Of a stretch of DNA of 64,000 nt, positions 1-64,000 are shown in pieces (the first letter of the stretch is position 1; each line of letters starts with the position of its first letter). Made by a program: the position numbers and the translations under genes. Where the stretch lies: positions 108 through 64,107 of the forward strand of contig CAZULG010000005.1 of assembly GCA_964621065.1 (NCBI GenBank). The letters are read 5' to 3'. The stretch comes from an uncultured Methanosarcinales archaeon (GTDB lineage: Archaea; Nanobdellota; Nanobdellia; Woesearchaeales; UBA583). The notes beneath the pieces are model-generated. The model made no database searches and was not told where the DNA came from. It saw only the letters and a program-made list of their open reading frames with translations.

Positions 1-1275
1 CTTCTTGATGAAATCAGTAAAGAATCTGTTGATTGGAATAAAATTAATCAATTATACGATGAATTGCTTACGCATATTAATAACTATCAAAAGTTCAATA
101 GATTAAAAAATTTAAATGAAGGATTTGAAGATATAAGAAAAGTTCAATTTTTCTTTCAAAAAATTCAAAGTTTAAAAAATGCAATTAGTGAAAATCAAGA
201 GCAAACTACCACCTCTATTATTGTTGAACTTCAAGATTTGAATATCGAATCAATAGTAGAGAACTATTTCCAAACTACTCGTTTTGAAGATACGCTTCTG
301 TATTGGTATATGAACGAAGAATTTAAAACAGGAGTTGTAAATAAGAGAACGTTTCAAAGAAATGTGAATGAGTTAAAGAAAAAAGTTTTGCTTATTGTTA
401 ATGATGTGAAAAATTATATTCGTGCAAAGTGGGGGGTTGAATTTGACTACAATGAGATACAGAACAATCCAAGATATAAGCAAATATTTAATGAGCATGA
501 ACCAAAAATTATAGTTGGATTATTTGATGAGATAATATTTAAGGTAATGAAAAAAACAATGATTGATGAAGAATTTGAAAATATGGAGAGTGATATTTGG
601 CTAAAGAGTAAAAAAAAATCAATTATTGAGAAATTTAATAATTTTTTTACAAGAATAGAAAGCAAGGAAAGATATAAAATTAATATGAAAAAACCTGATT
701 TTGAATCAAATTATAGTCATTTAAGTGAGTTTGATATGTACGGTTTGTGTAGACAATTCACTCTGTTTTACTTTAGTTTATTTCAATTACTACATTTTCC
801 AATTCAAAAATTCACACTAGTAATACTACCAAGACACGTTTTTGCAAGATATATTTTAAATAATAACAATCATTTAAATATTGATGGTTATAGATATCCA
901 GATGATCACTTCTATAAAACTTATTATAAATTTGATAATTCAACTAATTCGTACTTCACTAATATGAACTATTTACAGATAATAGGATTGTTTAAGCATA
1001 ATTTAGCATTATTAATAATATCACATTTATCAGATAATAGAAAATCAGTAGAATACGCAAAACAATTATATGAAGAAGCAATCACATTAGAACCAAATAA
1101 TCCTATTTTTAAGCATAATTTAGCAAAACTATTATATTATTGTTTCTCTAATGATAAGAGTTCAATAAAACAAGCAATTAAATTACTAGAAGAAGCAATT
1201 AAGTTAAATCCCTATGAAGATAAACATAGATACGTTCTACAAAAGGTAGTTGAATATTACAATGATAATTCTTAA
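1..1275 (+). CDS. Hypothetical protein with C-terminal TPR-like repeats (5' partial, continues upstream of window)
   Basis: Frame 1 is open from nt 1, and the listed start at 64 is a TTG. The C-terminus has TPR-like repeats (AKQLYEEAITLEPNNPIFKHNLAKLL; AIKLLEEAIKLNPYEDKHRY). No other family recognised. Confidence 0.55.
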   Translation, partial: LLDEISKESVDWNKINQLYDELLTHINNYQKFNRLKNLNEGFEDIRKVQFFFQKIQSLKNAISENQEQTTTSIIVELQDLNIESIVENYFQTTRFEDTLLYWYMNEEFKTGVVNKRTFQRNVNELKKKVLLIVNDVKNYIRAKWGVEFDYNEIQNNPRYKQIFNEHEPKIIVGLFDEIIFKVMKKTMIDEEFENMESDIWLKSKKKSIIEKFNNFFTRIESKERYKINMKKPDFESNYSHLSEFDMYGLCRQFTLFYFSLFQLLHFPIQKFTLVILPRHVFARYILNNNNHLNIDGYRYPDDHFYKTYYKFDNSTNSYFTNMNYLQIIGLFKHNLALLIISHLSDNRKSVEYAKQLYEEAITLEPNNPIFKHNLAKLLYYCFSNDKSSIKQAIKLLEEAIKLNPYEDKHRYVLQKVVEYYNDNS

Positions 1276-2594
1276 TTATTATTTTCCAATAATTTCATTG
1301 CTGAAAATAATGTTGCTTCATCTCCAACATCACACATGAGCTGCATTCCAATTGGTGTAACTCCTCTTTTTGTTTCAACTTGCGCTTTTGGAACAACTCC
1401 GCTACAAATTCCTGCTAAATTTGCAATTACAGTAAATGCGTCATATGCATATTCTTCTTCAGGTGTGAGTGTCTCATCAAAGGAGTGAGGGAGTTCTGGA
1501 GTAGTTGGGAGTAAAATTGCTTGAACTTGTGTAAACACTTTTTTAAATTCTTCTTTTAATACTTCTCTCACACCAAGTGCTTTTTTATAATACGCTCCTT
1601 CATATTCTGCTTGTGTGATTAACTCTCCTCCTCTCATCCTCAGTTTCAATTCATCAAGTGCAACACTATCAATATGTTCTCCATATTTCACACCATCAAA
1701 TTTTCGTGTTCCTGAAAATACTTCAGTATAGACAATTGGATAATATGCAGCTACTCCAAGTTTTAAATGTTGAATTGAACACTCCACAATTTCAACTCCA
1801 TTATCTTTTAATTCTTGAATTGACTTATAATATGTTTGTCGAATTTCTTCATCCACAATTAATTCATCAACTTCTTTTAATATTCCAACAGTTTTAATCT
1901 CAATATTTTGTTGTTTAAATGGATCAATTTGTAGCATTGTTCCATCATTTTCACTATATGTTCCAATCACTTCAAGCATTAGTTCACTATCTTCTACATT
2001 ATTACTCAATACTCCCACTTGATCAAAACTCATAGTTGAGTCCACTACTCCATATCGTGACACTCTCCCATAACTTGGTTTTAATCCAACAACTCCACAA
2101 TGAGACGCAGGGTTTCGACAACTTCCTCCTGTATCTGTTCCCAGAGCAATATCACACATATTCGCAGCAATTGCAGCAGCTGAACCTGAGGATGTTCCCC
2201 CTGGAATAATATTTGTATTTTTGGGATTGAGTGTTTTTCCAAAATAGCTATGTTCACCAGTTGAACCTTGTGCAAATTCATCGTTATTGACAACTCCGAT
2301 AATAATTCCATCTTCTGCTTCAATTTGTTTTACAACATCAGCACTATAAATTGCTTTGACATTTTCTAATGTTTTTGAGGCGCAAGAGCATACTACTCCT
2401 TGTTTGAAAATATTACTCTTAATTGCAATGATTTTTCCAAATAATATTCCTCTTTTTGACTCTTCTTTGTTATCTAATTCTTGTGCTCGTTTGAGCGCAT
2501 CATCTTTTAAGATTTCAAGGAAAATATTATACTCACTATTTTTAGATTTAATTTGTTCAAGATAGTGTTCAACTTTTTGGACGCATGATTTCAT
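1272..2594 (-). CDS. gatA: Amidase-family Glu/Asp-tRNA amidotransferase subunit A
   Basis: Amidase signature GGTSSGSAAAIAANMCDIALGTDTGGSCRNPASHCGVVGLKPSYGRVSRYG. The 440-aa length is typical of GatA. Confidence 0.85.
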   Translation of the reverse strand: MKSCVQKVEHYLEQIKSKNSEYNIFLEILKDDALKRAQELDNKEESKRGILFGKIIAIKSNIFKQGVVCSCASKTLENVKAIYSADVVKQIEAEDGIIIGVVNNDEFAQGSTGEHSYFGKTLNPKNTNIIPGGTSSGSAAAIAANMCDIALGTDTGGSCRNPASHCGVVGLKPSYGRVSRYGVVDSTMSFDQVGVLSNNVEDSELMLEVIGTYSENDGTMLQIDPFKQQNIEIKTVGILKEVDELIVDEEIRQTYYKSIQELKDNGVEIVECSIQHLKLGVAAYYPIVYTEVFSGTRKFDGVKYGEHIDSVALDELKLRMRGGELITQAEYEGAYYKKALGVREVLKEEFKKVFTQVQAILLPTTPELPHSFDETLTPEEEYAYDAFTVIANLAGICSGVVPKAQVETKRGVTPIGMQLMCDVGDEATLFSAMKLLENNN

Positions 2595-2674
2595 AGTTAA
2601 TTAAAGTTAAGATGTATTAAAAAGATTTTGTATTATAAAAGTATATTTATAAGTAATAAAGTTATTTACTTAGT

Positions 2675-3655
2675 ATGAAAAAGTCTCCTAAAAATATTTT
2701 TGAAATTGAAGATGAATTAGAACAAATTAAATATTTCAAAAAGATATATGGAAAAATCAAAACAACCTTAAAACAAAGAAGCAGATGTATTACAAAATTG
2801 AGAAATTTATTGAGAGTGCTTGAATACGAATTAGATGAAAAAGGTAGTTTAATTCTGAAAATTCATTTTTCAGAGTACATTAAAGAAGAGTCACAGCTTC
2901 ATGAATTTGATTTAGCTACTTCAAAACTTAATTTACTATATATATTAAAAGATAGTTCGAAAAATAATGAGAGAAAAATTAGAGAACACTATAAAGGAAA
3001 TCAAAAATCTATTGATGATTTTTTTGATACTTTTAGTTATATGAGAAAATTAAATTCTGAAATTTTCTCTAAACTAGAAAAAATTGAGAGTTATAACTTA
3101 ACATTAAAAATTGTTAGTTATCAAACATTAAAGATTAATTATGATAAAGAAGGAAATCCGAAAAAAGAATTTAGTTATGCTGATAATGTGAAATCGGAAT
3201 TGGTTAGAATCATCCATAAATTAAATACGGACCCTCATTATGATTTTTTCATTAACTTTGAAAAAGAGATTGAAGAAAAAGAAATCAGACTTGAAAACTT
3301 AGATTTTATAAAACAACAAAAAAAAGCGATTAAAAAAGATGAAGAATACAAAAATTTAATCAATGAATATAATAATAAAAATTCAACATTTAACTTTATT
3401 CTAGCAATGGGAGTGTTTGGTACTCTTTTTTATTATTTTTATGAAACATTAAAAGACTTTTATTTAATGGAATCACTTCAAATTTCCATTATATCTGGGA
3501 TTCTTATTCTACTATATATCTTATTGTTTTATTTTGTATTACATATTGCAGATCTAAGAGAAGAATTTATCTCATTTTTCAAAAAATACTGGTACTTGAT
3601 ATTGATTCTTGGAACTATGATATTACTCTTTGGTTTTTTATTATCAGTTGCCTAA
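2675..3655 (+). CDS. Hypothetical coiled-coil protein with C-terminal transmembrane helices
   Basis: Long ORF with an ATG start. K/E-rich N-terminal part, and a hydrophobic C-terminal ~90 aa (FNFILAMGVFGTLFYYF..., ILLYILLFYFVL..., YLILILGTMILLFGFLL). Confidence 0.55.
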   Translation: MKKSPKNIFEIEDELEQIKYFKKIYGKIKTTLKQRSRCITKLRNLLRVLEYELDEKGSLILKIHFSEYIKEESQLHEFDLATSKLNLLYILKDSSKNNERKIREHYKGNQKSIDDFFDTFSYMRKLNSEIFSKLEKIESYNLTLKIVSYQTLKINYDKEGNPKKEFSYADNVKSELVRIIHKLNTDPHYDFFINFEKEIEEKEIRLENLDFIKQQKKAIKKDEEYKNLINEYNNKNSTFNFILAMGVFGTLFYYFYETLKDFYLMESLQISIISGILILLYILLFYFVLHIADLREEFISFFKKYWYLILILGTMILLFGFLLSVA

Positions 3656-3734
3656 TTTTTATTTTTCAAACTAAAATTTCTACTTATCAAATATAAAACG
3701 ATAATTTTAAATAGTTATATATACATATATACTT

Positions 3735-4016
3735 ATGGTTCAAGTCAAAGTAAATACAAACATATTACATTATCCTCAACTAGATACAGTTTTAATGGTA
3801 GAAGAGTTTATCAAAGAGCATTCGGGAGAATATAAAAAAAAATCATTATGGGAAAATCTTCCAAAAAGGATGATGTATCAAACTTATCAAGTAATATTTG
3901 ATTATCTTCTAGATTCGGGGAAAATAGCAAAAGATAAAAAAGGAAACATTGCCTGGATATGGAATCCTGAGTTAGTTAAAAAATATTTAGATAAACCAAA
4001 TTTAAGAGTAAGATGA
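3735..4016 (+). CDS. Small protein, candidate antitoxin partner of the downstream RelE/ParE-like gene
   Basis: 93-aa ORF whose stop overlaps the next start by 4 nt (ATGA at 4013-4016). No family recognised; the role is inferred from the operon geometry only. Confidence 0.45.
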   Translation: MVQVKVNTNILHYPQLDTVLMVEEFIKEHSGEYKKKSLWENLPKRMMYQTYQVIFDYLLDSGKIAKDKKGNIAWIWNPELVKKYLDKPNLRVR

Positions 4017-4342
4017 AATCAAGAGTAGTGTTTGGAGAGGAGAAATTAAAAGAAGCTTTTGAAAAACTAAAAACATCTAAAACAGAAGATCAGATGTTAT
4101 ACAAGTGGATTAATAGGGCAATAGATGATTTAGCAGAAAATGCGTTTTGTGGACTTCAAATTCCTAAAAAACAGATTCCAGATATTTATTTTAAAAAATA
4201 TGAAGTAGATAATTTATGGAAGTATGATTTGCCTAAAGCGTGGAGATTAATTTATTCAGTATCAAATGGCGAGATTTGTATTGTCTCAATTGTGTTAGAA
4301 TGGATGAGTCATAAAGATTATGAAAAGAGATTCAAATATTAA
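4013..4342 (+). CDS. RelE/ParE-superfamily toxin-like protein
   Basis: 109 aa. The C-terminal pattern NLWKYDLPKAWRLIYSVSNGEICIVSIVLEWMSHKDYEKRF resembles the RelE/YoeB/ParE core (LWKYRxGDYRxIYxI...vvxxIxHRKdvY). It overlaps the upstream small ORF by 4 nt. Confidence 0.55.
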   Translation: MKSRVVFGEEKLKEAFEKLKTSKTEDQMLYKWINRAIDDLAENAFCGLQIPKKQIPDIYFKKYEVDNLWKYDLPKAWRLIYSVSNGEICIVSIVLEWMSHKDYEKRFKY

Positions 4343-4397
4343 ATATTTGATTTTCAAAACAAATTTTTATAAATTCTCCTGAATTTATGTAACTATC

Positions 4398-4880
4398 ATG
4401 TCAGTTGAGAGAACGTTTGTAATGATTAAACCAGATGGTGTACAAAGAGGACTTGTTGGAGAAATTCTATCAAGATTTGAAAAAGTAGGATTAAAATTAG
4501 TTGCAATGAAATTTATGCACGTTGACGCTGAATTTTCAAAAAAACACTACAATGATTTAGTAGATAAACCATTTTACCCAGGACTTGAAGATTTATTAAC
4601 ATCAGGACCTGTTGTAGCATTTGTCTTTGAAGGAGCAAAAGCAATTTCACTTGTTCGAAAAATGGTAGGAGCAACTGAGCCAGCTTCATCACAACCAGGA
4701 ACAATTCGAGGAGATTATGCACATATGAATTATGCAAGAGCAGACGCTGAAGGAAAAGCACTACCTAATTTGATTCACGCATCAGATTCTCCAGAGGGAG
4801 CTGAGAGAGAAATTCATTTATGGTTTAGTGAGAGTGAAATTTACGATAATTATGAAACTGTATTTTCTAAATTCATGTAA
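4398..4880 (+). CDS. ndk: Nucleoside diphosphate kinase
   Basis: [44 protein letters not shown] and NLIHASDS are classic NDK motifs. Length 160 aa. Confidence 0.95.
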
Positions 4881-4996
4881 ATTTAAAATCTACTTTTTTA
4901 GTTCTAAAACAAAAATATACATATAGCTGAACGAAGTGGATGCTATATCCCAAAAGATACGAAACAGGGAATTTTGCAACTTAATTTTTGTTTTAA

Positions 4997-5181
4997 GATT
5001 CTCCAGAAGGAGCTGAAAAAGAAATTCATTTATGGATTATAGATTTCTTGAAAAGAAATATATATTCAAGAATAAAAATGAAAATTTTATTGTTGATTTA
5101 GTAAGGCGAAATTTACGACATTCACAACAAAAATTTTTAATTTTAGTTGATTATGAAAAAGTATTTTTTAAATTTATGTAA
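4997..5181 (+). pseudogene. Degenerate, interrupted second copy of the ndk 3' end
   Basis: 4997-5035 matches ndk 4785-4823 at 36 of 39 nt and still encodes DSPEGAEKEIHLW (ndk has [13 protein letters not shown]). 5097-5120 shares gaaatttacga with ndk. 5150-5181 encodes DYEKVFFKFM-stop (ndk has [10 protein letters not shown]-stop). The three blocks are separated by unrelated AT-rich inserts. Confidence 0.65.
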
Positions 5182-5276
5182 TATTTAACTTCGTTGAGTA
5201 TTTTAATATTATTTTTATAATTTAGAAAAATTGACTTTTTCTTAAATAATTCAAAATATCTAAAAGTATAATTCAC

Positions 5277-5915
5277 TTATAAATTATGTTTTGATTTTTC
5301 TCTATATTCTTCATATACACCATAACCAAGCCAGAGCAAAAGAAGTAAAAATAATCCATAGGAATTTTCTGCAACTAATAAAATTTCATCTTTAAAATAG
5401 TACGTAAGTAAAATTAAAATGAAATAATATGGAATATTTAACAATCCACTAAAAAAAACAATTTTTATACTTTTTCGCTCAAGTCCTTGCTCAAACATAA
5501 ACAAAGCAAGTGTGTTAATATGAATCATACTCAATAATAATCTCTTAATTTCAATCTTTTCTGTTGTGAGATAGGAATGAGAATTCTTCTTAAAAGATAT
5601 TACTCTTCCAACATAATAATTAATTAAAGCAGAGAGTGTTACTGCTAAAAATGACATAATTGTGAGAAGAAAAATACCACTCATTCCTTGGGAGTTTTGA
5701 GTAACAAGGATTACAGCAATTAGTTGACCTGGAAGATAAAATCCGATATAAATGATACTTTCTAAAAAAATAATTATAAACATAAATAATAATGATTCTT
5801 GAAATGATACAGAATTGAGTATATATGAAAATTCAGGAAGATAATTCAAATAAATTGCAAGTTCAATAAATGAGTATATGATTAACGCACTTAGAGGAAC
5901 AATAATGTGTTTCAT
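5277..5915 (-). CDS. Integral membrane protein (possibly DedA/VTT-like)
   Basis: 212 aa with about 5-6 hydrophobic segments. FLESIIYIGFYLPGQLIAV weakly resembles the DedA PGE region. The family call is tentative. Confidence 0.5.
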   Translation of the reverse strand: MKHIIVPLSALIIYSFIELAIYLNYLPEFSYILNSVSFQESLLFMFIIIFLESIIYIGFYLPGQLIAVILVTQNSQGMSGIFLLTIMSFLAVTLSALINYYVGRVISFKKNSHSYLTTEKIEIKRLLLSMIHINTLALFMFEQGLERKSIKIVFFSGLLNIPYYFILILLTYYFKDEILLVAENSYGLFLLLLLWLGYGVYEEYREKSKHNL

Positions 5916-5953
5916 GTTTAAAATAATTAATGTATCTATAAAAACATATCTTT

Positions 5954-6607
5954 CTAAAAATTAATAATTTTCTCAAACAATTCTATGTCTTCTTCTCGCA
6001 ATTTCTTCTTTAACCAATTCAGTTTTGCATGGTCTCGCACTTCAATAAAATTAAATATAGGTGATTTTAACAATAAATCATAGCTATTTTTGAATAATTC
6101 AAAGACGTATCGTTTATCAAATAAAAAATATTCTTCCTCTCTCAAGTTTAAATAACACTCAATAATAATATCTTCTAGATTGTTCCATTTATTTTCGTAT
6201 TTTTCAGCAGTAGTTAGAGAACCCAAATCCTCAAAAAAACCATTTTGCGCAACAATATGAGAGATGCAATGATGCAGAGCAATTGCAATTTTTAAACTCT
6301 CTAAATATTGTTTTTGCTTAATAAGCGTTTTTAGATATGAAATTTTAGGATGTAAATATAATTTATTAAATTGAGTCACATAATAGATAAATTCTCCTCT
6401 CCCAATACTTCTTCGATTTTTTTGAGCTTGAGCAAGAGCCTCATCAACATATTCTTGAATAAATTTTTGTTGCACAGAAATATTGAATTTTTTTATGAAT
6501 TCTTTTTGCAACTGCTCATTTTTTTTCAAATGTAGCGAGAGAAATTGAATTAAATCTTTGTGAGGAATTGATTTCAACTCATCTTTAAAGTTAATTCTCT
6601 CATACAT
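5954..6607 (-). CDS. Hypothetical protein
   Basis: 217-aa ORF with an ATG start and no recognisable motif. Confidence 0.5.
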   Translation of the reverse strand: MYERINFKDELKSIPHKDLIQFLSLHLKKNEQLQKEFIKKFNISVQQKFIQEYVDEALAQAQKNRRSIGRGEFIYYVTQFNKLYLHPKISYLKTLIKQKQYLESLKIAIALHHCISHIVAQNGFFEDLGSLTTAEKYENKWNNLEDIIIECYLNLREEEYFLFDKRYVFELFKNSYDLLLKSPIFNFIEVRDHAKLNWLKKKLREEDIELFEKIINF

Positions 6608-6626
6608 TTTTATACACCTTTATTAT

Positions 6627-6788
6627 TTATTCAATAAATATATCTCTAATTGAAATAACTTCTCCACCTACTGTGACCATAAAATAAATAATGAGAATAA
6701 CAAAGAAGATAATTGCAATGAGCGTTTTAAGATTAAGTTCGAACCCTTCTCCCATTTTATTCTCAAATAAACGTATACATGATTTCAT
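6627..6788 (-). CDS. Candidate small single-pass membrane protein (53 aa), absent from the ORF track
   Basis: My hand translation gives MKSCIRLFENKMGEGFELNLKTLIAIIFFVILIIYFMVTVGGEVISIRDIFIE-stop. It is co-directional with the 5954-6607 gene and ends 19 nt upstream of it. One clear hydrophobic helix. Confidence 0.3.
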   Translation of the reverse strand: MKSCIRLFENKMGEGFELNLKTLIAIIFFVILIIYFMVTVGGEVISIRDIFIE

Positions 6789-6895
6789 ATTACTTGTAAA
6801 ACTCTCAAGATTATAAATATTATGACTTTTCTCATCAAGTTACGAGACAACAATAATACGAAAATTATTAAAAGCAACAATTTTATTGTATATAT

Positions 6896-7654
6896 ATGAA
6901 AAACTCAATAAAAGTTAGAGGTGCTCGTGAGCATAATTTAAAAAATATTGATGTAGAGATTCCAAAATACTCATTTACTGTCATTACTGGGCTTAGTGGT
7001 TCTGGGAAATCGACACTTGCATTTGATACAATTTATAATGAAGGGAATCGTAGATATGTTGAGAGTTTGTCTTCGTATGCGAGGCAATTTTTGGGAAATT
7101 CAAATAAACCTGATGTTGATAGTATAGAAGGCCTGAGTCCTGCAATTTCAATTGAGCAAAAAACAACGTCTAAAAATCCTCGATCAACTGTTGGAACGGT
7201 TACAGAAATTTATGATTATTTGAGATTACTCTATGCGCGCACTGGAAAGCAATATTGTCCAAAGTGTAATTCTGAAATTGCCCCCCAGTCTGCTCAAAGT
7301 ATTGTAACCTCCATTTTAGGGCAGTATGAGGCTCAGAGAGTCATGATTTTAGCACCAATTATTCGTGGTTCAAAAGGAACATACGAGAAAGTATTTGAAA
7401 AAGCTCGCGAAGAAGGGTTTTCCAGAATTCGAGTAGATGGAGAAGTATATCACACCGATAGCGTGAAAGATGAAATTACACTTGAGCGGTATGAAAAACA
7501 CTGGATTGAGTATATTATTGATAGAATTACAGTAAATCAAGATAGTCGACAACGAATTACAGAAGCCGTTGAGCAGGCTCTGCATTATGGAGGAGGAAGT
7601 TTAAAAGTTCTTGACGTTGAAAAAGAAAAAGCAGTAAGGGAGAAGATGAAATAA
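6896..7654 (+). pseudogene. uvrA: Truncated UvrA (N-terminal ~250 aa only)
   Basis: [63 protein letters not shown]...[11 protein letters not shown]...[22 protein letters not shown] is the UvrA N-terminus with Walker A. The frame stops after 252 aa, whereas UvrA is about 940 aa. The following ORF has no UvrA similarity. Confidence 0.7.
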
Positions 7655-7655
7655 A

Positions 7656-8039
7656 ATGAGTATTATTAATCTTAAAGAAAGGAGAAAGGAGAAGAAATTG
7701 CAAAAATTGTTAAGAAGTGTCAGAAACATCGTCAATAGTCCATTTGAAGCAGTAATTCCTCATATTTACGTTGAGCAGATAGAAACGAAATCCCAAGAAG
7801 TTACAAATTTAATTGATGAACTATCCACTTTAGATTTTTCAAATATTTCAAGTGTAGAAATTGAAAATTTAGAAGGATGTATAATGTCATATAGTCGGGT
7901 TCTTAACGAAACTGAAAATATCTTATTCAATCAACCAGCAGAATTGTTAGACAGAATAATTGAATCTTTAAAAGTAATGATTCAACAAACACGAAGTAAT
8001 GATTCTGGAACTGATTCAGATACCTTTGATTTCAAGTAA
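7656..8039 (+). CDS. Hypothetical protein
   Basis: 127-aa ORF starting 1 nt after the uvrA-fragment stop. No recognisable motif. Confidence 0.4.
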   Translation: MSIINLKERRKEKKLQKLLRSVRNIVNSPFEAVIPHIYVEQIETKSQEVTNLIDELSTLDFSNISSVEIENLEGCIMSYSRVLNETENILFNQPAELLDRIIESLKVMIQQTRSNDSGTDSDTFDFK

Positions 8040-8229
8040 ATTCAAGAAGTTATAGAAACTTATTCTCAAAGAATTTATATTCGATAATACTTAGTAAAAT
8101 AATTAATAATAAAATTATCATAAAATAGATTTTCAAATATATTTTTCACTTTTTCAAATGAATTCATATATACAAACAATTAGTGTTTATATCTATTTGT
8201 GAGAATTTTTGTAAAATAAGTAATTAAAA

Positions 8230-8643
8230 TTACTCCCCTTTTGGAGTTTCTTCTTCTGCTGGAGCAAATGCTTTCTCAACAGCTTTTTCTCCTTTTACAA
8301 CTTTTGCATTTACTTGGTGAATTTTACTGTGAATTTCATTTCCACAAATTGTTTTCTTCACACGCAAACCGCCAAATCGTTTCCCACGCAATTTTCCATT
8401 AAATCCAGTTCCTTTTGATAATAAAATCTTTTTTCGCATAGGTCCGTGAAAATCTTTTCTCATTGGAAATCCATCAATATCTGAACCTCCACGTAATTCT
8501 AATTCAACTCCGGAAATACCAATTAATTCACCATTAATAGTTTCCCCGAGCACTTTACCGTTTAAAGCCTCAGCTTCTTGAGCAGAAAGTTCTTTTTGAT
8601 AGCACTTTCCCTCTTTTGTTCCAATCACTAGTTTCATAGCCAT
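8230..8643 (-). CDS. rps6e: 30S ribosomal protein S6e
   Basis: MKLVIGTKEGKCYQKEL...GELIGISGVELELRGGSDIDGFPMRKD...RKKILLSKGTGF...GLRVKKTICGN is the typical archaeal S6e pattern. Confidence 0.9.
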   Translation of the reverse strand: MAMKLVIGTKEGKCYQKELSAQEAEALNGKVLGETINGELIGISGVELELRGGSDIDGFPMRKDFHGPMRKKILLSKGTGFNGKLRGKRFGGLRVKKTICGNEIHSKIHQVNAKVVKGEKAVEKAFAPAEEETPKGE

Positions 8644-8774
8644 TTTTTATTATAGTTAAATTAGACAGTTTTTATATTGCCTACATAAGAGAAATGAATC
8701 TCAATTTATAAATTCAACTCTTAAGTGTCTATTTCAATAACTATTTAAAACATATATTATTTAACATTATAGAA

Positions 8775-10055
8775 GTGGCACTTGATGAAGTAATCATTAA
8801 ATACACAATTTGGATTTTGTATTTCATTAGTCTCTATTTACTCCTCTATTGGATGCTTGTTATGTTTGAACATAACACTCCTACAACAAAGCGCTCGATA
8901 CTCAACAAAGAAGAAGAAGTTACAATTATACTTCCAATGTGGAACGAGGAAGAAAATATTGGACCAACTCTTAAATCTTTGTTTCAATCAAAATACCCAA
9001 AAGATAAATTTCATGTTATTGTTGTTGATGATGGTTCAACAGATAATTCATACAACATAGCAAAGGAGTATCAAAAACAATACAATTTTAAACTTATTAC
9101 TCAAAAAAATGGTGGGAAATATACTGCTCTCAACAAAGGACTGAAATATGTAAATACTCCTTATTTTGCTTGCTTAGATGTTGATGGATATGTTGATAAA
9201 TATGCGATTCGAAACATTCAAAAAGAATTTACACATAAAAATGTTGCAGCTGTAATGCCAATTATGAAAGTAGCTGAGCAACACAATATGCTTCAAAAAG
9301 TTCAATCACTCGAATATATTTTAAATGTATTTTTAAAGTATTTTATTAGTAAAATTCACTGTGTTCATGTAACTCCTGGACCATTGAGTACATATCGAAC
9401 TGATGTTGTGAAAAAACTGGGAGGATTTGTAAAAGGATATAATACTGAAGATTTGGAGATGGCGCTGCGTTTACAATCTAAACATTATGAAATCAAACAA
9501 TCAAGTGATGCAATTATTTATACGAAAGCTCCTAAAACGCTCAATGGATTTATAGCTCAACGTCTAAGGTGGTATTTAGGATCAATGAAAAATGTACTAA
9601 TTACATATAGATATATGATTTTTAATAAACAATATGGAGAATTTGGTATATTCTACATTCCATTCGTAGCAGTAAATGGATTACTGGGTTTTTTAGGTGT
9701 TGCAATAATTACATATTTATTCATAAAAAGTATGTATCATTTCATTAAACGAATGTATCTAACAAATTTTGATATTGTAACTTATATTACATCTATAACA
9801 TTTAATTTTGATATACTTGCACCTAATTATCAAATGATATTTGGAGGACTCATTATTTATCTCATTATATTTTTATATATCTTCTTAGCATATATTAATG
9901 CTAAGGAAAAATTAAGCGTATTTGAAACATTTAAAAAAGTATTTGTATTTTTATATTTTTTTTTAATTCTTAAATTTATTCTAGCTTATATTTGGTTTAA
10001 AGTATTTTATAGACTCTTTAGAGGAGATCAGAATAAATGGATTAAATCTAAATAG
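8775..10055 (+). CDS. Family-2 glycosyltransferase, processive type, multi-pass membrane
   Basis: VVDDGSTDNS, a DVDGY (DxD-like) motif, and QRLRWYLGS (the Q-x-x-R-W motif of processive beta-glycan synthases), followed by C-terminal TM helices. The listed start is GTG. Confidence 0.8.
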   Translation: MALDEVIIKYTIWILYFISLYLLLYWMLVMFEHNTPTTKRSILNKEEEVTIILPMWNEEENIGPTLKSLFQSKYPKDKFHVIVVDDGSTDNSYNIAKEYQKQYNFKLITQKNGGKYTALNKGLKYVNTPYFACLDVDGYVDKYAIRNIQKEFTHKNVAAVMPIMKVAEQHNMLQKVQSLEYILNVFLKYFISKIHCVHVTPGPLSTYRTDVVKKLGGFVKGYNTEDLEMALRLQSKHYEIKQSSDAIIYTKAPKTLNGFIAQRLRWYLGSMKNVLITYRYMIFNKQYGEFGIFYIPFVAVNGLLGFLGVAIITYLFIKSMYHFIKRMYLTNFDIVTYITSITFNFDILAPNYQMIFGGLIIYLIIFLYIFLAYINAKEKLSVFETFKKVFVFLYFFLILKFILAYIWFKVFYRLFRGDQNKWIKSK

Positions 10056-10111
10056 TGCGTGAATAGTCGGGTGACATATGTCACCCGTTTACACAAATCT
10101 AAATAGTGCGT
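10044..10111. repeat. 17-bp direct repeat pair flanking a perfect 20-bp palindrome at the GT2 gene 3' end
   Basis: aaatctaaatagtgcgt occurs at 10044-10060 (it contains the GT2 TAG stop) and again at 10095-10111. Between the copies lies cgggtgacatatgtcacccg (10068-10087), a perfect palindrome. Confidence 0.85.
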
Positions 10112-10159
10112 AAAATAATTAAAGTAAAAGTTTATAAAAATAATTAATTTCGTACATTT

Positions 10160-10837
10160 ATGCATAGAGAGATACATAAATCCAGACACATTATTGTATT
10201 AATTCTCACAGTAATTATATTCTCACTTGGAGTGTTAATAGGATCACAAGTTGAGGATTTTAGAATTGATAATTTAGAGAATCAATTTCGTGAAGAATCT
10301 AATAAATTTACCCAAATTCAAGCTGAGATTGATTATATTAATTTTTTAATTGAATCTGAAGACAATATCTCTTGTGGAACACTGACTGATTCATATCTAA
10401 CAAGTGTTGAACAATTAGACGACTCTGTGTTTAGACTTGAAAATTATCAATCAACTGCAACATTTAACCAAAAACAGTATAGAGAACTCCAAAATCAATA
10501 TTTCAATTTAGAAACACGTTATTTTATACTTGCTCAAAGTATTAATACAATTTGTCCGTTCTCTTTTGATACAATATTATATTTCTACACTGACGATGAA
10601 AACTGTCCTGAATGTGAAGACCAAGGAGTATATTTAGACCATATTAAAAATAAATACCAAGATGATGTAATGATTTTCTCATTTGATACTCAAGGAAGTT
10701 CAAATATTGTAACTCTACTTAGACTTAATTATGATATAGATGTATTTGAAACTCCAACTATTATTATTAATGGAGAAGAGCAACTTGGTTTTTCTAGCTC
10801 TCAAACTATTGAAGAATATCTGTTTGAAAATGAATAA
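10160..10837 (+). CDS. Membrane-anchored thioredoxin-fold-like protein (CxxC)
   Basis: N-terminal TM segment (IIVLILTVIIFSLGVLIG). CPEC motif followed by ...FETPTIIINGEEQLGF, reminiscent of glutaredoxin/DsbA-like folds. Tentative. Confidence 0.5.
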   Translation: MHREIHKSRHIIVLILTVIIFSLGVLIGSQVEDFRIDNLENQFREESNKFTQIQAEIDYINFLIESEDNISCGTLTDSYLTSVEQLDDSVFRLENYQSTATFNQKQYRELQNQYFNLETRYFILAQSINTICPFSFDTILYFYTDDENCPECEDQGVYLDHIKNKYQDDVMIFSFDTQGSSNIVTLLRLNYDIDVFETPTIIINGEEQLGFSSSQTIEEYLFENE

Positions 10838-11093
10838 GTATATTTTTAAAATACTCTTTATTATTACTAATTGTAAGGTCCACGGTTAAAACTCCCAAAT
10901 CTAGAGATATATCGATGTATAACTTATATGAGCTCACCAAACATATTGCTTGTCCCTGTGAGTTCTTTGTGACTAAATAAAGAATCAACATCTGAAGGGC
11001 TCTAGATACCTTACTTCTAAAATTGAGGTTTCTCTAAGTGTTTCTATGGAGTGATTGCATTATTTTAAATGTAGTTTAACTACATATTCTTAT

Positions 11094-13949
11094 ATGAAGA
11101 ATCATTCAAAAGTTATAGTCTTCTTGTGTTTTTTTACAATGCTATGTGTTATACAATTTTCTTACGCACAATTTTACCAAGATAGAGAAACTGAAGAATT
11201 TACTACGTATGTTTCAACTGTTGAACCAACTATTGATGTATCTATCACTTCTGAATCTAACAGAGTTATTTTATTTGAACGTGTATTATACAATCAAATT
11301 GAGCAAAATATCGATGAAGTTCCATTTGAATTAGAACCTAAAGAGAGTAGAGATTTTGTATTAAACATTCCTAATAACGAAAAAATTGACTTATTAAGTG
11401 AAGATGTTGATGTAGAAATCGTGATTGAGTCAATTAATTCAAATAATCAACAAACAAGTATTGAACTCATTGGAGACCCTTCTTCATTTACAATTTCATA
11501 TATTTCTCCTACACAAACACAAGCAACTTCTTACGAGACTTCTTCAACGTCTCAAAATATTAATTCGTCTGAACCTATTACGCTGAGTAACACTGATGAA
11601 TTTTTACAAATTGATTTCTCTGAACCTATTGTTGAATATATTGCAACTGTTGATGAAGAAGAACTTAGTGCAAAAACATTTGATTCAAATTTTAAAGATG
11701 AAATTCCAAGCTTAATTGAACTTGACACATCAAATCTAGGACCTGGAGAATACTCTCTTAACTTACAATACAAAGATATTGCAGGAAATGAGCTAGAAGA
11801 AGAATTTACACTTAATGTGCTTGGACCGCCTCTTGAAATTACTAGAATTTATACAAAAAGAGATTCAAACGAATATGATTATTATTTTAATTCTCGTTTT
11901 CCTGAGAATAATATTTATACAAGCTCAAAGAGTTTCAATATTGAATTTGAAACGAATCGAGAAGCAAATTGTTATCAAGAACGTGTTAATCAATTCAGAG
12001 AAACATTTAATGTTGAACCTGTGACAACAAATACTAAAGAGCATTCAATTCCAATTAGTGAGGAAGATATTGTTCCTGAAAAAAATTGGATTATGTGTGA
12101 AGAAGTAAACTCAACACAGAGTGAGCCTTCAAGAACATATTTGTCTGAGAACATGTTTGATGCACAAGTTCTCTTTGGAATTGTCCATTTAGATGAACAA
12201 TCAGATTTTGAGATTACAAATTTTCGACCACAAGGTGTTGTGACTTCATCTCCATTTACAATTGAAGCGACAACAAATTATGATAGTGTTTGTGAGTATC
12301 GCTTTGAAACAAAAGGAGATAGTTATACTCCAATGGATTTTGAATCAGGGAATTTATTAACTCATTTTAAAGAAGGAATTATCTCATCAAATGATTCTGA
12401 GAATTTAATTGGAGATGTGTTATGTGTTGATAAACTTGGAAATGAAGATTCAACTGATGTTGATATTGAATTGGATACAGTTGGTGGAGTTCAGTTAGTA
12501 TCATGGTCTCCAAAACTCACATTTAAAGAGTTTGTTGATGTTGAGATTGAAGTATCTGATCCAAGTGCGAGTTGTGAGATTGTTACAAATTCAAATCCTC
12601 GAGAGACTATTGAACCTTCATCCAATGATTTAGGAGTTCTCACATTTGAAGAAGTGGGACAATTTCAAGAAAGAAAAACATATGACTTGCCTCTTGAGTG
12701 TGTAAATTCAGAAGGTGTAAATTATAATTTAAAAATTAGTATTGAATACGATCCTACATCCCCAACTATTCGAGAACTCAACTTATTCAATGAAAATTAT
12801 GGTCCTACAACTTATTTTTCAAATTCAAGTTATATGGATATAGAGGTTGATGACTCTTCTAATAGTGTTCAATATTATGTTGCTGAGTTAAGTAATTCTC
12901 AAATCATAGTTAATTCAACATCTCTGCCTCTTGAAATTAGAGAAGATTTTTCTCAAGATAGTTCTGTGAGTGTTTATTTTGTTGATGAAGCTGGAAGACA
13001 ATCAAACACTATTGAAGAATCATTCACATTTGATTCTACTCCTCCTGAATTATCAATTCAACTTGGATCATCATCTTCTAAAAGAGTAATTGAGTGTAGT
13101 GATGATCTCTCATCATGTGTTAATATACAATATGGAACGAGTTCAATTGAAGAGAGTTGTAACCCTCGAACTCCTTATAATAATGATAGTGAGATAGATA
13201 TTTTTGGAAAAAATATTATTTGTGCTAAGGCGCTTGATGAAGCAGGAAATAGCGTGAGTATTACTGAGCAAGTTTCTTCATCCACAGGAGGTGGTTTTAA
13301 TGAGAATGGAACTGACATTGGAGAAAATAGTAGTGAAGAAGAACCTTTTGATGAGAATGATGATCAAAATGAATCAGAAGAAGAGAATACTAGTGGTAAT
13401 GAGAGTGATGGAAATCCCTTTGAAGAACCTGATCCTGTTGAACCCGTTGAAAATGAAGAAGAGGGGTTTAATTGGATATTACTCTCAGCGTTTGGATTCT
13501 TATTATTAATGGTAGGAACTGGTGGGTATTATACCTATTCAAGAGGATATTTAGATAAACAGCTTATTAAAATGGGAATTACGCCTAAACACTCCAAATC
13601 ACTCTCAGGTAGATCAACTACTAATTCGGCTTCAAAAACGAATAATTTGTACTCTCCAATTCCTCGAAAAGATATTACTGGATCAAGTGATAAATCAAAT
13701 ACAGTTAATCAGCCTCAAAAAACATATGACTCACATATTGGAAAATTGAACGATTTTATTAATTCAACATTGAATAAAGATAAGGAAATGTTTGATAAAT
13801 TTGATAAGGAAAAAAATCCCACTGCTTCAAAAAAAAATAACTCTTTGAAAAAGGAACTTTTTGAACGGAAAAAAACGTTAGATGAAGAAAAAAAAGGCTT
13901 TGAGGAGTTTTACAAAGATAAAGCAGAAAAAAAAGATAAGGAAAAATAA
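11094..13949 (+). CDS. Large secreted/surface protein with acidic linker, C-terminal TM anchor and K-rich tail
   Basis: The ATG at 11094 gives a signal-peptide-like MKNHSKVIVFLCFFTMLCVIQFSYAQ (the ORF track starts at an upstream TTG). An acidic low-complexity stretch (ENSSEEEPFDENDDQNESEEENTSGNESDGNPFEEPDPVEPVENEEE) is followed by the TM segment WILLSAFGFLLLMVGTGGYY. Confidence 0.65.
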   Translation: MKNHSKVIVFLCFFTMLCVIQFSYAQFYQDRETEEFTTYVSTVEPTIDVSITSESNRVILFERVLYNQIEQNIDEVPFELEPKESRDFVLNIPNNEKIDLLSEDVDVEIVIESINSNNQQTSIELIGDPSSFTISYISPTQTQATSYETSSTSQNINSSEPITLSNTDEFLQIDFSEPIVEYIATVDEEELSAKTFDSNFKDEIPSLIELDTSNLGPGEYSLNLQYKDIAGNELEEEFTLNVLGPPLEITRIYTKRDSNEYDYYFNSRFPENNIYTSSKSFNIEFETNREANCYQERVNQFRETFNVEPVTTNTKEHSIPISEEDIVPEKNWIMCEEVNSTQSEPSRTYLSENMFDAQVLFGIVHLDEQSDFEITNFRPQGVVTSSPFTIEATTNYDSVCEYRFETKGDSYTPMDFESGNLLTHFKEGIISSNDSENLIGDVLCVDKLGNEDSTDVDIELDTVGGVQLVSWSPKLTFKEFVDVEIEVSDPSASCEIVTNSNPRETIEPSSNDLGVLTFEEVGQFQERKTYDLPLECVNSEGVNYNLKISIEYDPTSPTIRELNLFNENYGPTTYFSNSSYMDIEVDDSSNSVQYYVAELSNSQIIVNSTSLPLEIREDFSQDSSVSVYFVDEAGRQSNTIEESFTFDSTPPELSIQLGSSSSKRVIECSDDLSSCVNIQYGTSSIEESCNPRTPYNNDSEIDIFGKNIICAKALDEAGNSVSITEQVSSSTGGGFNENGTDIGENSSEEEPFDENDDQNESEEENTSGNESDGNPFEEPDPVEPVENEEEGFNWILLSAFGFLLLMVGTGGYYTYSRGYLDKQLIKMGITPKHSKSLSGRSTTNSASKTNNLYSPIPRKDITGSSDKSNTVNQPQKTYDSHIGKLNDFINSTLNKDKEMFDKFDKEKNPTASKKNNSLKKELFERKKTLDEEKKGFEEFYKDKAEKKDKEK

Positions 13950-14004
13950 AAAGCAGATAAATGAGAACATATAAAAAACTAGTAGTATTACACATAATAT
14001 TAAT

Positions 14005-14697
14005 ATGAAAAAAAATACTAAAGAATTATCCTACAAAGATAGAGCTAAATCATATATTAACTATATTTTTAAAGGAGATGATTTACTCTCACACGTTCTC
14101 TTTTTCGTAGTATTATTTATTCTCTTTAAATTTATTCTCCTCCCATCTATTGGATTTGTTCTCAATACATCATATCCAATGACTGCTATTGTTTCTGAGT
14201 CAATGGAGCAAGATTTGAATGATAGAGTATGTGGAAAAGTTCCATCTTCGAGTGCAACATATTGGCAAACATGTGGAACATTGTATGAGCAAGAATTTAA
14301 TATTAGTGGAGAAGAATTTGAATTATTTCCATACAGTGATGGGATGAATAGAGGTGATGTTATTATTGTATATGGTAAAGATCCTTCAAATATTAATGTT
14401 GGAGATATTGTATTATTTAAAGGTCAAGATAAAGTTCAACTTCCAAATGGAGAAGAAGAGTCTCGATTTTACCTTGATTATGGACCTATTATTCACAGAG
14501 TTGTAGAAAAAAAATTTGAAAACGACACATATTATTTTACAACTAAAGGTGATAATAACCCTCAAGTCATTAGTTATGAGAAAAATATTCCTCAAGAGGA
14601 CATTATTGGAGTTGCAGTAATAAGAGTTCCCTATTTAGGATTAATTAATTATTGGGCATATCAATACGTAATTGGTCCTATTAGAGGACAAATTTAG
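14005..14697 (+). CDS. Signal peptidase I, archaeal/eukaryal Sec11 type
   Basis: N-terminal TM segment, then IVSESMEQ (SxSMxP-like catalytic Ser box), GDVIIVYG, IHRVV and TKGDNN boxes. Confidence 0.75.
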   Translation: MKKNTKELSYKDRAKSYINYIFKGDDLLSHVLFFVVLFILFKFILLPSIGFVLNTSYPMTAIVSESMEQDLNDRVCGKVPSSSATYWQTCGTLYEQEFNISGEEFELFPYSDGMNRGDVIIVYGKDPSNINVGDIVLFKGQDKVQLPNGEEESRFYLDYGPIIHRVVEKKFENDTYYFTTKGDNNPQVISYEKNIPQEDIIGVAVIRVPYLGLINYWAYQYVIGPIRGQI

Positions 14698-14732
14698 TAT
14701 TGAAATAGTGATAAATTATTCATTGATTGAAA

Positions 14733-16103
14733 ATGGACAAAAACAAAGAAATAACTCAACCAACATTCTCACTGCCTCAACAATTGAGAGAGGAAATTCT
14801 CTCAACAATTAATCCGAGTCTAGATGAGAAAATAAAAACTCAAGCAGTAGTAGATGAATTTTTAAAACATCTACGCGCTCAAGGAGAAAAAAGTCCATAT
14901 TCAATTACATTTGAATTGGGTGGTTCATACGCTAAAGATACTTATTTAAAGGGAGATTTTGATGTAGATATATTTTGTATTTTTAAAGAAAAAATTGAAG
15001 ATTCTCTAATGTGTAATTTTATCAGAGAAATATTAGAGAGTATTAAGGTATCATTTTCAATTGAGCAAGGATCAAGGACGTATTATTCAGGTAGATACGA
15101 ATCAAGCTCTAAACAGTCTATTCAATTTGAATGCGTTCCTACGCAGTGGTATGAAAATCCTTATGATGCAGTAAATTCAACTGACTTGTCGATTCATCAT
15201 GTTAAATTTGTTCAACAAGAAATAGAAAAAAATCCTCAATTGTGCAGTGAGATTAGACTTGCAAAACAGTGGTTTAAAGCAAATGAGTTGTATGGGGCTG
15301 AGAGTTATATTAATGGATTTTCAGGTCATGGAATTGAGTGTTTAATTATTCAACTCCAATCGTTTGAGCGTTTAATTAACACACTAAGTAATATTAACAA
15401 AGGAGAAGTATTTACATTTCACTCTTCAAAAGATGAATATTTAAAGATGTTATCAAAAGATAAACATTCTCCAATTTTAATGCAAGATCCAATTATTAAA
15501 CATAGAAATGCACTCTCTGCTCTAAACAGTGAATTATTTTATAAAGCTAAATTAGAAGCAATTAAAGCTAGTATTAATCCTCTTTGTATTTCTCAATTTC
15601 AAATCCCACTATACCCCAATAAGAGAATTTTATATAAATCAATATTTAACAACTCTAAACAATCTTATGTTGGTGTTAAAATAGATGTTTTAGAGAATTT
15701 GAAAAGTAAAGATATTATCGGCTCAAAGTGTAAAAAAATAGTTCAAAAACTATCTCAACACTTAAAGAGTGAAGGGTTTCAAGTTAACTTTATTGAATTC
15801 AAATATGTTGATTCTCTTCAAATAGCATATGGAAAGATTGTGCTTGAATCAAACACAATCTCATCAGTGTATTATCATAAAGGGCCAACATTAGATATTA
15901 ATCACTCATCAATTAAAGAGTTTTTAAAAAAATATTCTCAAGAGCAATTATTTGTGTACAATAATAGTATGTATGTTAGCAAAGAGCGAAGATTTAGTGA
16001 TGTAGAAGATTTTATCAACGTGTATTCCTCAACACAGAAAATAATTAACTTAATTAATATGAGAAATATTGAAGAATTAGTTGAAGTAGAAATGTTTATT
16101 TAA
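14733..16103 (+). CDS. cca: CCA-adding tRNA nucleotidyltransferase (archaeal class I)
   Basis: LGGSYAKDTYLKGDFDVDIFCIF matches the class-I GSxAKxTxLxGxxDxDIF nucleotidyltransferase motif. Size about 455 aa. I chose the ATG at 14733 over the TTG at 14727. Confidence 0.75.
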   Translation: MDKNKEITQPTFSLPQQLREEILSTINPSLDEKIKTQAVVDEFLKHLRAQGEKSPYSITFELGGSYAKDTYLKGDFDVDIFCIFKEKIEDSLMCNFIREILESIKVSFSIEQGSRTYYSGRYESSSKQSIQFECVPTQWYENPYDAVNSTDLSIHHVKFVQQEIEKNPQLCSEIRLAKQWFKANELYGAESYINGFSGHGIECLIIQLQSFERLINTLSNINKGEVFTFHSSKDEYLKMLSKDKHSPILMQDPIIKHRNALSALNSELFYKAKLEAIKASINPLCISQFQIPLYPNKRILYKSIFNNSKQSYVGVKIDVLENLKSKDIIGSKCKKIVQKLSQHLKSEGFQVNFIEFKYVDSLQIAYGKIVLESNTISSVYYHKGPTLDINHSSIKEFLKKYSQEQLFVYNNSMYVSKERRFSDVEDFINVYSSTQKIINLINMRNIEELVEVEMFI

Positions 16104-16174
16104 ATACCTAAGTATAGCGATACTACTTTTAAATTATGAGCAACATTTTAATAATCAATTTTTAAAATAAAATT

Positions 16175-17995
16175 ATGTATAAATACAAACGCCATATTAT
16201 AATACTTTTCTTAATCACTCTTATCATAATTGCTGGATGTGGAGGAGGTGGTAAACCTCCTAAGAAGTATATTCAAGATTTAACTGATGAACAAAAAGAA
16301 GAGCGCTCTATTGTAGATTCACAAGGAAATGTGCTATTTACTACATCTATTGAAGAATCAGGCGGATTTTTATCAGATTTATTTATTAAAGATGATGACT
16401 TATTAGAAGGATACTCAACTATTGATTCTTTTATTTCTAATCAAGGAGCAAGAGTTAGAGGACCCGGAAGAATTAGTGATTATTATCCACTTAATATTGC
16501 GCTATTATTAAATAATAATAAGCAAAGCCCTGAGCAATTGTATCAAGTTGCTATTGACTCAAACCGTCCTGATGATATTATATCAAGCTATGCTCCTGCA
16601 TACAATTATGACACTTCAGTTCAAAACTCAAATAATATTTTCACACATGATTTTTGGATGAGTCAATCTGGAATGGAGCGTTTACTACAATTTGAAAAAG
16701 AAAATCTTCAAATTTCAAATAGTTGGTATGCTATTGGAGAGAAAGAAAAAGAATTTGTAATTGAAGATGAGAGATTATGTGTTCAAGGAGGAAGAGTTAT
16801 ATCGAATTTGTTGTATTATAGAAGTGAGAATTCAGGTTGCTATGGTAAGAGTACTAGCAATTGTCAAGCTCACTTTAATGAATTTCCTGTGTTTAAAAGT
16901 TGTAGTGGATTAAGTGAGTTAAAAGAGAGTGTCAAAGTACCTAGTGATTGGAATAGTTATAGTTTAAGTTGTAATTTTAATTCTCGATTTTCCTCAATTC
17001 CTTCATTTTTTGAAAATATAAATATGGGATATTCAAATTGTGTGTTGAAAAATTTAGATGAATCAAAAAATTCTGTGTTGTTTGGATATGCAGTGGGAAA
17101 CCCATATATTGAAGGACAAAGCAATGCTCTAAATGTCTCAATTGAAGAATTATTTCCACAAAATAATATTGTATCACAAAATGAGCTTTCAAGTCAAAAT
17201 ATAACTGTTAGAGGAATTGAACAAGAAGCAGTCAATTTAGAAAAAAGTTTTTCAGGTCTTAATGGTTATAACAATGAAGACGGACAATCAACTCCTCAAT
17301 TTTCGAATAATATTTATAATAGTGGTAGATTTAAAATTACGAATGCAGCTTTAAGGGAAGGATATTTAAAATCATCTCTCACACCTGGTCATAATTTATA
17401 TGGTACTATACACCTTGGAAGTTATCAAAGTAAAGTTTCAAATAATTATGCACTAGTTGAATCAACTCGTGAAGTTAACACAGATGTTGAGAGGTATCAA
17501 GTAACACTTGAGAATAATGATGAATACTTTGTATATATAATTCCCTATACTTCATGGTATGCGATATCAACTGATGAGATTGATATTAGTGATTTATATA
17601 ATCAATATTCGCAAAATAGTACACTTCCAAGAAAAAGTGCTGAGAGAATTTATCATACTAAATATGAAAATGGTAAACAATATACGTTGAGTGAAGAGAG
17701 TGAGACGTTAAAATATAAATCTAATTTATTTAATCCAACTGACTCATATACAACTTCTCCAATATATTTACTCAAAATTACAAATAGTGTGTCAGAAGAT
17801 TGTGATAGGTATTTTAAAGAGTATAATTATGAGAAAAACGATAAACTTAGTAATTCAAATGCGGTTTCATGTGATGTCTCAGGTGGAGTGTTACACGCCG
17901 AATTAAACGAGAGAGTCTTCTCTGACCAATTTTCTCCTGAGAATGAATGGGGATTTGGATACATTGTGATGAGAAATATTATGTATCCTAATTAA
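16175..17995 (+). CDS. Secreted putative lipoprotein, function unknown
   Basis: N-terminus MYKYKRHIIILFLITLIIIAGCGGGGKPPKK combines a signal peptide with a lipobox-like IAGC. The rest is an N/S/Y-rich extracellular-looking sequence. Confidence 0.6.
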   Translation: MYKYKRHIIILFLITLIIIAGCGGGGKPPKKYIQDLTDEQKEERSIVDSQGNVLFTTSIEESGGFLSDLFIKDDDLLEGYSTIDSFISNQGARVRGPGRISDYYPLNIALLLNNNKQSPEQLYQVAIDSNRPDDIISSYAPAYNYDTSVQNSNNIFTHDFWMSQSGMERLLQFEKENLQISNSWYAIGEKEKEFVIEDERLCVQGGRVISNLLYYRSENSGCYGKSTSNCQAHFNEFPVFKSCSGLSELKESVKVPSDWNSYSLSCNFNSRFSSIPSFFENINMGYSNCVLKNLDESKNSVLFGYAVGNPYIEGQSNALNVSIEELFPQNNIVSQNELSSQNITVRGIEQEAVNLEKSFSGLNGYNNEDGQSTPQFSNNIYNSGRFKITNAALREGYLKSSLTPGHNLYGTIHLGSYQSKVSNNYALVESTREVNTDVERYQVTLENNDEYFVYIIPYTSWYAISTDEIDISDLYNQYSQNSTLPRKSAERIYHTKYENGKQYTLSEESETLKYKSNLFNPTDSYTTSPIYLLKITNSVSEDCDRYFKEYNYEKNDKLSNSNAVSCDVSGGVLHAELNERVFSDQFSPENEWGFGYIVMRNIMYPN

Positions 17996-18007
17996 TAGAA
18001 AAAAGAG

Positions 18008-20203
18008 ATGAGGATGAATGAGAAAGATTATTTTGTAAAACGTTTTGAAGAAAAACTCTCTAATAATTTAGACAAAAAAACAATTCAAAACTTAAAACAA
18101 GGTGACTTTGAATTTGACTCTCAAAACTCTCAAGATTATGAAACTTTTAGAAATGAAAATCTCCCTAAATCCTTTTCCATTTATGAGAAAATGTGTAATT
18201 GGAGTAACAAGTTTCTTCCAATTGAGCCAGATAAAAAATCAAAAACTCAAATTGAACAATATATTGATGATGCTCATTTAAAAATTACGCCTCAAGGAGT
18301 TATGAGTTTGACAATTATGTCTGCTCTTTTCATATCACTCATTGGTGGAACATTTGTTATATTTCAAAGAAATGCTCTTGGAGTTGGATTTATTCTCTTA
18401 GCAGTATTTGCATATTTTATTGTTCAAAAAATTCCTGAATTATTTGCAATTCATTTTAGAAATAAGGCAAATGATCAAATTATAACTTCTGTATTTTATA
18501 TTGTAGCATATATGCGTTTTAACTCTAATTTTGAACTTGCTACGCAGTTTGCTGCAAATTATCTCCAGCCTCCGCTCTCTCTTGATTTTAAGAGAATTTT
18601 ATGGCAACTTCAAACTTCACAATATCCAAATTTAAAATACGCGTTTGATGCGTATTTAGATAAGTGGAAAGATGATAACTTAGAATTTTTAGAAGCTATT
18701 TATTTAATTGAATCTTCTTTATATGAATCTGAAGAAAGTAGGCGATTGACTCTTTTAGATAAATCGCTTGATATTATTTTGCAAGGAAATTATGAAAAAA
18801 TGCTTCACTTTGCTCAAGAGTTAAAGACTAAAGTGTCATCGTTTAACATGCTTGGAATTGTTCTTCCAATTTTAGGACTTATTGTCTTACCTCTTGCTGC
18901 CTCATTTTCAAACCCTCAAAATGTCTTTGAGGTAATGGTTATATTATACAATATTTTAATTCCTGTGTTTGTATTATATTCAGGATTTTCATTAATGAGA
19001 AATAGACCAGGGGGAAATTCTACGCTTTCTCAAAAAGATATTAAGCGTGCGAGTTTATGGCAGTGGTATCATGAAGTTGGAGGTGAGAGAAAGTTTCAAT
19101 TCCCTCCAATTTTTACATCACTCTTTTTAGGATCAATTCTACTTGCCATTGGCTTAATCCCTATTCTCATCCATATTGGAACTCCTTTAGAAGATTCTTG
19201 TCTAACACCTATTGAGCAAGATTTGAATACAAGATTTAATGCTGTATTTGGAGAGTCAATTTTTGGAACATTTCAAAATTATGTAAATTTAGTTGAAGAA
19301 GAATTATTTTGTTATGGTCCATATGGAGTGTTTCCTGGATTATTTAGTATTTTAGTACCATTGAGTATTGCATTTATGTTTAGCTCATATTTTAAACTCA
19401 AAAATAAACCATTTATCAATCTTCATGATACTACTAGAAAACTTGAGAGACAATTTTCAACTGCAACATTTCAGTTAGGAAATCGGCTGAATGAGGGAAT
19501 CTCTGCAGAACTTGCATTTGGAGCTGTTGCTGATACAATGAAAGGAACACCAACTGGGGACTTTTTCTCTATAATTGATAAAAACATTAAATTTAATGGT
19601 ATGAATATTGAGCGAGCAATTTTTGATAATGAACGAGGAGCAATTTTAAACTACCCATCAGAACTTATTATTTCAAGTATGAAAATATTTATTCGAGCAG
19701 TTGAAAAAGGACCCGAGATTGCAGCAAAAACCCTCATTGATCTCTCACGATATTTATCAGAGATGCACTCAGCAAATGAGAGAATGAAAGATTTACTCGC
19801 AGAATCTGTCTCATCTATGAAAGGACAAGCAAAATTTTTAGCTCCTCTCATCTCAGCAGTTGTTGTCTCAATTGTGAGTTTAGTGAGTTTAATTATGGGA
19901 CAATTATCTACTGCTATTGAAGATATTGGATCAACTACTGATGGTGCTGCAATTTCTGGATTTAGTATTGGAAATGGAATGCCTACATTTTTATTTCAAA
20001 CCAGTGTTGGAATTTATTTAGTTATTATTACAATGATTTTAATTCTCATTGTTAATCAATTAGATTCAAACTCAGATCCAATTCACGTTCAATATGAACT
20101 TGGAACAACTGTTATGTCTGCGATGACAAAATATAGTGTTATTGTAGCTCTTGGAATTTTAATGTTCTCATATGTTGGAGGATCTGTACTTGCAACATTA
20201 TAA
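18008..20203 (+). CDS. Large polytopic membrane protein, function unknown
   Basis: 731 aa with multiple hydrophobic helices in three clusters separated by soluble helical regions. This is faintly reminiscent of FlaJ/TadC-type platform proteins, but I cannot support that call. Confidence 0.55.
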   Translation: MRMNEKDYFVKRFEEKLSNNLDKKTIQNLKQGDFEFDSQNSQDYETFRNENLPKSFSIYEKMCNWSNKFLPIEPDKKSKTQIEQYIDDAHLKITPQGVMSLTIMSALFISLIGGTFVIFQRNALGVGFILLAVFAYFIVQKIPELFAIHFRNKANDQIITSVFYIVAYMRFNSNFELATQFAANYLQPPLSLDFKRILWQLQTSQYPNLKYAFDAYLDKWKDDNLEFLEAIYLIESSLYESEESRRLTLLDKSLDIILQGNYEKMLHFAQELKTKVSSFNMLGIVLPILGLIVLPLAASFSNPQNVFEVMVILYNILIPVFVLYSGFSLMRNRPGGNSTLSQKDIKRASLWQWYHEVGGERKFQFPPIFTSLFLGSILLAIGLIPILIHIGTPLEDSCLTPIEQDLNTRFNAVFGESIFGTFQNYVNLVEEELFCYGPYGVFPGLFSILVPLSIAFMFSSYFKLKNKPFINLHDTTRKLERQFSTATFQLGNRLNEGISAELAFGAVADTMKGTPTGDFFSIIDKNIKFNGMNIERAIFDNERGAILNYPSELIISSMKIFIRAVEKGPEIAAKTLIDLSRYLSEMHSANERMKDLLAESVSSMKGQAKFLAPLISAVVVSIVSLVSLIMGQLSTAIEDIGSTTDGAAISGFSIGNGMPTFLFQTSVGIYLVIITMILILIVNQLDSNSDPIHVQYELGTTVMSAMTKYSVIVALGILMFSYVGGSVLATL

Positions 20204-20240
20204 AATAATGAGAAAATTTAAACTTAAACTTAAACTTAAT

Positions 20241-20489
20241 TTATTTTTCAAACAATTCATCAATTCGTTGAGTTAAAGTATAATCTAACTCAGTTAATGT
20301 ATTTCCAACGTCATGTGTTGTCGTTGTAATTATAACATATTTATAATCATACATTGAAATATTTGGATGGTGATTTAATTCTTCACAAATTACTCCTACT
20401 TCATTAACAAATGTTAACGCTTCTTTGAAATCTTTAAATTCAAATGTTCTTGAAAGTGTATTATTGTTCTCTCTCCAGTTTGTTTTCAT
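20241..20489 (-). CDS. Pterin-4a-carbinolamine dehydratase (PCD/DCoH family)
   Basis: FKDFKEALTFVNEVGVICEELNHHPNISMYDYKYVIITTTTHD matches the PCD core (HHP...w). Length 82 aa. Confidence 0.8.
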   Translation of the reverse strand: MKTNWRENNNTLSRTFEFKDFKEALTFVNEVGVICEELNHHPNISMYDYKYVIITTTTHDVGNTLTELDYTLTQRIDELFEK

Positions 20490-20494
20490 TGTAA

Positions 20495-21967
20495 TTATTC
20501 CTCCTGCTCAGTATTTTTAAACGTTTTGTGTAGTATATCATATACTAACTCACGAATTGGAATTGTAAATATTGCCTCTGCAAGTGATGGGTGAGGGCAA
20601 ATTGTATCAGCCATATCAAAGAGTGTTTGATGTTTTTCAATATAGGGGACTGCTATTTGATTTAAATTTACTCCATCTGGTCCAAATATGTGGCAGCCTA
20701 AAATTTCATACGTACTTGTGTGATAGTGTAGAACAATTTTTCCTCTCAGACCTTTTGCTTTTCCATACACTGTGTCTTCGAATTTTTTAGTGTGCGTTTT
20801 GAATGGTATTTTTAACTCTTTGAGTTGTTGAGATGTTTTTCCACAGCTTCCAATTTCACTCTCTCCCAAATAAATCCCTGATGGCATATATTCTTGAGAT
20901 AATACTTCACTTGATTTTAACGCAATTTGTTTAAATACTTCTCTTGATTCAAAACTCGCTCCGTGTCGAAGAAGAGATTTTCCAGAACAATCTCCTATTG
21001 CAAAAAAATTTGTTGAATCATTAATTTGAAACTTAGAATTCGTCTCAATAAATCCTCGTTTGTTTACACCAATATTTGTATTTTCAAGACCTAGTTTTTG
21101 AGTACTTGGAGTTACACCTAGCGCAATGAGCATTCTTGAAGTAATATGTGTTTGAGATAATTTTTGATGAGAATACTCAACTACAATTGATGAATTCTTC
21201 TCCTCTAGACGATCAACTGAGATATTTTTAATGATTTTAATTCCCAATTTTTGCATATACTTTTCAATATCCTTTTTAAGCATATCATCAACTGGGCGTA
21301 AAATTTGTCCTGTTGAGAGAAGAGTTACATCAATTCCAACCATTGCATAAAGTGTTGCAATTTCTGAGCCAATTACTCCTCCTCCTAAAATAGTATATTC
21401 TTGTATCTCTTCTTGAGAAAATAATGCCTCAGTTGATGTATCATAAGAAATATTCTCAATGCCTTCAATTTCGTGTGGGACTCGTGGAGTAGACCCTGTT
21501 GCTAATACGATTTTATCAAATGTGTACTCTTTAGAAGGTTTATTTGTCTCAACTAAGCATTCTGAATTGAGAAATTCAACATGCGCATTAATATACGTTA
21601 AATTCTCTACATTTCCTTCTTCCATATTTTGTTTAGAATTAATTGAATCAGCATACACTTCTTGAAATACTTCTCTTTTCAAATCAGTGAAACTCATATA
21701 ATCTAGAACTTTTTTTCTTTGAAATGTTTCATCCTCTGTATACTTTTTAAGAGTTTTTAAAGAAGAATATAACTTTGAAACTGGTCCTATGAGTTTTTTA
21801 GAAGGAATACATCCTCTATTTAAACATGTTCCTCCGGGTCTTCCTTCTCCAATAAGAGCTGTTTTAAAGCCAAATTGGGCAAGTTTTCGAGCAAGTGTTG
21901 CTCCTGAGCCATCTCCAATTACAATTACATCATAATGTTGTGTTTGTTTGTTTTTTGAATCTTTCAT
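20495..21967 (-). CDS. Class-I FAD-dependent pyridine nucleotide-disulfide oxidoreductase (dihydrolipoamide dehydrogenase-like)
   Basis: YDVIVIGDGSGA dinucleotide fold, redox-active GGTCLNRGCIPSK, a second Rossmann fold (YTILGGGVIGSEIA) and C-terminal HPSLAE. Confidence 0.8.
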   Translation of the reverse strand: MKDSKNKQTQHYDVIVIGDGSGATLARKLAQFGFKTALIGEGRPGGTCLNRGCIPSKKLIGPVSKLYSSLKTLKKYTEDETFQRKKVLDYMSFTDLKREVFQEVYADSINSKQNMEEGNVENLTYINAHVEFLNSECLVETNKPSKEYTFDKIVLATGSTPRVPHEIEGIENISYDTSTEALFSQEEIQEYTILGGGVIGSEIATLYAMVGIDVTLLSTGQILRPVDDMLKKDIEKYMQKLGIKIIKNISVDRLEEKNSSIVVEYSHQKLSQTHITSRMLIALGVTPSTQKLGLENTNIGVNKRGFIETNSKFQINDSTNFFAIGDCSGKSLLRHGASFESREVFKQIALKSSEVLSQEYMPSGIYLGESEIGSCGKTSQQLKELKIPFKTHTKKFEDTVYGKAKGLRGKIVLHYHTSTYEILGCHIFGPDGVNLNQIAVPYIEKHQTLFDMADTICPHPSLAEAIFTIPIRELVYDILHKTFKNTEQEE

Positions 21968-21994
21968 CTTATATTTTTATTGTTTGTGTATTAT

Positions 21995-22627
21995 TTATCT
22001 AATATCTTTAATTAAATGATACGCCAATCCATTTGAGAGTGAAAATGCTTGAGTGGTATTTGCATCAAACATCATACAGTTTTGAGTGTCTTGATTAATT
22101 GATGAGGCGTTGTGTGTAAACACTAATGTTGGTTGCTCTTCACAATTAAGTTGGTTTGTTGGGAGTAACTCCACATCGTTTACTCGCAAAGCTTGTGCAA
22201 TTAAAATTCGCGCATCATCATTAGTAAAATCATCAGCAACATACTCATATACCGCTGAATTATTATATGATTTAAGTGATTGTGCAAGTTCTTCTAACTC
22301 TTGGTTATTTTCATATTCATTTATGTCTTCATAAAAGATGAACTGTGCTCCATCAATGACAGCTCCTGCATATGTTTGCCCACTTTGTGTATCTTGAAAT
22401 AAATCTTGGGTAAATGGTACATTTTGTGAGTTTTCACCCGATCCTGAATTCACAGCGCCTGTTCCAATCATTGAAAATCCAAATACTGATAGTCCCATTA
22501 CAATTAATAGAACAAGTGATAAAATTTTTACAGTTCTTTTAGTTTCTTGCTCTCGTTGTTGTTCATAACTTAATGATTCCTTTTTTTTATTGCTTTTTTG
22601 CTTATTTTTATTTTTATTTTTATTCAT
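21995..22627 (-). CDS. Hypothetical membrane-anchored protein with N/K-rich N-terminus
   Basis: MNKNKNKNKQKSNKKKE low-complexity stretch, then one TM segment (ILSLVLLIVMGLSVFGFSMIG). No family recognised. Confidence 0.5.
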   Translation of the reverse strand: MNKNKNKNKQKSNKKKESLSYEQQREQETKRTVKILSLVLLIVMGLSVFGFSMIGTGAVNSGSGENSQNVPFTQDLFQDTQSGQTYAGAVIDGAQFIFYEDINEYENNQELEELAQSLKSYNNSAVYEYVADDFTNDDARILIAQALRVNDVELLPTNQLNCEEQPTLVFTHNASSINQDTQNCMMFDANTTQAFSLSNGLAYHLIKDIR

Positions 22628-22859
22628 TTTTCACCCATTCTCCTTTTTTTGTAACAATTGCATCATTACTTCGCTTGTGAGCATTATTTAAAAAATCTTC
22701 TCTAAATTCATCACTTGCCAAATTTCCTTCTCCTTCTTCTCTCATTGAAGTGTGTCTTTGAAGAGTATATGAAGATTCAATTGATGTAGTATTCATCTGA
22801 TTTGCAAAAGAGTCTAAAATTTCTTGTGCTTTTTTACCTACTCTCTCTTGAGAACTCAT
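22620..22859 (-). CDS. gatC: GatC-like amidotransferase subunit C (tentative)
   Basis: From the internal ATG (MSSQERV...). ILDSFANQMNT..., SYTLQRHTSMREEGEGN and REDFLNNAHKRSNDAIVTKKGEW parallel the GatC pattern (ILdyf.qL...dT..v.p......lReD......r.e.l.NAP....g.f.vP). The ORF track extends it to 22898. Confidence 0.45.
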   Translation of the reverse strand: MSSQERVGKKAQEILDSFANQMNTTSIESSYTLQRHTSMREEGEGNLASDEFREDFLNNAHKRSNDAIVTKKGEWVKNE

Positions 22860-22967
22860 ACTTATAGATAAATATATTATATTTAAAAACATTATCATAA
22901 ACTCTCACATATAAACTCCATTTATTAAAACAACATACCTCCTCTAAATCACAAACATTTAATGTTT

Positions 22968-23201
22968 CTAATTAGATTGTAGCTTTTTAAATTCAATTCC
23001 TTTTTGTAAAAACGTTAAAATAATACCTGCTTCATATTCACTCATATTAAAACTCAACGCAAGCTCTTTAGCACTGTGATGTATTTTTGATGTAATAAAT
23101 TCTGTGAGCTTTTGAGCATTACTCTCTTCTTTTAAATTATACTTACTAAGTATTTTTTCAAATTCTAAGTGTAATGTTTCAATATCTTGTGGGATTTCCA
23201 T
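22968..23201 (-). CDS. Hypothetical small protein
   Basis: 77-aa ORF with no motif. Confidence 0.4.
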   Translation of the reverse strand: MEIPQDIETLHLEFEKILSKYNLKEESNAQKLTEFITSKIHHSAKELALSFNMSEYEAGIILTFLQKGIEFKKLQSN

Positions 23202-23256
23202 ATGTTATCTTTCTTTGTTAAGTATCTCTTATGTTAAGTATTACATTATATTAATA

Positions 23257-23994
23257 CTACTCGATTTTTTTACCTTTAAATCCATGTTCTAAAATTGAAA
23301 GACCAAGCTCTTTGCCACCTTCTTGTGCAACTCTTCCATTATCTAGTATCACTACATTTGAGATATTCAAGTGTTTTAATAAAAACTCGTGATGTGAGAC
23401 AATTAAAAATGTTGTATTACATTTCTCTTGCAAATGAGCAATTACTTTTGCAATCGTTTTTAATCCATCTACATCAATTCCTGAGTCAATTTCATCTAAA
23501 ATTGCAAGTTTTGGCTCAAGAAGAAGGAGTTGAAGTAATTCATTTTTCTTTTTCTCTCCACCTGAGAATCCAACGTTCATCTCTCTTTTGTTAAATTCTG
23601 AGTTCATCTCTAAAAAAGACATTGCTTCATTGAGCTGTTCTCTAAATTCTCGAGGTTTAATTTTAATTCCTTTAAATTTTTCAACAATAGTTCTTAAATA
23701 TAATAATTGAGTCACTCCTGGAAGTTCAATTGGTTGTTGAAATGATACGAAAATACCTTTTTGAGCTTTCTCTTGTGGCTCTAATTCTTGAATTTCTTCT
23801 CCTAAAAAAGAAACTCTCCCCTCAATTTGATATTGAGGGTTTCCCATAATTGATTGAACTAAACTAGATTTACCTGCTCCATTTGGACCCATGAGCATTG
23901 TAGTTGAACCCTCACTAACTTCTAGATTAATGTCGTGAAGTAATTGAATTGAAGAATCTTCAATTGATACGTTTATATTCTTTAAACTTAACAT
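23257..23994 (-). CDS. sufC: Fe-S cluster assembly ATPase SufC
   Basis: LMGPNGAGKSSL Walker A, GNPQYQIEGRVSFLGEEI, FSGGEKKKNELLQLLLLEPKLAILDEIDSGIDVD and a C-terminal H-loop (VSHH). Confidence 0.85.
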   Translation of the reverse strand: MLSLKNINVSIEDSSIQLLHDINLEVSEGSTTMLMGPNGAGKSSLVQSIMGNPQYQIEGRVSFLGEEIQELEPQEKAQKGIFVSFQQPIELPGVTQLLYLRTIVEKFKGIKIKPREFREQLNEAMSFLEMNSEFNKREMNVGFSGGEKKKNELLQLLLLEPKLAILDEIDSGIDVDGLKTIAKVIAHLQEKCNTTFLIVSHHEFLLKHLNISNVVILDNGRVAQEGGKELGLSILEHGFKGKKIE

Positions 23995-24097
23995 ATTTAT
24001 GGGAATAATTGAGACTTTAAAATAGTTTCTCTTAGTTTTTATAAATTATTCTAATCATAATTGATACATTTAAAAAATACAACTTACTCTGTATATT

Positions 24098-24670
24098 ATG
24101 GTTATTGTAGTCACAACTGATTCACTAAATTCAATTGATACATTATGTTCAATGCTCGCCTATACACATTTTCTTACACAACAACAAGAACAAGCAATAT
24201 GCATCATTCCTAATGCATTAACTGAATTGCAACAAGAAGTTATAACAATGTGTAAAGCAGAACTTCCAACTCTGCAACTTGAAGATATAAAAGAGGATAA
24301 TTGTAATTTTATTTTAGTAAATATTAGCTCACTAGATTCAATTCATCCTAGAATTGAACCTAATAATATTACAGGTATTATTGCAAATTTTGTACCTCAA
24401 TATTTTGAACATATTGAGCAAGATGAATTTGGAAAAATTCACATTGAAGAAGAACATTCACTCTCAACACTCATCGTTGAAAAATTTAAACTCACAAATA
24501 CTCCAATAGAGCACACATTTGCCTCTTTGCTGCTTGTTGGAATTATTCTCAACTCAAATGGATTAGAAGAGAGACAAACAACAAATAGAGACTTTGTAGC
24601 GATTGAATATATTGAACAATTTGCAAATATTAGAAAGGACCAAATTAATGCATTAGTGAACCAATTATAA
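24098..24670 (+). CDS. Hypothetical protein
   Basis: 190-aa ORF. Vague resemblance to a DHH-type N-terminal domain, but the catalytic motifs are not visible. Confidence 0.45.
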   Translation: MVIVVTTDSLNSIDTLCSMLAYTHFLTQQQEQAICIIPNALTELQQEVITMCKAELPTLQLEDIKEDNCNFILVNISSLDSIHPRIEPNNITGIIANFVPQYFEHIEQDEFGKIHIEEEHSLSTLIVEKFKLTNTPIEHTFASLLLVGIILNSNGLEERQTTNRDFVAIEYIEQFANIRKDQINALVNQL

Positions 24671-24729
24671 AAATACATTACTTGAAAAAACTCAATGATA
24701 GTTATTATCTAATACGTTACTATTATGTA

Positions 24730-26682
24730 TTAAGCGTGTGTTTCAACTTCTCGAACTCCATCAACTCCTTTAATATTTCTAATTTTTGAAATTAATGAGT
24801 TTAAATTTTTAGTCTTTGCAATTTTAAGTCTCATAAACACACTCCCATCTTTATTGATTCTATTTTTTAAACGCAGAGGTGTCAACTGCTCTTTTTTTAA
24901 AATATCGAGTAAATCAATTAAAATTCCTGAGTGTGATTGTAAATATAACTCCAAATGTGTTGTGTTGTAGAGCTCTTCACTCCACAACAATTTAATTTTT
25001 CGTTGTAGAGAATATTTTGCATTTTTACACGAAGTTTTGTGAATTGTTATTTCTTTACCATTTTGAGACTCAATTCCAACAATATCATCTTTTACACAAA
25101 ATGTGCAGCATAGAGGGTTTTTTACTTTTGAATATGATTTTAATCCTTCAATGAGTTGAATTATCTCACTAAATGAAGTCTCACCAGTTTCAATAGTTCT
25201 TTTATTTGGAAGTTTTAAACCTAGACTTTGACGAATTGACAATTTAGCTTTATTGGTAGTTGCAATTTGGAGCATTTTCTCATTTGCTTTAGCTTTAGGA
25301 TTAGTTATAATCTCAACAATATCTCCATTTTGAATTGTTTTATCTAAATTACATATTGCACCATTAATTTTACACTTTGAAGCGGTGTTTCCAACTTGTG
25401 TGTGAATGTAATATGCAAAATCTATAGCTTTAGCACCTTGAGGAAGCGCTATAATATCGTATTTTGGAGTCAATACAAAAATTTCATTGTCAAATAAATC
25501 ATATTTTAATATTTGCATCATATTATATGACTCATTATTCTCTTGCTCCCATTGCAGTAGTTCTCTAAGCCATGTTATACGTTTGTCAAAGAGTTTATCT
25601 CTTCCGATATCTTTATATTTCCAATGCGCAGCAATTCCATATTCAGCGAGTTTGTGCATGCTTACATCACGAATTTGAATCTCGACTGGATGATTGATAA
25701 TATGTGAGTGAATAACAATGTGCAAAGATTGGTATCCGTTTTCTTTAGGGTGTAGTATATAATCTTTTTCTCGTTTTGAATACGTTGTATAGTGAGAGTT
25801 GAACAATGAGAGTAGTTCGTAACATGAAGAGATATCCCTTGTAATTACTCGAATAGCGTATAAATCGTAAATATCTTCAAATTGAACTTTTTTTTTTGCA
25901 ATTTTTCTATAAATACTATAAATACTTTTACAACGTCCCAATACACTGACATTTGAAATATTTTGTTGGTGCAAAAAATCTTGAATTTCATTTATTGCTT
26001 GTTGTAAAATTTGAAGCCTTGTCTCTTTTTTAATTCCCAATTTTTGTTTTATCATCTCAAATTCACTAGGATACAAATATTTAAAGGATAAATCTTCAAG
26101 TTCCCATTTTATTGAATAAATTCCTATTTTTTGAGCAATTGGAGCATAAATGTAGAGGGTTTCTTTTGCAATTCTCTTTTGAGATTCTACTCCTCGAGAA
26201 TATAGTGTTTGCATATTATGCAATCGATCACACAATTTTATAATTAAAATCCTCATATCTTTAGAGGCACTTAAGAGCATTTTTCTCAACTCAGTAATAT
26301 TTTTTTCAATATCTGTTTTTCTTCGTGTTTCTTGTTGCTCAATTTTTGTAAGACCATCAACGAGCATTGTAATTTCTGGGCCAAATTGAGAAGATAATGT
26401 TTCAAGTGTTGTTGATGTATCCTCAACTGTATCATGAAGTAGCGCTGCACAAATTGATTGAGGACCAAGACCATAGTGAAAACTCAATTTTGCAACTTCA
26501 AGAGGATGTGTAATATATAAATCACCTGTTTTTCTATATTGAACTTGATGTGCTCGTTTTGCAAATTCATACGCTTTGTAGATTAATTGTTTTGAAAATT
26601 GTTTTGGAAGAGACTCAATAAACTCACGCGCAATATCATCAACTTGAGCGTGTGTTGTAATTGTAGTTTTTGTTGATTTCAT
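24730..26682 (-). CDS. Long RelA/SpoT homologue (HD hydrolase + (p)ppGpp synthetase + TGS + ACT-like)
   Basis: HD domain: HPLEVA...LHDTVEDT. Synthetase: GRCKSIYSIYRKIAKK, DLYAIRVI, YQSLHIVI, VEIQIRDVSMHKLAEYGIAAHWKYK. TGS: VLTPKYDIIALPQGAKAIDFAYYIHTQVGN...INGAICNLDKTIQNGDIVEI. Confidence 0.9.
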   Translation of the reverse strand: MKSTKTTITTHAQVDDIAREFIESLPKQFSKQLIYKAYEFAKRAHQVQYRKTGDLYITHPLEVAKLSFHYGLGPQSICAALLHDTVEDTSTTLETLSSQFGPEITMLVDGLTKIEQQETRRKTDIEKNITELRKMLLSASKDMRILIIKLCDRLHNMQTLYSRGVESQKRIAKETLYIYAPIAQKIGIYSIKWELEDLSFKYLYPSEFEMIKQKLGIKKETRLQILQQAINEIQDFLHQQNISNVSVLGRCKSIYSIYRKIAKKKVQFEDIYDLYAIRVITRDISSCYELLSLFNSHYTTYSKREKDYILHPKENGYQSLHIVIHSHIINHPVEIQIRDVSMHKLAEYGIAAHWKYKDIGRDKLFDKRITWLRELLQWEQENNESYNMMQILKYDLFDNEIFVLTPKYDIIALPQGAKAIDFAYYIHTQVGNTASKCKINGAICNLDKTIQNGDIVEIITNPKAKANEKMLQIATTNKAKLSIRQSLGLKLPNKRTIETGETSFSEIIQLIEGLKSYSKVKNPLCCTFCVKDDIVGIESQNGKEITIHKTSCKNAKYSLQRKIKLLWSEELYNTTHLELYLQSHSGILIDLLDILKKEQLTPLRLKNRINKDGSVFMRLKIAKTKNLNSLISKIRNIKGVDGVREVETHA

Positions 26683-26733
26683 TTTTAATAATTATATGTT
26701 TGTATGTTGATAATAGTATTTGCATTTCAATGC

Positions 26734-27999
26734 CTAGTAAATTAATTCACAACGATCATTTGTGAGGTCTCGTTGAGCTTCTTCTATAATATTAATATTT
26801 GTATTGATTTGCGTTGCTGTAAGTGTATTAAAAAAATTATGCGTTGAATTTTCATATAAAATGTGTAAACTCATATTTATATTTTCATAGCTATCTTTGA
26901 GTATTGAGCTATCTCTAAAACTTGAACAATATGTTGTATTTATATTATTTGGACTATTTATAATAGTTTGAACTTTATTTTTTCGAAGTGTATATGCAAA
27001 ATCAGTTTGCAACTGAAGTGATAAATACGCACAGGAGAAAATTGAAGGTGGGGTGAACATTGAAAATGTAACTAGTGATATTTCATCATTTAAATGAGCA
27101 AAATTAAACGTGTGAGGAGTTTCTAAATTATCTTGATTTGTATATTCAAAGTCTCGCTTATTATTTGAATAAATATATGATAAATTTCCAAGCACAATTC
27201 TATTCTCATTTAGGGGATCATAATATGAAGGAGCTCTTTGAAAGTTGTACTTAAGAGCAAATACATCAAAGCGCACTGAAGAATAATAATTGTCAATTAT
27301 TGATGTAGCAGATGTGTTATCAAACCCTAGAAATGAAATACTTGTTGGATTTCTACTATTAATTTGTGAAATTTTGTCCTCCTCAGAGAGATCATCCTCC
27401 CAAATAATAAATGATAATTGTCTATAACTTCGTTTTGTATTTAATAAAGAGCTTAAAATATCATGTGTTTGTGAAGACTCATTAATTACAATAATATGTC
27501 CTGTTGGTACAACTCCTATGAGCGGTGTAATTGACATTGGAAAACTAAAGTCTTCTTGAATTAAATATACACTCTCTGGTAGTTCATTATCAAGTCTTGA
27601 CATCATAATTGGATATTGATCTAAAATGTTATTCAATGGTCCATATGAGAGTTGTGAATTTTCAAATTGAAGTCTTGTAAATTCATTCTCTACACATGTA
27701 AATTCAAGTTCTTTATTTGCAAAAATCGGATATGTGTTAAACACCGTTGCACTTTGAGGACTTGGATTGAATGCATATACTTCTAAAGAGTTTGTGAGAG
27801 CTTTTGAAAATTCTAAATTATTTTTCTCAGTCTCAACTGCCCAATATGATTGAAGAATTGAATATGTAAATAGAATTAAAATACCACCTATAATTGTCAT
27901 AAAAACCCATGAAAATACTGTTGCACTAATTGCTTGTCTTGATTGTTGCAACTGATTACAAACAACATAATGCTTGGATTTGAACTTGAAATATTCCAT
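26734..27999 (-). CDS. Hypothetical N-terminally anchored extracytoplasmic protein
   Basis: 421 aa with a single N-terminal hydrophobic segment (ATVFSWVFMTIIGGILILFTYSIL). N/S/T-rich remainder. Confidence 0.5.
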   Translation of the reverse strand: MEYFKFKSKHYVVCNQLQQSRQAISATVFSWVFMTIIGGILILFTYSILQSYWAVETEKNNLEFSKALTNSLEVYAFNPSPQSATVFNTYPIFANKELEFTCVENEFTRLQFENSQLSYGPLNNILDQYPIMMSRLDNELPESVYLIQEDFSFPMSITPLIGVVPTGHIIVINESSQTHDILSSLLNTKRSYRQLSFIIWEDDLSEEDKISQINSRNPTSISFLGFDNTSATSIIDNYYSSVRFDVFALKYNFQRAPSYYDPLNENRIVLGNLSYIYSNNKRDFEYTNQDNLETPHTFNFAHLNDEISLVTFSMFTPPSIFSCAYLSLQLQTDFAYTLRKNKVQTIINSPNNINTTYCSSFRDSSILKDSYENINMSLHILYENSTHNFFNTLTATQINTNINIIEEAQRDLTNDRCELIY

Positions 28000-28045
28000 A
28001 TTAATATTTATAAATATCCAATATTTAAATATATTTGTAATTAAG

Positions 28046-28540
28046 ATGAATTCTTCAAATCAAGCTAGTGTGAAATCTCAAAATAGGAAAAATAGTAAAC
28101 TTCACTTTTCTCTACATAATTTCAAACAAGTAGGAATTTTTTCAATAATTCTCATTATAATTGATCAAATTGTAAAAATAGAATTTTGTCATACAAATTT
28201 TTTATTTTCAAATTGTATTCTCAATACAGGATCTGCATATGGGATGTTTTCACAAGTTGAATATTACACACAACTTGTTGCAGTATTGGGAATTATGATG
28301 TCAATTGGAATAATTTATTTCTACACATATATTATAGAAGAATTTGGAGTAATTGCAACATCATTGTTTTTAGCAGGAATTGTATCAAACACAATAGATA
28401 GAATATTGTTTATGGGTGTTCAAGATATGTTATCAATTATGGGTGTTGAGTTATTTGGAATTTTTAATGTTGCAGATGTTTATCTTGTAATTGCAAGTAC
28501 TATTGCAATATATTATGTTATTATATCATATGCAAAATAA
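28046..28540 (+). CDS. lspA: Lipoprotein signal peptidase (signal peptidase II, A8 family)-like
   Basis: NTGSAYGMF (N-x-G-A-A-F-like), SNTIDRILFMGVQDML (GN-x-x-DR...VvD) and FNVADVYLVIAS (FN-x-AD). Both catalytic Asp positions are present. I prefer the ATG at 28046, because the 27974 start overlaps the divergent upstream gene. Confidence 0.65.
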   Translation: MNSSNQASVKSQNRKNSKLHFSLHNFKQVGIFSIILIIIDQIVKIEFCHTNFLFSNCILNTGSAYGMFSQVEYYTQLVAVLGIMMSIGIIYFYTYIIEEFGVIATSLFLAGIVSNTIDRILFMGVQDMLSIMGVELFGIFNVADVYLVIASTIAIYYVIISYAK

Positions 28541-28582
28541 TATTTTCATAACTAAATAAGAATAACTAAATAATTTATATGA

Positions 28583-29212
28583 ATGGAGTCTAAAAAAAAT
28601 ATGTATATTATTCATGCAATTGAAGATGGGTTAAAAATTCTTGGCTTTAATAGGCAAGTAATTAAGAAAGTTTCAAAGGAAAAGAGTCTTGAAGACATAT
28701 TTTTAAGTACTCTTTTTGTGAATTACATGATTGTACTCGTATGCTTTCTTGTAATAGTAGCAGTTGGTGGACAACTGATGATTGAAGATAGAGCATTAAA
28801 CATGCCTGTTGTTATGGGATTATTGTTGATGTATCCATTTGCATATAACATTGTAGTATATGCACTCTACGCTTTTTTTGGATTAATGGCAGAGCTTGTT
28901 AATTCAAAAAACCATGTCAGACCTTTGCTCTCAGCAGGATTTCACTCAGCAATAGCATATGCACCAATTATTTACGTAATGACGCTCATTTTAACAGCTT
29001 CAGTTCAATTTGGAGCAATGTTATTTGCAGCATTTGCTCTATACTATCTTATTGATATGTTTCACATTATCTCAACAGTTTACAAATTTTCACTTCCACA
29101 AACGCTCATTGTGATTTTTGTGCCTATTATTATTATTGGAATTGGATTAATGCTATTTTTAACATTAATGCCAGCTGTAGGAGAAGCAATGATTTCAGGA
29201 TTATTTAAATAA
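28583..29212 (+). CDS. Multi-pass membrane protein (Yip1-like topology, tentative)
   Basis: 209 aa with a soluble N-terminus followed by about 5 TM helices. Confidence 0.5.
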   Translation: MESKKNMYIIHAIEDGLKILGFNRQVIKKVSKEKSLEDIFLSTLFVNYMIVLVCFLVIVAVGGQLMIEDRALNMPVVMGLLLMYPFAYNIVVYALYAFFGLMAELVNSKNHVRPLLSAGFHSAIAYAPIIYVMTLILTASVQFGAMLFAAFALYYLIDMFHIISTVYKFSLPQTLIVIFVPIIIIGIGLMLFLTLMPAVGEAMISGLFK

Positions 29213-29294
29213 TTAATTTTTTAATCACTATTTTTATTTTATTTTATTTTTAATATGAAAAATTTGAGAAGAAGGATAATCAAAATTGTATCAA

Positions 29295-29942
29295 TTATTT
29301 TTCTAGAATAATTTTTCGAATGATCTCTCGAGAAACCTCATTGATTTCATTGTCTCCATTGATTTTTATAACTTCTCCTTTATAAACTTGTAAAATTACT
29401 TTTTCAACATGTTTGAAAATTTCAAGACGCTCTTTGAATACTTGAGGAGTATCATCATCTCGTTGAATTAATTTTTCTCCATCATCATCACAAACTCCTG
29501 TTGTTTGTGGAATTAAACTTGGAATTTGAGTATTATACAATCGATGACATTTTGGGCAATAATAACGAGAAGTTACACGTTTGAGCAATAGTTTCTCATC
29601 AACATTGAGAAAAATTAATTTAATATTATATTCGTGATTTTTTAAAAATCCATATAGCCAATATGCTTGATCAAGTGTTCGAGGAACTCCATCAAGTATA
29701 ATATCATTCTCTGATTTGAAATGGTTTCTAAAAATTTCAAATACATGAGAATCATTGAGTAAAATTCCTCTCTCAAATACTTGTTTATGGAGCTCAGTTC
29801 CTCGTTTGAGTTCTTTTTTTATTAAATCACTCATAACATATCGCTTAAACCCTATTCTCTCTTCTAAAATTTCTCCTTGAGTTCCTTTTCCTGAACCTGG
29901 TGCTCCAAGCATAATAATTGCTATTTTTGATTTAGAATTCAT
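29295..29942 (-). CDS. adk: Adenylate kinase (long, zinc-lid type)
   Basis: IIMLGAPGSGKGTQ P-loop, DGVPRT, and a lid with CPKCHRLYN...GVCDDDGEKLIQRDDD. Confidence 0.9.
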   Translation of the reverse strand: MNSKSKIAIIMLGAPGSGKGTQGEILEERIGFKRYVMSDLIKKELKRGTELHKQVFERGILLNDSHVFEIFRNHFKSENDIILDGVPRTLDQAYWLYGFLKNHEYNIKLIFLNVDEKLLLKRVTSRYYCPKCHRLYNTQIPSLIPQTTGVCDDDGEKLIQRDDDTPQVFKERLEIFKHVEKVILQVYKGEVIKINGDNEINEVSREIIRKIILEK

Positions 29943-30121
29943 ATATCTAATTTTAACAAGCTTATGTATTTAAGTGTTATTTATACACTTATGAAGTGAT
30001 AGTAATATACGCATACATTGTAATTACAGACCACACCAGAAATGTAGAGATACTAATAATTAAATACATTTGGAGTTTATTCATAACTCATTAAATAATT
30101 CAATACTTAAAAATATTACTT

Positions 30122-31180
30122 TTATTTATTTACTAAAAATGGTTCTTCATCTACGCGAATATAGGGTTGAGGAGTACACTTTGAAATATTAAATGTTGAG
30201 ATGTTTTCTCGTAAAAAACCAAGCCATGCAATCATTGCACCATTATCCATACACAAATCCAAAGGAGTTGTTGTATATTGAACACCTATACTCTTACACA
30301 TATCATCAGTCATTTCACAAAATCTTTTACTTGATGCAACTCCTCCAACTAATACTAACTCTTTTTTTTCTGTATAACATAATGCTCGTTTGGCTACTTC
30401 TTGAATCATTGCAAATGTAACTTCAATGAGAGAAAATGATAAATCATAAATGAGTTGCTCTTTTGATGTATATTGAATTTGTTTATCTTTACTACAATTC
30501 ACGAGCCCATCTCTTTGTTCAAACTCTCTTATTTTTTGCTTCACAAAATTCACAATTCCTGAAAATGCAACATTCATTCCTTTAATGGTGTATGGGAGTT
30601 GAAATAATACTTGACCATGTTGCGCGTAGTTATCAATAATTGGGCCTCCTGGAAATCCAAGTCCCATCACTCTTGCACACGCATCAAGACAATTTCCAAG
30701 TCCAACATCTTCAGTTTCACCATACACAACATATTCATCATTTGAGTTTTTACCAGCAACTTGAGAATTCACTCCCGTAATGTTGACAAATAGAGGATTT
30801 TCAAATCCACTTACCATTTTACCAATTTCATAGTGTGATTGAATATGGTTGACACCAACAATAGGAATATTAAGTAGTTTTGAGAGTGTTTTTGCAACAA
30901 GTGCTCCAATCTTTAATGAGTTTCCAATGCCTGGACCTTGAGAAAAAGATATCAAAGAAATATCTTGAAGAGAATAATTCAAATTTTCAAGTTTTTCAAT
31001 TGCATCATTAAGTGTCGCATTAAAATTGCTCACATGATATTGAGTTAATTCTCGAGGATCCATACCTGAATCTTGTGATGTATACACATTTTTTACATTA
31101 ATAAGCACTTTTTTTTGCTCTGAGTCTATCACTCCTATTCCAAATGTATGCGCTGTATTTTCAATTCCAAGTACTAACAT
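30122..31180 (-). CDS. kae1: tRNA N6-threonylcarbamoyladenosine synthase Kae1/TsaD
   Basis: MLVLGIENTAHTFGIGVI, GPGIGNSLKIGA, VGVNHIQSH and GGVASS are Kae1/OSGEP-family motifs. There is no fused Bud32 domain. Confidence 0.85.
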   Translation of the reverse strand: MLVLGIENTAHTFGIGVIDSEQKKVLINVKNVYTSQDSGMDPRELTQYHVSNFNATLNDAIEKLENLNYSLQDISLISFSQGPGIGNSLKIGALVAKTLSKLLNIPIVGVNHIQSHYEIGKMVSGFENPLFVNITGVNSQVAGKNSNDEYVVYGETEDVGLGNCLDACARVMGLGFPGGPIIDNYAQHGQVLFQLPYTIKGMNVAFSGIVNFVKQKIREFEQRDGLVNCSKDKQIQYTSKEQLIYDLSFSLIEVTFAMIQEVAKRALCYTEKKELVLVGGVASSKRFCEMTDDMCKSIGVQYTTTPLDLCMDNGAMIAWLGFLRENISTFNISKCTPQPYIRVDEEPFLVNK

Positions 31181-31307
31181 AATTAAAGAAATGGAGTAGA
31201 ATTTATCAATATTTGTTTTAAATAAAATAATTTGTTATCTCTATTTTTAAGAATAAACATAAGTAAAACTAAAATATATTAATTTTAAACAATAAATTAA
31301 TTATATT

Positions 31308-32243
31308 TTACCTACTTATTTTTTGAAGTGCTAAAATATCTTCTGTTGTCATAGTTGCTCCTTTCTTCATTAACTTATCTTCAAATTCTTTTTGGGATTT
31401 GTTATGTTGAGTTCGTGAAGCAGCAGCATTGTGTCGTTTTTTCTTCTTTGGAGCTTCTTCTCCTAGTTCTTGAAGTAATCGTTCTTCTTCTTTGAATAGC
31501 TCACGAAGTTGCTTACTTACTTCAATATAGGATTTCTTTTGCTCTTTAAATTTATCAAATGCCTCTTTTTTCTTCTCACGAAGTTCGTCAATTTCTTTAT
31601 ATTTTTGCTTCTTATCCTTACTAATGAGTCGAATTTGTTTATATAAAGAGCGAATTTTTTTCTCAATTGTATTAAACTTCTTTCGTGCATCATAATAATT
31701 CTTCTTAACTGCTTTTACTTCTTCATCTTCAACTGGCTTTGTTGGTTTAGACGTTGTTGGTTTTGAATTAATTATTTCTCTTAATTCTGCAATTTCTCTA
31801 GAAATTTCTGATTCTTTATCAAGACTTAACACTTGTGTTTGAACTTTATGTTCTAACTCTTTGAGTTGTTTTTTTGCTCTATCAGGAGACAATTTTCGCT
31901 GTTTAGATTCATCATATTGAGATGATTCCTCAGTTTTTGGCTTAGAAGACTTTTTTAATTGTTCAATTAACGTCTCAAATTGAGATTTTAATTCTTCGTA
32001 TTGTTTTTTACTCTCTTCGTATTCAGCTTTATGAGACTCAAGTTCTTCATTCACTGCTTTCAAATTATTCTCTTCTTCTATTGTTTTAACTTCATTGTAG
32101 AGAGAATTAATTTGTTCACTAAATTCTTCACCTGCTGTGAAAAATTCTTCCTTTACCTTTTTCTTATCAAAGAAGTCTTTTTTCAACTCTTTAATTTTTT
32201 CTTGAACGTTCTTCAATTCATCTTGAATTGCCTTTTTTTCCAT
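31308..32243 (-). CDS. K/E-rich coiled-coil protein, function unknown
   Basis: 311 aa, strongly charged and heptad-like throughout. Confidence 0.5.
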   Translation of the reverse strand: MEKKAIQDELKNVQEKIKELKKDFFDKKKVKEEFFTAGEEFSEQINSLYNEVKTIEEENNLKAVNEELESHKAEYEESKKQYEELKSQFETLIEQLKKSSKPKTEESSQYDESKQRKLSPDRAKKQLKELEHKVQTQVLSLDKESEISREIAELREIINSKPTTSKPTKPVEDEEVKAVKKNYYDARKKFNTIEKKIRSLYKQIRLISKDKKQKYKEIDELREKKKEAFDKFKEQKKSYIEVSKQLRELFKEEERLLQELGEEAPKKKKRHNAAASRTQHNKSQKEFEDKLMKKGATMTTEDILALQKISR

Positions 32244-32366
32244 TTTTGATTATAATTTTAATAACTGGTATTTAGATACTACAATGCTTTTATTAAAAGA
32301 AAGCTAACTTATTAACACTGTGTTATGTTTTTAAATTTTAATACTAACTTGATAGATTTAATTTAA

Positions 32367-32669
32367 TTAAAATAAATCCCCAAGTCCTGCTGCAGCGTCA
32401 GCTGCTGGTGCTTCTTCTTTTTTCTCTTCAGCTTTCGCTTCGGGTGCTTCACTTGCTACCGCTGCTCCTGCTGCTGCAACTGGTGCTGCTGCAACTGCTG
32501 AATTTGCAATTACATCTTCAATATCTACTCCATCTAATGCAGCCACTAATGATTTAGCTTTTGCACTATCTCCTTCAACACCTGCTGCTTTTAATACAGC
32601 CATAATGTTTTCTTCTGTAATTTCTTTTCCTGCTTTGTTTAATAGCATTACTGTATATATGTATTCCAT
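32367..32669 (-). CDS. rpl12: 50S ribosomal stalk protein P1 (L12e)
   Basis: MEYIYTVMLLNKAGKEITEENIMAVLKAAGVE..., an A-rich hinge, and the C-terminal GLGDLF. Confidence 0.9.
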   Translation of the reverse strand: MEYIYTVMLLNKAGKEITEENIMAVLKAAGVEGDSAKAKSLVAALDGVDIEDVIANSAVAAAPVAAAGAAVASEAPEAKAEEKKEEAPAADAAAGLGDLF

Positions 32670-32708
32670 TTTAATTTATTAATAATTGTATGTATTATAT
32701 AAAGATAT

Positions 32709-33719
32709 CTAAAATAAATCTGCAAGTCCTGCAGATGAATCTGTATCTTTTTTCTCTTCTTCTGTTGAACTCTCTTGAGTTTGAGAAGAACCTTCATTTG
32801 CTCCTTGTTGAGCAACTGGTGCTTGAGGTACTACAAGTCCAGCAGGTTGTAATTCACTTGGAAGTGTTGTTGAAACGCCAACCATTTGTGAATTTGCTTT
32901 TGAGAGTAATTGTTTAATTGTCTCAGCAGCTGGATATTCAATTCCAATACCCAAACCTAGTGAACTTTGTGCTCCTTTTGTTACAAAGTGCAATATATTT
33001 TCAGGCGTATAATATTCAAGACCAATTGATAAAGCGTGTGCACGAGCAGCTTGAGCTTTCAAGTCTTCAAGGATTGCTTCTTCATCTACGTCTAAAATAG
33101 ATCTATTATAAATTGTTCCTTCTTCATATATTGCTTTAATATTTAAACCAACTTCCATTGGCTCAATTTGAAGTCGAGTTAAAATTTCTGCAAGTTTTGC
33201 TGAGATTTCATCTCCTTCTTTTGCAACAACTGCATCCTCTTTAATTTCAACTTTTCCTGCATTAATTCCTGCTTTAATTTTGAATGAACCTAATTCTCCA
33301 ATAATTGGACCTGGTGCAAATCCTGTAGGACCTGCTGGTACAATAATGTCTTTTGGTGAGATAGAACCTGCTTTTGCAGGAGCTTTAGATTTATTCTTTT
33401 GAATTGTTTTATACAGTGTGAATGGATTTGTATTTGTAAAAATTAAACCTACTACACCTGTTGAGTATGAATTCAAATCTTTAATATGAGGGAATTTAGA
33501 TTCTAACTCTTTTGTTGCCAACTCAATTAAATTCTTTTTCACAATTAATACTTCTGCATATTTTTTAATAGATGCACGAATTCGCTGAAATTGTAATGCT
33601 GGAAGTCCTTCTACATCAATAATTCCAATAATAGAATATTGTTGCGAGTAATCTCTAATTCGCTGAGCGAAGTCTTGATTTCTTGCATTAATTTTTGGCG
33701 TATAATTTTCAACTTCCAT
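32709..33719 (-). CDS. rplP0: 50S ribosomal stalk protein P0 (L10)
   Basis: 336 aa. An L10 domain, then the C-terminal acidic tail ending SAGLADLF, which is shared with P1. Confidence 0.9.
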   Translation of the reverse strand: MEVENYTPKINARNQDFAQRIRDYSQQYSIIGIIDVEGLPALQFQRIRASIKKYAEVLIVKKNLIELATKELESKFPHIKDLNSYSTGVVGLIFTNTNPFTLYKTIQKNKSKAPAKAGSISPKDIIVPAGPTGFAPGPIIGELGSFKIKAGINAGKVEIKEDAVVAKEGDEISAKLAEILTRLQIEPMEVGLNIKAIYEEGTIYNRSILDVDEEAILEDLKAQAARAHALSIGLEYYTPENILHFVTKGAQSSLGLGIGIEYPAAETIKQLLSKANSQMVGVSTTLPSELQPAGLVVPQAPVAQQGANEGSSQTQESSTEEEKKDTDSSAGLADLF

Positions 33720-33721
33720 TT

Positions 33722-34372
33722 TTATAACCTCACCACCTTACTCATTGTAAATTTAATAGCAACATTTTTAATATTATTCTCGTGATTCACAAGATGTTGA
33801 GTTAATGATGTGTATACTTGAGATATTTTTTCTGCAAGTACTTCATCACTCTCACTCTCGCTACCTAGAGATGATTGAAGAACCAAATTTTTACGTGTTT
33901 GCAAATGAACACTCTTTTGAAGTTTATCATAAAGAGGTTGCAGAGGAGTTTTATCAGAAATTACCATCCCCATTTTTGGTGATGGCATTTTGTTCATAGG
34001 ACCTAGATATTTACCAAATACTTGCGCAAATTGTGGCATATATGCTGCTTGCACAACAAATTTATCGTATCCATGAGTAATTTTTCTAATTTGTGATAAA
34101 TCTCCTTTCATTGCCATCATATCATCATTAAACAAAACATTATCAAATACTTCTTCTGCTTGAGATAGTGATCTATCTACTATTGCACAAATTTTGAGTG
34201 GTTTTGGTTTAATAGGTGTTGATAGAGGAACAACAAGATCTACTTTGTGTTCTGGTTTCTTCAAATCAATTTGTTGTAAATTTACAATTATATCAAGAGA
34301 TTGATCAAAATTTCTTTTTGGAGTCAATTCTCTTAATTCTTTGATTTTTGAAACAATTGTTTGACTATTCAT
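33722..34372 (-). CDS. rpl1: 50S ribosomal protein L1
   Basis: 216 aa with NFDQSLDIIVNLQQIDLKKPEHKV... and FDKFVVQAAYMPQ...LGP. Conserved L1-P0-P1 gene order. Confidence 0.85.
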   Translation of the reverse strand: MNSQTIVSKIKELRELTPKRNFDQSLDIIVNLQQIDLKKPEHKVDLVVPLSTPIKPKPLKICAIVDRSLSQAEEVFDNVLFNDDMMAMKGDLSQIRKITHGYDKFVVQAAYMPQFAQVFGKYLGPMNKMPSPKMGMVISDKTPLQPLYDKLQKSVHLQTRKNLVLQSSLGSESESDEVLAEKISQVYTSLTQHLVNHENNIKNVAIKFTMSKVVRL

Positions 34373-34421
34373 TTTTAGTACTTCTTCTATATTTAATCAA
34401 AGAAATGATTAAATATAGTAT

Positions 34422-34470
34422 AACGCGAAGATTTGCGTTATTAATAGTAATCTTACGCGTTTTATAAATA
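34422..34470. promoter_or_regulatory. Imperfect 12-bp inverted repeat abutting a palindromic TATA-like element in the divergent L1-operon promoter region
   Basis: aacgcgaagatt (34422-34433) pairs with aatcttacgcgtt (34449-34461), with one extra base in the second arm. tttataaata follows at 34461-34470. This is CG-containing sequence in an otherwise AT-rich spacer. Confidence 0.35.
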
Positions 34471-34513
34471 TTGTGAAATGTAGTGACAATTTTTTAAAAA
34501 CTAATTATATATT

Positions 34514-35029
34514 ATGATTAATATGTTACAAAGAATTCAGGCACAGTTTTCAAATCAAGCATTTTTTGCAATATTAATGCTTGTTGCATTTATGGGTATT
34601 TTAATATTTGGATATAATTCAATTACAGGAATTCAACAAGAGCTTGATGAGGAAGAGTTAAATGATTTGCGTCAAAGCATTCTCTCTCAAACAGGAATTT
34701 GTGCACAGTCCTCTCAACGAGGACGATTGGAATCATTAAACATTGCACCAAACTCAATCACACACGTGTGCTACATCTCTAATACTTCTGAATTTTCTCC
34801 TCAATTTACTCAAATAGCGCAAGATCGAGGACTCACACAAAACCATACAGTTTTACTGCTCAATGGACCAAGAGATGTTGATTTTACAAGTATTAGTGGT
34901 ATAAGTGAGCTTGATGAGTTTATTGTTTATGATATTATTCCTCTGCGTGATAATGTTGAATTAGCGTCCCCTCAAAATGGTTGTCAAATTCGAGAAGAGA
35001 GTGATTTTAATTTCCAATTTCAGTGTTAA
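34514..35029 (+). CDS. Hypothetical N-terminally anchored protein
   Basis: 171 aa with one N-terminal hydrophobic segment (AFFAILMLVAFMGILIFGY). Confidence 0.5.
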   Translation: MINMLQRIQAQFSNQAFFAILMLVAFMGILIFGYNSITGIQQELDEEELNDLRQSILSQTGICAQSSQRGRLESLNIAPNSITHVCYISNTSEFSPQFTQIAQDRGLTQNHTVLLLNGPRDVDFTSISGISELDEFIVYDIIPLRDNVELASPQNGCQIREESDFNFQFQC

Positions 35030-35112
35030 ATATCAATGTTAATTATTTCTTTTAAAATTCATATAATCTATAATAACACTACATTTAAATATACTAAACT
35101 ATTATAATTAAT

Positions 35113-35667
35113 ATGTCAATTGAAGCAGATACTACAAATCCTATAATTCAAAAAATCATTTCTCAGCTAGAAGAAGTGTATGACCCTGAAATTCCTATTA
35201 ACATTTATGATTTAGGACTTATTTACAAAATAGAACTTCAAGATTCAAAATCGTGTCATATTACAATGACGCTCACATCTCCAACGTGTCCAACTGCTGA
35301 GTATATTCAAGCAATGGTCGAAGAAGCGGCAATGAGTGTTGATGAAATTGAAGAGTGTGATGTTGAGTTGACATTTGAGCCGCGATGGACTCCTGATTTG
35401 GTGTCAATGGAAGTTCGTGAAGAGATGGGATTTGTTGTACAAGATGAGAACTCTCAAGCTCCTGAGCATGTGAGACAAAGTATCTCCCAACATGAGGATT
35501 TACAACTCCAAGAAACATTTAAAGGCGCACAATCTACTTCAAGAGGAGAAGGAGTGAGAGTGTGTTTTAATTGTACAATTACTGAGGAAAAACGGCCTCT
35601 TCTTCAAGGAGTGTTTAAAGGAAAAGATGTTTTTATTTGTACACAATGTATTGTAAAATACCAATAA
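35113..35667 (+). CDS. DUF59/MIP18 (SufT-like) Fe-S assembly domain fused to a C-terminal C4 ClpX-type zinc finger
   Basis: N-terminus: VYDPEIPINIYDLGLIYKIEL...ITMTLTSPTCPTAEYI (DUF59 signature). C-terminus: CFNCTITEEKRPLLQGVFKGKDVFICTQCI (Cx2C...Cx2C, like the ClpX N-terminal zinc finger). Confidence 0.7.
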   Translation: MSIEADTTNPIIQKIISQLEEVYDPEIPINIYDLGLIYKIELQDSKSCHITMTLTSPTCPTAEYIQAMVEEAAMSVDEIEECDVELTFEPRWTPDLVSMEVREEMGFVVQDENSQAPEHVRQSISQHEDLQLQETFKGAQSTSRGEGVRVCFNCTITEEKRPLLQGVFKGKDVFICTQCIVKYQ

Positions 35668-35708
35668 ATATTTATTGTTGAAAAATAATCTCAAAATAAA
35701 TTTAAACG

Positions 35709-36773
35709 CTACTCTTCCATGAGTTGTGGTTGTTCATAAAATTCTTTAATATATCGCAGTAGAATCATTGTAATTGAGATAATAATTGGACCCAAAATTA
35801 ATCCAATAAGACCAAATGCAAATATTCCTCCCACAAATCCAACAAATACAAGAGGTGGAGGAGTTGTCTCTTTGTGACTCATTAAGATAGGACGCAGGAA
35901 ATTATCAATTAATGAGATGATTGTAATTCCATAAATAAACAACAACGTTCCAGCTTCTGGAAGGTCTATTACAAAATAATATATGCTCACAGGCACCCAA
36001 ACTATTGGAGTTCCCAGATAAGGAACTAAACTCACAATAAGTGTTAAAAAAATGATAATGAGTAAATTTGGAAATCCATATATTAAATCTAACACTAAAT
36101 ATCCTAATGCAGCAACTCCTGTTTGAATAAGACCTGTTAGAAAATAGCCTCGAAATAATACATTAATATTTTTTGAAATATTTGCAAAAATTTCGTTTTG
36201 TTTTCTCAATGTGAGAGGAATATACTCATTAATTGCTTTAAAAATTTGCTCAGAATATACGAGAAGATAATACGTTACAAAGATAATAATAAAAAAGTTG
36301 ATGAGAATAATAGGGATTGATTGAACAAACACTTGGATTTGAGAATTAATAACTTGAATAAGACCAATGACTGTTGAAGATAGATCAAATGATGAAAAAA
36401 CTTGTGAATTTGTAATTTGAGCAAGCAAAGATGAAATCATATCGTTTAACATCTCAGGATTTTCAATATATTCTCTATATTCTAACACTAATATCCCCAT
36501 TCGAATAATGATGAAATAAAATAAAAACATGAGTGGAAGGAAAAAACCAAGTGATGCGCTTGTGAGAGCGAGTATTGCACTAAAACTTTTTGAGGGGAAT
36601 CGTCTTAAAAATCCTAAGTAGAGAGGATATAAAAAATAAGCTAAAAGAATAGTTAAAATGAGAACGAATAAAATATCGGCAATCACTAAAAATGTTAAAA
36701 ACATAAATAAAAATCCTAGACTGAGTATAAAATTTCTCTCTGCTGTTTTTGAAAATCGCTGATTAATTACCAT
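35709..36773 (-). CDS. AI-2E family transporter (PerM/UPF0118)
   Basis: 354 aa, about 8 TM helices, a VPYLGTPIVWVP-like segment and IDNFLRPILMS near the C-terminus. Confidence 0.7.
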   Translation of the reverse strand: MVINQRFSKTAERNFILSLGFLFMFLTFLVIADILFVLILTILLAYFLYPLYLGFLRRFPSKSFSAILALTSASLGFFLPLMFLFYFIIIRMGILVLEYREYIENPEMLNDMISSLLAQITNSQVFSSFDLSSTVIGLIQVINSQIQVFVQSIPIILINFFIIIFVTYYLLVYSEQIFKAINEYIPLTLRKQNEIFANISKNINVLFRGYFLTGLIQTGVAALGYLVLDLIYGFPNLLIIIFLTLIVSLVPYLGTPIVWVPVSIYYFVIDLPEAGTLLFIYGITIISLIDNFLRPILMSHKETTPPPLVFVGFVGGIFAFGLIGLILGPIIISITMILLRYIKEFYEQPQLMEE

Positions 36774-36800
36774 CTTTAAATTCTTCTTTAGTTTTTTAAT

Positions 36801-37172
36801 TTACTTATTTATTTGATTGTATGTTTTGTTAAACTCGCTTTGAATTGATTGTTTGAATGTTTTCTCAGAAGATGTCAACTCTTGATCTTCTTCTTTTGGT
36901 AAATTGAGTGTGTCAATTGCTAAAATTGCAATTTTTTTTGCTCTAAGTTTTAATAATTTTTCATAGATTTTAACAGAACTCTCATACGTGTTTTTATCTT
37001 TTTGACTGCTCGATGAAGTTATTTGTTGTTTTTTTGAGGAGAGAAACTCTTCAACACCTTTGTAAAAGTGAGTGGGGAGTGAGTGTAGAGACGCTGATTT
37101 CTCTTCTTCTCGTAAGACATTATACAAAGAATTAAATGTAATTATTGGTAGTTCTTCGTTTGTGTCACCCAT
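36801..37172 (-). CDS. Hypothetical protein (weak GINS-like N-terminal pattern)
   Basis: 123 aa. ITFNSLYNVLREEEKSASLHSLPTHFYKGVEEFL is a weak match only. Confidence 0.4.
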   Translation of the reverse strand: MGDTNEELPIITFNSLYNVLREEEKSASLHSLPTHFYKGVEEFLSSKKQQITSSSSQKDKNTYESSVKIYEKLLKLRAKKIAILAIDTLNLPKEEDQELTSSEKTFKQSIQSEFNKTYNQINK

Positions 37173-37280
37173 AATTAATTCAATATCTAAATGTATTTAA
37201 ACTTTTGTGTGATTATAATTAAGTTTATCTCAAAATTATAAACACAAACTCTATAAATTATTAAGTATTAAGTTGTATAT

Positions 37281-39230
37281 ATGTCAATACACGTGCTCTC
37301 AGATGAACTCTCAAATCAAATTGCAGCTGGTGAAGTAATTGAGAGTCCTGCAATGCTTATTAAAGAATTAATTGAGAATTCTCTTGACGCTAAAGCAAAT
37401 ACGATTTCAATTACAATTGAAGAGTCAGGTCTTAAATATATTAAAGTTGAGGATAATGGAGTTGGAATTGAAAAAGATGATTTATCTCTTGCACCTCTAA
37501 GACACTCAACGTCTAAAATCTCAACATTTGAAGATTTATACTCTATCTCAACGATGGGTTTTCGTGGAGAAGCGCTTGCATCCATTTTCTCAATTGCCAA
37601 AGTTGAATTAATTTCAAAACCAAAATATCAAGAATATGCATACAAAATTACAAATATAAATAATAATTCTTCGCAAAAAAAGGTTGGTTATACTCCTCAA
37701 AAAGCCGCGAGTAATGATGGAACAACCATCATTATTTCTGATTTGTTTTATAACACTCCTGCTCGAAAAAAATATCTCTCAACGCCTCAACATGAGTTGA
37801 AAAAAATTATAGAAGTTGTAAAATTAATTGCTCTCATCCATCCATCACTTCAAATTTCTCTAGTGCATAACTCCAAAACATTGTTTTCAAAACCATTTTT
37901 TGACTCACTTCATACCAATATTCAATATATATTATCCTCAACTCTTTCAAATACTGAGTTAATTGAAGTTTCAAATTCAACGCCTCAAATGATACTCTCA
38001 GGCTACATTGCAAATCCAAATGAAATAACATTTGCAACAAAAAAATATTGCTATTTATTTATCAACTCACGCCCTATCACATCTGCTTTATTGCACAAAG
38101 CTATAATGTCAGGAATTGGAACAAATATTCACAGTGGACGATTTCCACTATATTTGATTAATATTATTATTGACCCACAACTCATTGATGTCAATATTCA
38201 TCCGTCTAAAAAAGAAGTTAAATTTGAACAAGAATTAGTCATATTTTCAGTTGTGAGTGAAGCAATTTCTCAATTATTTACTCAAGCATCTATTTTACCT
38301 TCAATGAAACATGCTTCAAAACAACAAAGGAATAATACTCGTTTAATTCAAGATGAGCAGGTTGCAAAAACTCTCTCAAACAAATCTACCTCCTCACATA
38401 ATTCTTCTCATCATCCTCAGTTTTCAAATTATTTTTCTCGTGATCTACAACAAGAATTGAGTAATGTGGTTCATGAAGAAGTTGCGCAATATGAGATACA
38501 AAATAATTCATTAAATGAAGATGTAGTTAATTTTTCTTCTGATATTAACAAAGAGGATGAGCAAGAAATTGTTTCTTCTCACGTGCAAGAAAATTCTCAG
38601 GCTCAAACTAATTCGCAATCTTCTTCTCCTCTGCTTGAGTATTTGGGTGAGTATCGAGTAGTTGGACAATTATTAAAAACATATATTATTGTTGAAACGC
38701 CAAGAGGAATGCTCATCATTGATCAACATGTTGTTGAGGAGAAATTTTATTATGAATTATTCAAATCTCAATTTCACTCAACAAAGAAATCAACACAACA
38801 ATTACTCAAACCTGAAATTTTAAGAATTTCTCAAGAAGAGCGCATTGCATATGAACAATTAAATAAACTACTTGAGCAACTTGGATTTGATATTGAGCTT
38901 TTGCAAGAAAATGAGTTGATTATTCGTCAAGTTCCTCTTAATTTAAAGGGTAAAGAATTACCAACTCAAATTATTAAAGATATGCTACTTGATTTTGATG
39001 AGTATTCTAATCAATCTAGTGAATCATTTGAAGAATATTTAATTGAACATTTGTCCTCTCTCTCATGCAAAGCATCTATTCGAGCAGGAGAGGAGAAAAC
39101 ACACTCTCAGCTTGTTGAGTTGATTGAGAAATTAAAGACACTCGATGAACCATTTAATTGTCCTCACGGACGGCCCATTATTATGGAGTTCTCCTCTAAG
39201 TATTTGGAGAAATTGTTTGGAAGAAGATGA
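37281..39230 (+). CDS. mutL: DNA mismatch repair protein MutL (endonuclease-type)
   Basis: IAAGEVIESPAMLIKELIENSLDA (GHKL ATPase), endonuclease motif DQHVVEEKFYYE (DQHA-x2-E-x4-E pattern) and C-terminal FNCPHGRP. Confidence 0.9.
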   Translation: MSIHVLSDELSNQIAAGEVIESPAMLIKELIENSLDAKANTISITIEESGLKYIKVEDNGVGIEKDDLSLAPLRHSTSKISTFEDLYSISTMGFRGEALASIFSIAKVELISKPKYQEYAYKITNINNNSSQKKVGYTPQKAASNDGTTIIISDLFYNTPARKKYLSTPQHELKKIIEVVKLIALIHPSLQISLVHNSKTLFSKPFFDSLHTNIQYILSSTLSNTELIEVSNSTPQMILSGYIANPNEITFATKKYCYLFINSRPITSALLHKAIMSGIGTNIHSGRFPLYLINIIIDPQLIDVNIHPSKKEVKFEQELVIFSVVSEAISQLFTQASILPSMKHASKQQRNNTRLIQDEQVAKTLSNKSTSSHNSSHHPQFSNYFSRDLQQELSNVVHEEVAQYEIQNNSLNEDVVNFSSDINKEDEQEIVSSHVQENSQAQTNSQSSSPLLEYLGEYRVVGQLLKTYIIVETPRGMLIIDQHVVEEKFYYELFKSQFHSTKKSTQQLLKPEILRISQEERIAYEQLNKLLEQLGFDIELLQENELIIRQVPLNLKGKELPTQIIKDMLLDFDEYSNQSSESFEEYLIEHLSSLSCKASIRAGEEKTHSQLVELIEKLKTLDEPFNCPHGRPIIMEFSSKYLEKLFGRR

Positions 39231-39232
39231 AG

Positions 39233-39454
39233 TTAAGAATACGAAGTATTTACAACTTCACAAATCATCAATCTATCGAACTCTTTCTCTTTATGATTAG
39301 AGTTTAAATACATTTTCTGAAGTGCTTCTTCTTTTGATTCAGCTTCAATTGTATCAACTAACACTGCGTCTTGAGTTGGTTCAAACTCTCCTTTTTTAGT
39401 TTTAAATTCTGTGTAGCAAGCTCTTCCAATTTCTAATATCATAAATCGTTTCAT
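39233..39454 (-). CDS. Small hypothetical protein co-transcribed with the DpnI-like gene
   Basis: 73-aa ORF that overlaps the upstream gene's stop by 4 nt. Confidence 0.4.
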   Translation of the reverse strand: MKRFMILEIGRACYTEFKTKKGEFEPTQDAVLVDTIEAESKEEALQKMYLNSNHKEKEFDRLMICEVVNTSYS

Positions 39455-40221
39455 TGTATTAACTTATACACACCTCTCTTTTTAAACTCTAATATTTTAT
39501 TATCTCTTAAAACTTGAAGTTGTTGTCTAATTTTTGCTTGAATATTGTTATTTAGTGGGTGTAATTCTTTAAAATAACCTTCAAATTTGTAAATATCATT
39601 AAGAGTAAATTCATCTCCAATATCTTGAACAACTTTCAAAACATCTGATGTCCATCCTCTCAACTCAGGTTTCTTATTTGCAAGAAAGAACATTTTTCTC
39701 CATTGTGAATTTACTTTTTCTTTTTCAATGATTTCTTCATTTTTAATAATTTTAATTTTTCCTTCTTGTGGTAATTTATCAAGTAAAAAATTACAACCAA
39801 CCCAACCCGCTCTTCTTGCTGTTTGTGAGAGAGGTTTTCTTTTCTCAATCATTGAGTGAGTTACAAAAAATTTTGGAATCATGTTTAATGATTTTACTCT
39901 CCAATCATCACTTGAATAATGCATAATGAAAAAATTTGGAGATTTCTTTTCATCTATAATTTTTTTCATTGTGTTATATTCTCCATCAACTACTTTTCTA
40001 GCAAATGGTTTTTTTGAACTTTTAAGTTGAAAATCATTTCCACAATTTAGACAATAAAAATCATATCCTTTTTTATTATGCTCATAAGTAGAAACTGATT
40101 TACTTAAGCAACACGGGCAATACATCTCATTTGAAAACCAATTTTCAGTGAGTACTCGTGCAATTTGAGAATTATTCGTATAAGAATTAAATACATCTTT
40201 TTGATACATTGATACATCCAT
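39451..40221 (-). CDS. DpnI-family methyl-directed (type IIM) restriction endonuclease-like protein
   Basis: From memory of R.DpnI: NSQIARVLTENW...YCPCC..., DFYCLNCGNDFQLKS, RKPLSQTARRAGWVGCN, RGWTSDVL, FTLNDIYKFE and IRQQLQVLRDNKILEFKKRGVYK parallel DpnI along its whole ~255-aa length (catalytic domain plus winged-helix domain). Confidence 0.75.
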   Translation of the reverse strand: MDVSMYQKDVFNSYTNNSQIARVLTENWFSNEMYCPCCLSKSVSTYEHNKKGYDFYCLNCGNDFQLKSSKKPFARKVVDGEYNTMKKIIDEKKSPNFFIMHYSSDDWRVKSLNMIPKFFVTHSMIEKRKPLSQTARRAGWVGCNFLLDKLPQEGKIKIIKNEEIIEKEKVNSQWRKMFFLANKKPELRGWTSDVLKVVQDIGDEFTLNDIYKFEGYFKELHPLNNNIQAKIRQQLQVLRDNKILEFKKRGVYKLIQ

Positions 40222-40296
40222 ATTTTAGATTAAAAATTAAAACTTTTAAATGTTACTTTTTGGAAAAGTAGAAATTCTTCTTCCTCCTTAGAGGAA

Positions 40297-40656
40297 TTAA
40301 CCAATTTTTTGCTTTGCAGCTTCAACTACTCCTTTTGAATTTCCAACAAAATATTCTTGCCCAATTTGAATAATTGGGCGCTTGAGAAATGTGTATTCTT
40401 GCAAAATTGCTGCTTTAAAATCTTCATCTTCAATTAGAGAATCTTTTAGAAATTTGTATTTTTGAGCGCGTTTGTTAAACAATTCTTCATACGAACACTT
40501 CATTGTCTTTTGAATCTCTTCAAGCTCTTGCTGTGTAATATTGTGTTGTTTAATATCAATCAGAGTTGAATTTGAAGAATTCAAATTTAATTCATCAATA
40601 ATTCTCTTGCACGTTGTGCAGGAGGATAAATGCCACACTTTAATATTTTTTGTCAT
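40297..40656 (-). CDS. ArsC/Spx/YffB-family thioredoxin-fold protein
   Basis: IKVWHLSSCTTCKRIIDEL..., LFNKRAQKYKFL and LKRPIIQIG...FVG. Length 119 aa. Confidence 0.7.
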   Translation of the reverse strand: MTKNIKVWHLSSCTTCKRIIDELNLNSSNSTLIDIKQHNITQQELEEIQKTMKCSYEELFNKRAQKYKFLKDSLIEDEDFKAAILQEYTFLKRPIIQIGQEYFVGNSKGVVEAAKQKIG

Positions 40657-40677
40657 TTTTTATTTTTACCATTTAAC

Positions 40678-41193
40678 TTAATCTTTGAACATCTCAGGTA
40701 GAATTTCAACAATAGTTCCTCTTTTCCCGTTTGAAATATCTAAATTTAATTGTTCACACACTTCTCTCATTTTCTCTTCACTTTGCGTTTCAATTTCCAA
40801 ATATGTTGGAATATGTTCTAATGTGTCTAATTCAAAATGAACATCTTCTAACTCATAATGTTCTCTGTGTTTTCTAAATACGTCTCCTTTTTCAAATCCT
40901 AATTTTTCAATAAGTTTAATTGCTTCTTCATAATCATTTGTTTTAATTTCAACTTCATCTCTATTTGTCATCTCAGATGATTTTACAGGGTCTTTATATG
41001 TAATTGTTACATCTCCATCAACATTTCTCACTCGTAAATATTTCATTTGAGAATTTGAAGCATGAAATCCTTCAGCTAAAAAAGGATATGATTCAATCTG
41101 TGTGCTATATTGTAATTCTGCTCCTAACTTCTCAAGTTTAACTTTAATTTCTTCAACGTTAATATTGAGAAATTTTAATTCAACCTCTTCCAT
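40678..41193 (-). CDS. CYTH-domain protein (CyaB/ThTPase family)
   Basis: N-terminal EVELKF (ExExK signature). A 171-aa beta-barrel-type pattern with alternating acidic/basic residues. Confidence 0.7.
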   Translation of the reverse strand: MEEVELKFLNINVEEIKVKLEKLGAELQYSTQIESYPFLAEGFHASNSQMKYLRVRNVDGDVTITYKDPVKSSEMTNRDEVEIKTNDYEEAIKLIEKLGFEKGDVFRKHREHYELEDVHFELDTLEHIPTYLEIETQSEEKMREVCEQLNLDISNGKRGTIVEILPEMFKD

Positions 41194-41297
41194 ATAAACT
41201 AAAATTTTAAATAATTTAACTATTTATTTAACTACTTCCAAAAACATAAAAAATTTTCAAAATAATAAGAATTCAAATATTTCGTAGAAATATTTAG

Positions 41298-42275
41298 TTA
41301 CTCAAATTTATCAAGCAATTCTTCAATATCGATATTTGTAATGTCCTGTTTTGCAAGAGCAATCTCGGCACTCTCAGGTAGTTCATCTAAATACGTATCA
41401 CGCTCATTATCATTATGATACAACACACCACAAGGAATTGCTTCGTTTTTGAACCCTCCTGCTTTTTCTCTGTGAACTACTGCAAATGACCACGCCTTAT
41501 TCGTTGGATTATAATCATCACTCTCCTCAATTCTGAAACATCGCTCTTTGAAAAATTGATGATTTTTACTTGGATTGTATGAGACACATGGTTGCAATAA
41601 TTCAATCATAGCAAACCCGTTATGTTTCATTGCTTGCGCCATAATTTTGGTAGTATGCTCCATATCTCCTGCAAAACATCGCGCTACAAATGTTGCACCA
41701 TTAGTCAGTGCTTGCTCAATTGGATGTACGGGAGTTTCAATTGACCCATTAGGAGTTGACACAGTCTTCGTTCCTCGTGGAGATGTAGGAGAAGTTTGAC
41801 CTTTTGTGAGTCCATAAATTTCATTATTATGCACTAAGTACGTAACATTCAAATTTCTCCTCGCACTATGAACAAAGTGTCCCATACCTAAACCAAATCC
41901 ATCTCCATCTCCTCCAACAACGACAACATTTGTGTCTTTATTTGCGAGTTTTACACCAGTTGCCACAGGAAGTGCACGACCATGCAGTGTTTCAACTCCA
42001 AAACATTTCACATAATGTGGAAACTTTCCCGCTTGTCCAATTCCTGAGACAATACACACTTCTTCAGGGCGAATATTTAAACTCACCATCGCTTTTTTGA
42101 ACGCAAGTAAAATTGCAAAATTACCACACCCTGGGCACCATTGTGATTTGTGTTCAGGCTCATCCCAATCTTTCACCTCACTTGAGTGTTCTTCATACAA
42201 TCTCACAACCTCTTCATGATCATTAATCTCTTTTGATTTTTTCCATACATCTTCACTTGTTTCAACGAGTTTCAT
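41298..42275 (-). CDS. korB: 2-oxoacid:ferredoxin oxidoreductase, beta (TPP-binding) subunit
   Basis: WCPGCGNFAIL and the VVVGGDGDGFGLGMGHF TPP motif. It overlaps the alpha subunit gene by 4 nt. Confidence 0.85.
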   Translation of the reverse strand: MKLVETSEDVWKKSKEINDHEEVVRLYEEHSSEVKDWDEPEHKSQWCPGCGNFAILLAFKKAMVSLNIRPEEVCIVSGIGQAGKFPHYVKCFGVETLHGRALPVATGVKLANKDTNVVVVGGDGDGFGLGMGHFVHSARRNLNVTYLVHNNEIYGLTKGQTSPTSPRGTKTVSTPNGSIETPVHPIEQALTNGATFVARCFAGDMEHTTKIMAQAMKHNGFAMIELLQPCVSYNPSKNHQFFKERCFRIEESDDYNPTNKAWSFAVVHREKAGGFKNEAIPCGVLYHNDNERDTYLDELPESAEIALAKQDITNIDIEELLDKFE

Positions 42276-44020
42276 TTGTTATTACCTCCCATAAAATCTT
42301 TCACTTCTTGATATACTTCCTCAAAGAAAAATGGACGAGCGTCATATCGAAGTCTTTTCTCTTGAATATTTAAACTTGTATTCATTCTAATTAACGAATG
42401 CAATTGTGCTCCAATATTTCCTTCAAATAACATTACTTTGTTTTTCTCAACATCATCTTTGAGTAACTCTTCAACAAATTCCCAATCGCACGGATTGAGA
42501 TATAAAAAATGAATCTGCCTAACTTTTACTCCATCTTCTTCTAGATATTTTCTTGCTTCTTGTAAAATCATTTTATTTGAACCCCAAGACACAAGTGTAA
42601 TATCATAATCTTGAGTTGAACCTAACACTTTTGGACGAGTTCTCTCTTTAGGTATGTTTTGAAGTTTTCTATTTCGCTTCTCCATTTGAAGTCTATGCAT
42701 ATCTCCATCTTCACTCGTCCATCCAGTCTCATCATGTTCATATGAAGAATTTACATGACACGCTCCTTTTTGCCCAATGACTACACGCTGTGAAATTCCA
42801 CTCTCTGTTAACTCATACCTCTTATAATTTTCCATCTCAATATTCTCATCAAAAGGTTGATAATACCCTCTATCAATTTTCAAATTAGATGTATCAAATC
42901 GTTTAGTCATACTTTGTGAATTTGAAATATGTTTATCTAACAATACAATCACAGGAGTTTGCACCAAATCTGCAACATTAAACGCTTCAAAACTCTCATA
43001 AAAACACTCATCTAAATCCCCTGGAGCTAAGACAACTTTTGGAAATTCTCCAGAACCTGAATACAACACATGCATCAAATCCCCTTGATCTGTATATGTT
43101 GGAAGCCCAGTTGAAGGCCCTGCTCGTTGGCACTCAAACATTACTAAAGGGTTTTCAGACATTCCTGCAAATGAAATTGCTTCATTCATCAACGCATATC
43201 CTCCTCCTGATGTTGCACCCATTGCACGAGCTCCTGCAGCTGATGCTCCAATAATATTATTAATCGCAGCAATTTCATCTTCTGCGTGCTTTGTTGTAAT
43301 GTTGTGCGTAATTTCTTTTGCAGCAAAAAATGATAAAAATGAAGATGAAGGAGTCATTGGATACTCACTCACAAACTTTACTCCTGCTTTCAATGCTCCC
43401 AAAGCAGCTGCATCATTTCCACTCATCATAATCATATTTTGAGTAATTTCTTGTTTAAAAATTCTATTCAATCGTTTATGGGAAAAATGCTCAACGATAT
43501 AATCAAAGCCTCTTTGAGCAACTGTAATATTACTCTCAATTAATTCTTTAGATTTTTTTGCAAAGTGTTTTTGAAGAACTTGTGAGAGCATTGAGTTATC
43601 TTCACACATCAGCGCAACTGCTGATCCAAATAATAACGTGTTTTTAAATCGCTTCCCTTCTTCTTTAATTAACTCATCAATAGGTATTGAGACAATATAC
43701 TCATCCACATGCTCCCATTTTTCTAATAATTTTGAATCTGTTAAGACTATTCCGTTATGATTTCTTGAAGGAATATCTTCTTGCAGAGCTAATTGATCCA
43801 GACAAATCACAATATCGTGAAATTTTACTTCTGCACTCACAATTTCATCTTCTGCTCGAATTGAACACGTGTTATGTCCTCCTTTAATTAGAGATGGATA
43901 ATCTGTAGTGTACATCACGTGCAGACCATTCATCTTAAAAAATTTAGAAATTAAGAGTCCAATTGTAAATACTCCTTCACCAGCTGGACCTCCTGCTTTT
44001 AACGAAATTTTATTTTGCAT
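42272..44020 (-). CDS. korA: 2-oxoacid:ferredoxin oxidoreductase, fused gamma-alpha subunit
   Basis: N-terminal gamma-like ISLKAGGPAGEGVFTIG, then alpha-like GNDAAALGALKAGVKFVSEYPMTPSS. Confidence 0.85.
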   Translation of the reverse strand: MQNKISLKAGGPAGEGVFTIGLLISKFFKMNGLHVMYTTDYPSLIKGGHNTCSIRAEDEIVSAEVKFHDIVICLDQLALQEDIPSRNHNGIVLTDSKLLEKWEHVDEYIVSIPIDELIKEEGKRFKNTLLFGSAVALMCEDNSMLSQVLQKHFAKKSKELIESNITVAQRGFDYIVEHFSHKRLNRIFKQEITQNMIMMSGNDAAALGALKAGVKFVSEYPMTPSSSFLSFFAAKEITHNITTKHAEDEIAAINNIIGASAAGARAMGATSGGGYALMNEAISFAGMSENPLVMFECQRAGPSTGLPTYTDQGDLMHVLYSGSGEFPKVVLAPGDLDECFYESFEAFNVADLVQTPVIVLLDKHISNSQSMTKRFDTSNLKIDRGYYQPFDENIEMENYKRYELTESGISQRVVIGQKGACHVNSSYEHDETGWTSEDGDMHRLQMEKRNRKLQNIPKERTRPKVLGSTQDYDITLVSWGSNKMILQEARKYLEEDGVKVRQIHFLYLNPCDWEFVEELLKDDVEKNKVMLFEGNIGAQLHSLIRMNTSLNIQEKRLRYDARPFFFEEVYQEVKDFMGGNNK

Positions 44021-44124
44021 AATTAATATGAGTTATTTTAGTATAAATGAATTTATCACTTCTTTAAAATGGAGAAAGACATATGTGTGAATAATTAGAT
44101 TAAAAATAATAATAATTTTTTAAC

Positions 44125-44153
44125 AAAAGGGGATAGGCAATTTGCCACCCCCT
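44125..44153 (-). terminator. GC-rich hairpin plus T-tract immediately after the leader-distal repeat (candidate pre-crRNA terminator)
   Basis: The minus strand reads GGGGGTGGCAAATTGCCTATCCCCTTTTGTT. The stem is GGGG/GGCA paired with TGCC/CCCC, followed by an oligo-T run. It is the only GC-rich patch in this spacer. Confidence 0.45.
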
Positions 44154-46282
44154 ATCTACAATAGTAGAAATTTTTTAATTTCTTAAATAATTGAGCTTTA
44201 AGATGGTTATATTGTTTCATCTACAATAGTAGAAATTTTTTAATTTTCTTAAATGCAAATACTGAACTTGAGAATAATATTAAGATCTACAATAGTAGAA
44301 ATTTTTTAATTTTCTTAAATTTTCTTCCTTAATCTCTCTAAGGAGCTTATCTACAATAGTAGAAATTTTTTAATTTTCTTAAATGATTTATAGCAACAAT
44401 TCAAAAATCACAACATCTACAATAGTAGAAATTTTTTAATTTTCTTAAATTGTTGAAGGTTATGAATTTGAAGAAATAGATCTACAATAGTAGAAATTTT
44501 TTAATTTTCTTAAATTCCACGAACATTATTTAAGAGATTTAAATCTACAATAGTAGAAATTTTTTAATTTTCTTAAATGAATAGAAGAGGTAACTAAAGA
44601 TGATAGAATCTACAATAGTAGAAATTTTTTAATTTTCTTAAATGCTAATGATTATAAAAATTTAATTCTCTCATATCTACAATAGTAGAAATTTTTTAAT
44701 TTTCTTAAATATTATGCAGTAGAGTTGAAAAAAAATTATCATCTACAATAGTAGAAATTTTTTAATTTTCTTAAATTTGGATTAGAAACTTATCGTATTA
44801 ATACATCTACAATAGTAGAAATTTTTTAATTTTCTTAAATTATTTGTGTAGGAGGATTATAACTCTCTTATCTACAATAGTAGAAATTTTTTAATTTTCT
44901 TAAATATTCTTCATCCTTTAAATTCTTTGATCAAGATCTACAATAGTAGAAATTTTTTAATTTTCTTAAATTAAATATTGAAATATTAGTAATAGTAGAA
45001 GATCTACAATAGTAGAAATTTTTTAATTTTCTTAAATCAAATACTTTGAGATTGGCAGAGATTTTTAATCTACAATAGTAGAAATTTTTTAATTTTCTTA
45101 AATTTGATGATTGTTGTGTTTGAGAATTTACATTATCTACAATAGTAGAAATTTTTTAATTTTCTTAAATTTTGAGTATTTTGAAGCTTACAAGCTATCT
45201 ACAATAGTAGAAATTTTTTAATTTTCTTAAATCTTGTACTGCACTTTGTGCAACTTCTCCAGATCTACAATAGTAGAAATTTTTTAATTTTCTTAAATAG
45301 CAATTGTTAATTTATGCCAATTCCCATATCTACAATAGTAGAAATTTTTTAATTTTCTTAAATCAACAGATAAAATCATTGTTAATATTATCAATCTACA
45401 ATAGTAGAAATTTTTTAATTTTCTTAAATGAGGAGGTTCATTTTATGCATCCCTCCTATCTACAATAGTAGAAATTTTTTAATTTTCTTAAATTTTAGTG
45501 GGTAATGGAGACATTGAATTATTAGAATCTACAATAGTAGAAATTTTTTAATTTTCTTAAATAATAAGTTATCAAAAAAACGCAACATTTAATCTACAAT
45601 AGTAGAAATTTTTTAATTTTCTTAAATATGTAAGTGAAGGACAAGAAGTAAATCAAATCTACAATAGTAGAAATTTTTTAATTTTCTTAAATTTCAACAG
45701 TTGATTCACTATCCCCGTAATATCTACAATAGTAGAAATTTTTTAATTTTCTTAAATGATATTAGGAATGATATTTGTGATATTATTATCTACAATAGTA
45801 GAAATTTTTTAATTTTCTTAAATTGATTGCGATTCCTTCACTACCACCTTTGATCTACAATAGTAGAAATTTTTTAATTTTCTTAAATTAGAACAGTAGA
45901 GCCATCTAATTTTCTTCTATCTACAATAGTAGAAATTTTTTAATTTTCTTAAATAAAATTAGGAATACCTGAGCGAGGATTTCATCTACAATAGTAGAAA
46001 TTTTTTAATTTTCTTAAATTCGTGTGAAGTTTTCGCGTCCAAATCAATTTTATCTACAATAGTAGAAATTTTTTAATTTTCTTAAATAACCATACGGTTT
46101 TAGGTATGGTATACTATCTACAATAGTAGAAATTTTTTAATTTTCTTAAATTTTATTGAGAGATAGAATTGATGAAGATATATCTACAATAGTAGAAATT
46201 TTTTAATTTTCTTAAATTGCCATAAGTCTTATATGCCACACATATAATCTACAATAGTAGAAATTTTTTAATTTTCTTAAAT
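44154..46282 (-). CRISPR. CRISPR array, 33 repeats (36 nt) and 32 spacers (26-33 nt), Cas12a-type repeat
   Basis: The plus-strand unit atctacaatagtagaaattttttaattttcttaaat reads ATTTAAGAAAATTAAAAAATTTCTACTATTGTAGAT on the minus strand, ending in the Cas12a handle stem-loop UCUAC-UAUU-GUAGA-U. My hand count of repeat plus spacer lengths sums exactly to 2129 nt. The distal repeat (44154-44188) is 35 nt, with one T lost. Confidence 0.97.
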
Positions 46283-46514
46283 AGGTCGATTTTAATTAGG
46301 TTTTTCTAAATATAAGGTATTATGCTATTTAAAGAGCTCTTTTATCATTTTAGAAAAATCTCTAAAACTCATTTTGCCTAGTTAAGATATTAATTTTAAA
46401 TTATAATAATATTTAAATATTTGCCTTAAAAGTACTAGAAACTAATAAAAATGATGTTTTTATATTCAGATACAATAAAAATAAAGACTAAGGTTTGCAA
46501 CTTTTGAAAATGAA
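46283..46514 (-). promoter_or_regulatory. CRISPR leader (232 nt, AT-rich) with TATA-like box ~25 nt upstream of first repeat
   Basis: It lies between the cas2 stop and the first repeat. The minus strand reads CCTTATATTTAG at 46306-46317. The degenerate repeat sits at the opposite end of the array, which supports this polarity. Confidence 0.6.
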
Positions 46515-46787
46515 TTAAAACATAACTAAATCCTCCTCCTCATTTTTAGCATATCCATATCTATGAATTTGACAACTTCCACTTAATTCAAAAATCATCA
46601 CACTATCACTTTGTGTAAATTTCTTCTCAAATTTAGATTTGATTTCACTTTTAACAATTTCAAGTAATCTCTTACTATTATTAATCTCATACACCGAGTA
46701 TTGTAATCTTCTTCCATATTCTAAAATAAATTTAGAAAATTGAGTTCTGAGTTTATCATCTTTAATATCATATGTTAAAATAATCAT
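46515..46787 (-). CDS. cas2: CRISPR-associated endoribonuclease Cas2
   Basis: MIILTYDIKDDKLRTQFSKFILEYGRRLQYSVYE is a typical Cas2 N-terminus. Length 90 aa, with a 4-nt overlap with cas1. Confidence 0.9.
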   Translation of the reverse strand: MIILTYDIKDDKLRTQFSKFILEYGRRLQYSVYEINNSKRLLEIVKSEIKSKFEKKFTQSDSVMIFELSGSCQIHRYGYAKNEEEDLVMF

Positions 46788-47758
46788 TTTTTTCCCTCCA
46801 AAGTAAATTTTGAATACTGAGAAATATCATTTTCTTTAATGAAATTTCTATAGTATGATTGAATAAATACAAATATCTCCTCTTTAAAACTTAAAATCTC
46901 TTTTAAGAAAAATTGAGAATACTTTTTATTATATTCCTTCTTAATGAAATATTGACCATTTTTCTCATAAAAGTCATTTCTATCAATTTGTTTTAAATTA
47001 AATCCTTTTCTAATTTTTCTATCAATAATACATCTAAACGGTTCAATAATATCACAAACTAACGATTTACGTTGATAAAATAATGTGTGATGAACTCCAT
47101 AATACGTATCAAATCCATATAATTCTAAATTTGCTTCAATAAAATTAAATAAATAATGATAACCAATATCTAAAAGTAAATTGAAAATATCCTCTTTTGC
47201 TCGTGGTCTTCTTCCTTTAAAATCCAAATTTTTAAAATACACTTTGAAAAATAACTTTGAAGCATTTCCTTCAATTCCTAACATCTCCTGATTAGAAGAA
47301 CAACTATTAATTTGAGAAATTAAAAATTTCATTTTATCAATATGTAATTTCTCCTGAGTTGTTTTATAACGCAGAGATTTCATTAAATATAATTGATTTT
47401 CAACTTTATTTGAAATTAAAAATTTAGAAATTTCTAATTTATTAACATCCAAATACTGCTTTTTTCTCAATAAAAAATTTCCTTTATTTTCAGGAATAAC
47501 ACTATAATACATTTTCAAATTAAAATTTAAAAAGATAATTGGAAAAGAAAATCTCTTAGCTTGTTTAATCAATACAGAAGTAATTGAAAACTCTCCATAA
47601 ATAAACACTAAAAATATTTTATGACAAGAATGCTGTAAAATCGTTTTATTATTCTCATCAACTACAACTAAATTAGAATTTCTAAATTTAATTTTCTTTG
47701 AAGAATCACTATCAATAAATAATAGTTGTTTTGACATAAAATCAGGTCTTGACATCAT
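46784..47758 (-). CDS. cas1: CRISPR-associated integrase Cas1
   Basis: GIEGNASKLFF, NLLLDIGYHYL and GVHHT...LVCDIIEPFR are the conserved Cas1 E, N..L..GY and H...D/E boxes. Length 324 aa. Confidence 0.9.
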   Translation of the reverse strand: MMSRPDFMSKQLLFIDSDSSKKIKFRNSNLVVVDENNKTILQHSCHKIFLVFIYGEFSITSVLIKQAKRFSFPIIFLNFNLKMYYSVIPENKGNFLLRKKQYLDVNKLEISKFLISNKVENQLYLMKSLRYKTTQEKLHIDKMKFLISQINSCSSNQEMLGIEGNASKLFFKVYFKNLDFKGRRPRAKEDIFNLLLDIGYHYLFNFIEANLELYGFDTYYGVHHTLFYQRKSLVCDIIEPFRCIIDRKIRKGFNLKQIDRNDFYEKNGQYFIKKEYNKKYSQFFLKEILSFKEEIFVFIQSYYRNFIKENDISQYSKFTLEGKK

Positions 47759-48309
47759 TTTTTATAATAATCACACAATTCCTTGTAAATACACATTTCA
47801 CATTTTTTAGGATTTTGAGAAAATAAGGTGTCAAATAAATCAAAACTTCTCATTTGTGAAATAACTTCTTTCAATCGTCTTTTATTCTCATCAGTTGGTA
47901 AATCAATTGAAATTTTAGAATTATTTTTCATAGAATAAAAACTCAATTTCTCAACCTCATAACCCATTTCAATTAAACAAAAATATTGACTCCAAATTTG
48001 TAAATAATATCCTTCATAAATAGTTTTAATAACATTCTTTCTCTCAATGAGTTCTTTATTATCTAAATCTAATAAATCAATTTTTCCAATAACTCCTAAC
48101 TCTTCACTATAAATATCAATTCCTTGTAATATATTCTTTTTTGATGAATATGTTTGAGTATCTACATTCTTATGAGCATCTTTTCCTTTTTGTTGATATG
48201 TTGAGTGAAATACTTTTTCATCAAATTGATAATACAAATTATGAAAATAAATTGAACGAGGACAGAAAATAAAGTCATTTAAATTAGAGATAATGATATT
48301 TTCCTCCAT
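47755..48309 (-). CDS. cas4: CRISPR-associated exonuclease Cas4
   Basis: N-terminal Cys (FIFCPRSIYF) plus a C-terminal CEMCIYKELC four-Cys cluster. RecB-type IDLLDL...ELIERK and YLQIWSQY (QxxxY) motifs. Confidence 0.9.
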   Translation of the reverse strand: MEENIIISNLNDFIFCPRSIYFHNLYYQFDEKVFHSTYQQKGKDAHKNVDTQTYSSKKNILQGIDIYSEELGVIGKIDLLDLDNKELIERKNVIKTIYEGYYLQIWSQYFCLIEMGYEVEKLSFYSMKNNSKISIDLPTDENKRRLKEVISQMRSFDLFDTLFSQNPKKCEMCIYKELCDYYKK

Positions 48310-48311
48310 TT

Positions 48312-51300
48312 TTATTTTTTTAAATAATTGAGATTTCTAAATGTTTTAATTCCAATTTGATATGCTCCATTATTATCACCAGTTTCAATAAAATTAATAT
48401 TTTTTAATTTTAGACTATGTTTTATAGTGGAATCATTTGTAGAATCATAACCACACTCATTACAGATTAATTTATCTCCGTTTTTAAAAAGTCTTTTAGT
48501 TTTCAAACTATCACAATTGGGACATTTCTTAGATGTATAACTAGGATCCACAAAAAAAATTCTTCCAAATTGTTTATATTGTAAATCTGCTTTTTCAATT
48601 CCAATATTTTCATAATTTTCAACACTTCTAAAAGGAGGAACTAAATGCAATATTTCACTATTCTTATTTGGAATTTTAAATAATTTTTTTAACAATTGCA
48701 TTTCAAAATAATGATAAGTTCCAAGACCTGCTAATTTTGCATTTGCAACTTTCTTATAATCAACATCACTTTCTTTTGAATTATCTTTATAACTTTTTTC
48801 TAGTATAATCCCATTTAAGCCATCAATATAGCTTACCCAACATTTTGATAAATTTTCAACAGAAATATAAATATTGTAGTTATACTTTTCAATAAAATAA
48901 TTAATTACACCTATCATATTTGCAGTAATACCTTTTTTTAATCCATCAGCAGAATCTAATTCTATTATACGATTAATTTCTTTTTCTCTATCTTTTTCAG
49001 AAATATTTTCATCAGTCATAACTTCTTTAAAGTTATTTAATAAATCTAAAATTTCTTTATGATTTAAATTTTCATATTTTTCTCCAACTCCAAAAGCAGA
49101 TATTAAAGTACTTTCTTTTAATTTTTTAATTTTTTCACAATCATCATTACTATTTGCAATTCTTAAAATTAAATCTTTATTTTCTTTGTTTTGCATTTGA
49201 TATTGTAATTTTCTTCTATATGCTAGTTGTTTTAATTTAATATTTTGATTATTTTCTTTTAAATTATCTTCTTCAAATCCTTTAAATCTGTCTTTTTTAA
49301 CTTTTATTTTACTTAAATCAACTAATACTTTTTCTCCTTTAATCGTTGTTTCAACTCTTAAATTTGTTAAATCCAAAATATTTCTCTCTTCTAAAAAAAT
49401 ATGCTCCCAAATCTTTTTTTCAGTATCAAAACTTCTTGTGTAAATATAAAAATTTCCTTGTATTTCACCATCTTGATTTAATATACATAAAGTAGCTAAG
49501 CACTTTTCTCCTCTATCAATACCTAAAATGTAAAAAGGTTTATTTTTAATAAAACTGTTTTCATTAAATATTTTAATTTCGTTTATTAAATTTCTTTTTT
49601 TATATAATTCTAAAACCTCTTTCTTTGAGAATCCTTGATTTTGTGGAACTATTTCACATAAAAATTGAGCATTTAATTGAAATCTAGAATATCTTTTACC
49701 ACTAGGATAATTAGGAGTTGAAAATCTATAACTTAAATCAATTTCTGGATGTAGTCTATAATTAAGACTATTTTCATCAAAAATTAAATTCCAATCCTTT
49801 GTAAATTGATTTTTTAAATTTTTTTTTTGAGAGATTAAATTTTGATTTACAATAGGAAAAATAAAACAACCTTTATCTTTAATTAATTCATTTACTTTTT
49901 CTTTTGAGAGATTAAATTTCTTTAAAATATATCCTTTTTTATCAATTTCTTTTTCAATATCTTCATAAAAATTACAATTAGAAAAATTAAAATTAAATTC
50001 ATTCCAATATTGAATTTTTGCCATAGTTGATTCTTGTAAAGAATTTTTTAATATATTTAAAAAATATTTATTTTTTTTAGTTTTGTCCCAATTAATTTTA
50101 ATTTCATTAAAATCATAGTCTAAATTAAATTCTTTATATGCTCCTTTATTTTTAATAATTTTAATTAAGGTTTTAGATGTCAAAGATTTAACATAAAATC
50201 CTTTTAGGTTCCCATTATTTTTTTTAAGTAAATCTTTATATAAAATATCTTTATAATTTTTAGGAATTGTTAATACATATTTATCTTTGTTTTCATCTTC
50301 TATAACTATCCCTAAATCCTCAATTTTATTTATTTCATATCTCTCATTTAGCTTATCTCTTAACTCAGAAAATTTTTTTCCATAATCTTGTGAAAGAGTT
50401 TTAAATATTTGTGTTAATTTTTTATATTCTTTAATATTATTTTTTTGCTCACCTCTTTTAAGACCTAACTTTTGTTTTGCTTTATTATAATCTTTGTATA
50501 AATCAGAATTATTTTCTTTATTATTTATTCTACCCTCATCACTCAAATTAATCCAACTAATAATATTTTTATTTATACTGCCAATATCATCATTTTTATT
50601 AAAAGCAGGAATTTTTTTGTTTTGATTAATCTCAATTTTAAATTCTTTTAACTCATTCAATATTTCTTTAACTTTTTGTTTATATTCTTCTAAGTTTTTA
50701 TTTCTATTTTTGAAATTATTATTATAATCGATATTTTTTAATTGATCTTTTAGATACGAAAGTTTTGAAAATAAAATAAAATTATCATTACTCTTAATAT
50801 TAATCTCAAAGTTAGTTTTTAAAAAATTTTCACATAATTCTCTATCAAAACTTACTTCATAATATTCACTTTTAGCTAAATTCTCCCAAGCATAATCAAA
50901 AGCTAATTTTATAGGGTAATTATTTAAATCAAAAACTTCTTTTTCCTCGTTATATTCTTTTCCAATTTCAATATTTTCTCCAATATTATTTAAAATTGTA
51001 TAAATTTCATCTTGATTTAAATTTAAATCTTGTTTATAATTTTCCTCTAAAAATTTTGAAAGCTCATATTTAACAATCGGTTTTAATGGTTTAGATTTAA
51101 ACAATTGAATTGATTGAATTAAAATATTTAATTTTGCTTTTTCTTCTTTATCATTTTTTTTATAGACTGAATTTTTAAAATGTTCTATTTTTTCATTTTT
51201 ATTTAAAAAAAAATTTCTAATTTCAAATTTATTTTTACTTTTTAAGCTATTTAATAAATCAATTAATTTTAGTTCAGAAATAATATCTTTGATTTCCAAA

Positions 51301-52139
51301 TTATAATTTTCAACCTTTTTCTCTAAAGTATAAGGGTTCAAAGTAATTTTTTTATAAAATGAATTCCCTCCATAATATTTAAATAAATTTTTCAATTCTT
51401 CAATTTGGTTTTCTAATTCAATTCTTAATTCATCATTAACACCAAAGTATTTCCAATTATTTTTTTTATTTTCATATAAAAAGTTCAAATCTAGAAAAGT
51501 TATACTCTTATCATTTAAAGGTTTTAAAATTTCATTTGCTATATTAAATATAGCTAAACTTTTTTTTCTAAAATCAACTAAATTTGGTTTTTGATTTGAT
51601 AAATTATTTTTAAGAGTTAATTCATATTTTTGAATCTCAAATTCCAACTCCTTTTGCAATTTTTGAAAATAAAAAAAATTCTTATTCCAATAATTTGTAA
51701 TTTTATCTTTATTTAATAATGAATTTAAAGAAGTATTATCAGAATAAATTATTCTTACACATTTTTTTTGTTTTTTAGAATATTTTTCCTTTGGAATATC
51801 AAATAAACATTTTCTTCCAAGAATTCTATAATACTCTTTAATTATGAAAAGTTTATCACTTCTTATATAAATATTTCTCCATTCCTTATAAAAAGAATTA
51901 ATTTTAGTTATACAATCTTTAACTTCTATAAGTAATTCTTCTTCATTAAAGTCTTTCTTAGTATATAGACTCTCTTTTAATTTATCATAAGTATTTTTAA
52001 TTTCATTTTCTAACACTTTATGAGTGTAATGTGTTTTTTCTTCATTTCTAATATAATTTTTTTCATAATTTAAAGAAAGTGCAAATCTAATTGTCTTATT
52101 TAAACTATATCTATTTTTCATATAACTATATTCTTCCAT
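48312..52139 (-). CDS. Second, divergent type V effector: Cas12a2-like nuclease (Cas12a paralogue with inserted domain and zinc ribbon)
   Basis: N-terminal YSLNKTIRFAL and processing-like LHPEI...SGKRYSRFQLNAQF. RuvC-I ILGIDRGEK (Asp codon 49515-49517), RuvC-II ISVENLSK (Glu 48855-48857), RuvC-III TGDNNGAYQIG (Asp 48375-48377). The D-to-E spacing is 220 aa, against 90 aa in the neighbouring Cas12a. A CPNC...CNEC zinc ribbon (48453-48524) replaces the Nuc region, and there is no LQ(L/M)RNS motif. Confidence 0.75.
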   Translation of the reverse strand: MEEYSYMKNRYSLNKTIRFALSLNYEKNYIRNEEKTHYTHKVLENEIKNTYDKLKESLYTKKDFNEEELLIEVKDCITKINSFYKEWRNIYIRSDKLFIIKEYYRILGRKCLFDIPKEKYSKKQKKCVRIIYSDNTSLNSLLNKDKITNYWNKNFFYFQKLQKELEFEIQKYELTLKNNLSNQKPNLVDFRKKSLAIFNIANEILKPLNDKSITFLDLNFLYENKKNNWKYFGVNDELRIELENQIEELKNLFKYYGGNSFYKKITLNPYTLEKKVENYNLEIKDIISELKLIDLLNSLKSKNKFEIRNFFLNKNEKIEHFKNSVYKKNDKEEKAKLNILIQSIQLFKSKPLKPIVKYELSKFLEENYKQDLNLNQDEIYTILNNIGENIEIGKEYNEEKEVFDLNNYPIKLAFDYAWENLAKSEYYEVSFDRELCENFLKTNFEINIKSNDNFILFSKLSYLKDQLKNIDYNNNFKNRNKNLEEYKQKVKEILNELKEFKIEINQNKKIPAFNKNDDIGSINKNIISWINLSDEGRINNKENNSDLYKDYNKAKQKLGLKRGEQKNNIKEYKKLTQIFKTLSQDYGKKFSELRDKLNERYEINKIEDLGIVIEDENKDKYVLTIPKNYKDILYKDLLKKNNGNLKGFYVKSLTSKTLIKIIKNKGAYKEFNLDYDFNEIKINWDKTKKNKYFLNILKNSLQESTMAKIQYWNEFNFNFSNCNFYEDIEKEIDKKGYILKKFNLSKEKVNELIKDKGCFIFPIVNQNLISQKKNLKNQFTKDWNLIFDENSLNYRLHPEIDLSYRFSTPNYPSGKRYSRFQLNAQFLCEIVPQNQGFSKKEVLELYKKRNLINEIKIFNENSFIKNKPFYILGIDRGEKCLATLCILNQDGEIQGNFYIYTRSFDTEKKIWEHIFLEERNILDLTNLRVETTIKGEKVLVDLSKIKVKKDRFKGFEEDNLKENNQNIKLKQLAYRRKLQYQMQNKENKDLILRIANSNDDCEKIKKLKESTLISAFGVGEKYENLNHKEILDLLNNFKEVMTDENISEKDREKEINRIIELDSADGLKKGITANMIGVINYFIEKYNYNIYISVENLSKCWVSYIDGLNGIILEKSYKDNSKESDVDYKKVANAKLAGLGTYHYFEMQLLKKLFKIPNKNSEILHLVPPFRSVENYENIGIEKADLQYKQFGRIFFVDPSYTSKKCPNCDSLKTKRLFKNGDKLICNECGYDSTNDSTIKHSLKLKNINFIETGDNNGAYQIGIKTFRNLNYLKK

Positions 52140-52149
52140 TTTTCAATTA

Positions 52150-52992
52150 TTATCTCTTATCTTCTCCCAATTTATTACTTTTAATTTCATCAAAATAATT
52201 CTCTTTTGAAACTACTTTTTGTTTTGTTTCTTTTTCTAATTCAACTCGTGCATTTTTTGCAATAGTTCCACCTTTTTTTGCATCTTTATTTAATTTATCA
52301 AAACCTTTTGAATCATTAACTTGAGTAATTTCAGTAGTTGCTCTCTCACCTAACATTGAAAAAATTAACTCTAAATCACTCATATGATCTCTTAAATTTG
52401 CTTTTGTTTTCAAAGGAAAATTCTTAATCTCTTTATGTTCATTAATTGATACTTCAAATGTTGCTTTATGAATTTCATTAGTTAAAATTGCAAAGTCTTT
52501 TGGTTTTTCAATACCTCTATTTCTCCATTCATCAGTTAATTCTTGTCTAATTGCAATTCCTCTAAGTCGTTTATCAATCCAATCTTTTGGATACCCTTTT
52601 AATTCATAATATTCTTTAACCCTATTTTGAGCAAGTTCTGGATTCTCTATTTCTTCAATTCTCTCTTGCCCTAATTGTGCAAGCCACATTTTAAAAGGTT
52701 CAGCTCTTTTTGAAGGAATTGACTGAATAATTCTAAAAGCACCTTTTGTAGTAGTACAATTCATTTTTTGAACTCCTCCTTTTGTTTCAACTTCAAGGAT
52801 ATGGACAATTTGTCCCCACCCTTCAAATAGTCCTAAATCTCTTTTTTTTAATTTATTAATATAATCCTTTACATTAACACTTTGAGTTATAGCATAGACA
52901 ATATCTTCCACAACATACCACCATTCATCATTAAACCAAGTTCTTCTAATTCGTTTATCTTCAAAAACAATAATTTTATTTTTCTCATCCAT
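52150..52992 (-). CDS. Bro-N domain / DinD-like (phage antirepressor-type) protein embedded between the two effector genes
   Basis: The N-terminal IIVFEDKRIRRTWFNDEWWYVVEDIVYAI... is Bro-N-like. The C-terminal LRDHMSDLELIFSMLGERATTEI...GGTIAKNARVELEKETKQKV parallels E. coli DinD as I recall it. I use the ATG at 52992; the track's TTG at 53013 would overlap the cas12a stop. Confidence 0.65.
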   Translation of the reverse strand: MDEKNKIIVFEDKRIRRTWFNDEWWYVVEDIVYAITQSVNVKDYINKLKKRDLGLFEGWGQIVHILEVETKGGVQKMNCTTTKGAFRIIQSIPSKRAEPFKMWLAQLGQERIEEIENPELAQNRVKEYYELKGYPKDWIDKRLRGIAIRQELTDEWRNRGIEKPKDFAILTNEIHKATFEVSINEHKEIKNFPLKTKANLRDHMSDLELIFSMLGERATTEITQVNDSKGFDKLNKDAKKGGTIAKNARVELEKETKQKVVSKENYFDEIKSNKLGEDKR

Positions 52993-53003
52993 TTTTTTTA
53001 ATA

Positions 53004-56000
53004 TTAACTCCAATTTCTTCTAATCATTTCATTTAAAAATTCATTTCTCTCTATTTTTAAGTCATTAAATTTGATTTTTTCTATATCTTCAAATTCTTTA
53101 ATCTTATTTAATACCATTAAACCTTTAAGTCCAATATGATATGCTCCGTTACAATCAGCATTATCAACTTCTTCTTTATTTGCATTTCTTGAATCAAAGA
53201 AATATCCTTTTTTATTTTTTACACAAGATAAAATATAATCTCCTTCTTTCTCAGTAATTTTATTAATTTTTAATTCATTATCTGTATACGAATTTCTAAG
53301 TTGTAAAATTAATTTCAAATTTTTAATTATATTCTCTAAGAAAAATTTATTTTGTTTTACAATATCATCAATTAAATTTTGAGACTCTTCAATTTTAATA
53401 TTAAAATCATTAAATAATTTTTTTAACTCTTCATTGACATTAACAGATTTTGTTGTCCAATTATTATTTTGATTTTTATCTCTACTTTGAACTAATTTAA
53501 TTCCATTTGAATAAATTTTCCAGTCATCCTTAACTAAATCTTTAACTCCAAAAGAAGAATACTTAAATGAGAACTCAAACAAATCTTCATCTTTTAAATA
53601 TCTTATTGAATCAAATTTGTTGATAAAATCTTTTGCTTGACTCTCATTCTCATACTTAGGATATAATCTATTTACAAATGCAGTTTTTGGACAAATTTTT
53701 GAAGTTAAATAAGGATCAATGTAAAATAAAATACCAGTTTGTTTTCCAATATCTTTTAAAACATTGACTTCGGGTGTTAATTGATATGCTTTTAAATTTC
53801 CTCCTATTTCGTCATTTTTTTTGTCTTTAAATACTAAAAAATTTAATTTAGAAATTAACATTTTCTCAAATTTTTCATATACTTGTTTCTCAACTTTAAA
53901 TCTTCCTCTCTTAAACCCATAATTCAAATCTTCTAATACAATTATTGCATTATTTTCAACTGCAATTTTTGAGATTTTGTGAATAATTTGGGACAAAAAT
54001 CCTTCTTTTAGTTCTTTGATTGTAGAAATATTTTGCCAAGACTTTCTTTTCTCATCTCTTTCTTTTTCAAGTTTAGACAATTTCTGATGATAATTAACTT
54101 TCCTATTAAAAGAATCGTTAATTAAGTTAAATGAACCTTTTTCTTTGATATTTCCTTTTGTATCAAGCAATGTATAATACAGTAAATGCCTTTCTCCTCT
54201 ATCCAAACTTAAAATATTAATATTTTTAGAATTTTGTTTAATCACTTTATTAACTTCATTATTAATTCTAACTCTTGAATTTGATTTGAAGTTTAATGTT
54301 ATTGGAACATGAAATAAAACTTTATCTTGAGTATACCTTTTATTTTTACCAATATCGTAAGAAAATAAACTTTCTTCTTTTCCATTAATAGGATCTTTAT
54401 TTTTTGTTGGTAAATTTTTTGGATGAGTTGGTTTATATTCTATTGATTTCTCCCTATAGAAAATTTCAGCCTGTCCATTTAATTTAAATACAACATCCTC
54501 TAAATTTTCTTCAGAAAATAACTCTTCAAAATACATCGTATGAAGATTTTTCTTAGAATTATAATTCTCTTTTTTAATTTTATTTTGAGAAAAATCTTTG
54601 TTATAGATTTGAAATAAGTATAATTTATTCTCTTCAACAAGTTGCTTAATATATTCTTCATTAATTTTTTTGAAATTTAATTGATAACAAGAACTCTCTA
54701 CATCAAAATAAAATTGTGAAATATCTTCATACTCTCTTGATTCTTTCCAATTAAATTTAAAATGTTTATAAGATTCGTGCCTTTGAAATCCAAGTTTAAA
54801 ATAATCAATTAGTTTTACTAAAGATTCTTTGAATTTAGAAAAATTTGTTTTTCTAAATTCTGTTTTAAAATAACCTTTATCATAAATTTCAATTATTTCT
54901 TGAACTGGCAGATTATACTTTTCAACATTTGGTGAAAAATTATCTCCTTTTGATCTAATAAAAAGTCTAGGAATATTTTTATTATCTGGTTTCTGAAAAT
55001 CATAATTGAGGATTTCAAAATTCCCTTTATTGACTGAAAAATCATTTTCATTATTTTCAATTTTCTTAGGAGAGATTGCAATATAATAATTGGTTTTGTT
55101 ATTTATTTTCTTTTTTAAAATTACAGCAGATTTAGTTTCAAAATTTGAATCCCAACCATTTAAAAAACTACTAGATTGAAAATTTAATTTAAATTTTTGA
55201 GTTGAAAAAGGTTTTTGAGAAATATAGTTTCTAACTTTATTATATAGGGGAGTAATTTGAGATATTAAATTTAATAACTCATCATATATCTGATAAAAAT
55301 GTTCATCCCTATACTCATTTTCAAATTTTAATAGTTTCACAAAATGATAATAGTTTTGAAGAGCATCTAAGAATTCTTTAATTACGTTGACAACTTCATT
55401 ATATTTATCTTGAGTTAATTTTTTTTGACTCTCATTTTTAAATTCTTCAAATTTAATTGAATTAAAAGACTTATATGAATCTTCAATATTTTTTAATAAA
55501 TCTATTGATTTATGTTCAACTGAAAACTTAAAATCCTTAAAAAAATCAAATAATGTAATAATTTCATCAGAATCATCTCTTGTTTCTTTAATTCTTGAAA
55601 TTGAGTTTTGAATTTCTTTAAAACAAAAATAATCAGTTTTCAGATATTTCTCAATTTCCTCTTGTTGTTTTTTATTTAACTTCTCAATATCATAATTTCT
55701 TGATTTAATATACTCTCTTTTCAAATCTTCTTTAATTACATTATAATCTCCAAAAATATTTTGAGAAATATCAGAAATAAACTTTCCATTTTTAATTTTT
55801 ATTAGACTTAAATCAAAGTTTTCAGAGTCCAAGTTTTCAAATAGATTGGAAAATTCATCAAATTGATTTTTAGAATTTAAATTATTATAAAATTCATCAA
55901 TTTTTGTTAAAACTTCATAATCTGAATTGAATTTATCAAATGTGAATAAACTTTCTTTATCACTTAAAATTTGATTAAATAAAACTTGTAATTTTGATTT

Positions 56001-56876
56001 TTTCAAAATTTTAATTTGCTCTCTAGTCAAATCCTTATCTCTTTGAATTAACTCATTAATTCTAGAATTAATTTTCCCAATTATCCTTTTATTATATTTT
56101 TCAATTCCACTTTGATTTAAAAATAAATTATAATTTTGTATTGATAAAAATTCAAGTAAAGTTAGACCTTCTAATTCATCTTTCAATTCAACTTGTAACT
56201 CTCCAAATTTATCATTTGAAACCTCTAATATTTTTTTGAATTTATCATAATTTGCTAAGTATTTAGGCAAATTATCATCAACAATTCTGTAAAATATTGA
56301 AGTTGGTATATTATTCTCACTAAACACATTTTCTCTATTTGAATTAAATCCTGTAAAATAAGTGGTAAATCCTTTAAACTTCTCAACTAATTTTTTATCT
56401 TCAATCCTATTTCTCTTATCTAACCACAAAGGTAGAACTTTTTCATAAAATTCTTTTTTAAAAAATGTTGAGAACTCGTCTTTAAATTTTAATTTAACTA
56501 ACTCCTTCAAATTTTTTCTAAGTTCTTTATTTAATTTATCAAAATTATCTCTTTTATTTTTATTTTGCTTATCTCTAATAAATTCTAAATAAATATTTTC
56601 AAATTCCTCAAGTTTAGTTTTTGATATTTTTGTGAATTTTAAACTTCTCTCAATAAACTCTTTAAAGTACTCATCTGCAATTTTTTTTACTATCTTAAAA
56701 TCTTCATTTCTTTGCTTATCTTCTTCAATTATTTTTTCAATCGAATTCAAGCTTTCATCAATCACCAGTTCTTCTCCATCAAATCCAACTGGTTTTAGCT
56801 CAAAACGTAGTGTTTTACTTAAACTATACTGATTAGTTAGTCCTCCCCAGATATTTTCTGTATTCATTTGTTGCAT
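53004..56876 (-). CDS. cas12a: Type V-A effector Cas12a (Cpf1)
   Basis: N-terminal TNQYSLSKTLRFELKPVG and WED processing motif THPKN...KNKRYTQDKVLFHVPITLNF. RuvC-I LSLDRGERHLLY (Asp 54201-54203), RuvC-II IVLEDLNYGFK (Glu 53931-53933), IDPYLTSK, Nuc motif ILQLRNS, RuvC-III NADCNGAYHIGLKG (Asp 53154-53156). Spacings of 90 and 259 aa are typical of Cas12a. Confidence 0.95.
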   Translation of the reverse strand: MQQMNTENIWGGLTNQYSLSKTLRFELKPVGFDGEELVIDESLNSIEKIIEEDKQRNEDFKIVKKIADEYFKEFIERSLKFTKISKTKLEEFENIYLEFIRDKQNKNKRDNFDKLNKELRKNLKELVKLKFKDEFSTFFKKEFYEKVLPLWLDKRNRIEDKKLVEKFKGFTTYFTGFNSNRENVFSENNIPTSIFYRIVDDNLPKYLANYDKFKKILEVSNDKFGELQVELKDELEGLTLLEFLSIQNYNLFLNQSGIEKYNKRIIGKINSRINELIQRDKDLTREQIKILKKSKLQVLFNQILSDKESLFTFDKFNSDYEVLTKIDEFYNNLNSKNQFDEFSNLFENLDSENFDLSLIKIKNGKFISDISQNIFGDYNVIKEDLKREYIKSRNYDIEKLNKKQQEEIEKYLKTDYFCFKEIQNSISRIKETRDDSDEIITLFDFFKDFKFSVEHKSIDLLKNIEDSYKSFNSIKFEEFKNESQKKLTQDKYNEVVNVIKEFLDALQNYYHFVKLLKFENEYRDEHFYQIYDELLNLISQITPLYNKVRNYISQKPFSTQKFKLNFQSSSFLNGWDSNFETKSAVILKKKINNKTNYYIAISPKKIENNENDFSVNKGNFEILNYDFQKPDNKNIPRLFIRSKGDNFSPNVEKYNLPVQEIIEIYDKGYFKTEFRKTNFSKFKESLVKLIDYFKLGFQRHESYKHFKFNWKESREYEDISQFYFDVESSCYQLNFKKINEEYIKQLVEENKLYLFQIYNKDFSQNKIKKENYNSKKNLHTMYFEELFSEENLEDVVFKLNGQAEIFYREKSIEYKPTHPKNLPTKNKDPINGKEESLFSYDIGKNKRYTQDKVLFHVPITLNFKSNSRVRINNEVNKVIKQNSKNINILSLDRGERHLLYYTLLDTKGNIKEKGSFNLINDSFNRKVNYHQKLSKLEKERDEKRKSWQNISTIKELKEGFLSQIIHKISKIAVENNAIIVLEDLNYGFKRGRFKVEKQVYEKFEKMLISKLNFLVFKDKKNDEIGGNLKAYQLTPEVNVLKDIGKQTGILFYIDPYLTSKICPKTAFVNRLYPKYENESQAKDFINKFDSIRYLKDEDLFEFSFKYSSFGVKDLVKDDWKIYSNGIKLVQSRDKNQNNNWTTKSVNVNEELKKLFNDFNIKIEESQNLIDDIVKQNKFFLENIIKNLKLILQLRNSYTDNELKINKITEKEGDYILSCVKNKKGYFFDSRNANKEEVDNADCNGAYHIGLKGLMVLNKIKEFEDIEKIKFNDLKIERNEFLNEMIRRNWS

Positions 56877-56987
56877 ATTTCATTTATGAAAATTAGCTTT
56901 ATAAATATGTCTCCTGTAATAAGTAGAAAAAAATAAACTTAATAAAAACAAATCTTATAAATTACAATACACTTTATTGATATAGAA
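56877..56987. promoter_or_regulatory. Divergent promoter region with two TATA-like boxes ~22-25 nt from each ATG
   Basis: tttataaata at 56898-56907 lies about 22 nt upstream of the cas12a ATG (56876, minus strand). cttataaatt at 56954-56963 lies about 25 nt upstream of the gatE ATG (56988). No Shine-Dalgarno-like sequence is seen, so the geometry suggests leaderless mRNAs. Confidence 0.4.
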
Positions 56988-58937
56988 ATGTCACAATTAT
57001 CAAAACTCCTCTTTCTCAAAGACTTACAAGAACTCAATTATGAAGATATCAAACTCACAGCAGGTCTTGAAATTCATCAACAACTCAATACAGGAAAATT
57101 ATTCTCACAAGCACCGTGTAAAATCGTTCCAAATGAAGAGTTGAATAAATCAATTACACGAAAACTCAGGTTTTCAAAAGCAGAAGATGGTTCAGTTGAT
57201 AAAGCAGCAATGCACGCATTTGTTCAGCAAAATACGTACAAATACTATTATAATGATGAAATTGCAACACTTGTTGATTTAGACGAAGAACCGCCAACAA
57301 AGCCTAATGAGCAAGCACTTCACACTGCCATTCAAGTTGGACAAATGCTTAATATTTCATTTTTCAACACATTTGTATTTATGCGAAAACTCATTGTTGA
57401 TGGATCAATAACAAGTGGATTTCAACGAACTGCATTATTGGGAGTGAGTGGAAATATTTCAACAAATCATGGTGAAATTCCAATTCATGCAATTAATTTA
57501 GAAGAAGACTCATCAAGAATAATTTCAAAAGAGACCAATGAGCACATTTACGCACTTGATAGACAAGGAATCCCACTCATTGAAATTACAACTGGGCCAG
57601 TTATGCACACTCCTGAAGCGGTTCAAGAAGTTGCACTTGAAATTGGAAATATTTTGAGAAGTTTTAGGGCAACAAGAAGAGGGCTTGGAACAATTCGACA
57701 AGACGTGAATGTCTCAGTAGGTGTTGGTCAAAGAGTTGAGATTAAAGGAGCACAAAATTTAGAACTTATTCCTCAAGTCATTATCGCAGAAGCAAAACGA
57801 CAACTCATTATGCACTCAATTCAAGAAGAGTGTAAACTCAGAAATATTACACCTCAAAATATTAACGAACATTCACAAATTCAAGAAATAACTCAACTAT
57901 TTCAATTTACAACTGCAAAGGTGATTTCTCAAGCACTAAAACAAGACAACTCAGGTGTGTTTGCAATTCCTCTTCACAATATGAGAGGAATACTTGGACA
58001 CGAAATTCAAGATAATTATCGATTTGCAACAGAAATCTCAAATAGAAATAAGAAACGATTCACTCAAATTAGAGGATTATTTCACAGCGATGAACTACCA
58101 AATTATGGGATGAGTAAAGAAGAAGTCAGCTCAATATATCAAGCACTCAATATTGACAAAGAGCATGATGGGTTTATTCTCCTCGCGCACAACTCAACTA
58201 TTGCAAAACAATCACTTGAATACATAAAAGAAATTATTTGTGAGTTAATTCAAGGAGTTCAAGAAGAAGTAAGACAAGTTGATCCTAAAGGAACAATCAC
58301 CCAATTTCTCAGACCAATGCCTGGTGCAAGTAGAATGTATCCTGAAACAGACATTTTTACAATTCCTCGCAAATCAATTCCACTTCAAAAGCTACAAGAA
58401 ACACTTCCTGAAAAATATGATCACAAAATTAAACGATTAGAAAAAGAATTCAATTTAAATAAAGATGAGATCCTCTCACTACTTGAAAAATATGAAGAAG
58501 ACACAATTACTACACTCATTGAATCAACTCATCTCAAAGCTAAAGAATTATATAACTACATCATCACCATTCCAAAAGATATTAAAAAACGAGAACAAAT
58601 TGAACCCGTTGACTTCTCACACGAGCTCCTTCACGATTTACTCACAACAATTACAAAAAATAATATGAACACACAAAGTATTCGAGACATATTTATCTCA
58701 CTCTATCAAAAACAAATTCAAGATGCAATTAATGTTGAACAATATTTACAAGAAAATAATTTACTCCAGGAGCAACTCGGTGTTGATGAAATTCGAGCAT
58801 CAATTCAAACAATTATTGGACAAAATCCAAATGCACCTTTTGGAGCATTAATGGGATTGTGTATGAAAGAGTTCGGAAAACAAGCAGATGGAAAAATTAT
58901 TAGCAAAATTTTAAATGAAGAACTCAGTAACAAATAA
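56988..58937 (+). CDS. gatE: Glutamyl-tRNA(Gln) amidotransferase subunit E (archaeal)
   Basis: LTAGLEIHQQLNTGKLF, LDEEPP and the GatB/E core with a YqeY-like tail. The 649-aa length fits GatE rather than GatB. Confidence 0.85.
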   Translation: MSQLSKLLFLKDLQELNYEDIKLTAGLEIHQQLNTGKLFSQAPCKIVPNEELNKSITRKLRFSKAEDGSVDKAAMHAFVQQNTYKYYYNDEIATLVDLDEEPPTKPNEQALHTAIQVGQMLNISFFNTFVFMRKLIVDGSITSGFQRTALLGVSGNISTNHGEIPIHAINLEEDSSRIISKETNEHIYALDRQGIPLIEITTGPVMHTPEAVQEVALEIGNILRSFRATRRGLGTIRQDVNVSVGVGQRVEIKGAQNLELIPQVIIAEAKRQLIMHSIQEECKLRNITPQNINEHSQIQEITQLFQFTTAKVISQALKQDNSGVFAIPLHNMRGILGHEIQDNYRFATEISNRNKKRFTQIRGLFHSDELPNYGMSKEEVSSIYQALNIDKEHDGFILLAHNSTIAKQSLEYIKEIICELIQGVQEEVRQVDPKGTITQFLRPMPGASRMYPETDIFTIPRKSIPLQKLQETLPEKYDHKIKRLEKEFNLNKDEILSLLEKYEEDTITTLIESTHLKAKELYNYIITIPKDIKKREQIEPVDFSHELLHDLLTTITKNNMNTQSIRDIFISLYQKQIQDAINVEQYLQENNLLQEQLGVDEIRASIQTIIGQNPNAPFGALMGLCMKEFGKQADGKIISKILNEELSNK

Positions 58938-58977
58938 GGCTAAAATAAAAATATTGAATAATCATATTACAGCTAAC

Positions 58978-59826
58978 TTACTTCACTGTGTTTAATGAGT
59001 TGAAAAAGTTCTCATCTTCTTCATCAATATACTCATCTTCTCCTTGCACAGTATTATCTTGAGACTCTTTAACAGGGTTTTTTGAGTTCAAATAAGGAAT
59101 TGAATTAAGTAGTTCGTTTTCATCACTTGTGTTATTTTGTTGCTCAGCGCTTGATTGAGCAATGTTTTTACTAGATTTATTATCACTCTCTTTACTATAA
59201 TACGCGTGTTCTACTTGAGACTCTGAATTAGGATGAAATACATTTTCTTGATAATTCATAAAATGAATAGGACTCACACTCAATACACTTGTTAATACGT
59301 AATATACAATAAAAGCAGCTGTTTCAAAGTTTGGAATGAAGAGTTGAACTGCAAAATACGTTAATGGAAAAAACAATCCATGTAACATAATGGGGAATCC
59401 TTTTTCTTCAAAGCGATATCGTGTCCAGTTTTGTATAAAATTTAATAACTGTGTGAGCGTAAATAATCCTACTAATATTAATCCGAGAAGAAATGAGTTA
59501 AACAATAATACTCCATACGCCACAAGTGGGAACAAAAATAATGAGAATATTGTAATTACTTCCATAAGTGCTTGTGGAGATGATTTTTTTGGATGCTTCA
59601 ATGAAACATATACTGCATATGAAAAATATAATACAAAGGCTCCAAGTAGAGAAAAGAAAGCCCTTTGGAATTCTTGATTAATAAAATGATAAAAAATAAA
59701 TGTTCCAAATAACGACAAAATTCCTAGAAAAAAAAAATTACTATAATAATTTAACACATTCATAATAACACATAAATAAACAAACTTATATACATTTATC
59801 ACCATTTTCACGTTGATACGTATCAT
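58978..59826 (-). CDS. Multi-pass membrane protein with acidic/N-rich C-terminal tail, function unknown
   Basis: About 6 hydrophobic helices followed by a polar tail. The start is uncertain: the track start at 59838 is TTG, and the first ATG is at 59826. Confidence 0.5.
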   Translation of the reverse strand: MIRINVKMVINVYKFVYLCVIMNVLNYYSNFFFLGILSLFGTFIFYHFINQEFQRAFFSLLGAFVLYFSYAVYVSLKHPKKSSPQALMEVITIFSLFLFPLVAYGVLLFNSFLLGLILVGLFTLTQLLNFIQNWTRYRFEEKGFPIMLHGLFFPLTYFAVQLFIPNFETAAFIVYYVLTSVLSVSPIHFMNYQENVFHPNSESQVEHAYYSKESDNKSSKNIAQSSAEQQNNTSDENELLNSIPYLNSKNPVKESQDNTVQGEDEYIDEEDENFFNSLNTVK

Positions 59827-59880
59827 ATCTAGCAACAATATTTTTTAAGATTTTTAAAAAATTGAGAGCAAAATGTAAGA

Positions 59881-60170
59881 AAAAGTGTATTAAAAAATAA
59901 TAAAAATGTAATTTATAGTTTAATTTAAATAAAAATATAGAATTATAAATTTAAATATATAAATACATATATTTACTAACTAATATATTTATATTTATTT
60001 ATTTATAATGTTAATATTTAAATAACAAATATATGTAATATAAAAATCATATTTAAAAAAATTTAATTAATTAAAAAATATTTCTATTTATAAATATTTA
60101 TTATATTATAATTATAAATATAAATAAATGTTTTTAAATAAATTTAAATATTAATATTTATTTTAAATAA
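59881..60170. other. Extreme A+T block (~95% A+T) upstream of polB; candidate DNA-unwinding element/origin or promoter region
   Basis: I counted about 15 G/C in about 290 nt. Short A/T motifs recur (ttataaat, aaatattta, taaatataaataaat). It sits in the 396-nt spacer between divergent genes. Confidence 0.35.
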
Positions 60171-60234
60171 AGCATTGTGACACAGATTTGACTAAAACAC
60201 ATAAATATTTAAAAAATATAGAATTAAAAATAGT

Positions 60235-62550
60235 ATGAATTCATCCTTTTTGTTTCACGTTGAATATGATAAAGAGTTACATGAAATAAAAAAATATTAT
60301 CTTGATTCTAAACATTCAACATTCTTTGAAACGACCACATTCTTCAAACCCATTTTTTTAATTCAAAAAGAATTTTTTGCAATTTATAGTTCCTCAGATG
60401 TAACTCAAACATTCACACTTGAGGAAAATTTTTCTTCAATAGATGCAAGTAATATCATCAAAATCACTCCTCACTCAAAAGAAGCTCAGCAAGAATTATT
60501 AGAATATATTTCAACATATTCATTACAAACATTTGAGTTTGATATTAATGAGAGTGACTATTACTTAATTGAGACTCCTGAGATAATTGCGTCTCCCCCT
60601 CAAGCAAAAGAATGTAAAATCATCAGTTTAGATATTGAAACAATTGGTGATTCAAACAATCAAACAATCATTCTCATTGCCCTAAGTTCGTATTCAAAAG
60701 CATTTAGTAATAGAGTGTTTGTCAATTGCAAAGAGTTCCCTTCAAAGCATAAACATTTGATGCACACAGATGTATCTAAAGAATTTAACGAGCCAGTTTC
60801 AATTGTATGGTGTAGAGATGAGAAGGATCTTCTTGAACAAGTTATTGCAGCAATTAAAGAGTTTCAGCCACAATTTATTATTGGTTGGAACGTTATTGCT
60901 TTTGATTTTAAAATAATTAAACAAAAATGCTCTGTTCATAATATTACATTTAATTTCTCTAAGTTTCAAGGAGAAACAAAGATGAGAATCTCCTCAGATT
61001 TTTTTGGAAAAGATTATCTTATCTTCCCAGGAATGCTTGTTTTAGATTGTATTCAGCTATTAAAAGTGAATTATATTCAATATCAAGACTTTAAACTCAA
61101 CTCTGTTGCAAAAGAAGTGTTAGGAGAAGAGAAAATTGATTTATTAGATGATGATGAGAGTGATTTTAGTATTAGCGAGAAAATTAAAACTATTGAACAT
61201 AATTGGAATACAAACCCTATAAAATTGATGTGGTATAATTATATTGACACAACACTTGTTTTAGATATTGTTGAGAAGATTAAACTTCTTGATTTAATGT
61301 TTGAGCGATCTGTGAGTACACAAACACTCTTTCAACGGTTACAATCTCCAATTGCTGTGTTGGATCAAATGTATTTAAAACGACTTCATAAACAAAAGAA
61401 AGTTGCAAATACACACCATCCAACACAAGGAACAACTCCAATTGAAGGAGCGTATGTTATTGAACCAAAAAGCGGTTTATATAATGATATTGTCGTATTT
61501 GATTTTGCGTCTCTCTACCCATCACTCATGATTACGTTTAATATTGACCCATTTACATATTCAAAACAAGGAGAAATTGTAGCTCCTAATAATGCAGCAT
61601 TTGTCAAGAAGAGAGGAATTTTGCCAACAATACTTCAAGAGTTATTTCAAGAGCGTGTTAGAGCGAAATCTGAGAGTAATTCAGTAAAATCTCACGCTTT
61701 AAAAATTACAATGAACTCATTTTATGGATCAATGGCCTCTCCTAAATCTCGATATTATAATAAGCATTTAGCAGAAGCAATTACAGCGTTTGGACGTGAG
61801 TGTCTTGTGCAAGCAAAAACATTTCTAGAATCGCTTAATATGAGTGTTATTTACGGAGATACAGACTCTGTGTTTGTTCAAATGGAATTCTCAAATAATA
61901 GTAGTTCTACGCAAAAGCTCAAAGAGATCAAACAGATTGAAAAAAAAATCAATACACATTTTTCATCTTGGATTACAGAAAAATATGGGGTTGAGAGTCA
62001 TTTGACAATTGAGGGAGAAAAATTGTTTGAAAAATTCTTTATTGCGAGTAAAAAGCGTTATGTTGGACAAGATTTAGATAAAAAGTTGCACTTCACTGGA
62101 ATGGAGAGTGTTCGAGGTGATTGGACTCAAGTTGCAAAAGAATTTCAAGTGAAACTCATTGAGCATATATTTCGTGATTCAACACGTGAGAAAATTATCT
62201 CATTTATTTTAGATGAAATTAAACAATTAAAAAAAGGAGAGTATGATGATAAACTTGTATATACAAAAAAAATCACAAAACCGCTAAAGGAATATACAAA
62301 AATGACGCCCCCACATGTGAAAGCTGCGCGTGAGCTAGAGGAGTTTAATGGTAGAGTGGTTGAATATGTGATGACAACACAAGGTCCAAAACATATATTT
62401 TTATATGATAATGCACAAGGATTTGATTATGAACACTATATCGATAAACAACTCAAAGGTGTAAGTGATGAAATCTTAGAGGCAATTGGTTTAAACTTTG
62501 ATGAGATTGTGTATAATAGTAAACAAAATAATTTGAATAAGTTTTTTTAG
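60235..62550 (+). CDS. polB: Family B DNA polymerase
   Basis: Exo I LDIETIG, VVFDFASLYPSLMITFNI (motif A), KITMNSFYG (motif B) and IYGDTDSVFV (motif C). Length 771 aa. Confidence 0.92.
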   Translation: MNSSFLFHVEYDKELHEIKKYYLDSKHSTFFETTTFFKPIFLIQKEFFAIYSSSDVTQTFTLEENFSSIDASNIIKITPHSKEAQQELLEYISTYSLQTFEFDINESDYYLIETPEIIASPPQAKECKIISLDIETIGDSNNQTIILIALSSYSKAFSNRVFVNCKEFPSKHKHLMHTDVSKEFNEPVSIVWCRDEKDLLEQVIAAIKEFQPQFIIGWNVIAFDFKIIKQKCSVHNITFNFSKFQGETKMRISSDFFGKDYLIFPGMLVLDCIQLLKVNYIQYQDFKLNSVAKEVLGEEKIDLLDDDESDFSISEKIKTIEHNWNTNPIKLMWYNYIDTTLVLDIVEKIKLLDLMFERSVSTQTLFQRLQSPIAVLDQMYLKRLHKQKKVANTHHPTQGTTPIEGAYVIEPKSGLYNDIVVFDFASLYPSLMITFNIDPFTYSKQGEIVAPNNAAFVKKRGILPTILQELFQERVRAKSESNSVKSHALKITMNSFYGSMASPKSRYYNKHLAEAITAFGRECLVQAKTFLESLNMSVIYGDTDSVFVQMEFSNNSSSTQKLKEIKQIEKKINTHFSSWITEKYGVESHLTIEGEKLFEKFFIASKKRYVGQDLDKKLHFTGMESVRGDWTQVAKEFQVKLIEHIFRDSTREKIISFILDEIKQLKKGEYDDKLVYTKKITKPLKEYTKMTPPHVKAARELEEFNGRVVEYVMTTQGPKHIFLYDNAQGFDYEHYIDKQLKGVSDEILEAIGLNFDEIVYNSKQNNLNKFF

Positions 62551-62613
62551 AAGTAAACTAATATTTGATTGAAAAACATATATTTATAATTATTTTACAT
62601 CTAAATATATCTA

Positions 62614-63684
62614 ATGAAGTTTCTAGAACAGTTGAGAGACAAAATTTCTTCAATTAAAGAGAGGAAGAATCCTGCTATTAAAAAACTGCCCTGGTATTCT
62701 ACTCAATTTAGAGCAAATTATTGGATTTACCATTATAGAGCACATTGTTCTGCAATAATTAGGAGCGGAGAAACATCTAGAGTGACATCTGGAACTTATG
62801 ATTTATCATTGTTATATCTGACTCAATTTCGATATAGTGAAAAAGATTTTATTAAGATTAAAAAATTGATTAGAAGAATTTCCTTAAATTTTTTAAAAGA
62901 TACGCTTAAACCTAACTCTCGAAGTATGATGAGTGATTTTATTAAACAAAATATTGTATTTTCCTATATCTTAGGATTTTTAGACTTAAATAATGAGGAA
63001 CTTAAATTGCTAAAAAGAGAAGTATTAAATAATCCCATAACTATTCATATCAATTCTAGAGAAGACTCATTTTACATATTTCCATATTTTATATTACTAT
63101 TTGCAAATTCATTTGATAACAGAGAAATTAAAGTTACTGCAGAAAATATGTCACAACTTAGAGAATTGTTTACTTCACAAAGAGCATACTCACTGGTTAA
63201 AACTTTTGTACATTTTTGTGTTGACAATAAATTTGGAATTTTTCAATATAAATCAGGAAGTGAAGGCTTAGGAGGAAGTTATGAGTATAAAAAATTAATT
63301 TCTTTAATCAATCAGAGCAATACAAATTTCCTTTCTTGTGAAATTGATGATACTATGTTTGATTTTTTAAAACCTTATTTGGATGAAATTAAAAATGCAT
63401 TTGATATTAGAGATTCTCTAAATTTATCAAGACAAGGTATAACATCATTTCCACGAAATCTCAATTCAACTATTCGCATATTAATGCTAAATGACAACAA
63501 TATAGAAATTATTGAAAATATAGAACATCTTAACAAATTAGTAAGTTTAGAACTTGATAGAAACCCCCTTAAAAAAATCACTCGAACTGCTTATGAATTT
63601 ATAAAAAAAAGAAATAAAGAAATAAAGTATTCAATTGTATCTGGTGTTGATATTGATTCGTTAACAATTATTGAAAACAAATAA
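62614..63684 (+). CDS. Hypothetical protein with C-terminal leucine-rich repeats
   Basis: LNLSRQGITSFPRNLNSTIRILMLNDNNIEIIENIEHLNKLVSLELDRNPLKKI is LRR-like (LxxLxLxxN). Confidence 0.55.
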   Translation: MKFLEQLRDKISSIKERKNPAIKKLPWYSTQFRANYWIYHYRAHCSAIIRSGETSRVTSGTYDLSLLYLTQFRYSEKDFIKIKKLIRRISLNFLKDTLKPNSRSMMSDFIKQNIVFSYILGFLDLNNEELKLLKREVLNNPITIHINSREDSFYIFPYFILLFANSFDNREIKVTAENMSQLRELFTSQRAYSLVKTFVHFCVDNKFGIFQYKSGSEGLGGSYEYKKLISLINQSNTNFLSCEIDDTMFDFLKPYLDEIKNAFDIRDSLNLSRQGITSFPRNLNSTIRILMLNDNNIEIIENIEHLNKLVSLELDRNPLKKITRTAYEFIKKRNKEIKYSIVSGVDIDSLTIIENK

Positions 63685-63701
63685 AGATTTATATATTAAA
63701 A

Positions 63702-64000
63702 TTATTTTTTGGGTTTGAGTAATTTTCCGCCCAATGTTGATTGCATTGATTTTGAAAAAAAGCCACTTACAAATGTCATCAGTTTATTTGAACTACCTGG
63801 AATAATAAGAGCTTTATTCTTAAATAATGAATCAATTCCAATTTGAGCAACATCTTTTGCACTCATTGTATTTGAATCGTTTTCTATCATCTGCTCTGCG
63901 TGAGCTGTTTTAAAAAATTGAGTTTTTGTAGGCCCAGGACACAGTGTTGATACCTTGACTTTTCCTTTCAACTCCACACGAAGCGCTTGAGAAAATGATA
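63702..64000 (-). CDS. Short-chain dehydrogenase/reductase, C-terminal part (gene continues beyond window end)
   Basis: The frame stays open to nt 64000. It reads ...ALRVELKGKVKVSTLCPGPTKTQF, which matches the SDR pattern (R.EL...gI.V..l.PG.v.T.f). Confidence 0.65.
   Translation of the reverse strand, partial: SFSQALRVELKGKVKVSTLCPGPTKTQFFKTAHAEQMIENDSNTMSAKDVAQIGIDSLFKNKALIIPGSSNKLMTFVSGFFSKSMQSTLGGKLLKPKK

Follow-up and report, generated by a model that had tools for sequence, protein, structure and literature searches.

The window, a 64-kb stretch of DNA, carries on its minus strand cas12a, a gene with a Bro-N domain, cas12a2, cas4, cas1 and cas2, followed by a 232-nt leader and 33 CRISPR repeats (Table 1). 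From cas12a onward, the genes are separated by gaps of 11, 10 and 2 nt and then joined by two 4-nt overlaps. A preliminary description had given the same gene order, protein sizes, leader length, repeat number and range of junctions (gaps of 2–11 nt or 4-nt overlaps), and the open reading frames and coordinates match it. A hairpin followed by TTTTGTT is the sole terminator-like site within positions 43900–57100, and the start coordinate of the locus, 44125, matches this hairpin and T-run. We infer that it ends the array transcript. The tight junctions and the lack of an internal terminator support a single operon. The genes gatE and cas12a are divergent, and the 111-nt region between them (56877–56987) contains a TATA-like box, TTTATAAA, from which, as a candidate archaeal promoter, a leaderless transcript of the operon might start. 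A motif resembling this box is found upstream of the Bro-N gene in the syntenic relative L013. A scan with a sigma-70 promoter model, which is inapplicable to archaea, gave matches no commoner than in shuffled sequence. Neither Rfam models nor a tRNA scan gave a match in the window.

Table 1. Features of the CRISPR locus, with positions in the window
Feature	Positions	Strand	Basis or remark
Candidate TATA-like box TTTATAAA	56898..56905	-	read from sequence; 22-29 nt upstream of cas12a ATG
cas12a, 1290 aa, type V-A effector	53004..56876	-	TIGR04330, Pfam, FnCas12a match
Bro-N / DdrC-like gene, PDC-S13 member, 280 aa	52150..52992	-	Pfam Bro-N, PADLOC PDLC04920
cas12a2, 1275 aa, type V-A2 effector	48312..52139	-	phmmer vs SuCas12a2 (8d49), NJ tree
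cas4 (type V)	47755..48309	-	TIGR04328 cas4_PREFRAN 236 bits, cutoff 70
cas1 (type V)	46784..47758	-	TIGR04329 cas1_PREFRAN 355 bits, cutoff 300
cas2	46515..46787	-	TIGR01573 and Pfam CRISPR_Cas2
Leader, 232 nt, AT-rich	46283..46514	-	TATA-like motifs at 46308-46315 and 46326-46333; conserved in L021
CRISPR array, 33 x 36-nt repeats, 32 unique spacers	44154..46282	-	leader-distal repeat 44154-44189 degenerate
Putative terminator, GC-rich hairpin and TTTTGTT	44128..44153	-	directly after last repeat

The array consists of 32 identical 36-mers and one degenerate, leader-distal copy. An array with 32 identical 36-mers and with type V cas genes next to it cannot be due to chance. On the minus strand, the repeat reads ATTTAAGAAAATTAAAAAATTTCTACTATTGTAGAT, with AAUUUCUACUAUUGUAGAU as its 3′ end, and it folds into a 5-bp UCUAC/GUAGA hairpin. 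This end had been called a canonical Cas12a handle, and the 19-nt handle is indeed identical to that of the SuCas12a2 crRNA (Dmytrenko supplement). The 32 spacers are all unique and are 26–33 nt long (mean 29.4 nt). Scanning both strands of the 64-kb window revealed no further copy of the repeat core, in agreement with the earlier claim of a single array. An exact scan of IMG/VR with four high-complexity spacers gave no protospacer match, and none of the 32 spacers had a target, self-targets included, in the window or in any of the fetched loci at up to four mismatches. The adaptation genes cas4, cas1 and cas2 are of the type V (PREFRAN) kind.

The host is a DPANN archaeon, Nanoarchaeota/Woesearchaeota-like. 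The GatE score exceeds the curated cutoff, the CCA enzyme is of archaeal type, and the nearest relatives of GatE, Cas12a2 and the Bro-N protein carry the names Nanoarchaeota or Woesearchaeota, which bears out the earlier impression of an archaeal-looking genome. A variable hotspot between gatE and a 2-oxoacid oxidoreductase gene carries the locus as low-GC cargo, which seems to have been acquired horizontally. The lower GC content of the cas genes compared to the flanks, the origin of the sequence as a metagenome-assembled genome (MAG) and the collapse of the array in a second assembly could also be read as a sign of an assembly or binning artefact, in which a bacterial CRISPR contig was joined to archaeal DNA. 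Such an artefact is extremely improbable, because an independent Logan assembly also links the stretch from Bro-N to cas2 with the same oxidoreductase genes, three sister archaeal contigs show synteny with the flanks, and a second Nanoarchaeota MAG carries a sister locus (L021) with a near-identical repeat and a cas4-to-first-repeat block that is 90.8% identical at the DNA level. The sister locus contains Cas12a2 only and no cas12a. The missing cas12a beside an adaptation module of about 91% identity indicates that the pairing of Cas12a and Cas12a2 here is recent or unstable, and the sister genome offers a natural comparison.

The first large gene had been assigned to Cas12a, and profile searches confirmed this with 1033 bits for TIGR04330 (cutoff 300). 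All five Pfam domains (REC1, REC2, PI, RuvC and Nuc) were matched, and the comparison with FnCas12a gave an E value of 5e-248. In this alignment, the RuvC residues (IDRGER, EDLN, DCNGAY), the Nuc arginine (QLRNS) and the RNase residues H/K/K are all present. The cas12a gene is thus apparently an intact type V-A effector gene.

The assignment of the second large gene to the Cas12a2 clade also held. In a phmmer comparison, residues 8–1273 of the 1275-aa protein aligned with residues 6–1231 of SuCas12a2 (8d49) with an E value of 6.7e-225, and 559 bits were obtained against Ba3Cas12a2. Identity to characterised Cas12a2 orthologues is about 40% at most, and similarity to the neighbouring Cas12a exists at the motif level only. 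Both large proteins contain the N-terminus YSL[SN]KT[LI]RF and the H-P...K-R-Y motif, as had been observed before. The claim of intact RuvC acidic residues in both is supported by triads aligned to SuCas12a2 and FnCas12a. In the second protein, D875/E1095/D1255 align with D848/E1063/D1213 of SuCas12a2, C1206/C1209/C1226/C1229 of the zinc ribbon align with C1170/C1173/C1188/C1191, and K815 in the KRY motif is the conserved counterpart of the processing lysine K784. The protein matches the Pfam TNB zinc-ribbon domain, and a match to the Nuc domain is absent. Homologues were collected with phmmer in an exhaustive search that used residues 1–1200 of 1275 as the query; a word-indexed search found only seven matches, probably due to the low-complexity, AT-rich composition. 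In a neighbour-joining (NJ) tree, a distance method used here with no bootstrap, the protein lies within the Cas12a2 clade, where it forms a separate long branch. No phmmer match to the references for Cas12a3 (Ba1, Ba4 and ca1) or ApCas12a4 was observed; together with the tree placement, this led us to reject Cas12a3 and Cas12a4 as identities of the second effector. A decayed Cas12a was rejected because the residues are intact and the family is a different one. The protein is therefore a true Cas12a2 orthologue, encoded by an apparently intact gene.

An orthologue may still differ in its output. At the aromatic clamp positions, F500, W1101 and Y1128 are aromatic, and the position of Y1080 in SuCas12a2 aligns to I1112, with a four-residue indel alongside and Y1118 nearby. 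The isoleucine in this indel-rich stretch means that the dsDNA-shredding activity might differ. Since activities are labile in this region of the tree (PMC12851939), the isoleucine aligned to Y1080 and the long branch would be compatible with a protein that, like Cas12a4 or Cas12a3, restricts its cleavage to RNA or tRNA and does not shred DNA. We regard such a divergence as quite unlikely, as the match to Cas12a2 references is full-length, phmmer similarity to the Cas12a3 and Cas12a4 references is missing, and three of the four clamp positions are aromatic, compared to regions wholly missing in Cas12a3 (PMC12851939). It is most improbable that one of the two effectors is a decaying remnant beside a single working nuclease. 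Such decay has a precedent in the fragmented cas12a2 of the Bacteroidales tandem locus L011, but here both open reading frames are uninterrupted and full-length, with all examined catalytic and processing residues intact.

Taken together, the locus is very probably a horizontally acquired tandem V-A/V-A2 system of a DPANN archaeon, with two nucleases on one array and, most likely, a Bro-N accessory. The suggestion that both nucleases could load the same crRNAs agrees with the handle and with the processing residues conserved in each, as judged from sequence. The operon would be read as one unit for Cas12a, Bro-N, Cas12a2 and Cas4-Cas1-Cas2, probably from the TATA box next to gatE, and the array of 32 spacers would be transcribed from the leader. 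By analogy with SuCas12a2 and FnCas12a, each nuclease would excise its own crRNAs from the common pre-crRNA. Cas12a would cut invader dsDNA flanked by TTTV. Cas12a2 would be activated by a transcript that is complementary to the crRNA and carries an A-rich flank, the complement of the Cas12a PAM; the published target flank of SuCas12a2 is GAAAG (Dmytrenko et al., PMC9811890). Arming it would require a spacer against a transcribed strand. Once activated, it would nick and shred DNA and RNA non-specifically, so that the infected cell is arrested and invaders that escape or inhibit Cas12a would be caught. In line with this, Cas12a2 resists most Cas12a anti-CRISPRs (Dmytrenko et al., PMC9811890). 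Two-tier immunity, inferred from homology, is a reasonable reading of the locus.

The Bro-N gene had been treated as incidental in the preliminary description, but within this locus it stands out as the most unusual element, and apparently a new one. It is separated by 11 nt from cas12a upstream and by 10 nt from cas12a2 downstream, and it encodes 280 aa from an ATG, or 287 aa from an upstream TTG. The protein carries an N-terminal Pfam Bro-N domain (5e-10) and matches phrog_15286 (2e-72) as well as positions 1–273 of 286 of the PADLOC PDC-S13 HMM PDLC04920 (E value of 3.8e-100). The label ‘DinD’ stems from JGI homologue names alone; no NCBIfam model was matched, and orthology to E. coli DinD is unsupported. 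An AF2 model (pLDDT of 84.5) was compared to the PDB with Foldseek. For the full-length model as well as for the C-terminal domain alone, the best six matches were all DdrC of Deinococcus radiodurans (7qvb, 7udi, 8u0g), which is the sole significant fold match. The Foldseek probability is 0.99–1.00, but the TM score is only 0.31–0.59, the rmsd is 5–15 Å and the identity is about 10–15%. A sequence search of the PDB gave no match at E ≤ 1, and thus no homology to DdrC at the sequence level. As modelled, the Bro-N protein resembles DdrC in having two domains, an N-terminal DNA-binding and a helical C-terminal one. DdrC binds DNA breaks as a dimer on nicks and double-strand breaks, which it bridges, and has been described as damage-induced and confined to Deinococcus (PMC11347143). 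With this modelled fold, the Bro-N protein would most likely act as an accessory and bind nicks or ends that the adjacent nuclease leaves in DNA.

The PDC-S13 family is very large, with at least 8000 homologues at E ≤ 1e-20 in archaea and bacteria. Homologues were found where effector and adaptation genes meet in CRISPR loci of types I-B, I-E, II, V-A and V-A2, and also within restriction operons of types I, IIG and III. In types I-B, I-E, II and V, the gene repeatedly takes the same slot, following the effector or cas4 and preceding cas1, and the recurrence across defence operons reflects independent insertions. PDC-S13 is very rare in phages and plasmids; only 4 of 50,697 phage records contain it, all of them unannotated fragments, and we therefore rejected a phage anti-defence gene. 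The Bro-N copies of the window and of L021 occupy different slots and are not closest relatives, the L021 copy being nearer to a copy embedded in a restriction-modification (R-M) operon, so that they are not simple orthologues. The Bro-N gene was absent from all nine fetched bacterial Cas12a2 loci and is therefore not required for Cas12a2 function.

These differences between close loci and the absence from the bacterial ones, together with a tree in which CRISPR-embedded and R-M-embedded copies are interleaved and the many homologues that adjoin unrelated genes, would also fit a selfish or neutral passenger, a mobile cassette at permissive junctions of exchanged defence islands with no CRISPR role. 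We consider a passenger possible, though doubtful. An alignment of 40 sequences contains about 60 invariant columns, the copies are always intact and are co-oriented with their neighbours at gaps of 0–10 nt or overlaps of 4 nt, and no transposase, integrase or repeat accompanies the genes; the recurring slot and the rarity in phages and plasmids likewise argue against it. A role as transcription regulator of its defence operon, restraining Cas12a2 or HsdR like the controller proteins of R-M systems, seems unlikely. The Bro-N domain binds DNA, relatives are annotated as antirepressors and all host systems are potentially self-toxic. However, the gene sits in the middle of the operon and not beside the promoter, structure comparison pointed to a break-binding protein only and not to a repressor, and no conserved operator-like repeat was seen.

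Returning to an accessory that binds breaks, we tentatively propose that PDC-S13 could be an unrecognised component common to CRISPR types I, II and V and R-M types I, IIG and III, which recognises nicks or ends made by the nuclease and then either blocks repair of the invader or channels fragments to Cas4-Cas1-Cas2. Feeding of break fragments to adaptation would account for the recurrence of PDC-S13 at the border between effector and adaptation genes. In the most speculative step of the proposed working of this locus, Bro-N would bind nicks or ends so that repair is blocked or fragments are passed on to the adaptation machinery, and would thereby couple the cuts of Cas12a and the nicks of Cas12a2 to the gain of spacers or to irreversible killing. 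If a DdrC-like protein does aid DNA-cutting defence, it would represent a new accessory class common to CRISPR and restriction systems, Bro-N could modulate Cas12a/Cas12a2 tools, and the ‘Deinococcus-unique’ DdrC fold would belong to a very large bacterial and archaeal family. If not, the locus simply adds one more case to an architecture already described. Literature searches for PDC-S13, for Bro-N with CRISPR and for DdrC with CRISPR found nothing relevant, a weak negative as subscription journals were mostly uncovered.

Class 2 systems have long been considered rare in archaea, and the locus adds an archaeal example of Cas12a/Cas12a2. To our knowledge, abortive infection via DNA damage is unstudied in archaea, and abortive infection by genome shredding is unstudied in organisms without the bacterial SOS response. 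The preliminary description had regarded the arrangement as unstudied. This does not apply to the tandem cas12a-cas12a2 architecture with a shared array and to the back-up nuclease idea, both published in 2023 (Dmytrenko et al., PMC9811890), whereas the archaeal host appears to be undescribed. The core architecture is thus not new, and the archaeal host and the nested Bro-N gene look new. The discoverers did not settle how the two nucleases work together on a shared array (PMC9811890).

Compared to canonical type V-A systems (FnCas12a/Cpf1), the locus shares the five domains and catalytic residues of Cas12a, the PREFRAN cas4/cas1/cas2 genes and a 36-nt repeat with the UCUAC-N4-GUAGA hairpin, and it adds a second effector and Bro-N between cas12a and cas4. 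An extra gene in a defence operon is also known from restriction systems, where the PrrC anticodon nuclease is nested in the EcoprrI type I R-M locus, similar to PDC-S13 between hsd genes. In contrast to PrrC, PDC-S13 is without a nuclease or ATPase domain and also occurs in several CRISPR types. DdrC differs from the Bro-N family in that the latter is large, archaeal and bacterial, and found within defence operons. The RNA-activated relatives Cas12a3, which cleaves tRNA tails, and Cas12a4 have the RuvC domain, the zinc ribbon and the crRNA-processing region in common with the second effector (PMC12851939), but the latter groups with Cas12a2 and is aromatic at most of the clamp positions. SuCas12a2, studied further by Bravo et al. 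2023 (PMC9849127), is matched over its full length, with the RuvC triad, the zinc ribbon and the processing lysine kept. In the Cas12a2 papers covered, the orthologues are bacterial or unassigned and none is archaeal, whereas the host of this locus is an archaeon. The closest likeness is to the tandem V-A/V-A2 systems, in which cas12a and cas12a2 lie side by side in the same orientation and share one adaptation module and a single array, in the order cas12a, cas12a2, cas4, cas1, cas2, array and with the identical 19-nt handle. Five of the nine fetched bacterial Cas12a2 loci (L004, L006, L008, L009 and L011) show this gene order, and in bacterial Cas12a2 loci the same handle and a single array occur whether or not cas12a is present. 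The extra gene that the window locus carries between the nucleases, Bro-N, is missing from all nine.

The locus anatomy proposed in the preliminary description proved correct: six co-oriented ORFs lie on the minus strand in the order cas12a, Bro-N gene, cas12a2, cas4, cas1, cas2. The tight junctions it had claimed (gaps of 2-11 nt, overlaps of 4 nt) were found as gaps of 11, 10 and 2 nt followed by two 4-nt overlaps. Downstream of cas2, the AT-rich leader has the expected 232 nt, and the expected 33 repeats were counted. All but the degenerate leader-distal copy are identical 36-mers (32/33). The 32 spacers measure 26-33 nt, and none occurs twice. The repeat, which reads ATTTAAGAAAATTAAAAAATTTCTACTATTGTAGAT on the minus strand, forms a 5-bp UCUAC/GUAGA hairpin. 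As had been claimed, the array is single, the repeat core having no further copy anywhere in the window. The 19-nt repeat handle, described earlier as the canonical Cas12a one, is identical to the crRNA handle used experimentally with SuCas12a2, and it is the same in every bacterial Cas12a2 locus for which the array was captured. A GC-rich hairpin with a T-run directly 3′ of the last repeat is the sole terminator-like site across the 13-kb region, and a TATA-like box is located 22-29 nt upstream of the cas12a ATG. Judged from the sequence, this box, the close packing of the genes and the absence of any internal terminator would fit a single leaderless operon transcript. No protospacers were found when four spacers were compared with IMG/VR and all 32 with the window and the comparison loci. 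The mean spacer GC content of 0.30 is like that of the host genome (0.28-0.31) and unlike that of the cas genes (about 0.21), the pattern to be expected of targets that belong to host-adapted elements. In a Logan assembly of the same locus (L002), the 33-repeat array is collapsed to one repeat. This is an assembly artefact, and array length in short-read assemblies is thus unreliable.

The gene described as cas12a scores 1033 bits with the equivalog model TIGR04330. Each of the five Pfam domains is present in its product, which matches FnCas12a with an E-value of about 1e-248. The RuvC residues, claimed to be intact, align with those of FnCas12a, as do the Nuc arginine and the crRNA-processing H/K/K. 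Cas4 and Cas1 are recognised by models specific to type V, Cas2 by the general cas2 model. The second effector, a 1275-aa protein that had been linked to Cas12a2, matches SuCas12a2 (structure 8d49) end to end (E 6.7e-225); its likeness to the neighbouring Cas12a is limited to short motifs. Functional residues from published SuCas12a2 work were mapped onto this protein. In agreement with the RuvC site and processing motif read earlier, the triad D875/E1095/D1255 and the crRNA-processing lysine K815 are conserved. The zinc-ribbon cysteines C1206/C1209/C1226/C1229 are conserved as well. Of the aromatic clamps, F500, W1101 and Y1128 are aromatic and the fourth position aligns to Ile beside an indel. 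Since recent (2026) literature divides the clade into Cas12a2, Cas12a3 (tRNA-tail cleavage) and Cas12a4 (PMC12851939), we took labelled references from the FASTA file of that paper. The window protein reached 559 bits with Ba3Cas12a2, and phmmer gave no match to three Cas12a3 references and one Cas12a4 reference. A neighbour-joining tree places it inside the Cas12a2 clade, on its own long branch. Cas12a2 is a rare family: among 1.84 billion representatives, searched exhaustively, 44 relatives had E ≤ 1e-30, with no full-length relative above 45% identity. The nearest NCBI relative is annotated as 'hypothetical protein'. The identification of Cas12a and Cas12a2 on one array was correct.

We infer the whole mechanism from orthologues. 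Minus-strand transcription from the leader would yield one pre-crRNA, from which Cas12a and Cas12a2 would each excise their own guides. Cas12a would cleave TTTV-flanked dsDNA. SuCas12a2 is activated on RNA by an A-rich 3′ flank, GAAAG, which is the complement of the Cas12a PAM (Dmytrenko et al. 2023, PMC9811890). Because of this complementarity, spacers picked for Cas12a would suit Cas12a2 too, given a transcribed target strand. Activated Cas12a2 would then nick and degrade DNA and RNA in trans.

The 280-aa Bro-N protein encoded between the nucleases gives a full-length match to PDC-S13, a candidate-defence family of PADLOC (E 4e-100), and also matches an uncharacterised PHROG; no sequence match was found in the PDB. 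The family is very large, all 8000 candidates scored reaching E ≤ 1e-20, and tightly conserved, with many members 60-90% identical. Members are scarce on plasmids and all but missing from phage records. For the AlphaFold model (pLDDT 84.5), the sole significant structural match was DdrC of Deinococcus, the six best matches having a probability of 1.00. Modelled alone, the helical C-terminal domain gave the same outcome, DdrC being again the sole significant match and taking the six best places, with a TM-score of up to 0.59. DdrC is a dimer that binds and bridges nicks and double-strand breaks, and it was described as having no homologues outside Deinococcus (PMC11347143). A genuine match would place the DdrC fold in a very large family found across bacteria and archaea.

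Bro-N relatives recur inside other defence operons. Close relatives are embedded in a type III restriction-modification (R-M) operon and in a type I system, where hsdS and hsdM flank the gene, with 4-nt overlaps. The Nanoarchaeota MAG PBR18_bin24 has the order cas12a2, Bro-N, cas4, cas1, cas2, with no cas12a upstream of cas12a2, so that Bro-N again lies in a Cas12a2 locus although in a different slot. The cas4-cas1-cas2 genes, leader and first repeat of this MAG are 90.8% identical in DNA to those of the window, whereas its Bro-N is 81% identical to the R-M-embedded copy and 75% to that of the window. This related locus lies outside the interval between the oxidoreductase gene and gatE, adjoining housekeeping genes. 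A Bro-N gene with 86% identity is the immediate neighbour of gatE in the syntenic relative L013, where no cas12a separates the two. We also surveyed 80 metagenomic loci, calling neighbours with our own ORF script in a bulk scan followed by individual confirmation. Type I-E contexts (CasE, Bro-N, Cas1; two loci) and type II contexts (Cas9, Bro-N, Cas1, and a second Cas9, Bro-N at a contig end) were observed, as were Cas12a, Bro-N; Cas4, Bro-N, Cas1; and Bro-N, Cas1. R-M contexts were of types I, IIG and III. Of the 74 loci with a recovered Bro-N ORF, at least about 9 adjoin CRISPR genes and at least about 6 adjoin R-M genes; since many contigs are short, both counts are minimum values. In an isolate, the Arcobacter cloacae plasmid pACLO (RefSeq annotation) carries cas5b, cas3, an ATPase gene, cas4, Bro-N, cas1b and cas2. 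Overall, Bro-N is embedded in CRISPR types I-B, I-E, II, V-A and V-A2, most often in the slot that separates the effector (or cas4) from cas1, and its junctions are tight or overlap. On the tree, CRISPR-embedded copies fall into at least four clades, interleaved with R-M-embedded ones, which argues for repeated independent insertion.

On the simplest reading, DNA-cutting defence operons have captured Bro-N repeatedly and independently, with a preference for the boundary between effector and adaptation genes. No description of this recurrent embedding was found in the literature searched, whose coverage was incomplete. The protein may bind breaks, block repair, feed adaptation or regulate transcription, or may merely hitch-hike. 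Cas12a2 does not need it, since the gene is absent from all nine bacterial Cas12a2 loci compared. A 1211-aa ORF (L046) appears to fuse an N-terminal Bro-N/PDC-S13 part to an Eco57I/MmeI-like type IIG methyltransferase; if it is not a calling artefact, physical fusion supports a functional link with restriction enzymes. A further, loose CRISPR association is seen on the Ca. Chlorohelix plasmid NZ_CP128402.1 (L104), where transposases separate a WYL-domain gene and type I-D cas3 from a Bro-N homologue about 4 kb upstream of them. The Bro-N family and its recurrent embedding in defence operons are the part most worth following.

The window belongs to contig JBKHCA010000004.1 of the NCBI MAG GCA_046542085.1. 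Several lines of sequence evidence show that the host is a DPANN archaeon. GatE, which adjoins the locus, scores above its curated cutoff, and its closest named relatives are Nanoarchaeota (74%) and Woesearchaeota MAGs. The sole match of the CCA-adding enzyme is the archaeal type, and the closest Cas12a2 and Bro-N relatives are likewise named Nanoarchaeota or Woesearchaeota. The earlier impression of an archaeal-looking genome was thus borne out. Two bacterial-type functions that archaea do not usually have are also encoded by the host, a long protein of the RelA/SpoT family (TIGR00691, above cutoff) and a homologue of MutL; the genes are possibly horizontal acquisitions. Between the 2-oxoacid:ferredoxin oxidoreductase alpha gene and gatE, sister genomes carry two or six unrelated genes (L018/L019, L020) or a Bro-N gene (L013), and the window carries the entire 12.9-kb CRISPR locus. 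Because the contents of this interval vary between sisters and the GC3 of the locus (0.10-0.18) is below that of flanking genes (0.21-0.26), the locus is hotspot cargo. The stretch that runs from Bro-N past cas2 and on into the oxidoreductase genes was recovered again in an independent Logan assembly. At 4 kb from the array lies a gene for a type II restriction enzyme of the methyl-directed, DpnI-like kind (Pfam DpnI and DpnI_C; PADLOC mREase_II, E 8.5e-84), and sister contig L018 has DpnII and two methyltransferases in the corresponding neighbourhood; the region is thus a small defence neighbourhood. Three consecutive large ORFs had no NCBIfam match at E ≤ 1e-10.

Coordinates of features in the window and in comparison loci
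Feature	Location	Strand	Remark
Oxidoreductase alpha / gatE interval bounds	window 42272-44020 to 56988-58937		variable hotspot; L018, L019, L020, L013
CRISPR array	window 44154-46282	-	
Bro-N	window 52150-52992	-	between cas12a and cas12a2
RelA/SpoT-family gene	window 24730-26682	-	
MutL homologue	window 37281-39230	+	
DpnI-like gene	window 39451-40221	-	
Large ORFs (964, 606, 731 aa)	window 11055-13949, 16175-17995, 18008-20203	+	
Bro-N relatives	L014 7001-7831; L016 7001-7840; L021 (sister Cas12a2 locus) 1545-2375; L103 5007-5903		inside DNA-cutting defence operons
Further Bro-N relatives	L044, L063, L069, L074, L081, L094, L100		in DNA-cutting defence operons
Bro-N fusion ORF	L046 1486-5121		
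Bro-N homologue	L104 5001-5852		
Collapsed array	L002 6300-6720		
Fragmentary cas12a2	L011 9800-10759		

Some published systems have cas12a2 and cas12a in tandem beside a common array, and Cas12a2 was shown to use Cas12a repeats (Dmytrenko et al. 2023, PMC9811890). In the proposal of these authors, the pair widens immunity and backs it up against anti-CRISPRs and escape mutants; they called the cooperation of the two nucleases unresolved. Among nine bacterial Cas12a2 loci compared, five (Bacteroidia, Leptospiraceae, SR1, Ignavibacteria, Bacteroidales) have the order cas12a, cas12a2, cas4, cas1, cas2; three have cas12a2 without cas12a, and L010 is too fragmentary for judgement. In the Bacteroidales tandem locus (L011), cas12a2 matches in fragments only (residues 383-631 and 1164-1271), which suggests that the second effector decays in some lineages. 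Given that publication and the five bacterial loci, both the architecture and the 'two-tier' idea are already in print. Two-tier immunity, as put forward in the preliminary description, seems a reasonable inference by analogy; its novelty does not stand, and the remark that such a system was not known to have been studied holds for the archaeal host and not for the architecture. No archaeal sequence was found in the supplements of Dmytrenko et al., the sequence set of the Cas12a3 paper (PMC12851939) or a 2026 orthologue survey. The 2025 classification remarks that archaea were for a long time believed to lack class 2 systems, and its discussion of DPANN covers II-D alone. Within the literature and sequence sets consulted, this is the first Cas12a2 and the first tandem V-A/V-A2 locus that we could document in an archaeon, and it is carried as hotspot cargo. 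What appears new here, from sequence and structural modelling, is the archaeal host and the conserved, putatively DdrC-like Bro-N gene. Compared with known tandem V-A/V-A2 systems, the window has the same gene order and a common array, and its own extra is the Bro-N gene nested between the nucleases.

What the first reader, a model, noticed from the sequence alone, without database searches (positions are those of the whole stretch)
48312..52139. Second effector has a ~130-aa insertion in place of the bridge helix and a C4 zinc ribbon in place of Nuc
Seen in sequence: I mapped the catalytic residues by hand. In the canonical Cas12a (53004-56876), the RuvC-I Asp to RuvC-II Glu spacing is 90 aa and RuvC-II Glu to RuvC-III Asp is 259 aa, with the Nuc hallmark ILQLRNS. 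In the second protein the same spacings are 220 aa and 160 aa. The segment between RuvC-II and RuvC-III lacks any LQxRNS motif. Instead it contains FFVDPSYTSKKCPNCDSLKTKRLFKNGDKLICNECGY, a CxxC-x16-CxxC ribbon at nt 48453-48524 like those of TnpB and other Cas12 subtypes. As far as I recall, these two differences are exactly what distinguishes Cas12a2 from Cas12a. The extra 130 aa between RuvC-I and RuvC-II (about nt 48900-49450) is K/E/N-rich with no motif I recognise.
Basis: partly seen in the sequence, partly recalled or inferred. Interest (0 to 1): 0.85.

Follow-up and report, generated by a model that had tools for sequence, protein, structure and literature searches.

The report
Cas12a2 nuclease beside Cas12a, archaeal
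The second large gene is a genuine member of the already characterised Cas12a2 family of CRISPR nucleases, sitting next to an ordinary Cas12a and sharing its CRISPR array; this arrangement is known, and the only new points are the archaeal host and a defence-candidate gene wedged between the two nucleases.

Summary
ORF 48312-52139 (-) encodes 1275 aa. The RuvC residues are D875, E1095 and D1255 (spacings 220 and 160 aa), against 90 and 259 aa in the neighbouring Cas12a. There is no LQxRNS motif. A CxxC-x16-CxxC cluster lies at nt 48453-48524.

The protein matches only the solved SuCas12a2 structures (8D49/8D4A/8D4B) over its full length, at E 6.7e-225. It groups with published Cas12a2 sequences in 100% of bootstraps and gets no phmmer hit to Cas12a3, Cas12a4 or Cas12a references. 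It keeps the crRNA-processing K/R pair, all four zinc-ribbon Cys and two of the four aromatic-clamp positions.

The operon reads cas12a, bro-N, cas12a2, cas4, cas1, cas2. It is followed by 33 Cas12a-type repeats.

Cas12a2, its two defining differences from Cas12a, and tandem cas12a/cas12a2 loci sharing one array were all published in 2023. This is therefore a new member of a known kind.

Modest novelties:
- The contig is archaeal (GatE, Kae1, archaeal L10), probably DPANN. No archaeal Cas12a2 appears in the ortholog lists I read.
- A full-length PADLOC PDC-S13 (Bro-N) gene is inserted between the two effectors.

No activity was tested.

The parts
48312..52139 (-). cas12a2 gene (1275 aa plus stop)
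   Evidence: Intact ORF. Full-length match to SuCas12a2 8D49, E 6.7e-225. Cas12a2 clade at 100% bootstrap.
49515..49517 (-). RuvC-I Asp (D875)
   Evidence: Aligns with SuCas12a2 D848 and is invariant in 10 Cas12a2 sequences.
49692..49697 (-). Predicted pre-crRNA processing pair K815/R816
   Evidence: Aligns with SuCas12a2 K784/R785 (alignment; role in PMC9811890). Invariant in alignment A3.
48954..49451 (-). [quoted passage not shown]
   Evidence: Aligns to Su residues 870-1030, which Bravo 2023 defines as the insertion domain.
48855..48857 (-). RuvC-II Glu (E1095)
   Evidence: Aligns with Su E1063 and is invariant.
48756..48839 (-). Stretch holding the aromatic-clamp equivalents W1101 (Su Y1069), I1112 (Su Y1080) and Y1128 (Su F1092)
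   Evidence: Multiple alignment. Positions 1069 and 1092 are aromatic in most orthologues. Position 1080 is aromatic only in Su.
48435..48563 (-). Zinc-ribbon domain (Pfam PF07282 match aa 1193-1235; Cys 1206, 1209, 1226, 1229 at nt 48453-48524), in place of Nuc
   Evidence: PF07282 scores 27.7 bits against a cut-off of 26.3. The Cys align with Su CPVC/CKEC. Weaker hits to Cas12f/TnpB-type ribbons.
48375..48377 (-). RuvC-III Asp (D1255)
   Evidence: Aligns with Su D1213 and is invariant.
53004..56876 (-). Canonical cas12a (1290 aa) heading the operon
   Evidence: Pfam RuvC_1, REC1, REC2, PI and NUC domains. PADLOC Cas12a at 1157 bits.
52150..52992 (-). Bro-N / PDC-S13 gene (280 aa) inserted between cas12a and cas12a2
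   Evidence: PADLOC PDC-S13 E 3.8e-100 over the full length. phrog_15286 E 2.4e-72. Pfam Bro-N. Absent from five other tandem loci.
47755..48309 (-). cas4
   Evidence: Pfam Cas_Cas4.
46784..47758 (-). cas1
   Evidence: Pfam Cas_Cas1, E 3e-50.
46515..46787 (-). cas2
   Evidence: Pfam CRISPR_Cas2.
46283..46514 (-). AT-rich leader between cas2 and the first repeat
   Evidence: Sequence read. The role as leader is inferred from its position.
44154..46282 (-). Shared CRISPR array: 32 identical 36-nt repeats ATTTAAGAAAATTAAAAAATTTCTACTATTGTAGAT, one terminal repeat with a 1-nt deletion, and 32 spacers of 26-33 nt
   Evidence: 0 matches expected by chance.

Best explanation
The gene encodes an orthologue of Cas12a2 (type V-A2 effector).

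Proposed mechanism, by homology to SuCas12a2:
1. The protein cuts its own guides out of the transcript of the shared array, using K815/R816.
2. It stays auto-inhibited as a crRNA complex.
3. It is switched on when the guide pairs with a complementary RNA, such as an invader transcript, that carries a purine-rich 3' flanking sequence (PFS).
4. The insertion domain relays the rearrangement of the REC lobe to the nuclease lobe, which exposes the RuvC site (D875/E1095/D1255).
5. The RuvC site then degrades non-target ssRNA, ssDNA and probably dsDNA, arresting the infected cell (abortive infection).

The adjacent Cas12a uses the same crRNAs for PAM-dependent dsDNA cleavage. The pair therefore gives a direct-clearance arm and an abortive back-up arm from one set of spacers.

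Shown here: family membership, intact catalytic, zinc-ribbon and crRNA-processing residues, the Cas12a-type repeat, and the operon layout. Inferred: every activity.
For: - The PDB sequence search returns only SuCas12a2 (8D49/8D4A/8D4B), E 6.7e-225, over aa 8-1273.
- Against labelled references from PMC12851939, phmmer hits AbCas12a2 (596 bits), ca34Cas12a2 (569) and Ba3Cas12a2 (559). It gives no hit at E<=10 to Ba1, Ba4, ca28 or ca32 Cas12a3, to ApCas12a4, or to Cas12a.
- Identity is 36-42% to Cas12a2 sequences and 16-22% to the others. Functional Cas12a2 orthologues are 37-49% identical to Su (bioRxiv 10.64898/2026.06.23.734040).
- The NJ bipartition 'window protein plus Cas12a2' appears in 300 of 300 bootstraps.
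- The RuvC triad, four Cys, K/R processing pair and insertion domain align with the experimentally mapped Su residues (roles).
- Aromatic residues sit at the Su Y1069 and F1092 positions (W1101, Y1128).
- The repeat ends in AAUUUCUACUAUUGUAGAU, the Cas12a/Cas12a2 handle. The same handle is found in arrays beside labelled Cas12a2 genes in L004, L005 and L012.
- The tandem order cas12a, cas12a2, cas4, cas1, cas2 recurs in L004, L006, L008, L009 and L011. It is described in PMC9811890.
- Even with a poor model, Foldseek ranks Cas12a2 structures (E 4e-24) far above Cas12a3 (1e-4) and Cas12a (6e-3).
Against: - No activity is tested here.
- Four of nine Cas12a2 orthologues assayed in E. coli gave only background DNA-damage signal, so clade membership does not guarantee dsDNase activity.
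- The Su Y1080 clamp position is Ile here, and the Y465 position lies in a region that does not align reliably (F500 by phmmer; N514, with F513 adjacent, by MAFFT).
- The AlphaFold model of aa 741-1275 is poor (mean pLDDT 47). The zinc-ribbon fold therefore rests on sequence homology alone.
- No protospacer was found, so targets and the PFS are unknown.
- The nearest relative (L003) carries two in-frame stops, so the gene can decay in this lineage.
Confidence: 0.8

Rival explanations
1. It belongs to the Cas12a2 clade but has narrowed collateral activity. RNA-triggered cleavage would be limited to RNA and/or ssDNA, with little or no dsDNA shredding, so growth arrest would come mainly from RNA damage.
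For: Four of nine assayed Cas12a2 orthologues gave background DNA-damage signal. Two of the four SuCas12a2 clamp residues are not clearly conserved here: I1112 at the Y1080 position, and the Y465 region is ambiguous. Y465A and Y1080A reduce duplex cleavage in Su while sparing ssRNase and ssDNase activity.
Against: Y1080 is not conserved in any of the nine other Cas12a2 sequences compared. High-activity orthologues also vary at the clamp positions, and only F1092 is conserved among them. The F1092 position is Tyr here, and the Y1069 position is Trp.
Confidence: 0.14
2. It is a Cas12a3- or Cas12a4-type effector: RNA-activated, RNA-only, for example trimming tRNA CCA tails. Those clades also carry the zinc ribbon and RuvC motifs.
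Against: No phmmer hit to any Cas12a3 or Cas12a4 reference. Identity is 18-22%. Cas12a3 forms a separate clade at 99.7% bootstrap. The length of 1275 aa fits Cas12a2 (1201-1402) and not the typical 1010-1220 of Cas12a3/a4. Foldseek E 1e-4 for Cas12a3 against 4e-24 for Cas12a2. Clamp-region aromatics are present, whereas Cas12a3 lacks these regions.
Confidence: 0.02
3. It is a decaying or silent duplicate with no current function, retained only because it sits inside the cas operon.
For: The closest relative (L003) has two in-frame stop codons in its copy. A foreign gene is inserted just upstream.
Against: The 1275-codon ORF is uninterrupted, and every mapped functional residue is intact. The identical protein was assembled independently from a second sample, L002. 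Intergenic gaps of 2-17 nt, with cas1 and cas2 overlapping by 4 nt, indicate co-transcription with the cas genes.
Confidence: 0.03
4. It is an ordinary Cas12a with an expanded bridge-helix/REC element and a chance cysteine cluster.
For: PADLOC's generic Cas12a models match at 267 bits.
Against: No Pfam Cas12a domain (RuvC_1, NUC, REC1, REC2, PI) reaches threshold, while all five are found in the neighbouring gene. Identity to Cas12a is 16-21%. The Cys cluster matches PF07282 above its cut-off and aligns with the essential Cys of SuCas12a2.
Confidence: 0.01

Closest known systems
SuCas12a2 (Sulfuricurvum sp. PC08-66; PDB 8D49/8D4A/8D4B) and the Cas12a2 / type V-A2 family
   Same: Full-length homology at E 6.7e-225. 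The Foldseek alignment of the C-terminal 535 aa gives 38-43% identity. [quoted passage not shown]
   Different: Host is archaeal instead of bacterial. Clamp residue Y1080 is Ile, and the Y465 region is divergent. The loop before the F1092-equivalent residue is 4 aa longer. There are 43 more residues overall. No biochemical data exist for this protein.
Tandem cas12a-cas12a2 loci with one shared array (for example AbCas12a/AbCas12a2 of a candidate division SR1 bacterium, or MpCas12a/MpCas12a2)
   Same: Same gene order, cas12a, cas12a2, cas4, cas1, cas2, then the array, all on one strand. Also seen in L004, L006, L008, L009 and L011.
   Different: Here a 280-aa Bro-N / PADLOC PDC-S13 gene lies between the two effectors. 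None of those five loci has it.
Cas12a3 and Cas12a4 (RNA-activated RNA-only effectors; Ba1Cas12a3 PDB 9HM6)
   Same: RuvC motifs, zinc ribbon, Cas12a-like N-terminus and repeat.
   Different: Only 18-22% identity, a separate clade, shorter proteins, and Cas12a3 lacks the aromatic-clamp regions.
Cas12a (Cpf1), including the copy at 53004-56876
   Same: N-terminal YSLSKT(L/I)RF motif, WED/RuvC core, self-processing of the same repeat.
   Different: Cas12a has a bridge helix (90 aa between RuvC-I and RuvC-II) and a Nuc domain with LQxRNS. It targets PAM-flanked dsDNA.

Membership tests
Cas12a2 (type V-A2 effector) | Falls in the monophyletic Cas12a2 clade, apart from Cas12a, Cas12a3 and Cas12a4 | tested here: met
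   NJ tree on 1073 trimmed columns with labelled references: the Cas12a2-plus-window bipartition appears in 300/300 bootstraps. phmmer hits only Cas12a2 references. Caveats: distance tree only, with 3 labelled Cas12a2, 4 Cas12a3 and 1 Cas12a4 reference.
Cas12a2 (type V-A2 effector) | Intact RuvC-I/II/III catalytic triad | tested here: met
   D875, E1095 and D1255 align with Su D848, E1063 and D1213.
Cas12a2 (type V-A2 effector) | [quoted passage not shown] | tested here: met
   220 aa between RuvC-I and RuvC-II, against 90 in the neighbouring Cas12a. The segment aligns to Su 870-1030. Tested by sequence only; the structure model is too poor to judge.
Cas12a2 (type V-A2 effector) | Zinc ribbon with four conserved Cys in place of the Nuc domain | tested here: met
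   PF07282 above its gathering score. C1206, C1209, C1226 and C1229 align with Su CPVC...CKEC. No Pfam NUC hit and no LQxRNS motif. Metal binding is not testable here.
Cas12a2 (type V-A2 effector) | Basic pair of the pre-crRNA processing site (Su K784/R785) | tested here: met
   K815/R816 in GKRYSRFQ, invariant in six orthologues.
Cas12a2 (type V-A2 effector) | Adjacent CRISPR array whose repeats carry the conserved Cas12a-type 3' handle | tested here: met
   33 repeats ending in TTTCTACTATTGTAGAT, on the same strand as the cas genes.
Cas12a2 (type V-A2 effector) | Two aromatic clamps (Su Y465/Y1080 and Y1069/F1092) needed for dsDNA collateral cleavage | tested here: inconclusive
   W1101 and Y1128 are aromatic. 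The Y1080 position is I1112, and the Y465 region is unalignable. The clamp also varies in active orthologues.
Cas12a2 (type V-A2 effector) | PFS-interacting domain that licenses activation by RNA targets | not tested
   The region lies within the full-length alignment to 8D49, but I did not map individual PFS-contacting residues.
Cas12a2 (type V-A2 effector) | [quoted passage not shown] | not testable with these tools
   Requires biochemistry or an interference assay.
Cas12a3 / Cas12a4 | Membership of the Cas12a3 or Cas12a4 clade, without the aromatic-clamp regions | tested here: not met
   No phmmer hit, 18-22% identity, separate clades, clamp-region aromatics present.
Cas12a (type V-A effector) | Bridge helix plus Nuc domain (Pfam NUC, LQxRNS motif) | tested here: not met
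   No Pfam Cas12a domain passes for this protein, and the motif is absent.

The most novel reading that the evidence does not exclude
This is a working dual-effector Cas12a/Cas12a2 system native to a DPANN-type archaeon. That would extend RNA-triggered, DNA-shredding abortive infection to Archaea. In this reading the Bro-N / PDC-S13 gene, packed between the two effectors with 10-11 nt gaps, is a functional third component of the system, such as a regulator or accessory, and not a passenger insertion.
Probability: 0.1. Interest if true: 0.6.

Novelty: new member of a known kind. Interest (0 to 1): 0.3.

Why it matters
For CRISPR biology the core finding adds nothing conceptually new. Cas12a2, its domain swaps relative to Cas12a, its structure and its co-occurrence with Cas12a on one array were published in 2023.

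Its value is as a data point:
- It is a divergent orthologue (36-42% identical to the other Cas12a2 sequences compared here, and possibly basal among them) on a 97-kb archaeal contig. The published Cas12a2 host lists I read contain only bacteria or unknown hosts.
- It could widen the orthologue panel used for RNA-triggered cell-killing and diagnostic tools.
- It raises the question of what abortive infection means for a small-genome, probably host-dependent, archaeon.
- The PDC-S13 insertion and the recombination that deleted cas12a in the sister lineage illustrate how these tandem loci are remodelled.

Tried and rejected
1. Structure prediction. The whole protein exceeds the 1200-aa limit. 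I modelled aa 741-1275 with a 6-sequence alignment and got mean pLDDT 47 and pTM 0.41. The model cannot confirm the zinc-ribbon or insertion fold. The Foldseek TM-scores (0.34-0.37) are uninformative, and only the rank order is quoted.
2. Protospacer hunt. I searched the whole array against 50,697 phage records (only weak AT-rich hits at 82-86% identity). I searched the spacers against the window and all loci (no self-targets beyond chance). I searched two spacer seeds against IMG/VR (none). PAM and PFS could not be derived.
3. NCBIfam has no model for this protein. PADLOC files it under generic Cas12a, which is a limit of the library and not evidence for Cas12a.
4. A first bootstrap script timed out. 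A first residue mapping was wrong because MAFFT --keeplength dropped residues from the Su fragments; it was corrected.
5. A literature search for 'PDC-S13' found nothing.
6. Rfam and tRNA scans of the window found nothing.
7. I rejected the readings 'Cas12a with an expanded bridge helix' and 'Cas12a3/a4' (see rivals).
Full report
**What is in the sequence**

All features lie on the minus strand, in this order:
- cas12a, 53004-56876, 1290 aa
- a Bro-N gene, 52150-52992, 280 aa
- the ORF under review, 48312-52139, 1275 aa
- cas4, 47755-48309
- cas1, 46784-47758
- cas2, 46515-46787
- a 232-nt AT-rich leader
- a CRISPR array, 44154-46282

In the database gene calls for this contig, gaps between genes are 2-17 nt and cas1 and cas2 overlap by 4 nt. 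The six genes therefore read as one operon.

The array has 32 identical 36-nt repeats, ATTTAAGAAAATTAAAAAATTTCTACTATTGTAGAT. None is expected by chance. A terminal repeat carries a 1-nt deletion. There are 32 spacers of 26-33 nt. The repeat ends in the Cas12a handle, a UCUAC/GUAGA stem with a 4-nt loop, and it is transcribed in the same direction as the cas genes.

**Check of the observation**

- The second protein has D875 (GIDRGEK), E1095 (SVENLS) and D1255 (GDNNGAY), giving spacings of 220 and 160 aa.
- The neighbouring Cas12a has D892, E982 and D1241, giving spacings of 90 and 259 aa, with LQLRNS at 1191-1196.
- The second protein has no LQxRNS motif.
- It has C1206, C1209, C1226 and C1229 in CxxC-x16-CxxC, at nt 48453-48524.

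Pfam finds all five Cas12a domains (REC1, REC2, PI, RuvC_1, NUC) in the neighbour. In the second protein it finds only PF07282, the Cas12f1/TnpB-type zinc-ribbon (TNB) domain, above its gathering score.

**What it is**

A sequence search of all PDB chains returns a single distinct sequence, SuCas12a2 (8D49/8D4A/8D4B). The E-value is 6.7e-225, and aa 8-1273 align to 6-1231.

In that alignment and in a multiple alignment with nine other Cas12a2 proteins:
- The RuvC triad aligns with Su D848, E1063 and D1213.
- The four Cys align with Su CPVC...CKEC.
- K815/R816 align with the crRNA-processing residues K784/R785.
- The extra segment, aa 897-1062 (nt 48954-49451), aligns with the Su insertion domain, 870-1030.

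The roles of these Su residues are experimental. RuvC, Cys and K784/R785 mutants lose activity (PMC9811890). The insertion domain contacts the crRNA handle and moves on target binding (PMC9849127).

Cas12a3 and Cas12a4, described in 2026, also have the RuvC motifs and the zinc ribbon (PMC12851939).

I took labelled reference sequences from that paper's supplementary FASTA (lengths checked against its table).
- phmmer with the window protein hits AbCas12a2, ca34Cas12a2 and Ba3Cas12a2 at 596, 569 and 559 bits. It reports nothing at E<=10 for four Cas12a3, one Cas12a4 and two Cas12a references.
- Identity is 36-42% to Cas12a2 sequences and 16-22% to the others.
- In a neighbour-joining tree on 1073 columns, the split 'window protein plus Cas12a2' occurs in 300 of 300 bootstraps. 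The Cas12a3 split occurs in 99.7% and the Cas12a split in 100%.
- The position of the window protein within Cas12a2, possibly basal, is unresolved (52%).
- The length of 1275 aa lies in the Cas12a2 range, 1201-1402.

The feature said to separate Cas12a2 functionally is the pair of aromatic clamps.
- W1101 occupies the Y1069 position, which is aromatic in all ten sequences.
- Y1128 occupies the F1092 position.
- The Y1080 position is Ile here and is not aromatic in any orthologue other than Su.
- The Y465 region does not align reliably. phmmer pairs Y465 with F500, while MAFFT pairs it with N514, next to F513.

This matches a 2026 preprint. There, active orthologues are 37-49% identical to Su, only F1092 is conserved among the clamp residues, and four of nine orthologues show only background DNA-damage activity.

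**Structure**

The whole protein is too long for the predictor. A model of aa 741-1275 from six sequences was poor, with mean pLDDT 47. I do not use it to judge folds.

Foldseek with that model still ranks the three Cas12a2 entries first (E 4e-24 to 2e-19, 38-43% identity). They lie well above Cas12a3 (1e-4 to 1e-3) and Cas12a (6e-3 or worse). The same result shows that Cas12a3 structures are in the PDB copy yet were not hit by sequence.

**Context in other genomes**

- The order cas12a, cas12a2, cas4, cas1, cas2 recurs in Bacteroidia (L004), Leptospiraceae (L006), candidate division SR1 (L008, the published AbCas12a/AbCas12a2 pair), Ignavibacteria (L009) and Bacteroidales (L011).
- Cas12a-type repeat handles flank these loci and Cas12a2-only loci.
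- Tandem loci with a shared array, and interchangeable guides, are described in PMC9811890.

**Mechanism proposed**

By homology, the protein processes its own crRNAs from the shared array and is auto-inhibited until the guide pairs with an invader transcript bearing a purine-rich 3' flank. The RuvC site then opens and degrades bystander nucleic acids, arresting the cell.

Cas12a uses the same guides against PAM-flanked dsDNA. A TTTV PAM on the non-target strand implies an A-rich 3' flank on a transcript of the target strand. Spacers acquired for Cas12a would therefore also be licensed for Cas12a2. This last point is inference from the published PAM and PFS.

All activities are inferred. Membership and residue conservation are shown.

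**Host and side observations**

- The window is part of NCBI contig JBKHCA010000004.1 of assembly GCA_046542085.1. The identical protein was assembled from a second run, SRR11308339.
- The contig is archaeal. GatE scores 602 bits against a cut-off of 456. The contig also has an archaeal-type Kae1, CCA-adding enzyme and ribosomal protein L10, and a family B polymerase.
- The closest relative, at 66% identity, is on a MAG labelled Nanoarchaeota.
- The published Cas12a2 host table lists only bacteria or unknown hosts. The supplementary files of the 2023 paper never mention archaea.
- The cas island has 20-23% GC against 27-33% in the flanks.
- The gene between the two effectors matches PADLOC's candidate defence family PDC-S13 over its full length (E 3.8e-100) and a phage protein family, phrog_15286. 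It is absent from the five other tandem loci.
- In the Nanoarchaeota relative (L003), the cas12a2 homologue starts with the promoter region and first ~25 codons of cas12a, joined at the shared KT(L/I)RF motif. This indicates a recombination between the paralogues that removed cas12a. That copy also has two in-frame stop codons.

**Verdict**

The finding is a new, divergent, archaeal member of an already well-characterised family, in an already described tandem arrangement.

Interest is low to moderate.

Noticed in passing
window 52150-52992 (-): A 280-aa Bro-N protein sits between the cas12a stop and the cas12a2 start, with gaps of 11 and 10 nt. It matches PADLOC candidate defence family PDC-S13 over its full length (E 3.8e-100) and phrog_15286 (E 2.4e-72). 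It is absent from five other tandem cas12a-cas12a2 loci. It could be a passenger insertion or an accessory gene.
   Followed up: partly
L003 9851-10062 compared with window 56780-56990 and 52040-52160: In the closest relative (a Nanoarchaeota MAG), the cas12a2 homologue carries the upstream region and first ~25 codons of cas12a, fused at the shared KT(L/I)RF motif. No cas12a is present. This looks like a deletion by recombination between the two paralogues.
   Followed up: partly
L003 12197-12199 and 12212-12214: The same relative has two in-frame stops (TAA in place of Glu, TGA in place of Gly) inside its cas12a2 homologue. It is either a pseudogene or an assembly error.
   Followed up: partly
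window 44001-57000: The CRISPR-cas island has 20-23% GC against 27-33% in the flanking archaeal genes, consistent with horizontal acquisition.
   Followed up: no
window 24730-26682 (-) and 37281-39230 (+): A long RelA/SpoT-family protein (TIGR00691, 562.7 bits against a cut-off of 499.2) and a MutL homologue lie on a contig that is otherwise archaeal (GatE, Kae1, archaeal CCA enzyme and L10). From my own general knowledge, both genes are more typical of bacteria.
   Followed up: no
window 39451-40221 (-): A DpnI-like, methyl-directed restriction endonuclease gene (Pfam DpnI and DpnI_C in the database gene call) lies about 4 kb beyond the array. This suggests a small defence neighbourhood.
   Followed up: no
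L002 6307-6709: In the second assembly of the same locus (SRR11308339), only one repeat lies between cas2 and the POR gene. This is most likely array collapse in short-read assembly and not a biological difference.
   Followed up: no
window 44110-44153 (-): Directly after the terminal, degenerate repeat comes a G+C-rich inverted repeat (AGGGGGTGGCAAATTGCCTATCCCCT) followed by a T run. It may be the transcription stop of the array.
   Followed up: no

Follow-up and report, generated by a model that had tools for sequence, protein, structure and literature searches.

The cas12a-cas12a2 operon and the gene between its effectors

In the window, i.e. the whole stretch of 64,000 nucleotides analyzed here, a class 2 type V-A CRISPR-Cas operon lies entirely on the minus strand. 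Its first gene is cas12a (53004-56876; 1290 aa), identified by a match to TIGR04330 (1033 bits) and by the RuvC_1, REC1, NUC and PI domains of Pfam. The second effector gene (48312-52139, minus strand; 1275 aa) had been described in an earlier note as Cas12a2-like. Judged by its sequence, it is a genuine cas12a2, coding for an RNA-triggered collateral nuclease: its product matches SuCas12a2 (PDB 8d49) at full length (E = 6.7e-225, residues 8-1273 to 6-1231). An adaptation module follows (46515-48309, minus strand) with cas4 (47755-48309), cas1 (46784-47758) and cas2 (46515-46787), which match Pfam Cas_Cas4, Cas_Cas1 and CRISPR_Cas2, respectively. The shared CRISPR array (44167-46282, minus strand) has about 31-32 repeats of 36 nt, which terminate on the minus strand with the canonical Cas12a handle, AATTTCTACTATTGTAGAT. 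Upstream of cas12a, the divergent gatE/cas12a intergenic region (56877-56987, minus strand) contains a TATA-like box, TTTATAAA, at 56898-56905, 21 nt from the cas12a ATG, and likely functions as the operon promoter. Rfam and tRNA scans gave no match anywhere in the window. Apart from the gene described below, the operon is a standard one, with the tandem order cas12a-cas12a2-cas4-cas1-cas2, in an AT-rich DPANN-type archaeon.

As the earlier note had reported, an ORF of 280-287 aa is present between the two effector genes. The 287-aa ORF starts at a TTG codon and occupies positions 52150-53013 on the minus strand; an internal ATG at 52992, followed to the stop at 52150, gives a 280-aa product. 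This ATG is the start point of all homologues and of all profile matches. The 7-codon TTG extension (52993-53013, minus strand) overlaps the cas12a stop and has no counterpart in a syntenic relative (L001); it is probably not translated as part of this protein, because no homologue and neither the PADLOC nor the PHROG profiles reach upstream of the ATG. When ATG 52992 is used, the close spacing noticed earlier agrees with the coordinates: 11 nt separate the cas12a stop (last base 53004) from the ATG of the embedded gene, and 10 nt separate the stop of the latter from the cas12a2 ATG (52139). The gene from the ATG (52150-52992, minus strand) has more than 8000 homologues, and its dN/dS against homologues is 0.11-0.27 in all contexts; it is not a chance ORF.

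Domains, family membership and predicted fold

The 280-aa protein has a Bro-N domain at its N-terminus (residues ~17-95) and a helical domain at its C-terminus (~136-256), joined by long linker helices. The Bro-N domain that had been proposed earlier was recovered with PF02498 (residues 22-113, E = 5.2e-10) at 40.2 bits, above the Pfam gathering score of 25.6 bits used as the membership threshold. The C-terminal domain bears the family motif DFAILTNE...NLRDHMxDLEL and is basic (pI 9.3), with many invariant Arg and Lys residues; the C-terminal 166 residues alone gave no match in Pfam even at E <= 1. No enzymatic or membrane effector domain was detectable in the protein, and no nuclease, transposase or integrase domain was found. 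The PADLOC model PDLC04920, which belongs to the family PDC-S13, matched over the full length (E = 4.1e-100, residues 8-280 to positions 1-273 of 286), and PDLC04919 matched residues 156-252 (E = 6e-6). PDC-S13 is a phage defence candidate from the guilt-by-embedding set of Payne et al. (bioRxiv 10.1101/2024.01.29.577857). The window gene has both the full-length profile match and the embedding within a multi-gene defence system. A literature search for the term PDC-S13 retrieved no paper mentioning the name and no anti-phage report for S13. The identity of the protein as a DinD/PDC-S13-family member is secure, while its mechanism is one that we infer. The family comprises a large number of uncharacterised DNA-binding proteins related to E. 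coli DinD, and the core of the protein is extraordinarily conserved across phyla.

The relationship to DinD itself is more distant. E. coli DinD also carries a Bro-N domain and matches both PADLOC profiles (PDLC04919, E = 2e-121; PDLC04920, E = 2.2e-16, residues 122-250), so that the homologous C-terminal domain of the DinD superfamily is found in the window protein through reciprocal profile matches. In contrast, the window protein gave no match to the NCBIfam DinD equivalog model NF008573 even at E <= 10, whereas E. coli DinD scored 488 bits against a cut-off of 242. BLASTP between the two proteins was not significant (E = 0.19) and hhalign with narrow family profiles gave a weak match (E = 0.004); the link to DinD therefore rests on the broader PADLOC profiles. 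The DinD-like C-terminus claimed in the earlier note thus stands at the level of the superfamily and falls at the level of the equivalog. The absence of an NF008573 match rules out the window protein as a DinD equivalog and, together with the BLASTP result, places it in a sister subfamily of DinD. Both proteins combine Bro-N with a helical C-terminal domain and have the motif DFAI...DHM...EL in common. The E. coli gene is, however, solitary, chromosomal and LexA-regulated (PMC6590174), whereas the window gene is embedded in an operon of an archaeon without a LexA/RecA system. In PMC4457935, DinD is named among RecA-filament regulators with reference to Uranga et al. 2011. This SOS-inducible protein (also PcsA) reportedly inhibits RecA filaments at the post-synaptic stage; within the superfamily, DNA-damage induction and RecA-filament inhibition are known for E. 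coli DinD only (PMC6590174; PMC4457935). A literature search found nothing tying DinD to restriction-modification (RM) or CRISPR operons.

The fold was examined with an AlphaFold model of the window protein (pLDDT 79). Against the PDB, the only significant matches were six chains of DdrC (E = 7e-6 to 3e-4, probability 1.0; next match E = 0.8), with TM-scores of only 0.31-0.49. At the sequence level, neither the family profile nor DinD retrieved DdrC from PDB sequences at E <= 10, and no sequence link from the window protein to any solved structure was found. DdrC also ranked first for E. coli DinD (E = 0.78), which is not significant because that model is too poor (pLDDT 58). A search of BFVD returned generic Bro-N proteins only, and a viral protein consisting of Bro-N alone superposed by Foldseek on the window model with an rmsd of 3.1 over 92 columns. 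By its fold, the protein may resemble DdrC, a DNA-break sensor that binds nicks and double-strand breaks in pairs (PMC11347143). DdrC is built from a beta-hairpin/winged helix-turn-helix, a linker and a four-helix bundle (PMC9303277), and the predicted order of elements in the window protein is similar: a beta-hairpin/winged-helix N-domain, long linker helices and a C-terminal helical bundle. Both DdrC of Deinococcus radiodurans and E. coli DinD, the namesake of the family, are DNA-damage-inducible. DdrC has nevertheless been described as Deinococcus-specific and without a link to defence operons, and the window protein has no sequence similarity to it.

Cas12a2 loci and other contexts of the family

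The gene was absent from about 11 other Cas12a2 loci, and tblastn found no homologue in any of the loci L004-L017, in a survey from which the homologues P0123 and P0125-P0127 were left out. Even the closest sampled locus (L004/L008, 67% identity) is devoid of it, and in five tandem cas12a-cas12a2 loci the gap between the effectors (~20-350 nt) leaves no room for such a gene. Among the Cas12a2 loci sampled, it therefore occurs in the window locus only, and the recurrent adjacency expected of a conserved type V-A or Cas12a2 accessory was not seen in L004-L017. The paper describing Cas12a2 mentions tandem cas12a/cas12a2 loci and no accessory gene (PMC9811890). On the loci sampled, the gene does not belong to the dedicated equipment of Cas12a2.

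Other contexts were drawn from individually examined loci, plasmids and IMG/VR, a small and non-random sample that gives no frequency estimate; within it, defence operons predominate. Close homologues occupy the mod/res junction of type III RM operons (77% identity in L002/L003, 90% in L105). Others lie between hsdS and hsdM (L019/L020), between hsdM and hsdS (L100) or between cas4 and cas1b of a type I-B operon (L108). In L112-116, the homologue shows a conserved pairing with a UvrD/PD-(D/E)XK helicase-nuclease gene, and fusions of DinD to HsdS are implied by the PADLOC model PDLC03083. Fusions to EAD11 and to a reverse transcriptase are rare. Solo copies occur in defence-island-like neighbourhoods (L024, L109). 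Since members are also found alone among housekeeping genes and between nrdA and nrdB, the family can do without a nuclease partner. Nucleotide homology between contexts is limited to the ORF, and junctions with neighbouring genes are precise (4-nt overlaps or gaps of 5-11 nt); in several lineages the gene has a stable chromosomal position. In L001, whose contig ends 1-2 nt past the stop codon of the DinD-like gene, the same promoter region with its TATA-like sequence precedes this gene and cas12a is missing; cas12a was either inserted in the lineage of the window or deleted in L001. Within DNA-cutting defence operons, embedding of the family is thus recurrent, and purifying selection acts on it in each context.

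As in the set that defines PDC-S13, the window gene is a single gene within a multi-gene defence operon, and it has relatives in type I RM operons. [quoted passage not shown] The arrangement is also reminiscent of the anticodon nuclease PrrC, a functionally distinct gene within the type I RM operon EcoprrI, which Payne et al. cite as almost exclusively embedded (bioRxiv 10.1101/2024.01.29.577857). PrrC, however, is an enzyme, an ATPase-nuclease whose activity the host RM complex keeps latent, whereas the window protein lacks an enzymatic domain and is not tied to one host system.

Possible roles of the embedded gene

The earlier note had offered a regulator of the second nuclease, a sensor or adaptor, and a selfish insertion as possible explanations. 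A role reserved for Cas12a2, as its regulator, sensor or safety catch, exerted transcriptionally through DNA binding by Bro-N or post-translationally by binding the nuclease, would agree with the position of the gene 10 nt upstream of cas12a2, with the potentially suicidal activity of Cas12a2 (PMC9811890) and with the presence of Bro-N domains in regulators and antirepressors. Such a role is very improbable: the gene is missing from every other Cas12a2 locus examined, including L004/L008 and the five tandem loci, SuCas12a2 is active in E. coli without such a partner (PMC9811890), and in L001, where cas12a is missing, the gene still follows the shared promoter region. The first two options fail because the gene is not conserved with Cas12a2 and its nearest relatives are in type III RM operons (77-90% identical), in type I RM operons or elsewhere; a Cas12a2-specific regulator is largely refuted by this lack of conservation. 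That the locus acquired a phage antirepressor, a prophage remnant or an anti-CRISPR hardly deserves credence. The combination of Bro-N with a DinD-like domain is indeed often annotated as an antirepressor, as had been noted, and database names include 'phage antirepressor protein'; there are weak matches to PHROG Ant families and 273 hits to IMG/VR contigs. However, the idea that such genes normally sit in prophages did not survive the count, a homologue being found in only 4 of 50,697 GenBank phage records, all of them unannotated fragments of 5-7 kb, and the IMG/VR hits cluster toward the ends of contigs, with 59 of 80 no more than 5 kb away. The resemblance to phage Bro-N/Ant antirepressors is confined to the N-terminus, to which the PHROG matches are limited and which does not make the protein a member of Ant; its C-terminal domain is different, with no Ant C-terminal domain in Pfam, and sequenced phage genomes are nearly devoid of the family, which resides in cellular operons. 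No other phage genes lie near the window gene, which fits the operon logic in frame and is under purifying selection. The prophage-remnant and anti-CRISPR candidates were rejected on the phage records, the missing Ant domain and the neighbourhood.

The third option, an insertion between the effectors, came closest; that it 'happened to land' there undersells its repeated embedding and purifying selection. In its strict form, it would be a selfish or neutral mobile ORF, inserted with homing-like precision at gene junctions of operons and contributing nothing to CRISPR immunity. The confinement of homology to the ORF, the junctions that are always precise, the restriction to one of the sampled Cas12a2 loci and the copy between nrdA and nrdB, a classic site of free-standing mobile genes, all fit this scenario. 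We regard it as improbable, given the absence of a nuclease, transposase or integrase domain, the strong purifying selection with a core conserved across phyla, the stable chromosomal position in several lineages and the predominance of defence operons in the small, non-random sample. Somewhat less unlikely is an autonomous single-gene anti-phage system, the literal sense of the PADLOC label 'phage defence candidate S13', which would sense and block phage by itself. It would share location and expression with the CRISPR effectors only because defence genes move as a group and their operons accommodate embedded genes. The full-length PDC-S13 match, the solo copies in defence-island-like neighbourhoods and the rare fusions to EAD11 and reverse transcriptase speak for autonomy. 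Conversely, the protein shows no domain of an enzymatic or membrane effector, PDC-S13 is not reported as tested in the available text of Payne et al. (bioRxiv 10.1101/2024.01.29.577857), some copies are in non-defence settings, and the DinD-HsdS fusions and the constant helicase-nuclease pairing suggest action together with nucleases.

We tentatively favour a different explanation: the gene may be an ORF-sized accessory cassette, co-transcribed with the effectors, whose non-enzymatic product would bind DNA lesions and act generically with DNA-cutting defences, independently of the host system. It would be transcribed with the effectors from the putative cas12a promoter, and the protein would bind damaged or broken DNA (nicks, ends, recombination intermediates) after the co-expressed nucleases have cut, and then control the fate of the lesions. 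By analogy with what is reported for E. coli DinD, the most plausible control would be to hinder recombinational repair of the RecA/RadA type; protection of host DNA would be the other direction. Cas12a cleavage and the collateral dsDNA damage by Cas12a2 (PMC9811890) would become harder to reverse for the invader or the infected cell, an effect that would extend to DNA-cutting defences in general and not be peculiar to Cas12a2. We count in favour of the lesion-binding proposal the family identity, the tight operonic spacing, the absence from other Cas12a2 loci, the embedding in RM and type I-B operons, the UvrD/PDDEXK pairing, the DinD-HsdS fusions, the ORF-confined homology, the dN/dS values, the L001 promoter, the DdrC match and the basic C-terminal domain. 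Against it stand a DdrC match in fold only, at TM-scores of 0.31-0.49, the distance of the protein from DinD, the one studied member, an archaeal host with RadA rather than RecA, and the solo and nrdA/nrdB copies, which show that a nuclease partner can be dispensed with. A broader version, which we consider doubtful, is that the DinD/PDC-S13 family, with its thousands of near-invariant proteins in bacteria and archaea, would be the widespread counterpart of DdrC and a general lesion-management partner of DNA-cutting immune systems, setting death versus recovery after Cas12a2 damage at this locus. The immune systems named in this connection are type I and III RM, Cas3, Cas12a, Cas12a2 and RecB-like nucleases.

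For the biology of Cas12a2, the outcome is largely negative and useful as such: the wedged gene is no conserved safety catch or regulator, and Cas12a2 systems therefore generally need none. A family that guilt-by-embedding had already flagged in RM operons is embedded in CRISPR-Cas operons as well, in two types unrelated to each other, which extends this discovery logic to CRISPR loci. E. coli DinD, an SOS protein whose role is uncertain, is among its members, and the family may have its fold in common with the DNA-break sensor DdrC. If both points hold, they provide a concrete hypothesis that is cheap to examine for this very large and very conserved family in the company of immune nucleases, namely that its members bind breaks and control recombinational repair.

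Anatomy of the tandem cas12a-cas12a2 locus

The genes concerned are all encoded on the minus strand, in the order cas12a, the DinD-like ORF, cas12a2, cas4, cas1 and cas2, followed by the CRISPR array. ORF listing and translation placed cas12a at 53004-56876 (1290 aa), and its identity was borne out by a TIGR04330 match of 1033 bits. The second effector, described earlier as Cas12a2-like, is a genuine Cas12a2 (48312-52139, 1275 aa) that aligned end to end with SuCas12a2 (PDB 8d49, E 6.7e-225). The cas4, cas1 and cas2 genes occupy 46515-48309 and the array, with ~31-32 repeats of 36 nt each, occupies 44167-46282; the 3' end of the minus-strand repeat is AATTTCTACTATTGTAGAT, the canonical Cas12a handle. 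Positions 44167-56987 hold a type V-A locus that is complete, with cas12a and cas12a2 in tandem and this one array shared. The window (GC 28%) also encodes a GatE-type amidotransferase and a family B polymerase; taken with nearest homologues in Woesearchaeota and Nanoarchaeota, these features point to an apparent DPANN archaeon as host. In the whole 64-kb window (positions 1-64000), ARAGORN detected neither a tRNA nor a tmRNA gene, and all Rfam families stayed below their gathering scores.

By the same listing and translation, the questioned ORF extends over 52150-53013 and gives 287 aa when read from its TTG start. All homologues and all profile alignments begin at an internal ATG at 52992, so that the product (52992 down to 52150) is most likely 280 aa long. 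With this start the spacing claimed by the earlier note is exact: the cas12a stop lies 11 nt before the gene and the cas12a2 ATG 10 nt past its end. The GC content of the gene (0.28) equals the window mean and that of the two effector genes is lower (0.20-0.22). More than 8000 database proteins match the ORF (best 86-90% identity), and comparison with four homologues of differing context gives dN/dS values of 0.11-0.27; it is therefore not a chance ORF.

A distant relative of DinD and its predicted fold

The domain call of the earlier note, Bro-N followed by a DinD-like region, proved right, as did its overall observation of such a gene between cas12a and cas12a2. Pfam placed Bro-N at residues 22-113 (E 5.2e-10, exceeding the gathering score). 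In PHROGs, a family of unknown function (phrog_15286) was matched over the full length and the Ant antirepressor families matched the N-terminal part only. Among PADLOC profiles, model PDLC04920 of the phage defence candidate family PDC-S13 was matched over the full length (E 4.1e-100) and the second PDC-S13 model, PDLC04919, over residues 156-252 (E 6e-6). E. coli DinD also carries Bro-N in Pfam (E 1.5e-7); it matches PDLC04919 with E 2.4e-121 and, through residues 122-250, PDLC04920 with E 2.2e-16. By these profile matches, the two proteins have both domains in common and are members of one PADLOC family. Their relation is distant, with a BLASTP E-value of 0.19 and an hhalign E-value of 0.004 across the motif DFAI...DHM...EL. 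The NCBIfam DinD equivalog NF008573 (488 bits for E. coli DinD) was not matched by the window protein even at E <= 10. The window protein therefore represents a sister subfamily and is no orthologue of DinD.

The subfamily is very large: among representatives clustered at 50% identity, the number of matches is 11,061 with a threshold of E <= 1e-3 and still 1,083 with one of E <= 1e-30. Its conservation is unusual, an alignment of 28 members (58-86% identity) having 63 invariant columns and a near-constant core at about residues 85-175. The closest matches include many from Woesearchaeota and Nanoarchaeota, and database names range over 'Bro-N domain-containing', 'phage antirepressor' and, at JGI, 'DNA-damage-inducible protein D'. 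Our literature search found no mention of PDC-S13 by name. The gene is a new member of a known, uncharacterised PDC-S13/DinD-like family, and the cas12a-cas12a2 operon is a new kind of host operon for it.

The AlphaFold2 model (mean pLDDT 79), for which the alignment of 28 sequences was used, predicts in this order a beta-hairpin, helices, a second beta-hairpin with a helix, linker helices and a helical domain, with Bro-N at ~17-91, two long linker helices at 98-131 and four long helices at 136-256. When this model was searched with Foldseek against 350,542 PDB chains, all six matches below E 1e-3 were to DdrC, the Deinococcus radiodurans DNA-damage response protein C (8u0g, 7qvb and 7udi; E-values of 7e-6 to 3e-4, TM-scores of 0.31-0.49 and a probability of 1.0), and the match after them had E 0.8. 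DdrC is a domain-swapped dimer in which a beta-hairpin and winged-helix N-domain is joined by a linker to a four-helix bundle (PMC9303277), and the window protein is predicted to have the same parts: an N-domain containing beta-hairpins, a linker and four C-terminal helices. A second model, of E. coli DinD, was of too low a quality (pLDDT 58) to bear out the match; DdrC came first again, but only at E 0.78. No sequence-level link between the family and DdrC was found, and DdrC has been described as lacking sequence homologues outside Deinococcus (PMC11347143). The resemblance to DdrC is taken as a lead. No enzymatic domain was detectable in the window protein; with a pI of 9.3 its C-terminal domain is basic, and invariant Arg and Lys residues are numerous.

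Genomic contexts of the family

Homologues were found inside several operons encoding DNA-cutting systems. One with 77% identity (P0003; loci L002/L003) lies between mod and res of a type III restriction-modification system with a 4-nt overlap on each side, and one with 90% identity (P0002; L105) lies 3' of a type III mod, again with a 4-nt overlap. In type I systems, copies lie between hsdS and hsdM (P0006, 75% identity; L019/L020) and, on an IMG/VR contig (L100), between hsdM and hsdS. The PADLOC type I specificity-subunit (HsdS) model PDLC03083 matches E. coli DinD at positions 6-267 of its 717 (E 3e-114), which implies that DinD-HsdS fusion proteins must exist, recurrently. On plasmid pACLO of Arcobacter cloacae (NZ_CP053834.1; L108:5494-7959), a full-length homologue of 40% identity is flanked by cas4 and cas1b in a type I-B operon; here the family is embedded in CRISPR-Cas for a second, independent time, in a type unrelated to that of the window. 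P0032 (L112-L116:4001-8173) is followed 37 nt downstream by a UvrD-helicase/PD-(D/E)XK gene (1104 aa). This pair is constant across assemblies and its neighbours (SLFN/Fic-like, GmrSD) vary, so that it resembles a module of two genes within a variable defence island. Combined, these contexts show repeated embedding of the family in, or its fusion to, systems that cut DNA, of which at least four unrelated kinds are represented. Rare candidate fusions (P0179, P0271), which could be gene-calling artefacts, were also seen; the candidate types join an N-terminal effector-associated domain (EAD11) to a full DinD-like module, or a reverse-transcriptase domain to a DinD-like C-terminal domain.

Embedding is not confined to defence operons, since a 405-aa variant of DinD proper in which Bro-N occurs twice (L110:3520-8222, L111:1-3275) is encoded between the genes for the large and the small ribonucleotide reductase subunit, at a distance of 5-6 nt from each. 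Solitary copies occur in defence-island-like surroundings (L024, with MNT/HEPN, CARF and GmrSD; L109; L107, close to a type I-D cas3 and transposases) and amid housekeeping genes (L021-23, L117-121); E. coli dinD itself (L018:3761-4585) is solitary and chromosomal.

A word-index search with the window Cas12a2 recovered only six relatives, and scanning 185,579 species genomes for a pattern gave ten Cas12a2 loci. The closest Cas12a2 (67% identity) comes from a Nanoarchaeota MAG (L004/L008), where the gene ahead of it encodes a sugar nucleotidyltransferase. No homologue of the questioned gene was found in any of these Cas12a2 loci by tblastn with the window proteins or in gene tables; the DinD-like gene is a one-off among them. 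Five bacterial tandem loci (L009, L011, L013, L014, L016) have the window's order cas12a-cas12a2-cas4-cas1-cas2 but lack the DinD-like gene, and their effectors are only ~20-350 nt apart, leaving no space for it. This common arrangement suggests direct adjacency of cas12a and cas12a2 as the ancestral state, into which the DinD-like gene would have been inserted. Locus L001 is syntenic with the window through polB and gatE, followed by an 86%-identical homologue (nucleotide identity 76% for gatE, 85% for the DinD-like gene). When L001:5940-6200 was compared with window positions 52950-53030 and 56850-57020, its gatE-proximal intergenic region aligned with the gatE-cas12a intergenic region of the window, including a TATA-like box, GACA(G/T)ATTTATAAA. 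In the window this TTTATAAA box (56898-56905) lies 21 nt upstream of the cas12a ATG, a distance that would fit a near-leaderless archaeal transcript. In L001 the putative promoter region leads directly into the DinD-like gene, 1-2 nt past which the contig ends; at the junction of promoter region and gene the complete cas12a ORF forms a clean indel, compatible with gain in the window lineage or loss in L001.

Rival readings and a possible action on DNA damage

The earlier note had proposed a regulator of Cas12a2, or a sensor or adaptor. By the criterion that the note itself set, the absence from the other Cas12a2 loci examined leaves these Cas12a2-centred interpretations unsupported, and a dedicated Cas12a2 regulator is very improbable: the gene, for all its place in the operon, is not specific to Cas12a2. 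Tandem cas12a/cas12a2 loci with one common array are described in the original Cas12a2 paper, in which SuCas12a2 functions alone in E. coli and no accessory gene is mentioned (PMC9811890). A phage antirepressor, as some database names would have it, or an anti-CRISPR is hardly credible. Such genes had been said to be normally in prophages or defence islands. Phages do not normally carry genes of this family: a match was found in only 4 of 50,697 GenBank phage records, all unannotated 5-7 kb faecal fragments, and 59 of the best 80 IMG/VR matches are located no more than 5 kb from the end of their contig.

A selfish ORF inserting at gene junctions, akin to the selfish insertion between effectors also suggested earlier, is unlikely. 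Nucleotide homology between L105 and the window is limited to the ORF, and several copies sit at tight gene junctions. Autonomous single-gene defence is a doubtful but more serious candidate; solitary copies in island-like surroundings speak for it and those amid housekeeping genes against it. The window gene itself is operonic and under purifying selection. The reading that we tentatively prefer is that the DinD-like protein would bind damaged or broken DNA without being an enzyme, and would act on lesions created by neighbouring systems. DdrC binds nicks or double-strand breaks in pairs, and compacts or circularises damaged DNA (PMC11347143). E. coli DinD, the one relative that has been studied, is regulated by LexA (PMC6590174) and, with reference to Uranga et al. 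2011, has been listed as one of the regulators that act on RecA filaments (PMC4457935); for these reasons we favour an action that would hinder the recombinational repair of cleaved DNA, through which Cas12a cuts and Cas12a2 collateral damage would become harder to reverse. The opposite sign, in which host DNA would be stabilised for cell recovery, is equally compatible with the DdrC analogy.

In conclusion, these results extend guilt-by-embedding to CRISPR-Cas operons and lead to a hypothesis, modelled on DdrC and open to testing, for a family with a very large number of proteins. Should the match to DdrC hold, this protein would have its widespread counterpart in the DinD/PDC-S13 family.
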